This document shows, piece by piece, positions 1 to 64,000 of a stretch of 64,000 nt of DNA. Within the stretch, counting starts at the first letter, position 1. Each line of letters opens with the position of its first letter. The notes below the pieces were generated by a model. That model saw only the letters and a program-made list of their open reading frames with translations, was not told the origin of the DNA and did no database searches. The stretch covers positions 3,782,001 to 3,846,000 of the forward strand of contig NW_027266274.1 of NCBI RefSeq assembly GCF_022045235.1. Direction: 5' to 3'. The stretch is from Haliotis cracherodii. Its lineage: Eukaryota. The translations under genes and the position numbers were made by a program.

Positions 1-495
1 TCTGTGTGTGGACCGGTGGGTACACTACCTCACCAGTCGGTGTGTGGACCGTGGGTACAGTACATCACCAGTCTGTGTGTGGACCGGTGGGTACACTACC
101 TCACCAGTCTGTGTGTGGACCGTGGGTACACTACATCACCAGTCTGTGTGTGGACCAGTAGGTACTCTACATCACCAGTCTGTGTGTGGACCATGGGTAC
201 ACTACCTCACCAGTCTGTGTGTGGACCGGTGGGTACACTACAGCATCAGTCTGTGTGTGGACCATGGGTACACTACCTCACCAGTCTGTGTGTGGACCGT
301 GGGTACACTACCTCACCAGTCTGTGTGTGGACCGTGGGTACACTACATCACCAGTCTGTGTGTGGACCGAGGGTACACTACCTCACCAGTCTGTGTGTGG
401 ACCATAGGTACTCTACATCACCAGTCTGTGTGTGGACCGTGGGTACACTACCTCACCAGTCTGTGTGTGGACCGGTGGGTACACTACCTCACCAT
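1..495. repeat. ~30-bp minisatellite (TCTGTGTGTGGACC(G)GTGGGTACACTACCTCACCAG); further arrays at ~2812-3322 and ~5422-6180
   Basis: Tandem units read directly from the sequence. They explain the repetitive ORFs in all frames. Confidence 0.95.
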
Positions 496-689
496 GATCT
501 TCTCTGAACCTATCAAATGCTTACTTTCTCATTTTGTCTTTTGAAGGATTGATCATTTTAATATTTTAATAAATAAACCCTTTTCCCCTTGTTATCTTAT
601 AGTTGTTTGTTTTACAGCATTTGATGACCATATAACTTCCAGTGTGTGATCATGTATAGGTTTTACTCTCCAGAGAAGGCGAATTATTG

Positions 690-1290
690 CTATGATATGG
701 CCCTGGCCTCAGTCTGATAGGGCCTAACAGCCTTGTTCTGATATAATGGCCTCGGTCTGATATGGCCTAACAGCCTTGGTCTGATATGGCCTAATGGCCT
801 CGGTCTTATATGGCCTAACAACCTCAGTCTGATATGGCCTAACAGCCTCAGTCTGATATGGCCTAACAACCTCGGTCTGATATGGCCTAACCGCCCTCGG
901 TCTGATATGGCCTAACAACCTTGGTCTGATATGGCCTAACAACCTTGGTCTGATATAGCCTAACAACCTTGGTCTGATATGGCCTAACAGCCTTGGTCTG
1001 ATATGGCCTAATGGCCTCGGTCTTATATGGCCTAACAACCTCAGTCTGATATGGCCTAACAGCCTCAGTCTGATATGGCCTAACAACCTCGGTCTGATAT
1101 GGCCTAACCGCCCTCGGTCTGATATGGCCTAACAACCTTGGTCTGATATGGCCTAACAACCTTGGTCTGATATAGCCTAACAACCTTGGTCTGATATGGC
1201 CTAACAACCTCGGTCTGATATGGCCTAACAGCCTCAGTCTGATATGGCCCTGGCCTCGGTCTGATATGGCCCTGATATGGTCAGGCCATA
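690..1290. repeat. 24-bp minisatellite (GGCCTAACAGCCTCGGTCTGATAT); further arrays at ~3515-3900 and ~6377-6835
   Basis: Tandem units seen directly. They give the 8-aa GHIRPRLL pseudo-peptides in the ORF track. Confidence 0.95.
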
Positions 1291-2549
1291 TTAGACCAAG
1301 GCTGTTACACAGGTTTCTGATATTGGTAGAGGGATGATGCCAGCGTGATACGTAAATGAATAAGGATATAAAGCGTTCATCACTTAATACTGACTGAGCC
1401 TTTGACATTTTCATGTTTAGCTTCTTTATGTCCATGTATTTCAGTTGGCCACTATAGTATAGTGAGTTTCACTCGTTGTCCCTTCTGACGTATTTTTAAT
1501 TTCAAGAAGCCAGTTTGTCAGTTTTTTTGCATTTCACGTCGCATTCAGGCTTTCTGTTAGTATTTATATTTTTCATACTCTTAGTGAATTTGCTTGTTTT
1601 TGAAACTTTGAATGAATGTTTTTAATTTTTTCATTTAATTGGTCTTGTTCAGACACTGTTACCTTCATGGGTACTGAAACTCGATCTTTATATCGAAACA
1701 AGTCCTTCAATATTCGGCCTGAGTTCAGAATCCTGGAGCACTGATGTTGGAGACATACCGAACAATGTGTCAACTTCTGACAGCACAGGCCACAGTTTTT
1801 TTCAAAATGGTGTCACAGACCAATTTTAGTGATATTGTTGAACATTGTTAATGTAAAATATAACAGTTTATTATAGAAGTACTGTAATTTTACAGTCAGT
1901 CGAACGGTCACTGATTGGACAGCAAATTTAATATCATGCAATCATCTGCACCTGAGGGGATTACGGCTAAAACTGCAGTATGATACAGTAGTTGTGTTGG
2001 TATATATGTATTGTAGGTTAAATCCAGATCCTATCTAGATTATACAAAAGCAAGTTTAACCATCAGCATCAGGAAAATAGTTTTTTTAGAGGAGAGAAAT
2101 GTAGGGCCTATTGTATAATAAGATTTCATAGACAACATGTGGCAGTGCCATATTTCTTTATATTAGAATCATGAGTTAATAAAGAAATGGGGGGGACAAT
2201 AATTTGTCATTCAATATGTAATAATCCCGAACCATTCTCCAATTTTGAACCAATTTGGCATTTATTTCATCACTCTCTTACTTTCTCACATGTAATCAAG
2301 CAAAATGTCACCACAATACACATACATATATATTTTTATCATTATCAAATTTTATGCTTCACAGATTCCAGTCTGTGACCTAGCAGTGAGATGTGCACTA
2401 TGGTAACCATGGTAACACTCAGACTTGATGAGCTCATGACATGAAACCCTGATTGTTATGCAGTTCTATAAATGAACTTCTTCCGTGGGTCATTATTATG
2501 TTGCTATGATAATATACCCATATCAGTTGTCACTATTATATGTACACAT

Positions 2550-2790
2550 GGAGATCCGGGTTAGAATAGGTCTTCAGCAAACCCATGCTTGCCATAAGAG
2601 GTGACTAACGGATCAGGTGGTCAGGCTAGCTGATTTGGCTGATGCATGTCATCGTATCCCAATCACATGCATCAATGCTCATAATGTAAATCACTGGATT
2701 GTCTGGTCAAGAATCGATTATTTACAGACTGCCTTCATATAGCTGGATTATTGCTGAACGTGGCGTTAAACAACAAACAAACAAACAAAT
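2550..2790. mobile_element. ~250-bp dispersed SINE-like repeat family; other copies ~5157-5398, ~11991-12247, ~12700-12955, ~21322-21517, ~39866-40128, partial ~41440-41540 and ~52326-52470
   Basis: Shared core (…CACTCAGCAATATTCCAGCTAT…GTCTGTAAATAAT…CCAGACAATCCAGTGATT…CCCGTTAGTCGCCTC…) occurs in both orientations, with a (CAAA)n/(TTTG)n end. Confidence 0.8.
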
Positions 2791-5700
2791 GTTACTATTA
2801 TATTAATGAAATGACACTACCTCACCAATCTGTGTGTGGACCGGTGGGTACACTACCTCACCAGTCGGTGTGTGGACCGTGGGTACAGTACATCACCAGT
2901 CTGTGTGTGGACCGGTGGGTACACTACCTCACCAGTCTGTGTGTGGACCGTGGGTACACTACATCACCAGTCTGTGTGTGGACCAGTAGGTACTCTACAT
3001 CACCAGTCTGTGTGTGGACCATGGGTACACTACCTCACCAGTCTGTGTGTGGACCGGTGGGTACACTACAGCATCAGTCTGTGTGTGGACCATGGGTACA
3101 CTACCTCACCAGTCTGTGTGTGGACCGTGGGTACACTACCTCACCAGTCTGTGTGTGGACCGTGGGTACACTACATCACCAGTCTGTGTGTGGACCGAGG
3201 GTACACTACCTCACCAGTCTGTGTGTGGACCATAGGTACTCTACATCACCAGTCTGTGTGTGGACCGTGGGTACACTACCTCACCAGTCTGTGTGTGGAC
3301 CGGTGGGTACACTACCTCACCATGATCTCTGAACCTATCAAATGCTTACTTTCTCATTTTGTCTTTTGAAGGATTGATCATTTTAATATTTTAATAAATA
3401 AACCCTTTTCCCCTTGTTATCTTATAGTTGTTTGTTTTACAGCATTTGATGACCATATAACTTCCAGTGTGTGATCATGTATAGGTTTTACTCTCCAGAG
3501 AAGGCGAATTATTGCTATGATATGGCCCTGGCCTCAGTCTGATAGGGCCTAACAGCCTTGTTCTGATATAATGGCCTCGGTCTGATATGGCCTAACAGCC
3601 TTGGTCTGATATGGCCTAATGGCCTCGGTCTTATATGGCCTAACAACCTCAGTCTGATATGGCCTAACAGCCTCAGTCTGATATGGCCTAACAACCTCGG
3701 TCTGATATGGCCTAACCGCCCTCGGTCTGATATGGCCTAACAACCTTGGTCTGATATGGCCTAACAACCTTGGTCTGATATAGCCTAACAACCTTGGTCT
3801 GATATGGCCTAACAACCTCGGTCTGATATGGCCTAACAGCCTCAGTCTGATATGGCCCTGGCCTCGGTCTGATATGGCCCTGATATGGTCAGGCCATATT
3901 AGACCAAGGCTGTTACACAGGTTTCTGATATTGGTAGAGGGATGATGCCAGCGTGATACGTAAATGAATAAGGATATAAAGCGTTCATCACTTAATACTG
4001 ACTGAGCCTTTGACATTTTCATGTTTAGCTTCTTTATGTCCATGTATTTCAGTTGGCCACTATAGTATAGTGAGTTTCACTCGTTGTCCCTTCTGACGTA
4101 TTTTTAATTTCAAGAAGCCAGTTTGTCAGTTTTTTTGCATTTCACGTCGCATTCAGGCTTTCTGTTAGTATTTATATTTTTCATACTCTTAGTGAATTTG
4201 CTTGTTTTTGAAACTTTGAATGAATGTTTTTAATTTTTTCATTTAATTGGTCTTGTTCAGACACTGTTACCTTCATGGGTACTGAAACTCGATCTTTATA
4301 TCGAAACAAGTCCTTCAATATTCGGCCTGAGTTCAGAATCCTGGAGCACTGATGTTGGAGACATACCGAACAATGTGTCAACTTCTGACAGCACAGGCCA
4401 CAGTTTTTTTCAAAATGGTGTCACAGACCAATTTTAGTGATATTGTTGAACATTGTTAATGTAAAATATAACAGTTTATTATAGAAGTACTGTAATTTTA
4501 CAGTCAGTCGAACGGTCACTGATTGGACAGCAAATTTAATATCATGCAATCATCTGCACCTGAGGGGATTACGGCTAAAACTGCAGTATGATACAGTAGT
4601 TGTGTTGGTATATATGTATTGTAGGTTAAATCCAGATCCTATCTAGATTATACAAAAGCAAGTTTAACCATCAGCATCAGGAAAATAGTTTTTTTAGAGG
4701 AGAGAAATGTAGGGCCTATTGTATAATAAGATTTCATAGACAACATGTGGCAGTGCCATATTTCTTTATATTAGAATCATGAGTTAATAAAGAAATGGGG
4801 GGGACAATAATTTGTCATTCAATATGTAATAATCCCGAACCATTCTCCAATTTTGAACCAATTTGGCATTTATTTCATCACTCTCTTACTTTCTCACATG
4901 TAATCAAGCAAAATGTCACCACAATACACATACATATATATTTTTATCATTATCAAATTTTATGCTTCACAGATTCCAGTCTGTGACCTAGCAGTGAGAT
5001 GTGCACTATGGTAACCATGGTAACACTCAGACTTGATGAGCTCATGACATGAAACCCTGATTGTTATGCAGTTCTATAAATGAACTTCTTCCGTGGGTCA
5101 TTATTATGTTGCTATGATAATATACCCATATCAGTTGTCACTATTATATGTACACATGGAGATCCGGGTTAGAATAGGTCTTCAGCAAACCCATGCTTGC
5201 CATAAGAGGTGACTAACGGATCAGGTGGTCAGGCTAGCTGATTTGGCTGATGCATGTCATCGTATCCCAATCACATGCATCAATGCTCATAATGTAAATC
5301 ACTGGATTGTCTGGTCAAGAATCGATTATTTACAGACTGCCTTCATATAGCTGGATTATTGCTGAACGTGGCGTTAAACAACAAACAAACAAACAAATGT
5401 TACTATTATATTAATGAAATAACACTACCTTACCAGTCTGTGTGTGGACCGGTGGGTACACTACCTCACCAGTCTGTGTGTGGACCGGTGGGTACACTAC
5501 CTTACCAGTCTGTGTGCGGACCGGTGGGTACACTACCTCACCAGTCGGTGTGTGGACCGTGGGTACACTACATCACCAGTCTGTGTGTGGACCGTGGGTA
5601 CACTACCTTACCAGTCTGTGTGCGGACCATGGGTACACTACCTTACCAGTCTGTGTGTGGACCGGTGGGTACACTACCTCACCAGTCGGTGTGTGGACCA

Positions 5701-7807
5701 GTTGGTACTCTACAGCATCAGTCTGTGTGTGGACCATGGGTACACTACCTCACCAGTCTGTGTGTGGACCGGTGGGTACTCTACATCACCAGTCTGTGTG
5801 TGGACCATGGGTACACTACCTCACCAGTCTGTGTGTGGACCGTGGGTACACTACATCACCAGTCTGTGTGTGGACCTAGGGTACACTACCTCACCAGTCT
5901 GTGTGTGGACCGTGTGTACACTACCTCACCAGTCTGTGTGTGGACCATGTGTACACTACCTCACCAGTCTGTGTGTGGACCGGTTGGTACACTACCTCAC
6001 CAGTCTGTGTGTGAACCAGTGGGTACACTACCTCACCAGTCTGTGTGTGGACCGGTGGGTACACGACCTCACCCGTCTGAGTGTGGACCGAGGGTACACT
6101 ACCTCACCAGTCTGTGTGTGGACCGAGGGTACACTACCTCACCAGTCTGTGTGTGGACCAGTGGGTACACTACCTCACCATGATCTTCTCTGAACCTATC
6201 AAATGCTTACTTTCTCATTTTGTCTTTTGAAGGATTGATCATTTTAATATTTTAAGAAATAAACCCTTTTCCCCTTGTTATCTTTTAGTTGTTTGTTTTA
6301 CAGCATTTGATGACCATATAACTTCCAGTGTGTGATCATGTATAGGTCTTACTCTTCAGAGAAGGCGAATTATTGCTATGATATGGCCCTGGCCTCAGTC
6401 TGATAGGGCCTAACAGCCTTGTTCTGATATAATGGCCTCGGTCTGATATGGCCTAACAGCCTTGGTCTGATATGGCCTAATGGCCTCGGTCTTATATGGC
6501 CTAACAACCTCAGTCTGATATGGCCTAACAGCCTCGGTCTGATATGGCCTAACAACCTCGGTCTGATATGGCCTAACAGCCTCGGTCTGATATGGCCTAA
6601 CAACTTCGGTCTGATATGGCCTAACAGCCTCGGTCTGATATGGCCTAACAACCTTGGTCTGATATGGCCTAACAGCCTCGGTCTGATATGGCCTAACAGC
6701 CTCGGTCTGATATGGCCTAACAGCCTCAGTCTGATATGGTCTAACAGCCTCAGTCTGATATGGACTAACAGCCTCAGTCTGATATGGCCCTGGCCTCGGT
6801 CTGACATGGCCCTGATATGGTCAGGCCATATTAGACCGAGGCTGTTACACAGGTTTCTGATATTGGTCGAGGGATGATGCCAGCGTGATATGTAAATGAA
6901 TAAGGATATAAAGCGTTTATCGCTGACTGAGCCTTTGACATTTTCATGTTTAGCTTCTTTATGTCCATGTATTTCAGTTGGCCACTATAGTATAGTGAGT
7001 ATCACTCGTTGTCCCTTCTGAAGTATTTTCAATTTCAAGAAGCCAGTTTGTCAGTTTTTTTGCATTTCATGTCGCATTCAGGCTTTCTGTTAGTATTTAT
7101 ATTTTTCATACTCTTAGTGAATTTGCTTGTTTGAAACTTTGAATGAATGTTTTTAATTTTTTCATTTAATTGGCGACTGATTGCTGTTTAAGCTGCAGTG
7201 AGCAATGTTCCACCTTACAGCCACCTGTAAACAAGACAAAAAATGAGCAGGGCACACTAACACCCCCAACTTCGACTCCCACATATTTCTGAGTTCAAAA
7301 CATGAAAAATGTAATATTTCTCAGACAAATTTGCTTATCGAAATCAAAACTTTGCACTGCACCTCACCTGATGGTGTAGAAACTGTACCCCAAATTGGAA
7401 AAGAATCCAAGAAGTGGTTCTCAAGTAACAGGTTGCACAAATGTTTCAGTAAAAACATCCAAACATTGAAATCAAACTTCACACTGCACCTCTCCTATAG
7501 GCATAAAATGTGTTCAAGTTTGAAAAGAATCTATGCAGTAGTTTTCAAGTTATGGGTCACACCAAAAATGTCCTCAGAAGGACAGACAGACAGAATTCCT
7601 TGGTATTACTATATATCCCCGCCCTTTTAGGTCAGGAGTATAATGACCTAGTCATGGCCATGTAAATCAGTGAATGACAGCACCAGCAGAAATCCACACC
7701 CTCGAAGTACAGTGTCACACAGTCGGCCACATCACACATTGTATCCACCAGATCATTAGGACCTCAGTAAGTGCCACGCCCCTTGACCAACTTCTACAAC
7801 AGTCTGT

Positions 7808-8970
7808 AGGCTCTATAATGTACATGACAGTCTGTATATAAGCCTTAGGAGCACCCTGTACTAGGCTCTATAATGTACATGACAGTCTGTACATAAGCCT
7901 TAGGAGCACCCTGTACTAAGCTCCACAATGTACATGACAGTCTGTATATAAGCCTTAGGAGCACCCTGTACTAAGCTCCACAATGTACATGACAGTCTGT
8001 ATATAAGCCTTAGGAGCACCCTGTACTAGGCTCTATAATGTACATGACAGTCTGTACATAAGCCTTAGGAGCACCCTGTACTAAGCTCTACAATGTACAT
8101 GACAGTCTGTACATAAGCCTTAGGAGCACCCTGTACTAAGCTCCACAATGTACATGACAGTCTGTATATAAGCCTTAGGAGCACCCTGTACTAAGCTCTA
8201 TAATGTACATGACAGTCTGTACATAAGCCTTAGGAGCACCCTGTACTAAGCTCCACAATGTACATGACAGTCTGTATATAAGCCTTAGGAGCACCCTGTA
8301 CTAAGCTCTATAATGTACATGACAGTCTGTACATAAGCCTTAGGAGCACCCTGTACTAAGCTCTATAATGTACATGACAGTCTGTACATAAGCCTTAGGA
8401 GCACCCTGTACTAGGCTCTACCATGTACATGACAGTCTGTACATAAGCCTTAGGAGCACCCTGTACTAGGCTCTACAATGTACATGACAGTCTGTATATA
8501 AGCCTTAGGAGCACCCTGTACTAGGCTCTACAATGTACATGACAGTCTGTACATAAGCCTTAGGAGCACCCTGTACTAAGCTCTACAATGTACATGACAG
8601 TCTGTATATAAGCCTTAGGAGCACCCTGTACTAGGCTCCACAATGTACATGACAGTCTGTATATAAGCCTTAGGAGCACCCTGTACTAAGCTCTATAATG
8701 TACATGACAGTCTGTACATAAGCCTTAGGAGCACCCTGTACTAGGCCCTATAATGTACATGACAGTCTGTATATAAGCCTTAGGAGCACCCTGTACTAAG
8801 CTCCACAATGTACATGACAGTCTGCATATAAGCCTTAGGAGCACCCTGTACTAAGCTCTATAATGTACATGACAGTCTGTACATAAGCCTTAGGAGCACT
8901 CTGTACTAGGCTCTATAATGTACATGACAGTCTGTATATAAGCCTTAGGAGCACCCTGTACTAGGCTCTA
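7808..8970. repeat. 55-bp minisatellite, ~21 copies
   Basis: Unit AGGCTCTATAATGTACATGACAGTCTGTATATAAGCCTTAGGAGCACCCTGTACT with few variant positions. Confidence 0.97.
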
Positions 8971-10214
8971 GCATGGCAGGTTAATCTTGTGTCAGGCATG
9001 TAGTTTAGAACTTGTTTATTTACGTGTCGATTTATATGTCACAATAAGATGCAGTTTATTTGAATGAGGACCTGAAGAGTTCAGTCAGGGCCTGCAGCTT
9101 CTTAAGTTTGTGGGTCCCGATTTTTTCAAACACAGACTTACAGAAAACACAAGATATAAAAGAGATATGTTTCATGTCTTTTGAATCAAGTTTACTTTTT
9201 CCTGCTCAATCTCTGGCGACAAATTCAACTTGTTGTGTATGGTTTTAATAGCCCCCCACTTTGTTAATTTTCAAAGTGCCCAGGGCACTTATTATGGCGA
9301 ATACAGTACCAGTAGTTGGTTCCTTGGCATTGGGTACAAGGGACCCAGGCTGTCCTTGGGGTCGTATGGGGTACTAAGGAAAGTTATGTGCTAGATTCCC
9401 TTGGATGGCTTCATACTGAGAAAGAGTTTCGGGAATGAGTGAGTATGCAATTTAGTCACTTGTTCAAAATGCCAATTCTAATAGTGGTAACATTAAGACT
9501 CTATTCTTCTCAAAATAAATTTGGGCTAGTAATGAAAAAAGGTTTTGGCTCAGACACTGAATGTTGTTTACACTACCGTCAACAGTATTCATACAATATC
9601 ACGGTGACCTGATAGATTAAGAAAGTTTAGAATGATTTGGCAAGTCTAGATTTCCTCAGCTCCACCTGAAATTATAGAGTGCCCTGGGCTCCATTTGGGT
9701 TTTTATTTATTTTAATTTCGTAGATACCTATATAATTTTGCGGAAGATATCTTTATTTCTTGGACTAAAGGTCAGTCTAGGTAACCAGTAAATATTCATG
9801 TCTGGACCCGAAAAACCATTGTCAATAGTTCATAGGTTTGTAAAACTTTGTATTTATATCTTATCACCCATTAATACAAATGGCTGCTTTGCATTCGAAT
9901 AGGTATTTTAACCTCTGTCTGGTTACAGCAAGAGGACAACATCATGCCAGTGCTCAGACCAACGACCACTCAGATTACATTGCAAAAAGGCTAAATAGGC
10001 AATGGTAGGGATTAAACCGAACAATGCAGTGGTTGATATTATGACCACCATCTGAAATCACCAAGCTAGGATGACATGCAACTAACTGTCGCCAAACATG
10101 CAACTAACTGTCGCCAAGCTTGACCACTCAATTCAATTTAGTCCACAAGGAGTTCCCCACATGGGAAATATTTTTACGTGTACATTGTTGAGAAACTGAA
10201 CTGCAAAAGTCACT

Positions 10215-10525
10215 TGTCTACAGCCAGGTAACATTGACCTGTCTACAGCCCTGATGACATGGAGTTGCCAGGTAATATTGACCTGTCTACAGCCCTGATG
10301 ACATGGAGTTGCCAGGTAACATTGACCTGTCTACAGCCCTGATGACATGGAGTTGCCAGGTAACATTGACCTGTCTACAGCCCTGATGACCTGGGGCCCG
10401 TTCCACAAAGCCATCTTAGCACTACGACTGACGGAAGTCTATGTTAAAGTATGGGAGTTACGATCATCTTAGCGCTACGATCGCTTTGTGGAACGGGCCC
10501 CTGGAGTTGCCATGTAACACTGACA
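10215..10525. repeat. 44-bp tandem repeat (~4-5 copies) interrupted by a MITE
   Basis: Unit CCAGGTAACATTGACCTGTCTACAGCCCTGATGACATGGAGTTG. Confidence 0.9.
10394..10500. mobile_element. 107-bp MITE, PIF/Harbinger-like; a related copy starts at ~63960 and is cut by the window end
   Basis: TIRs GGGCCCGTTCCACAAAGC…GCTTTGTGGAACGGGCCC flanked by a 3-bp CTG duplication (10391-10393 and 10501-10503). A CWG target and GGGCC ends fit the Harbinger superfamily. Confidence 0.8.
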
Positions 10526-10694
10526 TAGGAGCAGAACTAATCCAGCAGGCAGGGCAAAGAAGTGTGACAATGATTCAGCAGGCTAAAGGTTAATGATATC
10601 CTGAATGTTATGTTTATTTAAATTTGAATCTGAGCTGTAACCAAGAACAAACCTATCCAAGATGAGCTGGATGGCTCCAGAACTTGGCACTGCA

Positions 10695-13600
10695 TCACTC
10701 TGTTTGTATTTTGTTACATCTTTGCTGCCCTAGCTGTGAGTCCAGTTTAATTAGCTGTTGTAGGAAACCTGTATTTGGGCACACCTCTCGATGGCTCCTG
10801 ACAAATCGGAGAGCATCTTTGACTGTCATGTGACGTTTGAGCATCAGGAATGCCACAGCCAGTGTGGCAGATCGACTTACTCCTTGTATACAGTGGACCA
10901 GGATTTTACCTGCAAGTCAATTTATGCATTTAAACAAAATACTACAATGATCTTTTGAAACTATTCCATTCTGACTGGTCAATCTGAAGGTTCAAATCAT
11001 CACTATAATCACCCCTGATTATATTAGGTTTCTAAGTGCACAACACATTCTTAATCCCAAAACCTGAAATTTGGATAAGCATATGTATTAAAACTGCTTT
11101 TCAAATCCTCAGTTTTGTTTAGTGCACATTTGTAAAAAGACCTTTCCAAGATGATAACAGATATGCTATAACAGGCCTTGGCGAATGTCATAGGTGCTTC
11201 ATCAACAAACAAACGCCAGGAGAGACACAAGTCTTCTGCTAAATTACATAGTAGGGACCCACCATTCGATAAAAGTCTTTTGAAATTGTCCCTGAAAATC
11301 GTGAAAAAACTAATTATACTTCAGACTGTAGAAAAAAATAATTGAATGCCACAAAAATTACATTGTTGCAAGGTTTCTATCAAAAAGCAGTGGTTGATAG
11401 CATGAGCAATGCAAGCAATCAGCAGTAACAAAACACAACCTTCCAATCTTCAGTAGTCAGCTCTCAAAAGCTTGGGGTACCGGGAAACTATTCTTTTCTT
11501 GACACCCAACTTGGATACTGTATGAGAGCAGAATGGTACTATGTTCACTAACTTCATGCACTCAGCCGTGTGGGTGGAAACTTACCCCCGTTGTCCAATG
11601 CCTTCTCTATGAAATCAGCTGACTCTTGGAAGAAAGGGTAAAGGTTAAAACTCATATGATCGATGGCTTCAATGCCCTTGAAAGTAACCTTGATCTTCCT
11701 ATACATGTCCTCATTGGTGTTTACATGGTAGATATCAACGCCATGGGCAGCATTCAGGATGTGAGTGACTCCGAGCCTTCGGAGCTGCACCAGATCACGG
11801 GCGATCGACCTTCAATAAGAAAGGGTACTTGATGATTCACATGGAGGTCAATGAGACTGCCTAACAAATCATGTTGGTTGAAGCTACTCATAAAGTGACC
11901 TATTAGTAATAATAGTATTACTCTATCCTACATAAACATTTTATTGACTCTTCACCTTGACTCTTGTTGCGACCTTCACCCTGGTTGGTGGGTTTGTTGC
12001 TTAACGCCGCACTCAGCAATATTCCAGCTATAAGGACGGCGGTCTGTAAATAATTGAATCTGGACCAGACAATCCAGTGATTGATATCAAGAGCATCGAT
12101 CCGCGCAATTGTGATCGATGACATGCTTCAACCAAGTCAGTGAGCCTGACCACCCGATCCCGTTAGTCGCCTCTAACGACAAGCATAGTCACCTTTTAAA
12201 GCAAGCAATGGTTGCTGAAGACCTATTCTACCCCGGATCTTCATGGACCTTCACCTTACTCAAGAGAACTTCAAATGGTCCAAGAACTACTAAGGTATCA
12301 GGTTTAAGCAAGTAAAATAGCGATGAAAACAATATTCCAATATTTCTTTTGCTAAAATATAATCCTACTTTTTAAGATTGATACTGATACATTATCCAGT
12401 GAATTTGACCTTTGGCACATTGGAGATTCCTAATTAAATTACCTGGCAAAGCATTTTGTTTGATAGCTTTCAGAAAAGAATTTTTTAATATATTTGGAAT
12501 TAAAGTGAAAGTGTCATGAAAAAAGTAATAGATTTTCTTATATAATTTACAATACGATGGCCAAGAAAAAAAAGGCATGAAAACGTAAACTCAATTAAAA
12601 GTATGTATTTTGAGGTCTTTATTTGTAACAATCCAAACAATTCTTAAAAGTACAAAGAAGGAGGTGGGGCTTAATTAGCACGGCTGGCTAGGCTTTTTTA
12701 TTTGTTTGTTTGTTGTTTAACGCCTCACTCAGCAATATTCCAGCTACATGACGGCGGTCTGTAAATAATCGAATCTGGTCCAGACAATCCAGTGATTGAT
12801 ATCATGAGCATCGATCCACGCATTTGTGATCGATGACATGCTTCAACCAAGTCAGTGAGCCCGACTACCCGATCTCTTTAGTCTCCTCTTACGATAAGCA
12901 TAGTTGTCTAAGCGTGGGTTGCCGAAGGCCTTCCGGTAGTCTACCCTGGATCTGCAAGCTGATTGGGTATTACCACCAGCCGGGTACAGAATACACGCGA
13001 TCGTTTCATTAGTTGTGGGGAGACATGTATATGTAATTAACAACAAAAGTTCCTGTGACACCAATATTTTAGAGTATTTTTCAAAGTAAAAGTAAAAGTT
13101 TTTCAAGTAAAGTTTGGCTTTCAATGTTGTAGCCTCATGCATTTCACTACCCAAGAATGGGTATAAAAATTTCCATATGCATTGTTAAGCATCGTGCTGA
13201 CAACAACCACTCAGAAAAACAACAAAATTACGCAATTATTCAACATTACGAAATGCCACGCCTGTCTGAAAATGAGCGTCTGCGAGCCATTGGCATGCTT
13301 GAAGCAGGATCGAGTCAACGTGATGTTGCAAGACAATTTAACGTCCACAGAAACACCAGTTGGTGTTTATGGCAACATTGGCAAAGGAGGAATGCAGTCA
13401 GAGACCATCCTTGGAGTGGCAGGCCACGCATAACCAATAATCGACAAGACAACTGGATTTGAACAACATACCTATGTAATCTATTCCAGCCAGCAACAGT
13501 GACAAGCAGTGGTGCAGACAGCGTTCTCACCTCAGCCACAGCGATGGACGGATTCGAGTGTACCGACGTCGAGGTGAATGTTACATCAATCATTGTGTCA

Positions 13601-16600
13601 TGGAAGAAGATCAGTTCGGGGGCAGCAGAGTTATGGTATGGGGTGAGATTACAGCAAGACAGAGAACCCGTTTGATAGTGGTAGATGTAAATCTCAATGA
13701 AAAGCGCTACCGCGACGAGATCATCGGCCCTGTTGTTCTACCGCTTTTGCGTCGTCATGGCCCAGGCATTACCTTTCAACATGACAATGCCCGGCCTCAT
13801 ATTGCTCGACTAGTTCAGGATTCTCTTCAACAAAACAATGTGAATGTTATCCCCTTGCCAGCATGCTCCCCTGATCTCTCACCAATCGAGCACCTGTGGG
13901 ATGAGATGGATCGGCGCCTTCGACGTCAACCACTTGTTCCACAGACACTCCAGGAACTTCGAAACATGCTCCAGCAAATATGGACAGATATCCTACAGGA
14001 CTTTGTGCGACGCCTGGTCCATTCCATGAAACGAAGATGTGTTACTTGCATCGCAACCAGAGGTGGCCACACGCTATTGATTTGTAAATTGACATTTTGG
14101 CATGTTCTTGTTTTTTTATGAAATAATGCATTTTTTGAAGTCAGTATGGCAAATGAAACCATTTGAACACTTACAGGAGTCTTATATCTGTTGCAAACCG
14201 AAATTGTTTCAGATTTGGTAAAAAATTTAACTTTGCATTAAATCATATTCAATGTCACAGGAACTTTTGTTGCTCAGTATTTAATACTGGTATGGATTCT
14301 ATGTTTGTCAAGAGTATGGCTAGTGGGGATGTGTCAAGTAACCTTGATTTAACATGGATTATATAATTCTAACATTGTAAAATATTTTCCTTTTCAATTT
14401 TAGGGGTGCTTGTTCAATCCATCGTTTCCTCACTGAATATTTACCTAAGAATAATGACCCTTGTCACATTTCGGTTGTTGAAAGAAAGAGTAGTATATTT
14501 TAATCCTTAAATCCCACTCATACAAAGGAAAGTACAGTGTACAAGTGGTCATTGCTAATTGTGGAAAGGAGAATGTCTAAGGGTTAAAAAGGTTGAAGAA
14601 CAGGGTAGCCTTGCTGAGAACGTGTGCAGCAGACCATGACCGTGAATGGAGGCTGGGCTGCTGGAGTGCGATCAAGCGTGTAATTTTGGAGGTAGCTTGT
14701 GCGATCAAGCATGTAATTTTGGAGGTAATTTCCTCCAACATGACCATATATGGACCCTCTGTATATAAAGGTATATTGGTTTGTAAAACACCACTACAAA
14801 TTACACATATCATATTGCATTTATTTATATAAAAAAGATGTCAGCGTAATTGCTAAATATTTTAAATACTCAAAAACATCTTTAACAAATTGAGGCGTTC
14901 TCCAGATATATGATGATAAATTTGAGGAGGAATGTTGACATAGTGCCACATGATGCCCTCCTTATTTTCAACCCTTCACCACCAAGATATCCACAATGTA
15001 CAGGCACACCTTCGTGACTGGGGATAACTGTATATATATGAAAGTTCTTTGATAACTTGATTATTTGATGTACTTTATCAGACAATCTTGCTGGGATGTA
15101 ATACACATCATGGCCTTCATCTGTCCACATGACCTCATACTGTTTAGTAAAGCAGATTGGACATATGTGACCAACCACAAGATAAAAGACCTTGTGGGGA
15201 AAAATCATGTTTTGACTCCTCATTATTTTTTAAAACTAAAGTATCTTAGGACCACAAAAATACAATTCATAACCTTAAATTCATATTTATTACAAATATA
15301 CATGGCATCAAACACATGGACTTATTTTCTGCAAAGTCCTTTTTTCAGAATTATCACTGTTTATGTGATGACTGCAGTTTTCAGATATAATATCTGATTA
15401 ATTGAAATTAGACATGTATGCTGAAATGTTTGGAGACAATGTTTTTATTACATTACTAACTAAAGAGAGAAAAATAAGATATTTTTGTACAGTCCACACA
15501 CATGGCGACTTATACGGAAGTTGGCGTCAAACGTCTTTCCTTATGATGTCCCAGCACAATTGTATCCCAGCACCGATAAGGTCCCTCTTCTCCTGCTGGG
15601 TCACATATGATCCTAGCACCCATAAGGTCCCTCTTCTCCTGCTGGGTCACACATGATCCTAGCACCCACAAGGTCCCTCTTCTCCTGCTGGGTCACATAT
15701 GATCCTAGTACCCATAAGGTCCCTCTTTTCCTGCTGGGTCACATATGATCCTAGCACCCATAAGGTCCCTCTTCTCCTGCTGGGTCACATATGATCCTAG
15801 TACCCATAAGGCCCCTCTTCTACTGCTGGGTCACATATGATCCTACCACCCATAAGGTCCCTCTTCTCCTGCTGGGTCACATATGATCCTAGCACCCATA
15901 AGGTCCCTCTTCTCCTGCTGGGTCACATATGATCCTAGCACCGATAAGGTCCCTCTTCTCCTGCTGGGTCACACATGATCCTAGCACCCATAAGGTCCCT
16001 CTTCTACTGCTGGGTCACATATGATCCTAGTACCTATAAGGTCCCTCTTCTCCTGCTGGGTCACATATGATCCTACCACCCATAAGGTCCCTCTTCTACT
16101 GCTGGGTCACATATGATGTTTGATCATGCCCATGGCCCAAGATCTGTTTCTTTACCTAAGCAAATCAGCTTGGGTCCAAACTTGAGAAAAAGGTTTCCTT
16201 AAAACTTCTTACTCATCCTTCATGACATATTTTAGCCTTATCTATACACTTAGTCTTGTCAGCCCAAAACAGGGAAAATGGGAAAAGTCTTATATGTATT
16301 TGAATGAACATTGATAATGACGCCTAAATGTTTTGCTCATTTTTAGAGTATATATATATCTAGTGGGCTAAAAGGGTCCTTATCAATATCCTACATTGTC
16401 CAAATCTACACATCAATATTTACAACAGGGACATAAAGACAACTGTATAACTTCATTGGAGTATGAACTTTGTACACATCATCACATCATAAAAGTGGCA
16501 TCGTTCCTTGTGCAAACAAGTATGCCATTATTGCAAACAAGTTTGAATTTGTTTTCTGCCTACTGAGAAAGAACATGAATAAACATAGAGCCAAACATTG

Positions 16601-18041
16601 TGTAGATCACCTGAATGTTTCGGAAATTTGAATCTATACAGCTGTGGACATACAAGCTAGGCAAGTTGAACAAACAAATGAAATAACAGAGGTCTCCATA
16701 CAACAGACATCATTGCCTCATGTTCAATATAATTCACATCGATACATAACTGGCTATATTGAAGGCTGTCTTTTGCACACAGGAGTCGGAGGTTCTATTG
16801 AGAAGGGGTTCAGCTCTCAGCACTGTGGTATGCGGGACACAAATACAACATAGAGGGCCAAATTGAACTTCTGAAATGTTGAATAACAAAATCATAATAT
16901 AGTAACTGGCACATGTTCACTACCTGTCTGACATGCATGCAAAGTGTCATGAAGGAGTAGTGAACAGATTTTGTTGAATCATGTTCAAGAACAAACAGAT
17001 TTTGTTGAATCCTGTTCAAGAACAAACAGATTTTGTTGAGTTCTGTTAAACAAACAAACCACACACCCAACTGAGTCAATCAGAATTCAGTCAGCACCTT
17101 TTTCAGAATCACTTTTGCTGGAATGATATACACATCTTAGTTCCACAAATCCAGTTGTATATCTTTATTTGATAAAAGTATAGATGTGAAGATAAAAATA
17201 TATAGATACTCAGAAAAACATTACCGGTACATACTCTATTTCCCATATACAGTTCTCACATTAAGCCTTCACAATACATGAACACAAAATGGCTGCAGTG
17301 GGAGCAATTAGAGGGTGAATAACAATAATGTGAGCAAGTGTAAGTCATAATATTTCTGAAGAAAACATACAAAAACAACCTTCTAACCCAACTTGTCATT
17401 CAGATTTCACTGTATTTTATTCATAGCTTATGGACTAGTTTAACTAACAATATATATTATGTTTCCAGGTTTGAGGTAAATGTGTCACACCTGAGTCTCT
17501 TTTGGCATTTGTCCCACATTAAAAGCATCTAAATGCAGCATCTAGTTGGACTTTGATACCCATACCTCCTAATATTAATAGCAAAACATAGTAATGATTT
17601 TATAAGTTACAATGAAATACTCAAACACAAAGAAATAACAAAGAAGTAGATTTCAACCCTCGTCCATATTGATGTCAGCAACAGGGCTACATAAAGATTA
17701 TTGGAGGCTACCTATGTATATTACTATTTTTTCATGAAGTCCAGCTTCTGAATACTTCATTACAATCTAAGAATAACTAAAGTACAGACAGGGTCGAGGA
17801 ACATAGAGAACAATGAACAGGCCTCGGCACAGGATGGCTGAAACCTTCAGCTGGGCCAAATGAATATTTCTGTTTGTTTGTGACTAGACTGTATTGAAGA
17901 GTGCACTTACTCTTCCCCAACAAGGAGATTGTCATACACCTCGTCATATGCTGTGTTGGGCAGCATGGTCAGTCCGCCAGCAGGCTGGGTGATGATGTCA
18001 TCAAGCTCCTCCACAGTGCATGCAGCAGCAGCAGACTCCAT
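10695..18041 (-). CDS. Atypical dual-specificity protein phosphatase, DUSP3/DUSP13/DUSP26-like (~189 aa); coding exons 18041-17911, 11809-11586, 10909-10695
   Basis: The spliced frame is continuous (570 nt): [13 protein letters not shown]…[34 protein letters not shown]…IEAIDH…[17 protein letters not shown]…[11 protein letters not shown]. It has the catalytic HCxxGxSRS motif and canonical GT-AG introns. A likely 5' exon lies upstream (acceptor at 18085, candidate donor at ~20775). Confidence 0.9.
13034..14279 (+). mobile_element. Decayed Tc1-family (DD34E) DNA transposon inside a DUSP intron
   Basis: TIRs CAACAAAAGTTCCTGTGACA (13041-13060) and TGTCACAGGAACTTTTGTTGCTCAGTA (14253-14279). It has a paired-like HTH ([19 protein letters not shown]) and a catalytic part VMVWG…FQHDNARPH…[11 protein letters not shown] with 34 residues between D and E. 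A stop and an internal deletion remove the first catalytic D. Confidence 0.93.
15570..16117. repeat. 46-bp minisatellite, ~12 copies
   Basis: Unit CCCATAAGGTCCCTCTTCTCCTGCTGGGTCACATATGATCCTAGCA. Confidence 0.95.
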
Positions 18042-18171
18042 GGGTGGCTGCAGGTGTACCACAGAGTACACACCTCCACTTCGTCTAGGTAAGAGAAGGA
18101 AACATGTCTGACGTTCTTTCTCATGATTGTGTTAGTGAACATGTTTTACACAGCTTTTAGCAATATCATGT

Positions 18172-18173
<2 letters not shown>

Positions 18174-18210
<37 letters not shown>
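18174..18210. repeat. (GA)n microsatellite
   Basis: About 18 GA units. Confidence 0.97.
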
Positions 18211-18215
<5 letters not shown>

Positions 18216-20048
18216 AATTTTTTAATGAGAAACACATAATAATAAGTCAGTCAGTCATGCCATATATTGGACCCATGCCCCCAGGAATTGAATTTTTGAC
18301 ATTCATTGGGAACTGAATGCAATAACACGTGACCAATTCAGCTAATCAGAATGCAGGAAATTCAATGAACACAACAAAAATTTAATTATTGATTATATGA
18401 TTATATATAATTATTATATGGCTCTGCCTACCGTGGCTGCTTGTACTAGTCTGGAGTTGTGTCAGTTTCATAGTGCTAATTAACCCACTGAGATATTATG
18501 CTTCATTTAACATAAGTACCCCACTCAGACACAGTATGTACTGACTGAAAGCCGATCAGTCCTTGTTGTATTCTCATTAGCGTCAAGTGGCGTCTAGGAC
18601 ACAGAGGCAGTAAAATGAAAACAAAACACCAGGATCCTCTGTTCATGGGTTTGAATTCAACAACATTATTTGTCTTGCTTCCTGAGGCAAGGGAGTTAAC
18701 TGACTATGAATGTCCAGTTTCCACTCTTGGAATTTCTAGGCTTGATTGTAGCGCCCGAGTGACTATTACAAGTTACCGTATGTCCCATCTATGTCCATCC
18801 TACTGACCAATCAGATTTCACCTCTCATATCACTTGCATTTGCTTCCAACAAAATGGTGATGTCCAGTCAAGACAATAAAAACATGAAAACTTTTGGGAA
18901 ATATCTCTTGACACTGAGCTGACGGTACACATGCTTTGCAAATCTGCAATTCACCAAAATCTGCATGGTAATTTACAAACCAGATGTTGATTTCGTTAAG
19001 CGATTTTGATTGGACAATGCATAGACTTCAGCAAGGGTGGAAACAAGACTTTTATAGTCGGTTAACGCCCTTGCCTCGGGAAGATGGGTTTGTCAGCACC
19101 TGACCCATGCTTGAGGGTTTCATGGAAGTGGCAAATATCTACATGTCAGTCCAGCCTGTCCTCACACATTGTGCTGACTCTGTTCAAGGCAACCCCATCA
19201 CTCTCACTCATCGTCTTGAACTAATGGCCTTGTTGACAACATGTTCCATCTCAATCCATTCAGTGGTTCTAGCATCCAAAATGTGAAATATTTACTGCTA
19301 CCAAAATGTTCTTGTAAATGAGGATTATTGAAGTTGTTTCAAAATTTGTTCATGATCGGCACTCATTGTAGACTATATTCCAAACAAAATATTTCTCCTT
19401 GTTTAATTCTATTTCTCACCCAATACCGGACAAGTCAACATCTTTTTCGGTTAGAATTTTCACCAAGAAGAGCAAAATGGCATCTGTGAAGAAGAAGTTC
19501 ACCAAACCAGACTAAACTTCTGTAAATGGAGCCTCCATACAATGTGAACACTGTCCACAGAGGGTGGGATCACTTCATGACGAGCATGCTGACATGAACA
19601 AGCGATCAAAGTTTGTTTTTTTGTTAGAGAGATATGCAGCTCCTGACAATGATATTGTAGGAGCCAAGACTAAGTTTTTAGGAGCCAAACCTTTTTTCCA
19701 AGGAGTAAGACTGAGAATCTGAGATAGGACACATATTTCCAGAGGTTTCATCGGAGATAGGACACGTGTATGGAGGGGCTTCACGGTGTGAAGATGGGTA
19801 TTCAATTGTAATAGACAGGTACTTTAATAAATAATGTAAATATTTCCTTTTGGTACAATATCACTTATGTTCATGCAAATACAACAGGGTTACAAAACAC
19901 CCCCAGCTATCAATGAAACATTGTTTTTAATTATTTATTCAGCATTGGCCAAACACAACTTGGTAAACTAGATTTTCAATTACTATCTGTTTACATCTTA
20001 AACAAATATTGTCGCAATTTATGTTATAGTTACAACACACCAAGATGA

Positions 20049-20640
20049 GTTGTTTGGGCAGTAAGAGCACGGTTTGGCTTGGCATTTGATTGACAGACAA
20101 AAGGACCGAGGGGCGGAGCCAAACCGTGCTCTTACTGCCCAAACAACGAGTAGGTGGGTATTGTAAGTGACTTGTAGCACGGGTTGCGACGTTCATTCCA
20201 AAATTGTGCGAGTTTGTGTAAAATATAGTGACTTATGATATGATGTTAAATAAGACGTCATATGCTTTCTGCCTTCGAACCCTTTTTAACTTTTAATCTA
20301 ATTGTGAAATCAAGTGTAAACTTTGGAATTTTCAAAGGCACTTTAGAAATTTATGCGTTCTGTGTCCAGTTGTTTTTATGTTTGACACTTACATTGTAAT
20401 CTTTTAAAAAAGTTATAAACATTTCTATTGTTTTTTGTTGTTTATTTACGTTATTACTCTTGAACACTGTGTACAACACTAAAGAAACATTGCTGTAAGT
20501 TTGAAATTTCTCAAGCCAGTAGGCGGGATTTGCTGACCTTGGCATCAGCCAATGGTAATAATCTTTAACAAACCGTGCTCTTACTACCATGATACAGCAC
20601 AGTAAGATCAAAGGTACCGCTCGCAACCCATGCTACAAGT
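20049..20640. mobile_element. Non-autonomous inverted-repeat element (31-bp perfect hairpin plus a TIR-bounded segment)
   Basis: Arms 20049-20079 and 20117-20147 are perfectly complementary. ACTTGTAGCACGGGTTGCGA (~20170) is inverted to TCGCAACCCATGCTACAAGT (20621-20640). Confidence 0.6.
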
Positions 20641-22908
20641 TTATTTATAGGTAGCCAAGGGGCGAACAGTAGATAAATTTAGGTCCTCAATCGTACATTT
20701 AAGTTGCATTTGGCCACCAAAATGGTCGCTACATAGAGGGCTGCATGAACAAGAACACAAATATGCACAGCTTACTGTGAATACTCCAGTAGAGACTGCA
20801 ATGTGGCTAGACTCGGATCTGGTGACAACGAAGGATAGTTGTGTTATATAAATGTACCATTATTGTCTTTAATGCGACAAGCATAACTTTCTGTAAATCA
20901 TAACACACATATTTTCCAAATAATTTCATATAAAATACCAACAGAAGTCATTTCAAACAAAATGTTTTATTATTTTATTGATCATAGGTTGGATGTATCT
21001 TTTCCAGATCAAAAGCAAAAAAAATAAATATTCTGTGACATAACCTGACAGGCAGACAAACAAACATAAGTAATCAACCAATGAACCCACTGGTGTGGAA
21101 CAACATCAGCCCACTGCAGTAATCATTCCAACACAATAATGTACGACATACATGGCATAAACACAGATATAGTCACGGTCATACATCTGAAGCAAATCTT
21201 CACCACTTCTCCTGGACCACTTTTTAAGATGCACAAACTATCAAAAGTCTAAAGATTGTATTGTAAAATTGCAAGAGTAACTGGCAATGAATATTAAAGG
21301 CACTGTCCACATCAACTGTGTCCCGTGAAGATCTGGGTTAGAATTGGTCTTCAGCAACCAATGCTTTTTGTAAGAGGCGTCTAACAGGATCGGGTGGTCC
21401 CAATTGTGTAAATCGATGCTCATTAGGTAAATCACTGGATTGTCTGGTCCAGATTAGATTATTTCACGACCGCAGTCATATAGCTGGAATATTGCTGAGT
21501 GTGGCATTAAACAACAAATCACATCAACCGTAAAAAGATTTTGATAGATATGCCATTAACATTTGAGGCTGTAGAAAAGCAAATATAAAGTCTCATGCCT
21601 GTAGAAGTAACCATGTCTTACAAACCTTTAAAGCTTACCTTGACCATCGACCAGAGCTTCAGATAAGCAGCATATTTGCGTAAAATACCCCCCCCAAAAA
21701 AGAAAATATATTCAAAACCTAATTACTTTCATTAACTTGCGTACAGAAACCAATGCATTAAATGAAAAACTCAAATGTATAAAAACAGCATGCGTAAATA
21801 CTCAATGAAGCTTTTTCAGCATGTGTACAATGGAGCTAATTTCTGAAGCACAATTACTTTCTAAGTCAAGCCTTTAATTAGAACCCTTATATATATCTAA
21901 AACATTATTTTATTTATTTTAAAACCCAATAGAGTGATGAATAGATGAGTGAAGAAATAATGAGAAATGTAATAACCCAATTAAAATAAAAACCTTCAAG
22001 TAAAAACTCAACACAGCTCAAAAAGTTATCTGGAGCCCTGATAGACTTATCTTTACCAAAACATTTTCAACACAGGAACCCATTCATGTCTTAATCTAGT
22101 GACCTTGACATGCCATGAGCCACAAGTCCCTAACATTGGAACATATTCCCTAAAGTCAATAACATTCGACATGACAGTTGACACGAGATACAACAACCGG
22201 GGGGTAGAGGTCAAATTCAGGCTAAACTAATACTAGTCACATTTCACAGGAAGTGTGTGGTATGAACAAGTGTTGTCAAGTTAGGAGGAAATAAAATCAG
22301 ACAAAAATATTTTTTTACACCATTTAATATGAAACAAATAATTAGTCTTAACATGAAACTGTGTCCATGACAATGCCATGCCAGGGTTTTCACTCTGTGA
22401 ACAATAACAAAACAAGCAAAGTATGCGTTTCAAGTGAACTTGATAAAACAAATATGGTTACAAGCAATGCTGACATGAGAAACAGTATTCTGGCATATGA
22501 ATGACAACTGGAAAAAATTGCTCTAGTTTGTGCCTGAAATACTGGCCCCAAACTGAGCCCAGCACAATGTCTGTCTTTGAAGGACCAGCAATTCTATCCC
22601 ACAGGGAGAGACACGGACACTAGGCCATTAGTCCAAGACAAATGAAACTCTAGAGGGACCAGTGGTTTTATCCTAAAATCTAGTTACTCCACATTACTCA
22701 TTTGTGCAAAATGATGTGTGGACCAGTTGGATATGAACAATGGTGTCTACCCCTGTTCCACATGTTAAATAGCAAAATCTGCTCAAAAATTCATTCTCAA
22801 ATAAGTAGGAAAGTTCTATATTCTCTAATTGAGGCATACATATATAACACAACAAAATAACAAAATGTTCTTGTCATCAAATCTGAAAACCTTTAAGCTC
22901 TCCTATTA

Positions 22909-23206
22909 TCCATGGACAATCCCTGCCTCCAGGCTAGACTGTTGTACATGGACAATCCCTGCCTCCAGGCTAGACTGTTGTACATGGACAATCCCTGCCT
23001 CCAGGCTAGACTGTTGTACATGGACCATCCCTGCCTCCAGGCTAGACTGTTGTACATGGTGTTGTCCCTGCCTCCAGGCTAGACTGTTGTACATGGACAA
23101 TCCCTGCCTCCAGGCTAGACTGTTGTACATGGACAATCCCTGCCTCCAGGCTAGACTGTTGTACATGGACAATCCCTGCCTCCAGGCTAGACTGTTGTAC
23201 ATGGAC
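22909..23206. repeat. 36-bp minisatellite (~8 copies) directly after the helicase stop codon
   Basis: Unit GGACAATCCCTGCCTCCAGGCTAGACTGTTGTACAT. Confidence 0.95.
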
Positions 23207-23207
23207 A

Positions 23208-26200
23208 TCACTCCTGCACACAATGCTCAGCAGCTTTCATCATGAACTGTTCCCGCCGAAGAATATTCTGGATCTTGTCTTTCTCATCACTGCTCTTACA
23301 CAGGATGACAAAGTGGCTGTCCTTCTTCCTGGCCCGCCCCCGCATCTGTACGAGCGTGGTGACTGTGTTGGGCGGGTTCATGCAGACCACCAGCTCACAC
23401 TCGGGGATATCCACGCCTTCCTCTGCTACAGATGTGGCTACAATGATGTTATACTTCTTGCTCTTCACTCCATCAAGCACCTTCTTCTGCTGCTTCACCT
23501 TCATGCCACCATCAGCCTGACCAGATCCATGGCCAACCACCGATGTGATCTTCAGACTGTTGGCTGATGCAAATTGTGTCTGCTTCAGGAAATTGCTCAG
23601 TCTGTGTGCATGTGCTCGCTCCCGGACGAGAATCAAGGCCATTGCATTTCTGCCAGCTTTCCAGTTGATGTATTTATCATTGGTGAGAGTAGTGAGTAAC
23701 TGTGTGTACAGAGTGATATGAAGAGGGTTGTCATCAAACTCCTGCTGGACATGAGCTGAGTGAGCAGCTCTTCTCATGGCATCTTGCAGCTTTTCACACT
23801 GTATCCCCATCCCCTGAGCGTGCTGGAAGCCACTCTGTGCTGGAGTCTGGTTGAACGTCTGCAGGTCAGCTACAGCTGTGGGTATCCCAACACTGTCCAA
23901 ATCAGACAGCGCAATTAAAAGTATCTTGCAATGATTGACAAGGAAGTCCATATTCATTTTGACTTGTGGTTGCTGGGATTTGGCCTGGCAGTTCCCAAGA
24001 GCTCGGACAAACCTTTCAGTAGCAGCATTGTCCAAGTGCTCTACAAAGTCTTCCAAGTCTTCTCCCTGCATCTTCTCCACTCCAAAATGACAGTCAGTGT
24101 CAATAGTGCACAACTCCGACAGCTTCAAGTAACACTGGCAAATGTACACCAACAGTGTCTTCCGGAAAGCTCTTTCTTCATCCGAAAACGGCTCATAGTT
24201 GATCTTCAGCTTAGCACTGGACTGATACCGCTTCAGTTCTCCCACACAATCACCCTGGACGATGGCAATGCTGGCTCCCCCAAGGTTGTGGAATAACTCG
24301 TGCAGCATGCTGACCGTGCTCTCTACACTGTCGCGCCCTGCAGGGGAGGCGGTCAGACCTAGCACTTTGGGTCTGTGTTCTGGCTGGCACGGGCGGTGGT
24401 ACGCCTCCAGGAGGCGATTGAAGGGGTGATTCTTGACACAGTGATGAGCTTCATCAAATACAACCAGTGAGAAGTCTTCCCAGCGAAGCTGCTGCTTCAG
24501 TAGTAGATTGTCAGCATAGGCTACAACACAGATATACAACAGATATACTACAACACAGATATATCACAGTTAGGCTACAACACAGATATACAACAGATAG
24601 ACTACAACAAGGATATATAACACTGTTAGGCTACAACACAGATATACAACAGATAGACTACAACAAGGATATATAACACAGTTAGTCTACAACACGTTTA
24701 TATCACAGTCTACAACACAGATATATCACAGTTAGCCTACAACACAGATATATCACAGTAAGCCTACAACACAGATATATCACAATTAGCCCACAACACA
24801 GATATATATCAGTTAGCCTACAACACAGATATATGACAGTTAGCCTACAACACAGATATATCACAATTAGCCTACAACACAGATATATATCAGTTAGCCC
24901 ACAACACAGATATATCACAATTAGCCTACAACACAGATATATATCAGTTAGCCCACAACACAGATATATCACAGTTAGCCTACAACACAGATATATATCA
25001 GTTAGCCCACAACACAGATATATCACAATTAGCCTACAACACAGATATGTATCAGTTAGCCTACAACACAGATATATGACAGTTAGCCTACAACACAGAT
25101 ATATCACAGTTAGCCTACAACACAGATATATATCAGTTAGCCTACAACACAGATATATGACAGTTAGCCTATAACAAAGATATATCACAGTTAGCCTACA
25201 GCACAGATATATATCACAGTTAGCCTACAACACAGATATATCACAGTTAGCCTACAACACAGATATATCACAGTTATCCTACAGCACAGAAATATATCAC
25301 AGTTAGCCTACAACACAGATATATCACAGTTAGCCTACAACACAGATATAAATCACAGTTATCCTACAACACAGATATATCACAATTAGCCTACAACACA
25401 GATATTATCACAGTTATCCTACAACACAGATATATATCAGTTAGCCTACAACACAGATATATGACAGTTAGCCTACAACACAGATATATCACAGTTAGCC
25501 TACAACACAGATATATATCAGTAAGCCCACAACACAGATGTATCAGTTAGCCTACAACACAGATATATCAGTTAGTCTACAACACAGATATATCACAGTT
25601 AGCCTACAACACAGATATATATCACAATTAGCCTACAACACAGATATATCACAGTTAGCCTACAGCACAGATATATCACAGTTAGCATAGGTTGATAAGT
25701 GTGAAGAAATAGGGTTTTTAAAAGTTCAAAATTAACAATAGTCGACTAGTTCGAGACAAGTAAAATTCAGGAAGGACAAGTGGCATTTCCTTGTGGACTA
25801 CCACTTTACCATTAAGTAGACTGAGACTAGTCAAACTACAAAATAATTTCTAACACTCCATACATCAAAGAGTTATAGTAAAGTGTTTCCACTTAACAAG
25901 TGTGCAGCATGTACCTGCCGTGCTGACGATGACGTCATGCTTGTAGAGGGGCGTGGTGCCTTGAGGCAGTATGTTCCCACACAGTGTGGCTATTTTCAGC
26001 TCACGCTCCTGCTCCTCCCCATCACTTGTCATGCTGGAAGTAACATGGTATTCTACCATGAATTTGGGAAATACTCAATTCTGATTGGTCAGTCATAGGT
26101 ATCAAATGACAATTACCACCTCTGATTGAAACGGCTGATTTTATTGACCACAAATAGTGAAGTACTTCTTTCTCAGTCACTGTCAGCAGGCATTTTAAAT

Positions 26201-29200
26201 AATTATATGTACAACTATAGCTTATAAAATGCAGGAGCGGTCGGGTAGCCTAGTGGTTAAAGCATCCCTCGTCACCCTGAAGACCCGGGTTCGATTCCTG
26301 ACATTGGTACAATGTGTGAAGCCCGCTGTGATATTGCTCGAATATTGCTAAAAGCAGCGTAACACCATACTCACTCACTTATAAAATGCAGATGTGTGGT
26401 AACTACAACATTCGAAGTATGTGTAGCAACACATTTTGTGCAGAAAACACGATAGAAATTGAGAGAGTATCGTTCAGCTTGAAATTTGAGCTTTTCTATA
26501 GCTGACTGTGACATATTTTCTGCATCACAATGAGTGTGACGTCGTAATAGCGACACGGACTGTAGAACAAAACCTTGCAAGGCTTGAGTACTCTTCTTTA
26601 CGGCTGCCCACTTCATGCTGACTTATGTAATAACTGTGCTACACACTTTGATGCCTTTCGTATATGCAAATCCTTTTTGGTAAAATAATAATGTTGAAGA
26701 ACATTAAGTACCAATATTTGTTTAAAGCAGGGTTAGAGTGAGTGAGTAAGTTGGGTTCAATGCCGCTTTTAACAGTATTCCAGTTATATCACGGCGTGTC
26801 AGCTTAATGTGGGAGGAAAGCCCGAAGTGATGCAGGTCTTAGACGTTTACCACTTCGGCGAAACCCACGAGCACAGGTATGGTGCTGACAAACCTAGAAA
26901 CATAATCGGGGCGAACCGGGATTCGAACCCACGATCATAGGTTTCTGGCGTGCCCAAGGGACGCAACTCTGCACAGCGAATCGCGGCGCCTTAGACGACT
27001 GGGCCACCCGTGCCCCCTACAACAGGGTTAGAACTTAACACTAGCCTGCTAGCCCGGGGCTAGTACAAAGTGCTGTGGGCCAGAACAAATTTCCAAATTT
27101 CCACCTTGTTTTACCCTTACAAGGGCATATTATCCTTACCTCGGCTAGTAATGCTTTATTTTCGGTTCTAACCCTGTAAAGCTGGTATCTGTTACCTCAA
27201 ACATCAAATATTTTCTTTTCTATAGTTACATTTTTTTACATCAAGTTGAAAAGTTGGCATTTGTTATTAAAAGTTTTGTGGTAAAGAGAAACAAGACTAT
27301 ACCTTTTATGTAGCCATAGCAACCAGCAAACTAACAACTCTCAATATGAAAAGCATTTCAGTTTAGTTACCTGTCTGTGTCTGTGTCCCAAACTTTTCTG
27401 TCAACATCATTTTCAGTACATTGTAATGTTAAAATAGCTAACCTAAAGATGTTTTACTGAACTCAGGCATTTGACGAGTGGCTAACGCACAGGCTGATTT
27501 ATGCTAACAAATTCTATTGCATTGACATGCTGGTACATATGGACTTTCTAACCCTTAACATGACTTCAGCACTTCAAGCAGGTCTGTATTCTGTTTCTGG
27601 AGATAAAATCGGTAACAGAATTCTTGTGTGGCAATACTGGATTTGCCCCTCAGTTCACTGATCATGTGACAATGGGCATGCAAAAGGACAAAATAGCTAC
27701 TGTAAAGCATCATTGTCAAGTATATCATGTTGACTTCTTGATAAGGATGCGAAGTCAACGTCCTCCGATGGCCAGCAGGTTACTGACACAATGGGCATGC
27801 AAAAGGACAAAATAGCTACTGTAAAGCATCATTGTCAAGTATATCATGTTGACTTCTTGATAAGGATGCGAAGTCAACGTCCTCCGATGGCCAGCAGGTT
27901 ACTGACACAATGGGCATGCAAAAGGACAAAATAGCTACTGTAAAGCATCATTGTCAAGTATATCATGTTGACTTCTTGATAAGGATACGAAGTCAACGTC
28001 CTCCGATGGCCAGCAGGTTACTGACACAATGGGCATGCAAAAGGACAAAATAGCTACTGTAAAGCATCATTGTCAAGTATATCATGTTGACTTCTTGATA
28101 AGGATGCGAAGTCAACGTCCTCCGATGGCCAGCAGGTTACTGACACAATGGGCATGCAAAAGGACAAAATAGCTACTGTGAAGCATCATTGTCAAGTATA
28201 TCATGTTGACTTCTTGATAAGGATGCTAAGTCAACGTCCTCCGATGGCCAGCAGGTTACTGACACAATGGGCATGCAAAAGGACAAAATAGCTACTGTAA
28301 AGCATCATTGTCAAGTATATCATGTTGACTTCTTGATAAGGATGCGAAGTCAACGTCCTCCGATGGCCAGCAGGTTACTGACACAATGGGACTCAAGCAG
28401 GGTGCAGACAAACTGCACTATCTCCAGCGCATCTTCCTTCTACTACAGAATGGAGGCCATTTTGTAAGGATAGCATATCCTGTGTCACATGATAGCAACA
28501 GGAACAATAGCGGGAGATTTCACTGACCGGAATGTGGATGATAACCGTTAATACATCAATGTCTGAAGTACCTTTACAATGTATACATTAACTCTGTTGG
28601 GCTGAATTCTGCTATATTTCAAAGTGCATTATTTCAAGTGGGAAAAAAGCTCCATATGAAGCAGGTAGTAGACGTTTATCCTCAAGCTTTGGTTACACAC
28701 CAAAGACATTAATTAGGACAAATTATTGACAACAGCCAACAAATAGCTGATCCTTGTATGGCTAGGGGACACAACTATTGAGGGTATCTTACGGCATCAA
28801 CATTCTGGCAAAATATCATATAAGAAGATATAAGTGTCAGTGCATACTGTGACTTTTGTACACAGAAATATACAGAGACTACTTACCGCTTGTACTTCCG
28901 ATTCCCAAGTTCATTGGTGATGTACTTTGACTGCTGCAGCACCAACAACACCTTGTCCACCAGGAACAACACTGGGCGCCGTGGGTTCCGTTGCAGCATA
29001 CAGCTCAGCGTCATCACCGACACCAGCGTCTTCCCAGTCCCTGCAGCAGCAAACATGTCATGTTGCATCGTGACATCTGAGAGTATACAATATCTTATAG
29101 CACAATTAATACTAAAACTAAAGAATGACACAGTCTTCTCCTGATTGAAACAAACGTCGATATCACCAATAAATTCCCTCCCCATGTTTGTTAATGATCA

Positions 29201-32200
29201 GGCAAACATCTTTCAAGAAGCCTTGGTGGCACACAACGGCCTGGAGATATAACACACTGGACAGCTGATGAGGCCAGCATAGTAGTGCAGGTCTTATCTT
29301 TAACATGTTTAAATTAGCACAGTCAAATATTTGTTTCCAATGTATTTGATACAGATACTGGATAATGGGAATGAAACAGTTTTGCAGTATGAAGATTTAA
29401 AGAAAACAGCAGTGTTAGAAACATACATTTTTAGTCCATTAGTCCTTATAATTATAACATATAGCAAAACCCTTAAAAATGGCAAATTTCTATTTATCCT
29501 TATGATGCCTTAATTATTGGGCAGTTTGGCAAGGAGTACAGGACTAGTACCAATTTCTAATGCTGAAGTGTTGAAGGAGAAAACCACTGACTCACCTGTT
29601 GGCAAGAAGATGACCTTGTCGCCTTCCATGGTTTTGCAGAACAGATCCACCTGGTAGCTGCGAGGCATGGTGTTGGTCACATGATAGGCTGCTTCCTCTG
29701 CATCATCGATACTGAGCACCCTCTGTATCTGTCCCAGGTTCACCCGGGGAGCCTCCACTTCCGCTGCCTGCTGTTGATGAGCTCGACTCTGCAGGTGAGC
29801 CTGGTAGTCTTTATCTGTGTTCATCGGCCGATTACAGATGTCACAGTAAAATTTGTAATATCCACCAAAAGGGTTCTTTGGTGGCACCTTTGGTATTGCA
29901 CCTATACCAACATGGCCAATGAGCAGCTCAAAATTAGAGGATGGACAGATACTTGACTCAGCATCTGTCAGGAGAGATATGTTTCTATCTTGTCTTGGAG
30001 CTATGGAGTGGTTGTGATCAGTGGTACTGGAGCCCATAGAAACATGTGGTCCATCATTGAGAATACTGCTAGCATTTGTGTTGTAACTGATTAAACTGTC
30101 AGCCTCACCACCAGGCAGGTCATCATCCAATGGCAATGTCTTACTTCGAGAAGATTCTTCTTCATCTGAATTCAGGTTTTCAAACACATCAAGAGGAACT
30201 TTATTTCCTCTGTGTCGGACAGTGGTCTGGTTTTTTAGCGGGTTGTGAGTGCTGGGTCGCCTACTTCCACCTGATCCCTTGACATTATCTTGGAAGTCAT
30301 CAGTGTCTCCAACGTCGGTAGATGTCGGTTGAGTGATCGCTGCTGTTCTCATCCTCAGAGGCATCGCATCTGTTGTGGTAATGGTTGGGTTGACAATGGT
30401 GGATCCCCTGCCCATGACTAGTTTGGCCAATGAAGTGCTTTTGAAAATAACATTTCTTGAAGGAGTTATTTCTGTGTTAATTCTATTGTCCTTGGAAACC
30501 GTTTCCTCGGCTGCAGCAGACATTCCTGGGCTTCGTTCTCGCTCCGTGCTAAGTGTTTTGCTGGCACTATTTGTACTTGATAACTTTCTCACACCCGAAC
30601 CAGCTTCACTCACTCTTGTAGACTGTCTCCCATCAGTATCAAGATGTTCCCAGTGTCCGACTAGATCGGAACTGACATTTGATGCTGTAGTGATAGGAAC
30701 ACTCCTGGAAATTGAAGAGATTATTTCCTTCACTTCAGTATTTGGAGTTATGCCTTTGACTGCAGTGACTTCTCCTGTACGAAGAGCTTCCCAGACATCC
30801 TTGTAGCTCCCTTGCTTGGATTCCGTCTTGTCCTGACTATCTTCAACACTAGACCCTCTGCTATTTTCATCACCATAAGCCGATAGAGCCACAGCGACAT
30901 ATCGCTGCTTCTTTTCCACAGTCTGTAGATGCTTGGGACTTTTCTTATGGATTGACAACTGTTCAAATGAGTTCACTTGGCACTGGCATACCTCACACAC
31001 ATACATGTTTCGTGGGGAGTGGCCTACCGAGTTCTCTCTGCCTGCTGAGTACAGGCCCCCAGCTTCTATCCCGACCGGATCCAAGGAACCCTTGGTCAGC
31101 CCTGCCTTGCTTATATGTTTGGCAGAGGCATAATGCTGTGCAGCACTTTCTTGTCCACTGAATGACTTGAGACAAACCTTACACTGGAGTGACAGTATCC
31201 CATTCTGGTTGATCATCTTCCTCTTTTCCTCAGCCCTGGCGTGACTCCGACCTTGAAGGTGCTGGGTGGCATGCTGTGGAGATGTCAGCTCTATGTTACA
31301 AACAAAGCATCGGCCTCTTCCACCAGTAAACACATACGCTGGCTCCTCCATCGCATCACCAGGCTGGGACACTCCAGAAGAAGGGTCTCTATGTGCATCA
31401 ACTGCATCAACCAAATTCAATCTCTGTACAGCCTTTTCATGTGGTTTCCCTGCTAAGTGTTGACTAGCATGTGCCTTAGAGGTAAGTTCAATGTTACACA
31501 CATTGCAGAAGCCTCTCATTCCATCGAACTCGTAAAGCCTTCGTTCTGCAGACTCCTTTGATTCCTCATGTCTGTTTGTTGCTTGCCATCGTGCTAAAGC
31601 ATTTGTGTGATTCTTACCATTGAGATGCTGTTGTGCATGTTGAGAAGACGTTAGTTCGATGCTGCAGACGTTACACCATCCTCTGTTGCCATCAAACCGA
31701 TATGGTGTCTGAGGACTGGTAGATGGTTTGACACCAGCTGTTCTCTCACTGACATCAGGACCATTGTTGACCAAAACATCACCAGTACCTGCTGAATGCA
31801 AGCCTTTAGCTTTCGCATGCTTCTTACCACTAAGGTGTTGGTTCGCATGTTCACGAGACGTCAGTTCAATTTTGCAGATGTTACATCGTCCAGTGCTCCC
31901 ATAAAAAATATATTCCTGTTCTTCTGTTACGTTTTCTTGAGACAAAGGAGTTCTTTGCATTTGTGTATTCTCTGATGAATTGTTAGAATTATTACCATCA
32001 GTAATGTGGGGGAAATGTTGATTGACCATGTTTAGATTTTGTAGACATGAATAGCTACCCAGAATTGGAACATCTGTCAAAGTTCCTCCATGAACAGATA
32101 AACACAGACTACCTTCATTCTGATTACTTACAGTCAGTGGCAAATAGCCTGTTGGCCCAGCTGAATATGTCAGTTTGTTTTCGTTGGGAAGCATAATTTG

Positions 32201-33541
32201 AGCTAAACTTGGAGCTTTTGGAAACTGACTCACTTTTGGTTCTGTCAAAGAATTAGACTCCGGCTGGATGTTCATTGGCAGGCAGGTCTGAACGGTAGCA
32301 CCTGGAGTTGCAAGTGGGTTATTTACCAAGGTCATTTTCTGGGAAAGCTGCGGTTTCTCCTGCTCCTGAAGTGTGAAATTTGTTTTGGGCAGCTGTGACC
32401 TCTTCTTGTGTCTATCACTGTCAAAGTGTTGCTGGGCACTCTCAGGGCCGGAGAATACAACATTACACAAGTCACATTTGAGCACCTCACTGGCAGATTG
32501 TCCTAATTTCCATTGCTTCTCTGCTTTCTTATGTCGGGATCCATCAAGATGTTGCTGGGCATTTTGAGGAGATGTAAAATCCACATGACAGACATTGCAG
32601 TAACCCTCCTTTCCATCGAAAGTATAAGGAACATTGTATTCATTACCATCACCAGAACTAGTTTTCACAGTATCAGACACTGACATGTTTCCAACTAGAG
32701 TAGAACTAGTTGTCAGTAATGGTGCCATTGTTTGACTTGGTCTAGTTTCAGGCATAGAACTACTGTTGCTGTAAACTGGGACATCAGCAAACAGTCCAGT
32801 ACCTGTCTCTGAGGGGGATATTCCCAACCTTGTAGGGGCGTTACTTGGCTGTGAGATGTTTGAAACACCATACAGGGGAGAGCTACTGTTGAAAACATTG
32901 TCCTGTCCCTCCATCTCTCTCTTCTTCTTCAAGTGCTTTGCACTTGCAAGATGTTCCTGAGCATTGCCAAGACTGGTAAATGGTACATTGCAAATCTGAC
33001 ACTTCAACACATTGGTGTTGTCCTCTCCAGCCTCCATCTGTTTTTGTTTCTTCTGATGTTTGGATCCACTGAGATGTTGCCGGGCATGTTGTGGAGAGGT
33101 CAAGTCAATGTCACAGAGATGGCAATAACCTCTAGAACCATTAAAGTCATATTCCTTTCTTGCGGTTTCACTGGACATCTTGAAAGGTACTGTCTGGTTA
33201 AGCCCCTGTGTGGGACTGCTACCGACATGCTGTACCCTCCCAGAAAGGAGAGGGTTTTGAACTGGTGTTGCAGCTTGGTATGCGAAACCTAAACTTCTTC
33301 TTACAATCTCTTTGTGTCTAGGGCTGACAATGTGTTGTTGAAACTGTTCAGCTGTGTTACATTGGACATTGCATGGGTCACACCAGTATGTTCTTGTGTT
33401 TCCCTGAAACACTGAATTTTTAATCTGGTCTTCTTTTTTCCTGTGAGCCTCACTGATGAAATGCTGCTGAGCTGATAGAGCACCACTAAATTGCTTTGAA
33501 CAAATAACACAGTAAAGTGGAACCTCTTGTTGGCTGCTCAT
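23208..33541 (-). CDS. Multi-zinc-finger (13x matrin/U1/JAZ-type C2H2) RIG-I/Dicer-family DExD/H-box RNA helicase, ~1843 aa; coding exons 33541-29596, 29040-28887, 26033-25915, 24520-23208
   Basis: Exon phases join without a break (5532 nt = 1844 codons). There are 13 C-x2-C-x12-H-x5-H fingers, then Q motif PRSYQ, Walker A LPTG|TGKT (split by an intron), Ia LFLVDKVLLVLQQ, II DEAHH, III GLTASP, a helical Hel2i-like insert, IV LILVRER, V ATSVAEEGVDIPEC and VI QMRGRAR. The stop follows about 35 aa later. Confidence 0.9.
24521..25686. repeat. 25-29-bp minisatellite (~40 copies) in the last intron of the helicase gene
   Basis: Unit CTACAACACAGATATATCACAGTTAGC. It abuts the splice acceptor at 24521. 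Confidence 0.95.
26234..26380 (+). mobile_element. tRNA-derived SINE (short copy)
   Basis: A-box-like TAGCCTAGTGG, B-box GGTTCGATTCC and an (ACTC)n tail. No intact cloverleaf. Confidence 0.75.
26737..27018 (-). mobile_element. tRNA-derived SINE
   Basis: The minus strand begins GGGGGCACGGGTGGCCCAGTCGTCTAAGGCG, has B-box GGTTCGAATCCC after a long spacer, then a non-tRNA body and an (ACTC)n-like tail. Confidence 0.7.
27667..28390. repeat. 119-bp tandem repeat, 6 near-identical copies (helicase intron)
   Basis: ACAATGGG recurs every 119 bp from 27669 to 28383. Confidence 0.97.
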
Positions 33542-33724
33542 CTCTGCTCAACAGATAGCTAAATCATCTAGAAAAGATATTCAGTTTAGTACAATTCCTG
33601 TTGAAAGTGATTATCCTTTGGCTGTATAGTCCTAAGCAATATGTTGCACACAGTTGTTCGCTGCGTCGTTAATCACACCACGATCACATTTCTAATTTTA
33701 GCATCACCGGGAATACCAACTTAC

Positions 33725-33780
33725 TTTCTTTCGACGTTCGTGTGAGACAATATTCAAAGGGAGCGTTTTTGTCAGGTGAT
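33725..33780 (-). other. Putative non-coding first exon of the zinc-finger helicase gene (5' end approximate)
   Basis: Consensus donor AAA|GTAAGT (intron starts at 33724) pairs with acceptor TTTTCTAG at 33568, 26 nt before the ATG. Confidence 0.5.
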
Positions 33781-33791
33781 GATAGTCAATA

Positions 33792-33878
33792 CGTGACGTG
33801 TGTACAAGGTCTATTCCTGGAAATACGGACAACACCATGTGAAACCTGAATAGGGGATTCCCCTAGTATGACGTCATA
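33792..33878. promoter_or_regulatory. Cluster of immune transcription-factor motifs (GAS/STAT, NF-kB, CRE/ATF) upstream of the helicase gene
   Basis: TTCCTGGAA at 33814-33822, GGGGATTCCCC at 33853-33863, TGACGTCA at 33869-33876 and a CRE-like TGACGTG at 33794-33800. Confidence 0.65.
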
Positions 33879-34557
33879 TCGCGGTAAATCACAAACTGAT
33901 CACATGGCCGCATCAGAAGAGAGGCACAGGCCAAACTTTCCTCGGGTCTTGCCTCGTCAGTTTTTTTACATAACTTCGACATAAGGATTGAGAAACATGC
34001 ACGGCATATACAGATAATTCATTGCATAATACCTATCACTATTTTCACTGTTGTCCTCAAAGGACTGAGAAGGTCGAACGGGACCGAAACTCGGCTCTTG
34101 AACAATGAAACACTGCTGATGAAAATTTGTGCTATGATATGACTATATCTGCGTAAGGATGATCTGCGTCAATTTATCACACGATGTTTGTTTCCAAAAT
34201 AGTTTTAAAATACTTACAGAAATGGTTACCTCCCTTATGAAAAATATTTGGACTGGGGTCCTGTCTACGTAAACCAGTATAAATCGCGCTAAACTTGCGT
34301 CGCGTACCAACAAGGGAACCAGTTTAGAAAAAATATGTAAACAAGGGCTTTGGTTTCGAATATTCTGAATGATTCAATCATGATTACAATTTGTGAAGCT
34401 ATCAATGTATAGATAGGGGTTTTCATAGTATTGATACCAATACCAGCCTGGGTTTTTGTTTCATAAACTGGTAAAAATCAGCAGAGTTTGATCATTTTGT
34501 ATAAATGCGAAAGTTTCGCAAAATCGCTCTACGTCTGTTATTTTAGCAACCAAAAAC

Positions 34558-37500
34558 ATGGCCGCCAGTGAAAAGGTAAGAGCGGAGCATATGTGTGAAA
34601 TGCAGATATTTTGCTGGAGACACATGATATTTTGACATTTTCATTTATGTCAGCAACTTTTGGACCCAACATTTTAACGGAAATTCCTCTTTATCAGGGT
34701 AATATCATTGGGACAGTTTAGATGACAGTACATCATTAGGCCTAATATCCATAAACAAATCTGAAAATGAATGAAAAGGTAAGCTTGGTGATAGCATAGT
34801 TTATCAAACAAAATGTGTATTTACCGTTCTGTCATTCTGTAGAACTGTTGGCTATTAGTCTTGATCATCCGAACCTAATGGCTCTAGCATTCATTACATC
34901 TTGTTTATTGATTGTTGACTGTGCATGTAGAATATATGTTGCTGACTAGATGATCCACTTTTTTCAACAGGTTTTGAAACAGCTCTTAAGCAATAGAAGG
35001 ATCAGAAAAGATAAAGATGTAGAAGAGCTCTACCTTTCTGACAAGTGAGATTACTTATTTTCAAAGATACAGAATAGGATTTGCACTAAGAATGTATTTT
35101 GTATATGACCCTGTTTTTTTCTTTACTTTGTCTGTCCCTGCCCTTTATAATTACCCTTAGTATCTATTATCCAACATAAGAATTAAAAGAATCTTAAATA
35201 CCCTTATGCCTCCATTTCACTTCGACCACGAATATCCCGAATCACCCTGAACAGGAAAAGTTTTATGTTCGTAGATAATCATTTCTTGAAGTTCTTAAAT
35301 GAATCTTATTTTTTTTCCCAAACATTCGTACAGTTTGTGGGAGTTCTTCAAATCGGCAAGAAAGTTTTTGTTTGTCAAAAACTTTCGTGAAAGGGTCCCC
35401 AAATTGCAATTTTGTGGCTGTATCGTAATCCTTTCGTAATTAATTTTTATGTTCCATAACAGCTTCGTAATTCATTCTTTTGCATTCTTGGCTATTCTTA
35501 GCTATTCATGGCTCCAAAAATGTCTTGTCCTCAACCAAAAAACATCCCAAAACAGCCATGAATGTCCTGAGTCAACTACAAATCATGCAAGAATTAAGTA
35601 AGAACAACGTGCGGCATATTTGTAACTTAGTCGTAGGTGATTCTTACAATTCGTGCATGATCCGTACATGAATCATGTAATTCATATATGTTTCTTAACC
35701 CATTCCTGGCATTCTTAATATTTTTCAACCCGATTAGCCACGAAAGTTGGCATTATTAGCTGATTCATCACGAATTTCAAAAGTTTCCGATTCAGGGTTA
35801 TTCGGGATGTTTGTTTCATAGTGAAAGGGGGGCATGACCCAATATACAACTCGGCTTATGCATCACTGTATTATACTGTCTGCAACCTAGCATGTTTGTG
35901 CATGGCTGATAATTAACAGTGGTAAAATATGAATAATAATGTAATTAAATTAAACAAAGGTAAGACTTCCACGCATATCCCCCCCTAAAAAATATATATG
36001 ATTAAAAGGAATGAGTGACAATGCATACATATATTACTTTTGGAGAGGGATACAGGCTTAAGTCTTTACAAAACTATATCTTTATTTATGAATGTGAAAG
36101 TAATTTCAATCTGAAATATTTATATATTGTGTTGCAAATCTCTGCCTCTCTGGCCTGATGGCCCTGCATAGTGACACCTAAATCTGTGAGGACATCCTTA
36201 AACATGATATAACTGAACTTCCATTTGTGCAATTGGCAAAACAAACTTGTAAGAAGGGACTCAGATGACATTGGACTGTCTCTGTGGTCTAGTGTAGAGC
36301 GTCCTTTAGTCCATACATGATATTGTTTTATGGTGTATTGTAAGATACCAAGTGATTTCCTGCATGTTAACGATGACCTTATCCTAGGAACTGTGTATAT
36401 ACCACCAGATCAAAGTAGATTTCATTCACCGGAAATATTTACAACACTAGAAAATGATATCATTCGTATGTCAAACTGCTCACAGTACATGTGTATTAAT
36501 GGTGATATGAATTGTCGTACTAAAAATCTACCGGATTTTATCATTTTGGACGAATATTTATGTGACAATGATATTATTGACGAGGAATTTTTGTTTTCAA
36601 ATGTACAACTTCTAGTTGACAACGATGTAAAGTTAGATAGAATATCAATGGATACTGAAACAAACTGTAACGGGTATAATTTCCTGGATTTATGTAAAAG
36701 TAACGGATTGTATATTGTAAATGGGAGATTAGGCAAAGACAAGGGTATTGGTAAACTGACCTGCAGAAATGCCAGTGTTGTCGATTATTGTATTGTATCA
36801 GCAGAAACATTCCCATTATTAATAGATTTTGAGGTGCAGGAGTTTGACCCGATCTCGTCCGATGTACACTGCTTATCGTTAACGTTAGATTGTACAGCAC
36901 AACAACTGTCTCCAGTTATAGATGATGACAAAGATGTACATGTACATAAAGTTGTAAAAAGATGGATTCCTGATAAAATTGAAGCATTTTTACGTAATAT
37001 CGATAATGTTGCCATTACCCATCTGTGTACAGAATTAGATGCATGTAAAGACCAAATAGAGCCAAATGACATTAAACAAATTGTAAATAAACTCTCTCAG
37101 ACGCTGGTTACTGCGGCTGAAACTACTCTAGGTGCTGTAAAAAATTCAAGACACTCTGTACATAAGCACAAGCATAAACCCTGGTTTGATGAAAAATGTA
37201 AATCATCACGTAGATTTTACCACAAGCGTAAATGTATATATGGAAGGACTAAAGACAGTAATAGCAAAGCTATGTACATTTCAGCTAGTAGAGCTTATAG
37301 TAAAACCGTAAAGAAGGCATTTAAGACATATCAAAACAAATGTGTCCAACAACTGAGGGAATGTAAGGATAGTAACCCTAAGAATATTTGGGAAATTTTA
37401 AAATCATTTGAACCAAAGAAAACAGCAGAAAAAATTAGTATGGACAAATTGTTTGAATTTTTTAAAGATCTTAATCAAAGTTCTGATGATAATGACAATG

Positions 37501-40500
37501 TTTTTGCCAATAACATAAATTATGATAATCATGATGATATCTTAGATTGTAGGATTACAAAAGAAGAAATTATGTCAGCGATCCGTGCATTGAAGAACAA
37601 TAAGGCTTGTGGGTTGGATGGTATTTACAATGAGTACATTAAAAGCTCTATTCATGTTATGATGCCGGTTTACGTAAGGCTTTTTAACCTCGTTTTTGAC
37701 ACTGGAGTTTCACCTGAAGCTTGGCTTGTTGGCAAAATAAAACCAATCTACAAAAACAAAGGAAACCAAGCTGACCCAGACAATTACAGAGGCATTCTAT
37801 CCTGAGCTGTTTAGGTAAATTGTTCACTACACTATTGAATAATCGTTTACAAGCTTACTCAGTTCAGACTAATCTAATAAGCGAAGCGCAAGCAGGATTT
37901 AGAAAAAAATACTTTTTACAATTGACAATATGTTTATTCTTAAAGCTCTCATTGATGTCTATAGAAATCTTAATAAGAAGTTGTATTGTGTTTTCGTCGA
38001 TTTTAGCAAAGCTTTTGATACAGTATGGAGGTGTGGTCTGTGGACAAAAAATGATAAAGTCTAATATCAAAGGAAAATGTTTTAATGTCATATATAATAT
38101 GTATCAAAATATGAAATCTTGTGTTTCACATAATAACAAGGTGTCAGGTTTCTTCCCATGTCAAATTGGTGTAAGACAAGTTGAAAATGTGTCACCTTTC
38201 CTGTTTGCTTTGTACCTTAATGACCTTGAACAATGATTTTGAAGGACTGCATAATGTAATAACCTTTTAATAGATTCACTTGAACTGTTAAAAAACCTTT
38301 TTCTCATTTTGTATGCCGATGATACTGTTTTAATGGCCGAAAGCCTAGAAGATTTAAGAAAGTGCCTCACTATATTTGAAGAATATTTCACTATCTGGAA
38401 ACTTAAAGTCAATCTTGACAAAACGAAAGTTGTTATTTTTGCCAAGCGCTCCACAAATAGTCTTCAGTTTTATGTCAAATGGCTCGATTTTTCATGTTGT
38501 TAAAGAATATGTTTACCTTGGTATTTTATTTACAAACACTGGTAGATTTTGTAAGGCCCTAAAAAGACTGACAGATCAGGCATCTAGAGCAATGTACGCT
38601 GTATTTCGTAAAATTAGAATATTAGAAATTCCTATTGACTGTCAACTGAAATTATTTGATCAACTTGTTCAGCCAGTATTGTTATATGGATCTGAGGAGT
38701 GGGGTTTTGAAATTGCTATTGTAATTGAACGTGTACATCTTAAATTTTGTAAATATATTCTCAAGTTAAAACAGTCAACACCTGATTACATGGTATATGG
38801 TGAACTAGGTAGGTATCCTCTCAGCATTTTCATCAAGATAAGAATGATTTCATATTGGTGCAAGCTAACATCATCACCAACTAGCCTTTCTAGTATAGTA
38901 TATAAACTTATGTTTCAAATGTCCTTTGCAAATCCAGATTACCATTTCCCACTATTAAAAGAAGTAAAATGCATTCTTCAAAATATAGGCTTTAATTACA
39001 TTTGGTTGTCTCAAACCTTTACTAGTGCCGCATGGTTGAAACAAAATGTGAAACATGTTCTCATTGATAATTTTCTGCAAAGATGGTGAGAATCAAAGGA
39101 AAATTCATCTAAAGGTTACTATTATAACATGTTTAAAGAGTTACCATCCCTAGAACCTTATTTCCTAGAACTACCAATCACCTTACGCATCTCTCTTGCA
39201 CGTTTTAGAACAGCAAATCATAGATTACTCATTGAAACAGGAAGATGGTATAATATTGTAAGAGAGGAAAGAAAATGTACATTGTGTAAAAATTTAATAT
39301 GTGATGAAATGCACTTTTTATTAGAATGTCCAAAACTCTCAGAAATTAGAAACAAGTTTTTGCCTCAATTCTACTGTATGTATCCTTCTGCCATAAATTT
39401 CTCTCATTTGATGTCCATTACTTATAAGCCAATTCTATTAAAACTGGCAAGTTATATAAGATCATGTATGGAAATGTTCCACAGACATGTTTTCTCCTAT
39501 TGTATCTAATTCCTGTATCCAATTACATCTCTGTATCACTGCCGTGATTTACGAGAATAAACATCATTCATTCATTCATAAGTACCGTTAATGCATTCAC
39601 TGTATTGTCTGGTATCTCAAGTAGCTAAAGACAGCTGAACACAGACACTGTAACATGTTGTCTTTCTTCATTCAGCGCACAGGGGGGGGGGGGGGAGGGT
39701 GTATTGACTTGGTGCTTACTACAAATAACTAAATATTTGAAAGTTTTCTCAAGTTTTAGTTACTTGTGAATACATACCTCTATGATAATGAAGGATAAAA
39801 TTTTGAACTTATTATCAATGACAATGTAGTTGTTTTGTTTTATTTGCGAACATCAGTTAGCGCTTGTCTGCAGATTTTGTTTGTTTGTTTAACGCCACAC
39901 TCAGCAATATTCCAGCTATATGACTGCCGTCTGTAAATAATCAAGCCTGGACCCGACAATCCAGTGATTGACATGAGCATCGATCCACGCAATTAGGATA
40001 CAATGACATGCATCAACCAAGTCAGCGAGTCTGACCAACCAATCCCATTAGTTGCCTCTTACGACAAGTTTAGTCGCCTTTTATGGTAAGCAAGGGTTTC
40101 TGAAGACCTTTTCTACCCCGGATCTTCACATCTGCAGAAATTATGACGTGTAAACATGAGCAGATATAGGGTCCTTGCAGACTTTGCTGACGCAGCTGTA
40201 ACACAAATAATTGATCAGTTGCAAGGAATATATAACTTACTATATAGTACACAAAGATAGGAACGTCATTATCTAATATAAAACATACATTAATGTTTTT
40301 GCAAGGAATTTATCTTCCAATACTGAACAAGAAATGAATATACTCAAACCTAAGGTGTTTTCTCCTTTAATTGTGCTAATGGTAAAATCTTTGTTACAAA
40401 TGTCATCTTGATGACAAACTTATATGATTCCATAAAATTGAGTGGACCTTTCATGATATTCAATGGTATCATTGGCATGCATTAGTACTGACTGATAAGC

Positions 40501-43500
40501 AGCCATATACAACATATGGCAAGATAATGCAGGGATTTACATTTGTGGTATAATGATATGGCGATACAGTATTACATCGCGATATGGGGCAAAATACATT
40601 AATTTTCTACCCCTTTGTCGTGATACATACAATACATTTCATTACAAGTTATATACTTGTTTAAAAACATGTTAGTAATAACAGAAACTGTTCAACCACC
40701 AGATTCGCCAGTATTTCATGGTTTCCACAGAAACAGCATAACATTCACTGTGAGCTCTAGCCAATATGTTTCTGCCCTGCAATATCCAATCTTTGATCAC
40801 TGAAATGTTATAACAATTGATTCAGGGTTGGAAGAATATCAACTTGGGAAATATAACTACTGTATTGGGATATGAATCATATCACACCCATAGTATCCGG
40901 ATATGTATCATGTCGCTACCCCATCATATCATTACACCTTTAATTTACATAGGGCGATCTACTTAATACGTATAGCACTGCACATGACACGAAGCCATAA
41001 TCTGATCATAGCTTTTCTGGTTTGAAACCATACTTTCTGATTTAGGTGGAAAATCAGCGATGGACTGACTTAACTTTGATTATTTCTGAACAGAATAAAA
41101 ACATTTTATTTATATGACCTGATGTTTTGTATCTGGTAAAACCCTGTAGAGATTTGAGAATGAATTCCCTTTGATCAGGTTATGGACTGTTTCTGTTTCA
41201 TAAAGATACTGTATGTGTATCTCAGATTGCAGTTGTGATGATGTGTGTTTCAGAAGTCTCACAGAAGTATGTGATCTGCAGCGTTTCCGTTATTTAAGAT
41301 GCTTATGGCTGAATGGTAATAAGGTAAGTTATGGCGGCTGGTTGTTGAGATCCAGTTATAAAACTCAAACATACACAGAGAAGGGGTGAAATTTCGACAG
41401 ACAGGCCATCTACTTTACATTTCAGCAAGCCCTTTGTAATTTTAACTGACTTGGTTAACTTGGTTGATGCATTTCATTGTATCCCAATTGTGTAGATCGT
41501 TGCTCGTGATCGATGCTCGTGTTGGATTGTCTGGTCTGGGTCTTTAAAGTACTATTGTGACATCATTATTGCTGCATGTTAAAAATTGAAGGAAATGTCT
41601 AAATGAGAAAGTGTTAGACTAACATCTAGTCTCTGAAATGAACACATCTTACATAAAAAATCAGTTGTTCAGTTATCTTAATAAAAATATAAGAAAAAGG
41701 ACTCCTGATACTGCAGTGATCTAGACTAGCCAAACATTATAGACTTGCATGGGCTGTATTTGATATATATTTGTATCAGGGTCTGTAAGACAGACTAGAG
41801 AAAGTGTGTATCTTTTTGTTAAATTAATAGGACTTTATACGGAAATTATGTTTCTTAAAGAGTAAGACTTTATACCTATGTGAAAAACACATTGAAATTA
41901 GATACTGTTAATGATACTTGTTTGCACAAATGTTGACACGGTGTGGGATTTCCTTATGTACCTCTAGTCCACCATAGTGAACTGTTGATTTGTGTGCATT
42001 GTAAACAAGCAGAAAGCACAGTGACCCAATTTCTTGTATTTCATTTGAATAGTTAGATTAAATTATTTTCTAAAATATTTATTTATGTATGTACGTTATG
42101 TCATCAATTATGATTTCTGAAGATTCCTTTTACAGCTACGGCAGCTAAATTGTTTGAGTGAGAACTACCAGCTATCAGAGCTGTACCTTCACAACAATGA
42201 GCTGGTTGATATCACCGGGGCTTTCCATCACTTGACGTGTCTGCAAGTCCTTATGCTGCACAACAACCAGCTCACAAAGCTTGACCGGATCCTCACCGAG
42301 ATTAAGAAGATGCAGAGCTTGAAGACACTTAGTGAGTGCTAAAGCTGACTTAACCTGGGCATTCATCATTTATGTCACAGTACAATAGTATCCCCGATAT
42401 TATACTCTAACACTCGCTTCATGCAATAGTGCCGCTTGACCCTCAGGTACCTCAAGACGTGGGTTTGTGGGCTTTTAGTGGAAAATGAAAAGCACTGTTC
42501 CCTATATATACGCACATAGATATTCTATTCAGTGAGTATTTGACTCTCAGATAAAGGACTTGTGACATTACTTCATGAGGATTAAAAGGAACAGTTGCGA
42601 GAACAACAGGTCTTGGCTTCTTCCCCCATTTTCCCGAGGCAAGTCCAGTTTCCACTCTTGCCGAACTAGGATGGAATTATGGAGTTATGTTTTGGCTGGA
42701 CTAACAAGTCTATGCGTAGTCCAATCAAAATCACACATCAAAATCGACATCCAGTTTATGAAAAACATGACGACTGCCATGCAGATTTCAGTCGATTGCA
42801 GGGTATTAAGAGCAAGTGTACCGTCAACGGGGCGTCACCTGATATTTTCCAAATCTTTTCATGTTTTTAATCAAGGTCCTCAAGTGATTCGATGCACTTC
42901 GCGAGGTAAACCTGGTAACCTTGATTATCAATCAATTTGTCCTGACTGGACCCTGCCATTTTGTTATAAGAACATGTAAGTGATAGGAGAGGTGGAATCT
43001 GATCGGTCAATAGCAGGGACATGGAAGGGACATAACTCAGGTGGCGCTTCCATCAGACCTCAAAATTCCAGCCTAGTTTGGCAAGTGTGGAAACTGGACT
43101 TGTACAGTCAGTTAACTCCCTTGCCTCAGGAAGATGGGCTTCACCTCAGTATTTGTTCTCACAAACAACTGTCCCTTTATATCCTGATAAAGTCCTGACA
43201 CTCATCCTCATATATAGTATAGTTGTTTTATCAAACACTATTGTTTTATACAGTGTTATCTTTACTATGTATATAACACTTTATGTTTGTAATGTCTTTT
43301 TATATCACAACACTCTTTCACTTTCTTTTCATTTGTTCTTCAGACTTATTCAACAATCCAATGGCTCAAGAAAGTGGTTACAGGCTCTTTGTGGTGCAGT
43401 CTGTCCCATCTGTGGATCTCTTGGATAGAAAAGGTAAAGAGTGTGACAACATGCTGCATTTGTCGCCATTAACATAAACTGGCCACACAATGAGACTACC

Positions 43501-44985
43501 ACCAAGTTAAAATCTTTATTTGTATTCTTTGATTGTGTTGTTTGAAGCCTTTAGCCAAAACTAATTTAATGAGAGGTCACTTAATATATTCAGAGCAAGT
43601 AAATAATGTATGAGACCAACCATGAGATAAGGGACCTTATGGGTAAAAAATCACATGTCTTATGACTAATTTTTATGACTTGTAATTTCTAGTACGCTGA
43701 CATAAATTTGTGAATTCAAGTTTATCTTTGTGTACCGAGATGTGTACAATACCATATGAATGTAGTTAGGTTGGGGTTTTTATGTTGTTGATACTAACCC
43801 AGCTAAGTAATTGTCTTACAAACTAATTTTCACAGAGGTCTTAAAGTCTGAGCGTGATAAGGCGAGGAAGATATATAATCAAGAACAAGAGAAGATCAGC
43901 GACACTGTTGCCTTTGGTCGTAGATCAGGTGGTCCCCCATTGCCGAGCTATAATCCCCTTCACATTCACATCCCAGTCAGAGCAGGTGAGTCCCAGCACT
44001 ATCACAAACAGAGATAGTCTGACCCATACTCAGAACTTATAGCTGGACAAGTAGTTCACCACAGAACAGGATACTCTGAAAAGTATGCTCATACAATATA
44101 TTCTCATATTGACAGTAACAGCTGTTTTGTATAGTTTGCTCATGTCAGTTTGTTGAAGGATGATATGCAATCATGATATATAAAAAAGTATGAACGAAAA
44201 GCACCAGAATGACTAGTTGTGTTGATGTGTCTAGTTTTCAGTATTACTTGTTACAGAATCTAGCTATCTGATTAGACATAGAAGCCATCAGGCCAGCTTG
44301 GTGGTTGGGAAATCACTTGCTTGGCCTTATTCACACTTTGACTTACACGCTGAGAGTCTGCTGACAAGATAGATCTTATTGTCACACACAAATGTCACAG
44401 AAAATGAGTATGGACTCTCTGTTTGTGAAGTAATGTAACACTAGCGGAGCGTACAGGATTTCATATCATGATGAATTGTCTACCTTGCAGATCCTGGAGA
44501 TATTGGCAACAGCTACTTGAGAGAGTGGTAGGTGTATTTGGAAAATAGGACATGTTAATATGGTTCTCACAACCCTATGTTATAATATATATGTGGCAAA
44601 TGGTAATTACTTTTGAAAAACGAGTCCTTGCCTGAAAAGTACGGTAATAGCAGTGAATCAGAAATTTCTGTATTTTGCGAGACAACAGAATTAAAGGTCT
44701 TTCAGACAGGATGTTATTTAAGTGAGACAGCTTTAATCCTCATTAAAGAAATAATAAGAATGTAAACAGAATCTTTGCTAGACTTGTCAAAATATAAATA
44801 TCCTATTTTCTATTGGCAGCCCGCCTAATGAAGACCCAGAAGAAGCAGTAAATGCACGTCGCCTGAACAAATCAATCACAATTTACACTAGCTTTGACTG
44901 GTCAAAGGTTCCCCGAATAAAAGCTCGAAGAACAGCTGAAGAGATGTTTGACTCTCCAGAAATCATCACACATGTGTATCGATGA
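34558..44985 (+). CDS. LRRC72: Leucine-rich repeat protein, LRRC72-like (~266 aa); exons 34558-34575, 34971-35044, 41254-41323, 42136-42331, 43344-43433, 43836-43985, 44491-44527, 44820-44985
   Basis: Continuous spliced frame of 801 nt: MAASEKVLKQLL…DVEELYLSDKSLTEV…LWLNGNKL…LYLHNNEL…LMLHNNQL…LNLFNNPMAQESGYRLFVV…LLDRKEV (LRRcap)…FGRR…FDWSKVP. All introns are GT-AG. Confidence 0.85.
35206..35835. mobile_element. Non-autonomous DNA transposon/MITE with ~45-bp imperfect TIRs
   Basis: ATGCCTCCATTTCAC…ATCCCGAATCACCCTGAA is inverted to TTCAGGGTTATTCGGGAT…GTGAAAGGGGGGCAT. Confidence 0.65.
36310..39579 (+). mobile_element. 5'-truncated, frameshifted non-LTR retrotransposon (CR1/L2 group) in LRRC72 intron 2
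   Basis: APE endonuclease motifs (YIPP, GDMNCR, VVDYCIV, SDVH), RT motifs (KACGLDG, DNYRGI, QAGFR, GVRQ, YADD, YVYLG) and a C-terminal NHRLLIETGRW…C..C…DEMHFLLEC. It ends with AATAAA plus a (CATT)n tail and carries several stops and frameshifts. Confidence 0.95.
41615..41797. mobile_element. ~160-180-bp non-autonomous element with a 9-10-bp target-site duplication; second copy at 52592-52751
   Basis: Two homologous copies, each running TAGA…CAGACTA. They are flanked by direct repeats GAGAAAGTGT (41605-41614/41798-41807) and CCCCTCTAT (52583-52591/52752-52760). Confidence 0.8.
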
Positions 44986-46810
44986 AAAAAGATGGTGATT
45001 ATGTCTGGAGATACAGGCTACTAGTAAATATTACGACACTGCTGTGGTTTATGCATTCACTCACTTGCAAGATGACCAGCTGTATTCAGACAGTGCACTC
45101 AAGCCTGTCACAGACCTCAGAGCTCAGTATTCATATGTTGTCTCTTCAAACAGTTCCAATTGAATGTAACTTTTTAGATTTGCACATTCAATTACAATGA
45201 TCAAAGGGAGACAACTCCATCTCATATTTGATCATCATGGTCTTACTTCTCTTCAGTTTGGTTCTTATTGGTAGATCTTACTATGATTCTGTTCATTTGT
45301 ATACAATGGCCAGTAGGGTGATTTCTCTTTACAAAATCAATAATGTCTTAGAAATCAACAAAGTTATTTTTCTCCGTCACTGAACATAATCATGAATGTC
45401 TGATTCCAGTATGGTCTCACCTGATTTTGTGCCTTTGATGCAGTGATTAACTGGTGATTTCCTTTCCTGATTCATTGTTTTAGTGTAACCACGGTTATTG
45501 TCTGTGTTACTGAACAAATCAACACTAGGTCATATGTTTGTTTTGAAGTGTTGGTATTTTGAGTTTGTTACAAGTGAACTTTCACGTTTATGTCTTCATT
45601 GAACATTACATAACATGAGATACTTCACCGAATTTAATACAGTACTAGCCAGTATTACACACAGTTTTCCAGTCTGTTTCTCAGTATTATTCAAAGAATC
45701 AAAGAATGTCAGTATTGGAATACTCTAGGCATTTCATGTGATATATTTTTAACATATGTATATTTGATATTTGTATGATTATTCTATTATGTACAAAAGT
45801 CTACATATCCAGTATTAACATTGATGTGATTTGATGCTGTAACAAATCTGTTCCCTACTTACAGTATTTAGTAGTACTTATTGATAATAATTCAGTTACG
45901 TAACATCTATATCTACTGACCAATTATGTTATTTATCCTTTTATACAAACATTTCTTAAAAATTGTATATACATGTTTACTCTTACAGAAATACAGAATT
46001 TGCAATATAATTAACACATAAAAATTTATATATTTAGCATGTTTAGAATGACTGCTTCTACAAATGCATTTTGTTTCTACCATTTCTACATGGCTCTTGT
46101 CCAATTATTTTACACATGGCATTTCTGTAATAAAATATGCATTGCAACACGTCTTCTGAATCTTTTCAAAAGGTTTCCAGTTACATATTTCAACATGTTA
46201 AAGAAAAAAGAAAAGAAAGAGATTGTCGATCACAATTACCCAAGCCTCTCACCCTTTTACTGTTTGTCTCAGTAAAGACACAAGAACATATGTAGTGTCA
46301 TGTGTATGATAGTCCATTTATTTACACAATTCCAGTCATACAAACACAATTAGTCCTCATATAAGCCATCCACTCCTTACAGTAGAACATAGCATGATTA
46401 ATACAAGACATTGTACACACACAAACACCCTTATGAGCTAAAAAAACCCTGACTGGTAGGTAATGAAAACAGATAATCTACCAACCAAACTGAGCTGCAC
46501 CTGCAAGTACTGCGGTCACATGTATGTACACATTGTCACTGTAATAGGACTGATTCCCATCATCAGGTTTCATGGTTACGCTAATGCATCACTTTCTCTG
46601 AGAGGGATATACAGCCAGAATACTTCCTTGATGTCACAGAAACTATGTTGAAACAACTCGCCAACACCACGGGTAAGTCCTGACGTCGCTGAATCATCCC
46701 TCATGTAATATTCATTTATGGCAGTCAAGTTGATCCATTGCGATGCAATCGGAAAGCAGAGGAATCATTCCTCATCCTTGCTGTAAAGTTGAGTAACACA
46801 ATGTCCATGT

Positions 46811-49800
46811 TCACACTTCAAGGGCTTTCAATATTGCATCCCTCTCCTTCAAAGCTTTCTGTGCTCCATCTTTTTCCTTTTTTGTTGGTGTTTTCTTCTT
46901 CTGTTTAGCTGCCTGAATCTTTCGGTAGGCTTCCATCACCTAGACAAATGCCATCTGAGATTTTTAGTCAAGTCTCTACGTAATATCCAACCAATACCCT
47001 CCCAGAAAATACTACGAGATCAACTCTGATAACTTAGTGTCAAGTACACACGAACACATTCAGTGAGAGTGAATGTAGTTATATGCTCAAGTCACCAATA
47101 TTCCAGCTACATAAAAGTGCAGTCTGTGACTTAAGCCACTTGTCCGAAGCTCATAAAATACAATTTTTTTTAAATTATCCTGCATTGCTCCTTAGACATC
47201 ATAATGTAGGATAAGTATACGAATATATAAAATATTTAGATATTACTAACATGGTAACACTAAAAGTTTGGGCACTCAGATGTTTTGGCACAGACTGAAA
47301 GTGGCTTATAAAAAATAGGGTCAGGGCCTGGCAAACCAGGAGCCGAAGACTCACTATCCGTCAGGTCATACAGGGTGAGTGCAGAAGGTTGATACCTAGG
47401 CAGCACATGGCCAGGGCATGTTTTTTGATTAAAACATGATTCATGGGCATGACCTTGACTTTTCTCGCGATATGTGGCACACTTCACTTGACTCACAAGA
47501 ACTTAATGACGTCAGACCAGGTTCTGAAGCCTGATCATGTTATACTAATCATTGATTGATATTTCCTTGGAATGACATTTGATTATTTGAACTTTTCTTT
47601 TCACAATAGGAATGTCAGTTGAAAGTAACATGGATGACACAGTTATATTTGTTTTAAGGATTCAAACAGCTGCATCCCAAGGGACTCGCGCTGAATAATA
47701 TTTGCCTCCATTCTCAATAATCTCCAATAATCTTTTGTGTATAGAAAATAATATATTGTTTCTGCAGAAACGTCGTTCCACTAATATATATGTATCATTA
47801 CATGTTGTAAGGAAGATCACAGATGAATGATGTTTTCAGTGATGGTCACTTGTCCAAAGACGATCCACACTCTGAATCTGTAGTGGCCAGCTGACACGTT
47901 ATCTCAGCTCTCAATGTAAGTTATGTCAGCTCTCAATGTAAGTTATCTCAGCTCTCAATGTAAGTTATCTCAGCTCTCAATGTAAGTTATGTCGGCTCTC
48001 AATGTAAGTTATCTCAGCTCTCAATGTAAGTTATGTCAGCTCTCAATGTAACTTATGTCGGCTCTCAATGTAAGTTATCTCGGCCCTCAACACTAAGGGA
48101 CCAAGGAGGGGAAAGACTTCTACTGACCTCTGCATCAGCTGCTGACAGCTTCTTTCTCATCTCCTGTCTTGCCATCTCTTCCTTGGCAAGCTTGTACAGT
48201 GTTTTGGTGATAGTTACATTTCGCTGGCTCAATGCCTTCAGTTCCTGTTGCTTGCGACGCAGCTCCGCAAGTATCTCATCATCTGGGTTGTCTTCCACCT
48301 TGTCATCTATCTCTATTAAACCTGGAAACGAGACATCCGTACTGGCAAGCCCTTTGTACATCATCACAAACAAACACATAACTATGATGATGACACAACA
48401 CACCATCAGCGCACCCAGACACTTAAGACAGAAGGCTTTAACTGGACTCAAAAATAACGTAATTTCACCCCAACCCCGTCAATATCTGAGGTTTTGTTGT
48501 AGATAAATATTTAAAGTAGATAACATGACTGTATGATCTAATTCATTGTCATCATACTGAATAGGCTTGAATCATTGCTTACGCTATCTCAATCACTTGG
48601 GTGAATGTGTTCTTGCCCAGCATTCAACAATGTTCCTGCGTTATCATTGCCGTCTTTATAAGCAGTTGGAAATATTAAATATGATCCGAAGTCGACCCAC
48701 CTTGTTCCTCTAATTCTCGTTTAATCCTCCTCTCTAAGTGGGCTGGGTTGACAATGTTCAGCTGTTTCGCCAGCATGCGTGGGGAGATGGCGGGCGCCTC
48801 CTCAGCCGACTCTAAACAGAGGAGTTGCAAACGATCACTGTTTAATTTCTAGAGTCACAGCAGTTGATTCACATCAAAGAAGTGACCGAATTCAGCTGAC
48901 AACAACAGCAACAGAGCAGCACTGACCTTTGCCCCCTGCAATGTCCGCCAGGGAGTCATCTATAGGGGTCATGATGTTCTCCTCAATCAGCGCAGCCACC
49001 AGGCGCTGGGTCAGGTGTCCGAACGGGGACTCATCCAGGTTACTGGTCAACAACCACAAGCACATGTTACAACATATCAAAATCTCAACAATCACAAGCA
49101 TGTTACAACGTATCAAAATCTCAACAACCACAAGCACATGTTACAACGTATCAAATTCATTTGGATACATTTACAATCATTCCTTTAAATAAACTGCAGC
49201 TTATTGTGACATATAAATCGCCAGGTATATTTACCACAGGACATAAGGACCCATACAAATTTGAAACTGCGGGCCGAACACAAGATCTACCTGCCTACCG
49301 GCACGTGCACATTTCAAAGCTGCTTACTTTGCTTCTGCCTTCTTGAGCAATGTGGCTGTTTCAGTGGGACTCATGACAGAGTTGTTGTGATTGGAGTTGG
49401 AGTTTCGCTTCTTGTCATTGATCTTAGCACCTGCAACACAAACCCACTGACAGTAACAGGGGAAATATTCAACAACACACACAAGAACAGAGACACCACA
49501 GAGTGACTTCATCTTCTTAATGTAGTCAGTTAACGTACATCTCTAACTATGGTAACCTTCCTGTAACCTAACAATAAGCCAATTATGCGAGCATTATACA
49601 CCTTCCAAACTGCAAGAATGATGTTCAAGATGGGAGTCCTAGTGTCATAGGATGAGTCTTGTCCAGCTTTCTTTCTATAACACTGAAGTGATTCCCGGAC
49701 AGGATAGGATAACTCCCTAAGCATATCAGAGCAGGCTAAACATCCTCCTGGGACCCCCTCCCCGACCCATCCCCAAGCTGCTGTGATATAGCTACACCCT

Positions 49801-52180
49801 GGGAATTCCCCCCATTCTGCTCACCATCTCGCTGCTCCTCCTTGAGGTCCTCCTCCGCCCACTTCTCGGCGTAGTGTTTGCCCAGGGCGGGGATCTTGTA
49901 GTATTCACACTCGTCCTCATGTGACTTCAGTATTTCCTCTAGTAATTTCAAATCCTCATTTGAGATCTCTGCACAGTAAGGCTCAACCGACACCCAGAAG
50001 CGGTTCACAGCATCATTCTTTGGCAGTTTGGGCAAATCGGCTGGAGAGTCCACAAAATCAAATTCCTGATTCTTGGACTGAAGCAGTATCAAATGTACAT
50101 TGCATCACACTGACAGTATGTTCTGGCAATAATACTATGACAGTTCATTTAATAGGACTTGTTGCTTATACACATCTCAAAACGAGTAGATATTGTTACA
50201 TCAGAATCTTTTCATCAACAGATTTCTTGAACTTTTGAGTTTTTGGAAGTAGTACTGTTGTTGCTTAAAACAAACATACACAATACCATGATTAAACAAT
50301 TCCGCCTAGTCTTGCATCCTCATACCTGTGCGACCTTGCTCTTTGGTCTGCTCGGTGGGGGTGGGGTAACACTTGAACCTTTGCCATTACTGTCTTTGAA
50401 CTTTTTGCTGGGCTTGTCCTCGCCACCTCCCTTTCCCCGCTTGCCAGATGTGGGAGTCTCTGGTTGCTGGGGGAGACGACAAACATTGACATTTGAAACC
50501 AGTCACCATCGTCTGTCATTGTTAGCATTTCATAAACATGTGCTATTACAATTGCAAGTATGATTCAAAACTTAAAGAAGACATTTTGATATATTAAGAT
50601 TGGAAGCCCCAAAATTACGCCAATGAAACTCCCTTACAGTTCACAACACCCCTTTTAAAACATGTACAGCACTTTGACTTAAACTTGCATAGAAACCCAC
50701 ATGTTCAAATAATCATTCTTGCTATTCCTTACAGACTTCACACAAACACATCATAGTCAGCCAGTTCATGATTAGCACGACCATGTAGGCCTGTTTTGGG
50801 ATAAAGAAGTGCTTGGAATGAGCTACTTTAAAAGATACATGGGGAGAATAATGTGTCCACAAAACAACACATCTCATCCAAGGGTAACAACCATAAAAGA
50901 AAATCCTAACAGGTATCACATATTTGTCATAATCTTCACATTCTTGTAAGCATCAACATCTTGAGAGTTGCTGGGTCACAACTCATCTACAATCTCTGGA
51001 AGCCTGATTCATGTTACTGAAACAGTGATTCACACGTCTAGATTTTTTTATGTTGTTCAATATAGGAAACACTAACCTTAATTATGCAGCATCAATGTCT
51101 GAATTTCAAAGAGGGTACTTATTGCAGTGTTGCTAGTGTAATGAAACAAATCCACAGACATAGCCTCTGACAGAAACAATGGCCATTACCTGTTTGCCTG
51201 GTGTGGGCTTCTTATCCTTCTTATCCTGCCAGTTAACCAGGGTCTGTATCTCACTCTCCAATAGCTTCAGCCTCTTGCCTGCAGCCGCCAGCAGTGTTTC
51301 CAGGTCAGTCTGGATACTGCTCATCTCATCAATACTCACCCCATCCTCCTCACTCCTCTCTAGAACTGTACATGGATACAAGTAGGGCATGGTGAGGTGT
51401 TGTCATGCCTCTGGAAAAACTGAAGGGGATTACCATATTCGACGTAATAAGCGCCCTCTCTAATAAGCGTGGACGGCGATATTTGCTTATATGTTGGCTA
51501 GTGAACAATCCCAATTAACAAACCTTCTGACTGATCAATGTACACAAGACTTATTTATTCGTTCATAATACGTGTGTTATATGCATCCTTAATTATGGGA
51601 AATTAAATTCTGGAAAAATATATCTGTCATATATAAACATTTCAGGCCGTCACCATAAACCACGAAATTTATGATCTTTCAACTCTGTTGTTTTTCACCA
51701 AAATAATATTATTTTAAGAGCTCCCTATTTCTAATTTTGAGAGCGCCCTAGGTGCTTATTATGTCAAATATGGGAATAAAAATTTCCTGTATTGAGAGAG
51801 TGTCTTGAAAGGTTATTTTCAGAATGGATTGACATGTGTTAATGTTATTACAGGTGAGTGTTCACATTTGAGGCTTGAGTTTGGAATGAATAATGAATCT
51901 GAAAACAGATCTTTATTTTTATGCTATGCAAAACACAAACTCTGGACTTGAAGATGTTGTGGGGTCCTTTGATTAAAAGACTACAGCCAATACTTTAGGA
52001 GTCTTTGGGTGATCTATCATCTCTTAACACTGCTCTAATAATGCAGCTTCTCACTATCAATACTGTACCATTAGTAAGCTTTGGACAGTCTTTAGTATGG
52101 TCAACAGGCTGAAGGTCTGGGAATTGTAGAGGACAGCAATCTCCCTTTGATTCCTGCATGCCTTTGCCTTTACCTTTCAT
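46811..52180 (-). CDS. TADA3: Transcriptional adapter 3 (SAGA/ATAC HAT module), ~444 aa; exons 52180-52069, 51365-51190, 50466-50326, 50077-49825, 49430-49328, 49042-48927, 48811-48701, 48321-48128, 46939-46811
   Basis: Continuous frame of 1335 nt. It has the hallmark segments CPLQFPD..PVDH, IQTDLETLL, PKNDAVNRFWVSVEPYC, IPALGKHY..WA.ED, PFGHLTQRLVAALIEEN, DDEILAELRRKQQELK and VMEAYRKI. Confidence 0.96.
47898..48078. repeat. 22-bp minisatellite, ~8 copies
   Basis: Unit GTTATCTCAGCTCTCAATGTAA. Confidence 0.93.
51431..51775. mobile_element. MITE with ~25-bp imperfect TIRs (Tc1/pogo-like ends)
   Basis: TACCATATTCGACGTAATAAGCGCC is inverted to GGTGCTTATTATGTCAAATATGGGAA. Confidence 0.6.
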
Positions 52181-53159
52181 TATATTCTATTGAAACACTG
52201 AAATATGAAAATATTATTGGTGTACAATAACTTTACATACTAAAATATTTTCTGAAGCACCATTTAACCTTAAATGATCCCTATGGCACACCTGGTACAG
52301 GTAACAATGAAAATACATCAACATTACAGGTTAGAATTTGTCTTCTACAACCCATGTTTGTCAGAAGGGGCGACTAACAGGATTGGTGGTCAGGCTCACT
52401 GACTTAGTTGATGCATTTCATCGTACCCCAATTGCATGGATTGATCATCATGATGTCAATCACTGGATGATGAGAATATCCATCTGTGAATGAGTAACCT
52501 ATTATCATAGAGACAAAGGAGTACTAGCACAAATAGTACAAATTACAAAATCTAGTCCTAGGCTGTAGACCACAGTGCATTGCCCCTCTATTAGAGTAAC
52601 ATCTAGTATCTGAAATGAACATATCGTACAGAAAAAACAGTTGACTCTCTTCCATTTTCAGATACTGCAGTAATCTAGACTTGCCAAACATTATAGACTT
52701 GCATGGGCTGTATTTGATATATATTTGTATCAGGGTCTGTAAGACAGACTACCCCTCTATTAATAGTAATGAGATTACACTCTAATATTTCATGATCGTC
52801 CACTTAATTGTGCATTACAAACGACATGTTACTTTGTTTCATAAGCATATGCTGGCCATAACCATTCACCACATATACTGCATATATGGTATGCTTATAT
52901 CATATAAGCCTAACTCATGTCTTCTCTTAATGATGACAGTCACCATACTCAGAGACCATATCGGTATATGGTCTCTGCCATACTATTGTGCGTCCAAGCT
53001 AAAGCATAAAAACTGTTTTAATAACGAACACTTTATCGTTCCGCATGTGTCTACTGTCTAGGGAAAGTATTTAAGAAAAACAATGGTGTAATTCCATTTG
53101 CAACACGATATATAAATGTTTATTTGTGATCAACTCCATTGGGCTTGCCTACATCACTT

Positions 53160-53442
53160 ACCGGAGTTTCACTGTTCACTTTACAGTTAGATCTACTCCA
53201 TTGCGTTAAAGTGTATATGTATCATGCAAAATTAACAATTTGTTTATGAATGGAAATATATCTACAGCGTCGATTTTCACTTTCACGAGAAATAATAACA
53301 GGAGCCATTCTCATGTACGGGTTCATATCACGAACAAAGCAGCAGGTGAACTGTCGGCCATTTCCTGCATACAACCAATGACAGTGAAGCTTCTTTAGTT
53401 ATTCCACCAATCAGCGTTGTGGACGCAAAGAAAACATCGACA
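53160..53442. promoter_or_regulatory. Probable bidirectional promoter for TADA3 and PIGV
   Basis: The genes are head-to-head. A candidate TADA3 5'UTR donor (CG|GTAAGT) lies at ~53160 on the minus strand, and two CCAAT boxes (~53376, ~53406) lie before the PIGV ATG. Confidence 0.55.
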
Positions 53443-56400
53443 ATGGTTTATCTTGTAAGGTTGGAGCAAAAAGTCGAAAGTTTTGCATTGCAAACACGAC
53501 TGATCATCTTATTTTTTCAGGTGAGTAGATTTCTTTCATCCGCATGCACTTTCCTAAAGGACATCACCCATATTTAGTTGCGATTTGTTGGATAGCAGGT
53601 GCTCACTTTGACCGGTGAATGAAGCCCCAGTACAATCCTGAACATGAACTACCTGTAGAAGTTGTCCTGCTGAGACTGACCATGCACTATGTGTAACATT
53701 TCGATATAGTTGACCATGAACTGTTGGACCTTCACAGAAACTAAATATCAAAACAGTACTTTGATATCAATAAATATGTATGTTTCTTTGAAACAATAAG
53801 TGTATTCATTCTAGAATAATGATTATTTTTGTAATCTATTTTAAGATGGTTCAAAGATGTACATCTTTGGTTGATTCAGTCACTGGACCATGTAACTAAT
53901 ATTCTATGCCAACAAACTCGCAGACAAGAAATGTATTCTATCTTTCAGGTGATCTTCAATGCTGTTATTCCTGACCATGATGCTGAAGTTTTCAACCCTC
54001 CAACATCCCCAACCCACAACCAGACAGCAGTGGACAGTATCGTGGACATCGGAGTGGGTGGACTCAGAAGATGGGATGCCGTTTACTTCATCCATGTTGC
54101 AGAGCATGGTTACATCTATGAGAATGCTATAGCATTCTTCCCCCTATACCCAGTCATGGTGGGAAAAATCGCCGATGTTTTCTACTGCTTCTCATTTGCA
54201 GGTCAGATCATGTCCAAGTTAAACCTCTGCTTAATCATTGGCGTGGCGCTGAATGTCTACTTCTTCACAAAGTCAGCATCAACGCTGTTTCACTTGGGAG
54301 TCCAGGTTCTCAAAGATGAGAGATTAGCATACAAGGCAGCTTTGTTGTTCTGCATCACCCCAGCCAGCATCTTCATGACAGCTCCCTACTCCGAATGTCT
54401 TTTTACCTACCTCTTTTTCTCCGGACTCCTGGCTTTTGCCAGTGGTGACACAATGAAGGCAGCATTTTGGTTTGGACTAAGTGCATCTACACGGTCAAAT
54501 GGCCTTGTAGCAATCGGGTTCATCTTGTTCAGGAGAGCTAAGGGGTTTATGTCCAGTATGCAACAAGCGACAAAAGCGAGATTTGAAACCATGACTGAAA
54601 AGGGGATGATGATGGCATCAATGACATATCTGTATCTGACACCAGCCATTGTTGCGGTTGTGTTATGTGCTGGCCCGTTCTGTTTGTATCAATATTACAT
54701 TTACAGAATATTCTGTTTGTCAAATGATGCAGATTTACCAAATCACCTTGTTCGCTATGGCCGCTCCCAGAACTACAAGCTTGTGAGTGATGCTCCATCC
54801 CCATGGTGTTCACAGTTACTTCCCTTGTCCTACAGCTACATCCAGAAGCACCACTGGGGTGTGGGCTTTCTCCAGTACTATGAGCTGAAGCAGGTCCCCA
54901 ACTTCTTGCTTGCCGCCCCAATGCTGGTGCTGAGTGTGTGTGCATGCGTGTACTACTACAGGCTCAACACAGACTGCTGCCACAGACTCGGCATGGTACA
55001 GGAGGGACAGACAGACAAGAAGACAGACTTACAGAAAGGAAACTTTGGCTTCAAGAACACCAGACTTTTTATCTATGTTGGTCATCTGGTGTTCATGACT
55101 GTCTTTGGAATTTTCTTTGCACACATCCAGGTGAGTTTTTTTAAGAATCTATTAATGCTCCTTGCATAGTATACATACATCTTTGCACCAAGAAATATGA
55201 TCATACCCATCAAAATACACTGTCCATGGATTATTATCTCTGTGGCGTTGTTCATACCTGTTTGTTGTATCTACAAGCTGTTGTTAGCATGAAGCAAATT
55301 AAGACATTACCACCCAAAGATTTTATTAGGATTTTTATGGAAGGGACATGTGTAAAAAATCATTTCTATTTTTCCAAAATTGGGAATTTTTGTCAGTTCT
55401 TATATTCTTATAATGGGGTATTCTGACATTACATAAATAGAGGATTTTATATGAGTGTTCATATCATACTATATTTACAACACAAGTGTCTGAATACTGG
55501 AATTTAGGCGCAAGTGTCGTAAACATAGTATGACATGAACTTGAATATAATTTTCTATTTATTACCAAAGAAGATGTCTACATACAGAGACGAATAATTA
55601 TTTTGATAGTGTTTACCTATAAGGACAGCAAGTCGCAACTGCAGTGGAACCACAATTTGTCAAATGACGTCAACAATCTCCATCTATGAGGTTGTTTCTA
55701 GCGTGACGTCATGCCGACTTCACAATAAGATCTTCGAATGATGTCAACAATGCCGTCTGGATGAATGAAATAATACACTGTTGTCTCGTGACGTGATATG
55801 ACCCTAGGGCACATATGATTTTAATGAACCTCAATATGTTTGCCCTCGTAGGTAATAAAATGCAATTACAAAAGGGGTGACTGAAAAGTGCTGAGTCTAA
55901 CTACAATTATGTATAGTACACACTAAATATTTTGCATGTATTAGTAAAATACTTTCCATGCTTACAGGCTGCATATGTCTGCAGGTATTAAAGTGACTAT
56001 GTATTCCATGTTGATGAAAATGTACAAAATTGGCTTCTGTACTGTCATCAAGTATCTCCCACTGAAAGTGCTAACTCCAAACAGCCATCCCTGCAGACAT
56101 AGTGTCCCCATTGGGAATGATGCTCCTTCCTTTGTCACTTGTGAGGTGTGCAGCAGAGTTCAAGAGGGGAAGAAAGAGCCTTGAAGATGGGGATAATGTT
56201 GAAAAATAATTGGCCGCTAACTCCATCAATGCAGTCCATCATACTCATAGTTAGGCTCAGAACCTTTCAGCCGACCCTCGTATCCAACTTAGTCACATAT
56301 GAAAATTTATATCACATATTTCGTTAAAATTTATTATAACTTTTACTGGAATATCTCCATTGCAGACTTTAGGTTGAATATTGAACTCTGACTCTGAGAG

Positions 56401-56850
56401 TGCCTGGGTAAATCCCTGACATTGCACTTTGTTGTTGGGATATAGATGTCAGCAAATATTATTAACGATCATCACCAACTTACATTTATTGATTATTATT
56501 TTTCTCAGCTATTCTGAACATTAATTTTATGTATATTTGTCTCTCAGATAATGACCCGTCTCCTTGCGTCCACCTCCCCTGTTATCTACTGGTTTGCTGC
56601 TCGACTCATCACGGAGAGGACCTACCATGACAACTTCTCCTCCAACCAGTACAACATCTTCTCCCCAGGGAGAGTCCAGCGTGTCGAGAGAGGGGCCAAC
56701 CTGCAGCAGGCTCAGAAGGGGAACCTGCTCATTGACCAGATCTCCGACTTCTGGAAGCAGAGCACCAACACCAAACTTGTGCTGTTCTACTTCATGGTTT
56801 ACTTTGTAGTTGGGACAGCAGCTTTTGCCAACTTCCTCCCCTGGACATAA
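53443..56850 (+). CDS. PIGV: GPI mannosyltransferase 2, ~520 aa; exons 53443-53520, 53949-55130, 56548-56850
   Basis: Continuous frame of 1563 nt with motifs IPDHDA, RWDAVYFIHVAEHGY, AFFPLYP, PASIF..PYSE, RSNG, YSYIQ..HWGVGFL.YY..KQVPNFLLA, TRLL.S.SPVIYW and the C-terminal NFLPWT. Confidence 0.97.
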
Positions 56851-59019
56851 TTACCCAATTACTGCCATGTTATCTCTACATCACAAACACTCATCTGTAC
56901 TGCTAGAGAGGGTGCTGTCTTGTCTTAGTTTGCACATGCTTTGGGTGGGATGGTTTGTCCTGAGGTCTTGACCTACATGTGATCTTAGCACAAGTATGCA
57001 GTTGTAGGAACTAATTATAATATCTGTACAGGAAAACCTTCCAAAATGAAATACCGGTAGTTTACACAATATTGATACTGTATCGTCATATAATAATATC
57101 ATTCAGCCATAGGACTTCTTCCCGATTGTAAGTATGAAAAGGGTCAGCTGTAGACTTAGGACAGATGAGCAATTTTTCCAGTTGTAAAATGAAAGTCAAT
57201 TACCAAAGAAGTGTTAAGCATTGATCTGAGGTTATAAGTATTATCTCACATGAGAGTATGTGTAAATGGTGTTTATCAAGCGTAAAGTTCTTAATATTTT
57301 TTATACTCTGAAATTATATGATTGAGATTGTGTGACAAAGTGTGTGTCAATCACACCGATGGCAAGACATCTTTGTGTAATTCAGACTACTCTTATTAGT
57401 ACTTCCAGACAAGTATTCCCACAATGAATCTGTTTCATCCCTAGTGCTTTGAGGTACTGATAGTGACAGTGCCAATCTGTGAGGCACAACTTGCTAGAAT
57501 TATGCACTGCATGTTCATTGCAGGTATGGGCTATTGTCCACGATGTACTAGCAACATTAGAAATTGGCACTAGTCCTATAATCCTTGCCAAACTGCCCAA
57601 CAGTTAAGGACTACTAGAAATTAGCCATTATTAAGGTTTTATTCTATATGTTATCATTATAAGGACTAGTGGACTAAAACAGATAGTTTCTATCCCTGGT
57701 ACTAGTAATACCTTGAGACAAATGAAGTCTTCTGATATTCAGTGTATTGGTACTATGACATTTTATGAGTTGAATGGTCATTGTTCGAAAGGCAGCTATT
57801 ATCATGATTGTTTCACTTTTAGATATGAATAGTACCATATTTCTCATTGTGTGTCCGTCTGCATTATTTCTTGCTGGTTTGATCAGGGAAACTTTGTTGC
57901 TGATATCAGGTAAAATGTTGGAATTTTTCACAAGTTTAGATTTTGAAAAAGTTGATATTGTTTCATGTCTAATATTGGCAAACAGATGTGTTTTATTTAA
58001 CCATTATAACACTTTTAGGTGGTTATGTCCAAACATGACCCAGGGAAAACATGAAAGTGACAAGCTGTGTGATGTACTCAAGGCAGGGCATCCCCCACAC
58101 ACTACCTCACTGTGTGTCTCATGCTGTCAAGTGGTTGTGATTGGCAGACCAGTTGCACTGTGGAGAATTTCCCAGTAGAAACAAGATTTCAGACAAATTG
58201 TCATCAAAGAAATAGAATACTGGAGTGTTTCAAACATTTTAATTTTGATATTGGCATCATTCAAACATTACCATGTTTTTTTAATTACCTGTAGCTTTTT
58301 TTATGTTTATGTGTGCTGTTGTGTATCTGCTGGCCACTCAAGTGAGTTTTTAAGATGGGCAGTTGTGTGATGAAAATGATGTTTGTCATCAGGTCTTGCA
58401 GCCATATTTAGTTATATGATCACGCTATTATTGATCAGTAGCAAAAAGGGCAAGTATACAATCCTTTTAAAATGCCATGAATAATTAGCCTACTTTGAAG
58501 GTGCCATCAATATATTTTATAGAATACAAATAAAGAGTTCCATGAACAGTTCTCCAAGATATTTGTTTTTTGTCACAAAAGCAGATTTTATAATTTGATA
58601 GCTTTTGAATAGTAGTTATATCAAGGGTATTAGTTTAATATGGGAGAAAATTCAAATGTGAGAAATTATACCTTCTGTTCTTACCCTTACTAGAGGATCA
58701 TGTCAATGATCACAAAATTCTAATTAAGAAATTATCTGTTTTCAGACATGAAATGACAAAGCTGGTATTTCTAGTTAGATCAATGATTATTATTCAATAA
58801 TAACCAATTTTCATTGCATGATTGTGTGTAATGGAAAATAATTGTGTAAAAGCGGGTTGACAGACTATGGTATTGGTGCAAAATTGATTTGGTGGTTCAC
58901 ACGTCACTATAGAGGCACCTGATCTGTTGAGATTTCACTCGTCCACACCATGGAAACATGGTAAACACCTTTATCCAGCAAGAAGGCACACAGGAGAGAG
59001 TGATCTGCGTGTAGACTTA

Positions 59020-59465
59020 ACGAGGTAGACAATTTTATGGACAACTTCTTGAATGATGTAAAAAGCGACGTTTTTTTTATTTCAATAAACGAAAAATAAC
59101 AGAAGCAATGCACATTCGCCGCAACAAGTCATCAATCAACAGAGATCAAGGCTATTTCATCCCATCCGCCTACTCTGAACTCATCAAGCAATAATCACTT
59201 ATCCTGTTTAATTGGCTTCCACCTGTGTTTTCTGTCCATCGTGTTGTGACAGTATTATCCCCTTGTTAACACCTTACCTATGTTATACCACTCATGTATG
59301 CAATTGTTGTTACTGTTAATTCGCTGTTATTCCTGTACCTACTATATATATTCTGTACTAAGTCCCTCATTCAGTCCTGCTTGACAACGGTATAAGGATT
59401 TATACCAAAAAGTCGCTTTTTACAGTATTGAAGAAGTTGTTATACATAAAACTGTGTCTACCTTG
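59020..59465. mobile_element. Inverted-repeat-bounded element, possibly a Penelope-like pLTR relic
   Basis: About 55-bp imperfect inverted repeats at 59023-59075 and 59407-59463. The hairpin GGTATAA-GGAT-TTATACC is followed by AAAAAGTCGC. Confidence 0.5.
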
Positions 59466-60909
59466 TCATCTGTCAACTTCTAAGTAATGCCCATCAAACA
59501 ATTTGTAGACTTAAATTCAGTGTGCCATGTCTGGGTTGAGCTTGGACACATGGTCACAGAAACAATCTTGTACCATAAGATCTTGGAACTCTGGATAGAG
59601 CTCTCATTTGGGAGGGGAATGTCACACCTCAAAAGTATTGTATTGTCAATTACTGAAAATGAGGTTGGTAATAATTACAAAGTATTATTTCACCACTGAA
59701 AATCAGCCACCAACACTCCAAATATTTTGAATTCATAGTTGATAATAAAATATAACATGTTTGAAACAACAAAACAAAGCTGAACATTGTAACAGATTTA
59801 TTCTGAACATGAGGTTATGTGCAATGATTTATTTTCTTCAGGAATAGCACAACCACACGTCGTAACACCACAGTGATGAAAATCTGAACTATGTTACAAT
59901 CCAATACAAGTTTTCCTGGCATTTGTCCTGAAAATTCATTTTACAATAAACATGGTCACCAATTCTCACACACCATCTTCACGGCTACCACAAGCATGGC
60001 TGACCCTGAGACCACATCACGGGCAAAGAACACAAAACATTTCACCACTGCGGCAATTTACTTGATAAGTTATCATGATGATAAATGGTTTGTACAGACT
60101 GGTGACACAAGGCAGCTAGATATCACTTGCCCAGGTGTCGGGAATACTATTTACAAAAGATTACCAAAAACGGCATGTTATGAAGTGATTGATTGGTTAG
60201 GGCATCACAAATCCTATTGGCTTATCACAGTCCCATGCAAAAAAACAAGATGTTAGAGATATCTATGCGCTTACATAGCTAAAAGGGCTACCTACAGGTG
60301 CACTGTACACCTTGACTGCAAGGGGCCTATTTATGTCATGTTTGTATGCAATGTAGTGGATGCATGTCATAGAATATGTAATGTTGCCTGGGACAGACAG
60401 AAATAATGCCCCTTCTTCATGGAAGACAATGTACAGATGTATTGACCAGTTACTTTTTCACATATGACCTTCAACGAAAGAAATAGGTTTCTATAAGAAA
60501 GCACAAAGTATTACACAAAACCTATGTAAAAGAAAAAATACCCAAAACAAAAACCATTAAAAATATTTTTTCTCTTTTCTCACATGTTGATAAGAATCCA
60601 TAAGGAGATGTCTACGAATCGACCAAATATTCCAGCACTTTCTGTAATGCACATGTGACTAAAGCACTTAAACTGACATATGACATTACTCTGCAATAAC
60701 AGTAACCCAGATCCACATTGAGACTCCTATTTGATAAGCAAGCAAAGTTGATCTCCTGGTGTAGTACATGTGATGTCACCTCGTACCCTGTGCAGAGCAA
60801 CAATATCAATGTGCTTCACTGCTGCAGGAATGTTGCATTGCATGGTGGGACTGGAGCTTGGTCACGATGATATCAAGTCACTCAGTCAAGGACTGAACAC
60901 GTCTCATGT

Positions 60910-63796
60910 CTAAGATGCTGCTGATCTTCCTCGAACTGAGCCTGATTTGGTTGTGAGTAGCCTTTCCACCATAGAGCGAGCATAACGCAAGCGCCCACTT
61001 AGTTCTTTTGAGCATCCAAACTTCTCAATTAGATTTAGTCTGAATGTGGTAGTGTCTCTCTTTTCATCAATGTATGTCACAGCTGCCATCAGAGGGCACA
61101 GAATGATCTTGGTGTGGTCAGAGAAAAAATTGATCTGCAAAAGAAAGAAGAAAAGCATTTATTCCATGAAGCTTTTCCTCAGGTCTTGATGACGTACATA
61201 AATGTACACAAGGATCCATACCATCGGGGGGCACGATGATACACAAGGACCCATACCATCAGGGAACGATGATACACAGGGACCCATACCATCGGAGCAC
61301 GATGATACACAAGGATCCATACCATCAGGGCACGATGATACACAAAGACCCATACCATCGGAGCACAATACACAAGGATCCATATATTGGGGGCACAATG
61401 ATACACAAGGACCCATACCATGGGGGCACAATGATACACAAGGACCCATACCATGGGGGCACGATGATACACAAGGACCCATACAATGGGGGCATGATGA
61501 TACACAAGGATCCATAACATAGGGGCACAATGATACACAAGGATCCATACCACAGGGGCTAAATGATACAAAAGGACCCATACCATGGGGGCACGATGAT
61601 ACACAAGGACCCATACAATGGGGGCACGATGATACACAAGGACCCATACAATGGGGGCATGATGATACACAAGGATCCATAACATAGGGGCACAATGATA
61701 CACAAGGACCCATACAATGGGGGCATGATGATACACAAGGACCCATACAATGGGGGCACGATGATACACAGACCCATACCATCGGAGCACAATACACAAG
61801 GATCCATATATTGGGGCACAATGATACACAAGGATCCATACCATCGGGGCACGATGATACACAAAGACCCAAACCATCGGAGCACAATACACAAGGATCC
61901 ATATATTGGGGGCACAATGATACACAAGGACCCATACCATGGGGGCACGATGATACACAAGGACCCATACCATAGGGGCACAATGATACACAAGGATCCA
62001 TACCATAGGGGCACAATGATACACAAGGATCCATACCATGGGGGCACGATGATACACAAAGACCCATACCATCGGAGCACAATACACAAGGATCCATATA
62101 TTGGGGGCACAATGATACACAAGGACCCATACCATGGGGGCACGATGATACACAAGGACCCATACCATAGGGGCACAATGATACACATGGATCCGTACCA
62201 TTGAGGCACAAGGATACACAAGGGTCCTTACTATCGGGGCATGGTGATCAGCCTGTTCTTGTATTGTAACCACCCAGTCCTCATTTTAGGACTTTCAGGA
62301 CATGAAACAATTATTGGTGTTATTGTGCTGGTGAATCCAAAGAAAGAGAAATTGCCATACCTGTACAGTTCCATTGCTCAGCTGCAAAACCATGGCACTC
62401 CTTGTCCTGAACCATGTTCGCAAGAACGGCAGGCGAGCAATCTGGTCCGACTCTCGGGGAGTCATGTTGGCTCCAGCCTTGAGGAGGTGTTCATTCATGT
62501 AGTTCCTGAAGTACTTCAGCAGTGTCACTTTCTTGGTGAGATTCTCGGGGAATGCCCTCAGAGTGTGGTAGTGTTCTGTGCCATCTCTCTCAATGTACTG
62601 TGTGTTCCTTCAAATGCAAATACAGATACATGTACTTCATTACCAAAATGCTCTACTTTGAATAAGGATCCGTTCTCAATCTTTGATATATATAAAATTG
62701 GTTGTCTTGCACAGACACATTGTAAATTTATGATTTTTTCTGGAAATGTACTCTATTTAATTGTGAAATATTCAGATTGATTGATGTTAGCAGAAGGTAC
62801 TCACTCTCCATTAGCCAGTAGTATAAGTCGAGTTGAGTCATTGAAGAGTACTCCTACACTGTTATCACAAAGCTGGTAGCCGAGGCCATACTTGTCTGAG
62901 TAGTCCACCCACTTGCTCACCCAGTAGATAGGGATGCATGCAGGATCAATAGCATCATCTAAGGAGGAATCAAACATTGTTTCAAATATGTTCTTACAGG
63001 AGTTTCAGCTGCATTAACAGTTCACAGTATACATGTTTTACTTGATCTACAGTTATAGCGATTAATGATAAACTACAATTGTTAAATACATTAGGCTTAA
63101 AAAAATAAAAGAATTGGTTCTCGGGCAATGGCTTTTGAAAATATATTGCGGGTGGGCGGTGTGATTTTTTTTGGCTGTTCTAACTAGTATGCAACCAAAT
63201 AAACAGTTGTGTACAATCAACCTGGGAAAGGGCCTCCCTGCATAAATGTATTCCTTGATGAGTAAAAATCCTGGAATACAGTTGACTACCACTGGACTTG
63301 TAATATTTAAGGATTTGTTTTTTGGGTTTTTTAAAAATGGAAATATAAACGAAATGTGCAGCAAACTTTAGGATGCGGGCGGTGCCTGAGAACCAAGACT
63401 TATTTTTTTTTAGCCATATGTAAATGAAGGGTTCAATAATCATGTCAATAATCGTCACGATTTACTCAAATATAAACAGAAGGTATGTTGGCTTACCGTC
63501 CTGTATACAGATCTTCTCCCCTGGTTTAGCTGCCACGACAGCTGACAACTGTCCACACAAGTCAGTCAACCAGTTGTCCTGAGACTCACTACCTGCAACA
63601 CAATATTACTCATATGTCAACATGAATAGACCAAAGCTGAGTGAGAATCACTCGTATAGCAGTATTGTAGGGACTGAGGTCCCCTTATGTTACTGACATC
63701 AAGACTAGATGTCCTTACCACATCTTGCTTGTGCCTTGTCACTCTCTTTCTTCTCCATTTCCCTCTTGGTAGGGTCTGCTGACTGAGCACGCATAT
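60910..63796 (-). CDS. PLK1: Polo-like kinase 1, 3' part (linker and both polo boxes); exons 63796-63719, 63592-63497, 62958-62805, 62607-62361, 61134-60910; the gene continues beyond the window
   Basis: [70 protein letters not shown]…[32 protein letters not shown]…RLRYAR. Confidence 0.97.
61205..62240. repeat. ~33-bp minisatellite filling most of the last PLK1 intron
   Basis: Unit GATACACAAGGACCCATACCATGGGGGCACGAT with variants. Confidence 0.96.
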
Positions 63797-64000
63797 CTGG
63801 AAACAACACAATGGGTCAGCATAACAATGGGGTTTTGTCTGTGTTGTGGAGGTGATGAGGCTAAACTTCTAATATAGAACACTGGGCTACAAAAGGATTC
63901 ACAGCAACAGGATTGTGAATACCCATCAACACTCAAGTAATGAAGACATCCATGATCAGGGCCCTACTGCACAAAGCGATTTTAACTCTAAGGTGAGTTA

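What the first reader, a model, noticed from the sequence alone, without database searches (positions are those of the whole stretch)
23208..33541. RIG-I/Dicer-type helicase fused to 13 dsRNA-binding-type zinc fingers, with no CARD, CTD or RNase III domain: candidate undescribed dsRNA sensor or effector
Seen: four in-phase exons join a 3.9-kb zinc-finger exon to a complete SF2 helicase with all motifs intact (PRSYQ, LPTGTGKT, DEAHH, GLTASP, ATSVAEEGVDIP, QMRGRAR) and a Hel2i-like insert. Walker A is itself split across the finger exon and the next exon, so the fusion is not a joining artefact. Known: these motif variants are typical of the RIG-I/MDA5/LGP2, Dicer and DRH family. Widely spaced C-x2-C-x12-H-x5-H fingers are the type that binds dsRNA in JAZ/ZNF346, ZMAT3/Wig-1, ZFR and dsRBP-ZFa. 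Canonical RLRs instead carry N-terminal CARDs and a C-terminal RNA-binding CTD, and ZNFX1 uses different fingers and an SF1 helicase. Inference: the finger array replaces the CTD or a dsRBD cofactor, like a fused DRH-1/RDE-4 pair, giving multivalent and possibly length-dependent dsRNA recognition in invertebrate antiviral defence or RNAi. I do not recognise this architecture as a characterised family, but I cannot search databases.
Basis: partly seen in the sequence, partly recalled or inferred. Interest (0 to 1): 0.92.

Follow-up and report, generated by a model that had tools for sequence, protein, structure and literature searches.

The report
Zinc-finger array fused to Dicer-type helicase
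This abalone gene really does join 13 double-stranded-RNA-type zinc fingers to an intact Dicer/RIG-I-class helicase, and it belongs to an old, animal-wide but unstudied family whose nearest studied relative is an RNA-interference regulator of slime moulds.

Summary
Four minus-strand exons (33541-29596, 29040-28887, 26033-25915, 24520-23208) join through GT-AG introns in phase. Each exon's translation matches the 1843-aa RefSeq protein XP_071104399.1 ("uncharacterized protein", Haliotis cracherodii) exactly. Pfam finds 13 zf-met/JAZ-type fingers and an SF2 helicase. It finds no CARD, RIG-I CTD, PAZ or RNase III domain.

The gene is single-copy here, but it is not an abalone oddity. Finger-plus-C-terminal-helicase proteins occur in gastropods, bivalves, cephalopods, a brachiopod, a flatworm, hemichordates, a crinoid, sponges and corals. 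The coral proteins also carry a Z-alpha domain. All are unnamed or misnamed.

In trees rooted on archaeal Hef the family is one clade (99/98). It lies outside the RLRs (AU p = 0.002) and outside Dicer. It is nested among amoebozoan dsRBD-helicases (HelF-like) and helicase-RdRP fusions.

A model of a congener's helicase (pLDDT 87) shows Hel1, a helical Hel2i-like insert, Hel2 and one C-terminal helix. Its best matches are RIG-I, MDA5 and ancestral Dicer helicase bound to dsRNA.

Best reading: a dsRNA-binding, ATP-driven HelF-like helicase in which the fingers take the place of dsRBDs. I found no paper describing it. The scan had earlier noted only the promoter motif cluster upstream (s1-834492).

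The parts
23208..33541 (-). Whole coding region of the gene. It encodes the 1843-aa protein XP_071104399.1 through 4 coding exons.
   Evidence: Each exon's translation matches P0157 exactly. The gene is single-copy in the genome.
29596..33541 (-). Coding exon 1 (3946 nt). It encodes residues 1-1315 plus the first base of G1316: all 13 fingers, the Q motif and the first half of Walker A.
30929..33511 (-). Fingers 1-12 (residues 11-871). Each is C-x2-C-x12-H-x5-H. Several sit in pairs 18-20 residues apart, and six are of the type Y-x-F-x-G-x2-G-x-C-x2-C-x-I/V-x-L/F-T-S.
   Evidence: Regex positions. Pfam zf-met finds 13 stretches. ZFa and ZNF346 are the only PDB matches. The fingers are 90.3% identical to H. 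asinina, against 67.2% for the inter-finger sequence.
29846..30928 (-). Finger-free linker rich in Ser and Thr (residues 872-1232). It is probably disordered.
   Evidence: Composition is S 14% and T 10%. Identity to H. asinina is 69.8%. No Pfam match.
29777..29845 (-). Finger 13 (residues 1233-1255), the finger next to the helicase. It ends 37 residues before the Q motif.
   Evidence: It gives the best-scoring zf-met and zf-C2H2_jaz stretches. Where it could be measured (32 of 40 members), the distance from last finger to Q motif was 29-49 residues in 30, from sponges to molluscs.
29651..29665 (-). Q motif PRSYQ (residues 1293-1297), the start of the helicase core.
29041..29595 (-). Intron 1 (GT..AG). 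It splits Walker A (LPTG|TGKT) inside codon G1316.
28887..29040 (-). Coding exon 2 (154 nt): the second half of Walker A and Hel1 strands (residues 1316-1367).
   Evidence: (ResIII E 6e-4).
26034..28886 (-). Intron 2 (GT..AG).
25915..26033 (-). Coding exon 3 (119 nt), residues 1367-1407 of Hel1.
24521..25914 (-). Intron 3 (GT..AG). Its 3' end holds three tandem copies of TATATCTGTGTTGTAG.
23208..24520 (-). Coding exon 4: the rest of Hel1 (DEAHH, TAS), the Hel2i-like insert, Hel2 (motifs IV-VI), a terminal helix and the stop codon.
24441..24455 (-). Motif II DEAHH (residues 1429-1433), followed by CVKNHPFN. This is the Dicer/RLR-type extension.
   Evidence: The residues are invariant in the 34-sequence family alignment.
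23682..24182 (-). All-helical insertion domain (about residues 1520-1686), Hel2i-like.
   Evidence: AlphaFold model of the H. rubra orthologue (84% identical): helices at residues 281-446, pLDDT mostly 84-95. It aligns with RIG-I, MDA5 and Dicer helicases over about 500-580 positions.
23298..23639 (-). Hel2 RecA-like domain (about residues 1701-1814) with ATSVAEEGVDIP and QMRGRAR.
   Evidence: Helicase_C E 1.3e-17; model.
23214..23291 (-). Single long C-terminal helix (about residues 1817-1842). It corresponds to the first pincer helix of RLRs. The protein ends here, with no CTD.
   Evidence: Helix 577-602 in the model. The RIG-I alignment reaches chain residue 771. The tail after motif VI is 39 residues here and 39-60 in 35 of the 37 members where it could be measured.

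Best explanation
The locus is one intact, single-copy protein-coding gene of the black abalone. Its product has an N-terminal array of 13 JAZ/ZFa-type zinc fingers separated by fast-evolving, probably disordered linkers. [quoted passage not shown] By descent it is neither an RLR nor a Dicer. It belongs to a distinct, metazoan-wide family, which is itself nested in the clade holding amoebozoan dsRBD-helicases (HelF-like) and the helicase domains fused to RNA-dependent RNA polymerases. The steps below are inferred, not shown. The fingers bind A-form dsRNA without sequence preference, as in ZFa and ZNF346, and their number gives avidity that grows with duplex length. The conserved finger about 37 residues before the Q motif places the helicase on the same duplex. 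dsRNA then stimulates ATP hydrolysis, which drives translocation along the duplex or its remodelling. With no nuclease and no CARD or death-type signalling domain, the protein's output must go through partner proteins or through the remodelling itself. It would then act as an effector or regulator of dsRNA metabolism, as HelF is for RNAi in Dictyostelium, rather than as a self-contained receptor.
For: Gene model: GT-AG junctions in phase and exact identity to a RefSeq model.

Fusion in single transcripts of relatives: the Oscarella member is an ORF of one Trinity transcript. Logan contigs of about 5.0-5.4 kb encode full 1435-1738-aa members and leave no room for introns.

Fingers: Pfam zf-met and zf-C2H2_jaz. 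ZFa (E 2e-5) and ZNF346 (E 7e-4) are the only PDB matches. The fingers are the best-conserved part of the protein among abalones.

Helicase: catalytic motifs are invariant across 34 family members. Motif II has the Dicer/RLR-type extension. Foldseek's top hits are dsRNA-bound RIG-I (E 4.8e-25), ancestral Dicer helicase, MDA5, LGP2 and DRH-1. VIA-align gives Z 27.8 to RIG-I.

Phylogeny (IQ-TREE careful, 59 sequences, 521 columns, support as UFBoot/SH-aLRT): family 99/98; family plus the Balamuthia dsRBD-helicase 99/87; plus the HelF-like clade 98/91; plus the RdRP-fused helicases 93/82; RLR 99/98; Dicer 100/98. The 103-sequence quick tree and the 206-sequence FastTree give the same picture. The AU test rejects family+RLR as one clade (p 0.002).

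Domain context of relatives: dsRBDs in the sister clades, a Z-alpha domain in the coral members and RdRP fusions. All of these are dsRNA-related partners.

HelF itself is a dsRBD plus helicase protein. Its loss makes Dictyostelium hypersensitive to RNAi (PMC4894637 and PMC2175303).
Against: No biochemical or expression data exist for any member. The junctions could not be checked against RNA reads in this species. Fingers of the zf-met type also occur in proteins that bind DNA, ssRNA or ribosomes. By fold alone the FANCM translocase scores nearly as well (Z 25.6 against 27.8), and by sequence Hef scores like RIG-I (98 bits each). The RNA assignment therefore rests on phylogeny, the motif II signature and the partner domains. 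The link between the HelF/RdRP/finger supergroup and Dicer is weak (64/55). Eukaryotic FANCM/Mph1 and few animal Dicers were in the tree; AncD1D2 stood in for animal Dicer. Molluscs reportedly lack DICER2 and siAGO (PMC11114477), so a classical siRNA role like HelF's is doubtful in this lineage. The HelF-like label of P0074 rests on matching length and domain positions, not on a name look-up.
Confidence: 0.6

Rival explanations
1. It is an RLR-like cytosolic sensor. The fingers and helicase recognise viral dsRNA, and the long linkers recruit unknown adaptors that switch on an NF-kB/IRF/STAT-type antiviral programme, so the finger region replaces both CTD and CARDs.
For: The fold is closest to dsRNA-bound RIG-I and MDA5. 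Coral members add a Z-alpha domain, which is known from ADAR1 and ZBP1 (that knowledge is mine, not tested here). Perfect kappaB-type, GAS-type and CRE palindromes lie about 275-335 nt upstream of the ATG. Abalones reportedly lack MAVS and have divergent RLRs (PMC11103948), which leaves room for other sensors. Molluscs lack DICER2 and siAGO.
Against: No signalling domain was found by Pfam. The helicase is not in the RLR clade. The linkers evolve fast (67-70% identity between abalones), which is unexpected for adaptor docking sites. The promoter motifs are untested matches, and kappaB-type matches are not enriched in the window (12 found against 6 expected).
Confidence: 0.2
2. It works in a small-RNA pathway as a helicase acting in trans with Dicer or an RdRP, as DRH-1 and RDE-4 do with DCR-1 in C. 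elegans or as the helicase on Dictyostelium RdRPs does. Alternatively it brakes such a pathway, as HelF does.
For: Its nearest relatives are HelF-like proteins and helicase-RdRP fusions. Its catalytic motifs are intact, while the molluscan DICER1 DECH box is reported to be diverged.
Against: Molluscs are reported to lack DICER2, siAGO and an endo-siRNA signature. No RdRP match was found in this genome, though that search was inconclusive.
Confidence: 0.15
3. It is a nuclear factor for DNA, for RNA:DNA hybrids or for RNA processing. On this view the fingers act as matrin-type nucleic-acid binders and the motor as a FANCM/Hef-like translocase.
For: The FANCM fold match is nearly as good as RIG-I (Z 25.6). 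The NCBIfam Hef model aligns over the whole core (154 bits). Short basic clusters such as KKKR follow some fingers. HelF is described as nuclear, in the title of Popova et al. 2006 as cited.
Against: There is no ERCC4 or HhH domain. Motif II is of the Dicer/RLR type, not the Hef type. FANCM scores far below Dicer and RLR by sequence (55.6 against 98-122 bits). The genome has a separate FANCM-like locus on contig 45.
Confidence: 0.05

Closest known systems
Dictyostelium HelF and other amoebozoan dsRBD-helicases (e.g. Balamuthia 'Dicer-like protein 1')
   Same: Both are stand-alone Dicer-class helicases with no nuclease and no CTD, and with dsRNA-binding modules N-terminal of the motor. They are the nearest helicase clade (98/91 and 99/87) and give pairwise scores of 166-189 bits, against 95-129 bits for Dicer and RLR.
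   Different: HelF has one to three dsRBDs where this family has zf-met/JAZ fingers (2-13 of them). The amoebozoan proteins are far shorter (about 780-1100 aa). HelF's role as a suppressor of RNAi is known only in Dictyostelium.
RIG-I-like receptors (RIG-I, MDA5, LGP2, DRH-1)
   Same: They share the Hel1-Hel2i-Hel2 core and the first pincer helix and give the best fold matches (Z 25-28 over about 500 residues). The DExHH..K motif II signature is also shared.
   Different: This protein has no RIG-I_C-RD domain and no CARDs. It ends 39 residues after motif VI. It lies outside the RLR clade (AU p 0.002).
Dicer helicase domain (animal Dicer, AncD1D2, fungal and plant DCLs)
   Same: AncD1D2 is the best PDB sequence match (122 bits). 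The DEAHH.VKNHP[FY] motif is shared. The two lie on the same side of the tree relative to the RLRs (94/77 for the wider group).
   Different: This protein has no Dicer_dimer, PAZ or RNase III domain. It lies outside the Dicer clade (100/98). Here the helicase is C-terminal, whereas in Dicer it is N-terminal.
JAZ/ZNF346, Xenopus dsRBP-ZFa, ZMAT3/Wig-1 (dsRNA-binding zinc-finger proteins)
   Same: The finger spacing and the long linkers are the same, and the same Pfam families match. ZFa and ZNF346 are the only PDB sequence matches to the finger exon.
   Different: Those proteins have 3-7 fingers and no enzymatic domain. Here 13 fingers are tethered to an ATPase.
Helicase-RdRP fusion proteins (Dictyostelium RrpA-C type; Macrostomum RdRP)
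   Same: Their helicase belongs to the same supergroup (93/82).
   Different: They carry a C-terminal RdRP domain and no fingers.

Membership tests
RIG-I-like receptors | DExD/H core with a Hel2i insertion and a pincer | tested here: met
   The AlphaFold model of the congener has Hel1, an all-helical insert, Hel2 and one terminal helix. Z is 27.8 to RIG-I. Only the first pincer helix is present.
RIG-I-like receptors | C-terminal RIG-I_C-RD (CTD) domain | tested here: not met
   There is no PF11648 match. The protein ends 39 residues after motif VI.
RIG-I-like receptors | Helicase falls inside the RLR clade | tested here: not met
   The RLR clade (99/98) excludes it. The AU test rejects family+RLR as one clade, p 0.002.
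RIG-I-like receptors | N-terminal CARD or death-fold signalling domain (RIG-I/MDA5 type) | tested here: not met
   No such Pfam match in exon 1 at E up to 1.
Dicer | Dicer_dimer, PAZ and two RNase III domains | tested here: not met
   None was found by Pfam.
Dicer | Helicase falls inside the Dicer clade | tested here: not met
   The Dicer clade (100/98), which includes AncD1D2 (P0116, identity checked), excludes it.
HelF-like / RdRP-associated Dicer-type helicases | Helicase groups with these proteins | tested here: met
   With Balamuthia 99/87, with the HelF-like clade 98/91 and with the RdRP fusions 93/82. Quick tree of 103 sequences: 77-86 SH-aLRT.
HelF-like / RdRP-associated Dicer-type helicases | N-terminal dsRBD (dsrm) domain | tested here: not met
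   There is no dsrm match; zf-met fingers take its place.
HelF-like / RdRP-associated Dicer-type helicases | Modulates RNAi | not testable with these tools
   This needs genetics or biochemistry.
FANCM / Hef DNA translocases | C-terminal ERCC4 nuclease and HhH domains; Hef-type motif II (DEAHRAxGNYxY) | tested here: not met
   There is no ERCC4 or HhH match. Motif II reads DEAHHCVKNHPFN. FANCM scores 55.6 bits, against 98-122 for RLR and Dicer.
JAZ/ZFa-type dsRNA-binding zinc fingers (PF12171 / PF12874) | C-x2-C-x12-H-x5-H fingers with long linkers that score above Pfam's cut-offs | tested here: met
   All 13 fingers have the exact spacing. zf-met scores 234.8 bits and zf-C2H2_jaz 159 bits. 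ZFa and ZNF346 match in the PDB.
JAZ/ZFa-type dsRNA-binding zinc fingers (PF12171 / PF12874) | Binds dsRNA | not testable with these tools
   This needs binding assays.
ZNFX1 | SF1 (UPF1-like) helicase with NFX1-type fingers | tested here: not met
   The helicase is SF2 of the Dicer/RLR class, and no NFX1 finger match was found.

The most novel reading that the evidence does not exclude
The family is the animal branch of an ancient stand-alone Dicer-type helicase lineage (HelF-like) in which dsRBDs were exchanged for JAZ-type fingers at the root of Metazoa. In molluscs DICER2 and siAGO are reported lost and the DICER1 helicase motif is reported degenerate. There the finger array has grown to 6-13 units, and the protein has become the main catalytically intact Dicer-side dsRNA motor. 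It would act as a multivalent sensor or effector that measures duplex length in a dsRNA response unlike both canonical RNAi and CARD-based RLR signalling.
Probability: 0.25. Interest if true: 0.8.

Novelty: new variant of a known kind. Interest (0 to 1): 0.68.

Why it matters
Reviews usually describe animal dsRNA helicases of this class as two groups, Dicer and the RIG-I-like receptors. This gene represents a third group. It is well supported in the trees and found from sponges to molluscs and hemichordates, yet none of the roughly 45 named members I saw comes from a vertebrate, insect or nematode, which would explain why it has not been studied.

Its accessory domains (dsRNA-type fingers, Z-alpha in corals, dsRBDs and RdRPs in sister clades) all point to dsRNA. 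Molluscs mount strong poly(I:C) responses (my own knowledge, not checked here), and some lack MAVS or canonical siRNA machinery. In these animals the family is a concrete candidate for the missing dsRNA handler.

It also gives a natural test of whether tandem dsRNA-binding zinc fingers can replace a CTD or dsRBD in loading a translocating helicase.

Tried and rejected
**RNA evidence.** No read-level check of the junctions or of expression was therefore possible.

**Joined model.** All full-length work used the database protein P0157, which equals the exon translations piece by piece. The structure was predicted for the H. rubra orthologue P0286, which is 84% identical, because P0157 exceeds the length limit.

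**Unfinished tree.** The careful IQ-TREE search on 103 sequences did not finish after about 1150 s. Its quick tree was used, and a 59-sequence careful tree was run instead.

**ESM Atlas.** The Atlas gave only generic archaeal and eukaryotic helicase clusters and had no structure for this protein. It was uninformative.

**RdRP.** The search of this genome found nothing, but the control rang nowhere, so the result is inconclusive.

**Literature.** Searches by architecture, by Pfam name and by 12 accession or locus names found no description. The lophotrochozoan RLR survey never mentions zinc fingers and traced RLR history through RIG-I_C-RD among other domains, so it probably missed this family. 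The HelF paper PMC1360742 is not held.

**Readings rejected.**
- A gene-model artefact: ruled out by the exact RefSeq match and the conserved architecture in more than 40 species.
- An RLR in the strict sense: ruled out by the tree and the AU test.
- A helicase split off from animal Dicer: AncD1D2 sits in the Dicer clade.
- ZNFX1-like: that protein has the wrong helicase superfamily.

Full report
**1. The observation**

The region holds a minus-strand gene with four coding exons. Exon 1 (33541-29596) opens with ATG, and an in-frame TGA lies 9 nt upstream. It runs for 3946 nt as one ORF.

The three introns have canonical boundaries: CAG|GTGAGT...CTGCAG|G, GCG|GTAAGT...TTCCAG|C and GCAG|GTACAT...GTTGTAG|CC.

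Instead I matched each exon's translation to a protein returned by the homology search. P0157 is XP_071104399.1, "uncharacterized protein [Haliotis cracherodii]", 1843 aa. It contains the four pieces exactly at residues 1-1315, 1317-1366, 1368-1406 and 1408-1843, with G, R and A between them. H. rufescens has a 1843-aa orthologue (LOC124142913). H. asinina has one of 1841 aa. The gene is single-copy in this genome.

**2. Domains**

Pfam finds 13 zf-met stretches (E 2e-71) and zf-C2H2_jaz (E 1.9e-47) in exon 1. It finds a weak ResIII match in exon 2, and Helicase_C (E 1.3e-17) plus the end of DEAD/ResIII in exon 4. On full-length orthologues ResIII and DEAD pass their cut-offs. Nothing matches CARD, RIG-I_C-RD, PAZ, Dicer_dimer, RNase III or dsrm.

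All 13 fingers have the identical spacing C-x2-C-x12-H-x5-H. The only solved proteins whose sequence matches the finger exon are Xenopus dsRBP-ZFa (E 2e-5) and human ZNF346/JAZ (E 7e-4). These are the two classic dsRNA-binding zinc-finger proteins.

Between H. cracherodii and H. asinina the identities are:

| Segment | Identity |
|---|---|
| Fingers | 90.3% |
| Helicase | 83.8% |
| Long linker (872-1232) | 69.8% |
| Inter-finger sequence | 67.2% |

The fingers are thus the most constrained part of the protein, and all 13 are kept in H. asinina.

**3. The helicase**

By sequence, the whole protein scores as follows against solved structures:

| Structure | Bits |
|---|---|
| Ancestral animal Dicer helicase (AncD1D2) | 122 |
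| MDA5 | 99 |
| RIG-I | 98 |
| Archaeal Hef | 98 |
| Plant DCL1 | 97 |
| FANCM | 56 |

Sequence scores alone therefore do not place it. Motif II with its extension reads DEAHHCVKNHPFN, like Dicer (DECHHAVKNHPY) and the RLRs (DECHHT.K..YN). Hef reads DEAHRAVGNYSY.

The full abalone protein is too long for the structure tool, so I modelled the H. rubra orthologue's helicase-only database entry. This is P0286, 603 aa, 84% identical with a single one-residue gap. I supplied a 34-sequence family alignment. The model has pLDDT 87.3 and pTM 0.79. It shows Hel1, an all-helical insertion of about 165 residues, Hel2 and one long terminal helix.

Foldseek's best matches are dsRNA-bound RIG-I (E 4.8e-25), ancestral Dicer helicase, MDA5, LGP2 and DRH-1, over about 580 alignment columns. 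VIA-align gives Z 27.8 for RIG-I, 27.4 for MDA5, 26.1 for LGP2, 25.6 for FANCM and 25.4 for DRH-1. The fold confirms the three-domain architecture with a Hel2i-like insert, but it does not by itself separate RNA motors from DNA motors.

The catalytic residues (DEAHH, TASP, QxxGRxR) are invariant in the family alignment.

**4. The family**

An exhaustive HMMER search with exon 4 found 75 cluster representatives at E up to 1e-30. Many are long proteins with the helicase at the extreme C-terminus. Name look-ups and Pfam scans show the same finger-plus-helicase architecture in these groups:
- Gastropods: Haliotis, Gigantopelta, Lottia, Babylonia, Nucella, Batillaria, Aplysia, Biomphalaria, Physella, Candidula, Elysia and Plakobranchus.
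- Bivalves: Mytilus, Argopecten, Saccostrea, Mercenaria, Dreissena, Ruditapes, Mya, Mactra, Solemya, Potamilus and Sinanodonta.
- Cephalopods: Octopus and a Sepia-like cluster.
- Other phyla: the brachiopod Lingula, the flatworm Macrostomum, the hemichordates Ptychodera and Glandiceps, the crinoid Antedon, and the sponges Oscarella and Corticium.
- The coral Montipora, whose protein also carries a Z-alpha domain.
- A nemertean (Lineus) has the helicase and regex-level fingers, but Pfam does not recognise the fingers.

Sources call these proteins "uncharacterized", "dicer-like protein 1", "dicer 2-1", "DHX58-like" or "RIG-I-like". None of the named members came from a vertebrate, arthropod or nematode, though that is not proof of absence.

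Three features are conserved across the family:
- The last finger ends 29-49 residues before the Q motif in 30 of the 32 members where this could be measured.
- The tail after motif VI is 39-60 residues in 35 of the 37 members measured, so no member has room for a CTD apart from a probably mis-fused Dreissena model and one unnamed Logan sequence.
- Finger number is 2-6 outside molluscs and mostly 6-13 in gastropods and bivalves.

Transcript-level support for the fusion exists in relatives. The Oscarella protein is an ORF of a single Trinity transcript. Several full-length members of 1435-1738 aa sit on Logan contigs of only 5.0-5.4 kb, which leaves no room for introns. That these contigs are cDNA-derived is my inference.

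**5. Phylogeny**

I cut the helicase cores with a family HMM. I labelled sequences by partner domains, using small HMMs, regexes and Pfam spot checks.

The 206-sequence FastTree, the 103-sequence IQ-TREE quick tree (LG+C20 PMSF) and the 59-sequence careful tree, all rooted on archaeal Hef, agree. In the careful tree the supports (UFBoot/SH-aLRT) are:

| Grouping | Support |
|---|---|
| Finger family, roughly following the species tree | 99/98 |
| Family plus a Balamuthia dsRBD-helicase | 99/87 |
| The above plus a clade of dsRBD-helicases | 98/91 |
| The above plus helicases fused to RdRP | 93/82 |
| RLRs | 99/98 |
| Dicers | 100/98 |

The Dicer clade includes P0116, which I verified to be the AncD1D2 sequence. 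Both the Dicer and the RLR clades exclude the family. The link from the supergroup to Dicer is weak (64/55).

Forcing family plus RLR into one clade costs 37.4 log-likelihood units and is rejected (p-AU 0.002). Pairwise HMMER scores give the same order: family 245-425 bits, dsRBD/RdRP helicases 166-189, Dicer 127-129, RLR 95-115 and Hef 94.

One dsRBD-helicase (P0074, 836 aa; dsrm 3-75, helicase 230-683) matches the published layout of Dictyostelium HelF (837 aa; dsRBD 2-76, DEXDc 228-431, HELICc 608-687; PMC4894637). I could not confirm its name. Deleting helF makes Dictyostelium hypersensitive to RNAi. Dictyostelium Dicers lack the helicase domain, which sits on the RdRPs instead (PMC2175303).

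**6. Interpretation**

Shown here:
- The gene is real, intact and conserved.
- The architecture is ancient.
- The helicase is of the Dicer/RLR class but belongs to a third, HelF-like lineage.
- The fingers are of the dsRNA-binding type and are under the strongest constraint.

Inferred:
- The fingers bind dsRNA multivalently.
- The proximal finger positions the motor.
- dsRNA stimulates ATP hydrolysis and translocation.
- Output goes through partners or through remodelling of the duplex.

The partner domains seen in this helicase lineage (dsRBD, Z-alpha, RdRP, JAZ fingers) all deal with dsRNA. This is the strongest argument for an RNA role rather than a DNA role.

Which pathway it serves is open. 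A HelF-like role in RNAi fits the phylogeny. However, molluscs are reported to lack DICER2, siAGO and endo-siRNA signatures, and to have a diverged DICER1 DECH box (PMC11114477).

**7. Novelty**

I found no paper on this architecture, searching by architecture terms, Pfam names and accessions. The lophotrochozoan RLR survey never mentions zinc fingers and traced RLR history through RIG-I_C-RD among other domains, so it probably did not see these proteins. The library does not cover subscription journals.

I rate this a new variant of a known kind. It is a Dicer/RLR-class helicase lineage with a new, conserved accessory module. It is already present in databases but unnamed and unstudied.

**8. 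Limits**
- The structure is of an 84%-identical congener.
- The trees lack eukaryotic FANCM/Mph1 and have few animal Dicers.
- Many tree tips are unnamed metagenome or transcriptome proteins.
- The RdRP search in this genome was inconclusive.

Noticed in passing
window 33814-33876 (minus-strand gene; about 275-335 nt upstream of the ATG): Three perfect palindromes lie within 63 nt: TTCCAGGAA (GAS/STAT type), GGGGAATCCCC (kappaB type) and TGACGTCA (CRE). CRE octamers number 5 in the window against 0.71 expected. kappaB-type matches number 12 against 6 expected.
   Followed up: partly
window 33559-33725: A possible 5' UTR intron: donor AAA|GTAAGT at 33725/33724 and acceptor TTTTCTAG| at 33568/33567. 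A three-codon uORF, ATGATTTAG, follows just before the main ATG. No RNA data were available to confirm either.
   Followed up: no
window 24521-24600: Three tandem copies of about 16 nt (TATATCTGTGTTGTAG) sit at the 3' end of intron 3 and offer several candidate AG acceptors. The annotated model uses the last one.
   Followed up: no
window 53871-55169 (+): A single 432-aa ORF matches PIG-V mannosyltransferase (PF04188, E 1.6e-83). It is a neighbouring and apparently intronless GPI-anchor biosynthesis gene.
   Followed up: partly
window 13558-14121 (+): A 187-aa ORF matches a DDE_3 transposase (E 6.8e-11). It is probably a transposon remnant.
   Followed up: no
window 36330-39509 (+): A run of four long ORFs (491, 138, 237 and 126 aa) lies in an AT-rich stretch. 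The two I scanned (491 and 237 aa) had no Pfam match. Their nature is unknown.
   Followed up: partly
related proteins P0269, P0050, P0397 (corals): Coral members of the family carry a Z-alpha (ADAR-type) domain N-terminal of the finger and helicase. An unrelated protist helicase of the same supergroup (P0471) has Z-alpha plus a dsRBD.
   Followed up: partly
G000 contig 45, 19270686-19292322: Exon-sized matches to the Hef/FANCM profile (positions 10-152 and 415-481) suggest that the abalone's own FANCM gene lies there, separate from this locus.
   Followed up: no
related proteins P0014 (Dreissena) and P0182 (Lineus): The Dreissena model has a 520-aa tail after motif VI, unlike the 39-60 aa of almost every other member, and may be a fused gene model. 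Lineus has eight regex-level fingers that Pfam does not recognise.
   Followed up: no

Follow-up and report, generated by a model that had tools for sequence, protein, structure and literature searches.

A likely flexible, moderately inducible antiviral promoter of a zinc-finger helicase gene in the abalone Haliotis cracherodii

Introduction

In the abalone Haliotis cracherodii, STAT-, NF-kB- and CREB-type motifs stand close together upstream of a gene for a zinc-finger helicase, and the locus raises the question of whether these motifs form a real group of sites, which gene they would serve and by what kind of mechanism. A sequence-only reading of this DNA had taken them for an enhanceosome-like cluster, and the helicase for an infection-inducible, ISG-like gene. 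In vertebrates, promoter clusters of STAT and NF-kB sites are well known, so that the cluster alone would be ordinary; cytokine-inducible promoters pairing a GAS with a kB site include those of IRF1 and ICAM1. With regard to the corresponding factors in molluscs, a Rel-type gene is described as present in abalone (PMC11103948) and a single STAT is described in Aplysia (PMC9334734). Here, we report an analysis of a stretch of 64,000 nucleotides (hereafter, the window), together with contigs of close relatives, loci of distant homologues, the protein family and published expression data.

Results

A rare, single-copy motif cluster upstream of the helicase gene

All the motifs named by the sequence-only reading, including the GAS, the kB palindrome, the CRE, the TGACGTG, the GAAA and the kB-like site at 33709, were found where it had placed them (Table 1), and its claim that the cluster lies just upstream of the zinc-finger helicase holds as well, the distance to the helicase start codon being 270-340 bp. 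The names GAS, CRE, YY1 and X-box are those that we assign to these sequences, and the TGACGTG at 33794 is presumably XBP1/CREB3-like. The lone GAAA, a string that occurs 763 times in the window when both strands are counted, is probably incidental. No canonical IRF site lies between the CRE and the kB site, and neither an ISRE nor a AANNGAAA match was found in 33700-33900; in the 1.5 kb upstream of the abalone helicase gene no canonical ISRE was found, while several homologues do have one.

Table 1. Positions of the features discussed, in window coordinates.
Feature	Position	Strand	Remarks
Helicase coding exon 4	23208-24520	-	Runs from the DEAH box to motif VI; stop codon after a further 39 residues
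Helicase coding exon 3	25915-26033	-	
Helicase coding exon 2	28887-29040	-	Walker A GTGKT completed across the splice
Helicase coding exon 1	29596-33541	-	Start codon, 13 C-x2-C-x12-H-x5-H fingers, start of the helicase
CpG-rich stretch between both genes	33600-34600		o/e 0.79-1.31 per 200 bp
11 extra bases in B, C and D completing a perfect GAS, ATTTCCAGGAAAT	33682-33683		Missing from the window and from X7
kB-like GGGAATACC, weak	33709-33717	+	
Donor-like GTAAGT	33719-33724	-	G at 33724; splicing there not seen in contigs
CRE-like TGACGTG	33794-33800	+	No change listed in organism B
GAS-type (STAT) motif, strict, TTCCTGGAA	33814-33822	n/a	Broken in organisms B and C
Lone GAAA	33841-33844	+	Fits neither AANNGAAA nor the ISRE pattern
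Palindromic kB site TAGGGGATTCCCCTA	33851-33865		7-bp arms, 1 central base; core GGGGATTCCCC at 33853-33863
CRE palindrome, perfect, TATGACGTCATA	33867-33878		1 bp from the kB palindrome
Dispersed-repeat piece, short	34280-34327		Depth 2313; ~400 bp from the cluster
LRRC72-like first coding exon	34558-34575	+	X16 and X17 show it spliced to the exon at 34971

Each motif type is weak evidence by itself. Specifically, a strict GAS occurs once in the window, where 0.75 are expected, and a perfect CRE five times, where 0.71 are expected (the other four are away from this promoter, split between a coding exon and non-promoter DNA); the kB consensus has 11 matches, at six places, against 3.21, and perfect palindromes with arms of at least 6 number 48. 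The combination of GAS, kB and CRE, by contrast with these single motifs, occurs once in the whole window at spans of 70-300 bp, and never in 6.4 Mb of simulated order-3 Markov DNA at spans of up to 300 bp. With a loose GAS, 8e-5 triples are expected per 64-kb window if simulated densities are used and 1.7e-3 if observed ones are, and very loose patterns for the motifs give 13 triples per 6.4 Mb, or about 0.13 per window; the motif classes were picked post hoc, after inspection of the sequence, so these figures are somewhat flattering.

The cluster is also single copy. In run X10 (organism B) it sits on one 4811-nt contig with an even depth of 30.6, compared to 2313 at the repeat piece, it is unique within the window, and a repeat search of 33400-34700 returned nothing beyond short two-copy matches; a dispersed-repeat origin, which the earlier reading had offered as a way to refute it, is thus contradicted. 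RNA folding of 33640-33900 showed no excess (z -0.25). A bacterial promoter scan, which has no relevance to an abalone promoter, stayed at chance level. In conclusion, the three-motif cluster is far beyond chance and is a real group of motifs.

The helicase gene (minus strand) and an LRRC72-like gene (plus strand), whose start codon is ~680 bp from the cluster, form a head-to-head pair with ~1 kb between them, an arrangement that the sequence-only reading had not mentioned. The CpG o/e ratio is 0.39 window-wide and 0-0.34 in the flanks of 33600-34600, and this CpG-rich stretch is likely an unmethylated promoter. A YY1-like ACATGGCCGC is found both at 33902-33911 and at the LRRC72 start (34556-34565), in one orientation, an X-box-like GTTATTTTAGCAAC lies ahead of that start (34537-34550), and a broken LINE-like element with a weak RVT_1 match occupies part of an LRRC72 intron (36321-39509). 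Elsewhere in the window we noted a DDE_3 transposase fragment (13480-14121), a PIG-V mannosyltransferase exon within 53835-55169 and, head-to-head with PIG-V, a minus-strand multi-exon gene (48100-53400) that looks TADA3-like and whose promoter holds none of four immune motifs.

The helicase gene and its putative 5' leader

The four-exon model of the helicase gene yields a protein of 1843 aa, identical at 1843 of 1843 residues to P0001, an 'uncharacterized protein' of Haliotis cracherodii; the protein of H. asinina shows 83% identity over the helicase exon. It combines 13 zf-met/JAZ-type fingers with a Dicer/RIG-I-type DEAH helicase, the SF2 core motifs of which (GTGKT, DEAH, TAS and QMRGRAR) are intact, and a Pfam scan detected no CARD, RLR CTD or RNase III in it. 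The closest solved structures are an ancestral Dicer helicase (9mw6, E 1.9e-28) and chains of LGP2 and RIG-I (E ~1e-22). On this architecture, the protein is predicted to bind double-stranded RNA through its JAZ-type fingers and to act on it by a Dicer/RIG-I-type ATPase; it would neither signal through a CARD nor cleave as an RNase III. Three tandem arrays accompany the gene: a ~30-bp repeat fills the end of the last intron (24521-25690), each unit ending in a similar TGTTGTAG and the final unit supplying the splice acceptor; a ~119-bp repeat lies in an intron at 27670-28370; and a ~40-bp repeat follows right after the stop codon (22900-23200).

A short non-coding first exon with its donor at 33724 had also been proposed. 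The donor-like GTAAGT exists; nevertheless, no splice joint at 33724 is listed in the contigs of four runs. The putative intron is retained in contigs of X7 (33200-33860) and X16 (33200-34306), and pieces of X17 read unspliced across both intron ends. This does not refute the exon, since contigs lose rare forms and may hold DNA; as a donor-like GTAAGT is also found in the bivalve-like locus L020 and in the coral-like loci described below, such an exon is plausible as the ancestral layout. The X7 contig passes through the GAS up to 33860, so that, on the guess that X7 is RNA, transcription may take in part of the cluster. Cover ends at 33860 in X7 and at 33809 in X17, and these ends are no guide to the transcription start site. 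On the minus strand, 33567-33877 holds five upstream ATGs, one of them with a 44-codon frame at 33838, which would matter if the helicase leader is long and unspliced.

The GAS position shifts among close relatives

Contigs from four of 21 listed runs, assigned to organisms A to D, were compared with the window, and 40 of 71 differences are considered here; the rows for organism B run in order to 34067, so its list seems complete up to there, while C and D are partly covered. Run X7 (organism A) matches the window. Organism B differs from it at 29 of 526 non-coding positions (5.5%), with 11 substitutions in the 106 bp of 33762-33867.

In organisms B and C the GAS at 33814 is broken by an A>C change at 33821, accompanied by T>C in the flank at 33824. 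Both organisms, and D as well, carry instead the 11 extra bases that complete a perfect GAS ~130 bp nearer the helicase gene; the contigs of D cover this second site (33682) and not 33814. A, B and C therefore hold one strict GAS each, at either of two sites ~130 bp apart, which we read as site turnover, a random 11-nt indel creating or removing a strict GAS with a probability of 1.3e-4. To judge from these sequences, the pattern looks like turnover of a STAT site under selection keeping STAT input, although it is a single event. Protein polarity did not root the indel, derived changes being present on both sides; a deletion in A would be a little simpler than an insertion in the relatives, given that the 11 bases do not duplicate their neighbours in tandem and have an AT repeat at their borders.

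As to the other sites, among the listed differences the kB palindrome shows no change in organism B, and in the CRE the outermost base alone (33867) differs in B and C. With organism B diverging by 5.5%, finding no change in the 37 bp of the four non-GAS cores gives P=0.11, which is not significant and says little about conservation of the kB and CRE sites.

Immune-type motifs upstream of distant homologues

Among 54 homologous loci, 11 were scanned upstream and eight were tested against shuffles, L039 (unclear 5' end) and L005 and L019 (little or no upstream DNA) having been dropped beforehand; in L002 and L006 the upstream region was counted from the first protein match and not from a start codon. 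Immune motifs exceeded the shuffles (P<0.05) in six of the eight regions. Since 45 of 228 arbitrary 1.5-kb tiles also hold at least two immune motifs, the coral-like pair L002 and L006 is the sole strong case. These two related regions (81% column identity) share TTCCGGGAA and a second GAS 17 bp away, in which two changes both keep TTC-N3-GAA, and the tandem GAS lies ~160 bp ahead of a shared GTAAGT.

At the helicase end of the bivalve-like L020, we found an ISRE-like run and a TGACG adjoining GGGATTTTCC, with a GTAAGT 30 bp further on, and no GAS there. Two ISRE-like sites were seen in L008 and a single immune motif in each of L031 and L003, and nothing above chance was detected upstream of L007 and L040. 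A perfect CRE was absent from all eight tested regions, as was the three-way set of GAS, kB and CRE, and of the 54 loci L039 alone has a perfect CRE-kB pair, which lies within its matched region on the minus strand. Judged by motif content, immune-type input recurs among the homologues, while the exact motif set does not.

A few further observations concern these loci. In L020 (1800-5100) LRRC72 and the helicase are head-to-head, as in abalone, and P0012 and P0156 carry the Batillaria locus tags 17301 and 17304, three apart, and their contigs are equally long. In L008 (160-190) an ISRE-like GAAAACGAAAGT is directly followed by GGGTTTTCCC, kB-like and outside the kB pattern, which gives an IRF-then-kB layout. 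Upstream of the homologue in L040, GAS-like sites with one mismatch each, namely TTCCCGAAA and its reverse complement, lie at 8785-8795 and 9765-9777.

A separate helicase family and its names

The same architecture, with 2-13 fingers, is found in many molluscs, Lingula, Lineus, hemichordates and Orbicella, and RNase III, PAZ and the dimerisation domain are absent from the 15 family proteins scanned. In a tree of helicase cores obtained by a quick search (39 of 42 rows, three being skipped for missing motifs), 21 family rows are separated from RLRs and Dicers by a branch with support 100, and the abalone, Aplysia and oyster-like rows fall into one mollusc group with support 99. The oyster-like P0013, with seven fingers and no RNase III, is sister to Saccostrea. 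In addition, a Z-alpha domain (residues 261-318) precedes the fingers of P0044, whose sister is the Orbicella protein.

Protein searches for family members returned no named Pacific oyster protein among the matches. In the open-access literature, neither the family nor the promoter was found described as such, DDX58 and DICER being the sole names found, and a search by gene ID returned nothing for six IDs; in the accessible text of PMC8998645 'zinc finger' gives no hits, nor does 'zinc' in that of PMC11114477. The family is likely little recognised and mislabelled.

Expression of the likely orthologues

In Aplysia, the orthologue LOC101845957 (P0024), labelled DDX58 in PMC8195618, belongs with a membership of 0.78 to a module dominated by interferon, NF-kB and RLR genes, in which it is co-expressed with IRF, STAT and ZNFX1, and it does not rise significantly with age in the data given there. 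The same study names the oyster gene CGI_10020752 as the top BLAST hit of the Aplysia member (E 2e-84).

CGI_10020752 is called DICER in PMC7064767, and no other of the 1,587 genes in Table S5A of that paper bears a 'dicer' label. The qPCR primers given for 'DICER' in Table S2 of that paper translate to TSVAEE and SEKMEE, the latter being present in one of 288 stored proteins, namely P0013, 46 residues past TSVAEE. Because the primer peptides match P0013, we take the oyster 'DICER' marker as a member of the zinc-finger helicase family; CGI_10020752 thus appears to be a zinc-finger helicase without RNase III and a likely orthologue of the abalone gene.

Compared to seawater, poly(I:C) raised CGI_10020752 by a log2FC of 0.81 at 0.5 d and 1.66 at 1 d (PMC7064767), and of 1.55 at 10 days (cited via PMC8195618). 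OsHV-1 raised it in unprimed oysters (log2FC +1.09 and +1.90), with RPKM going from ~57 to 206, that is, a moderate rise over a clear basal level, while it fell slightly in seawater-injected controls (PMC7064767). The response is modest beside the top genes of the oyster table, which reach a log2FC of 4-6, and the two genes with adjacent IDs show no significant change in the rows listed (PMC7064767).

The proposal that the abalone helicase is infection-inducible and ISG-like is therefore supported indirectly and in part. In its favour are the ~2-4-fold rise of the oyster orthologue with poly(I:C) and OsHV-1, the interferon-like module of the Aplysia orthologue and a STAT motif seemingly kept through turnover; GAS/ISRE/kB sites lie near the gene start beyond chance, as in ISG-type promoters. 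Against a strong reading of it stand the moderate induction and the clear basal level.

Discussion

The reading that we consider probable is that the cluster serves as the helicase gene's flexible, infection-responsive proximal promoter, with additive sites giving a few-fold boost of a putative dsRNA-binding ATPase. Factors of the CREB/ATF type at the CRE would provide the output at rest or under stress, the palindromic kB site would let Rel/NF-kB boost it early on, and the GAS, through binding of an activated STAT dimer, would add a second, sustained boost, the net effect being that in infection the helicase would go up a few-fold over a clear basal level. A single strong GAS seems to be enough wherever it lies near the start, so that the sites would likely act additively, in a billboard-like manner.

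The region is shared with the neighbouring LRRC72-like gene. A general bidirectional promoter, in which the CRE drives basal or LRRC72-directed output and the GAS and kB sites do little for the helicase, would fit the head-to-head start codon ~680 bp from the cluster and the same layout in L020, the frequency of perfect CREs in the window, the substantial basal expression of the oyster gene and the YY1-like site at 33902, which is oriented as at the LRRC72 start. We hold it to be unlikely, because it leaves unexplained the GAS turnover on the helicase side, the induction of the orthologue and the GAS/ISRE/kB sites that homologous promoters have next to their helicase end; moreover, a label search of the 1,587 genes in Lafont Table S5A (PMC7064767) returned no LRRC72. 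A promoter induced chiefly through general stress, cytokines or bacteria (cAMP, the unfolded-protein response, IL-17/TNF-type input), rather than through an antiviral pathway, is quite unlikely: the response of the likely orthologue to dsRNA and virus, with a slight dip in seawater controls, argues against it, as does a protein architecture pointing to dsRNA, even though the kB and CRE sites are the most perfect ones, the upstream 1.5 kb lacks the canonical ISRE that several homologues have, and abalones are reported to be without MAVS (PMC11103948).

The two remaining explanations concern the arrangement of the sites itself. A rigid enhanceosome of the IFN-beta type, with STAT, NF-kB and ATF/CREB acting cooperatively at fixed spacing, could draw on the CRE and kB palindromes lying 1 bp apart and nearly unchanged in organism B, and on the TGACG that adjoins the kB site in L020 too. 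It is nonetheless highly improbable, given that relatives have their GAS ~130 bp away, that B has 11 substitutions in 33762-33867, that there is no IRF array and that the CRE-kB offset is 9 bp in L020 versus 13-14 bp; the enhanceosome-like description of the earlier reading is not supported, with no canonical IRF site between CRE and kB, a GAS whose position varies in close relatives and no triple in any of eight distant regions. Chance matches, a dispersed repeat or a 5'-leader RNA hairpin are scarcely credible as the source of the cluster: the many perfect palindromes of the window and a repeat 400 bp away lend them some colour, while the simulation, the single-copy depth and the folding result largely refute them.

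In the IFN-beta enhanceosome, an IRF array lies between the bZIP and kB sites. The abalone cluster is likewise compact, with a bZIP site beside a kB site (the CRE is 1 bp from the kB); it differs in having no IRF array, in having a GAS, of which the enhanceosome has none, and in a spacing that varies among close relatives. With the vertebrate GAS-kB promoters it shares a GAS and a kB site within ~30 bp of each other near the gene start, which makes joint STAT/NF-kB input likely; unlike them, it belongs to an invertebrate, has an adjacent perfect CRE, is shared with a head-to-head gene, and its binding of the factors is putative. The IFN-beta enhanceosome is highly structured, whereas billboard enhancers, such as eve stripe 2, undergo binding-site turnover (PMC2430619). 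The abalone case resembles the latter in that a site lost in one place is present nearby, and departs from them as a promoter-proximal immune site, a single event and one of putative function.

The protein, too, can be set beside known systems. RIG-I-like receptors (RIG-I, MDA5, LGP2) and the nematode DRH proteins have a related helicase core, and the abalone gene is, like theirs, likely dsRNA-induced; unlike the receptors, the abalone protein has no CARD or CTD, ends 39 residues past motif VI and falls on a separate branch. Dicer gives the best solved-structure match, and its name is used by databases and oyster papers, but the abalone family lacks RNase III, PAZ and the dimerisation domain and has a zinc-finger array in their place. 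ZNFX1, a co-member of the Aplysia module, is also an antiviral zinc-finger helicase; it is, however, an SF1 helicase with NF-X1 fingers, whereas the abalone protein is an SF2 DEAH helicase with JAZ-type fingers.

Altogether, these data indicate that the cluster is likely a flexible, moderately inducible antiviral promoter. The natural pair of GAS alleles, one upstream and one 130 bp nearer the gene, offers a direct test of the DNA elements of a molluscan STAT. If the oyster 'Dicer' is the zinc-finger helicase, the evidence for RNAi induction in the priming table weakens. The CARD-less and CTD-less family of dsRNA helicases would be a candidate sensor or effector in abalones, animals reported without MAVS. 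More tentatively, and as a possibility that we take seriously without regarding it as established, the family may be an overlooked third branch of the Dicer/RIG-I-type ATPases, shared by animals as far apart as corals, molluscs and hemichordates, in which arrays of JAZ fingers (with a Z-alpha domain in one lineage) read dsRNA: it would be an ancient antiviral gene induced by STAT, NF-kB and IRF, whose promoter swaps sites, as caught here among abalones, and the 'Dicer' used as an RNAi marker in oyster would be the same gene.
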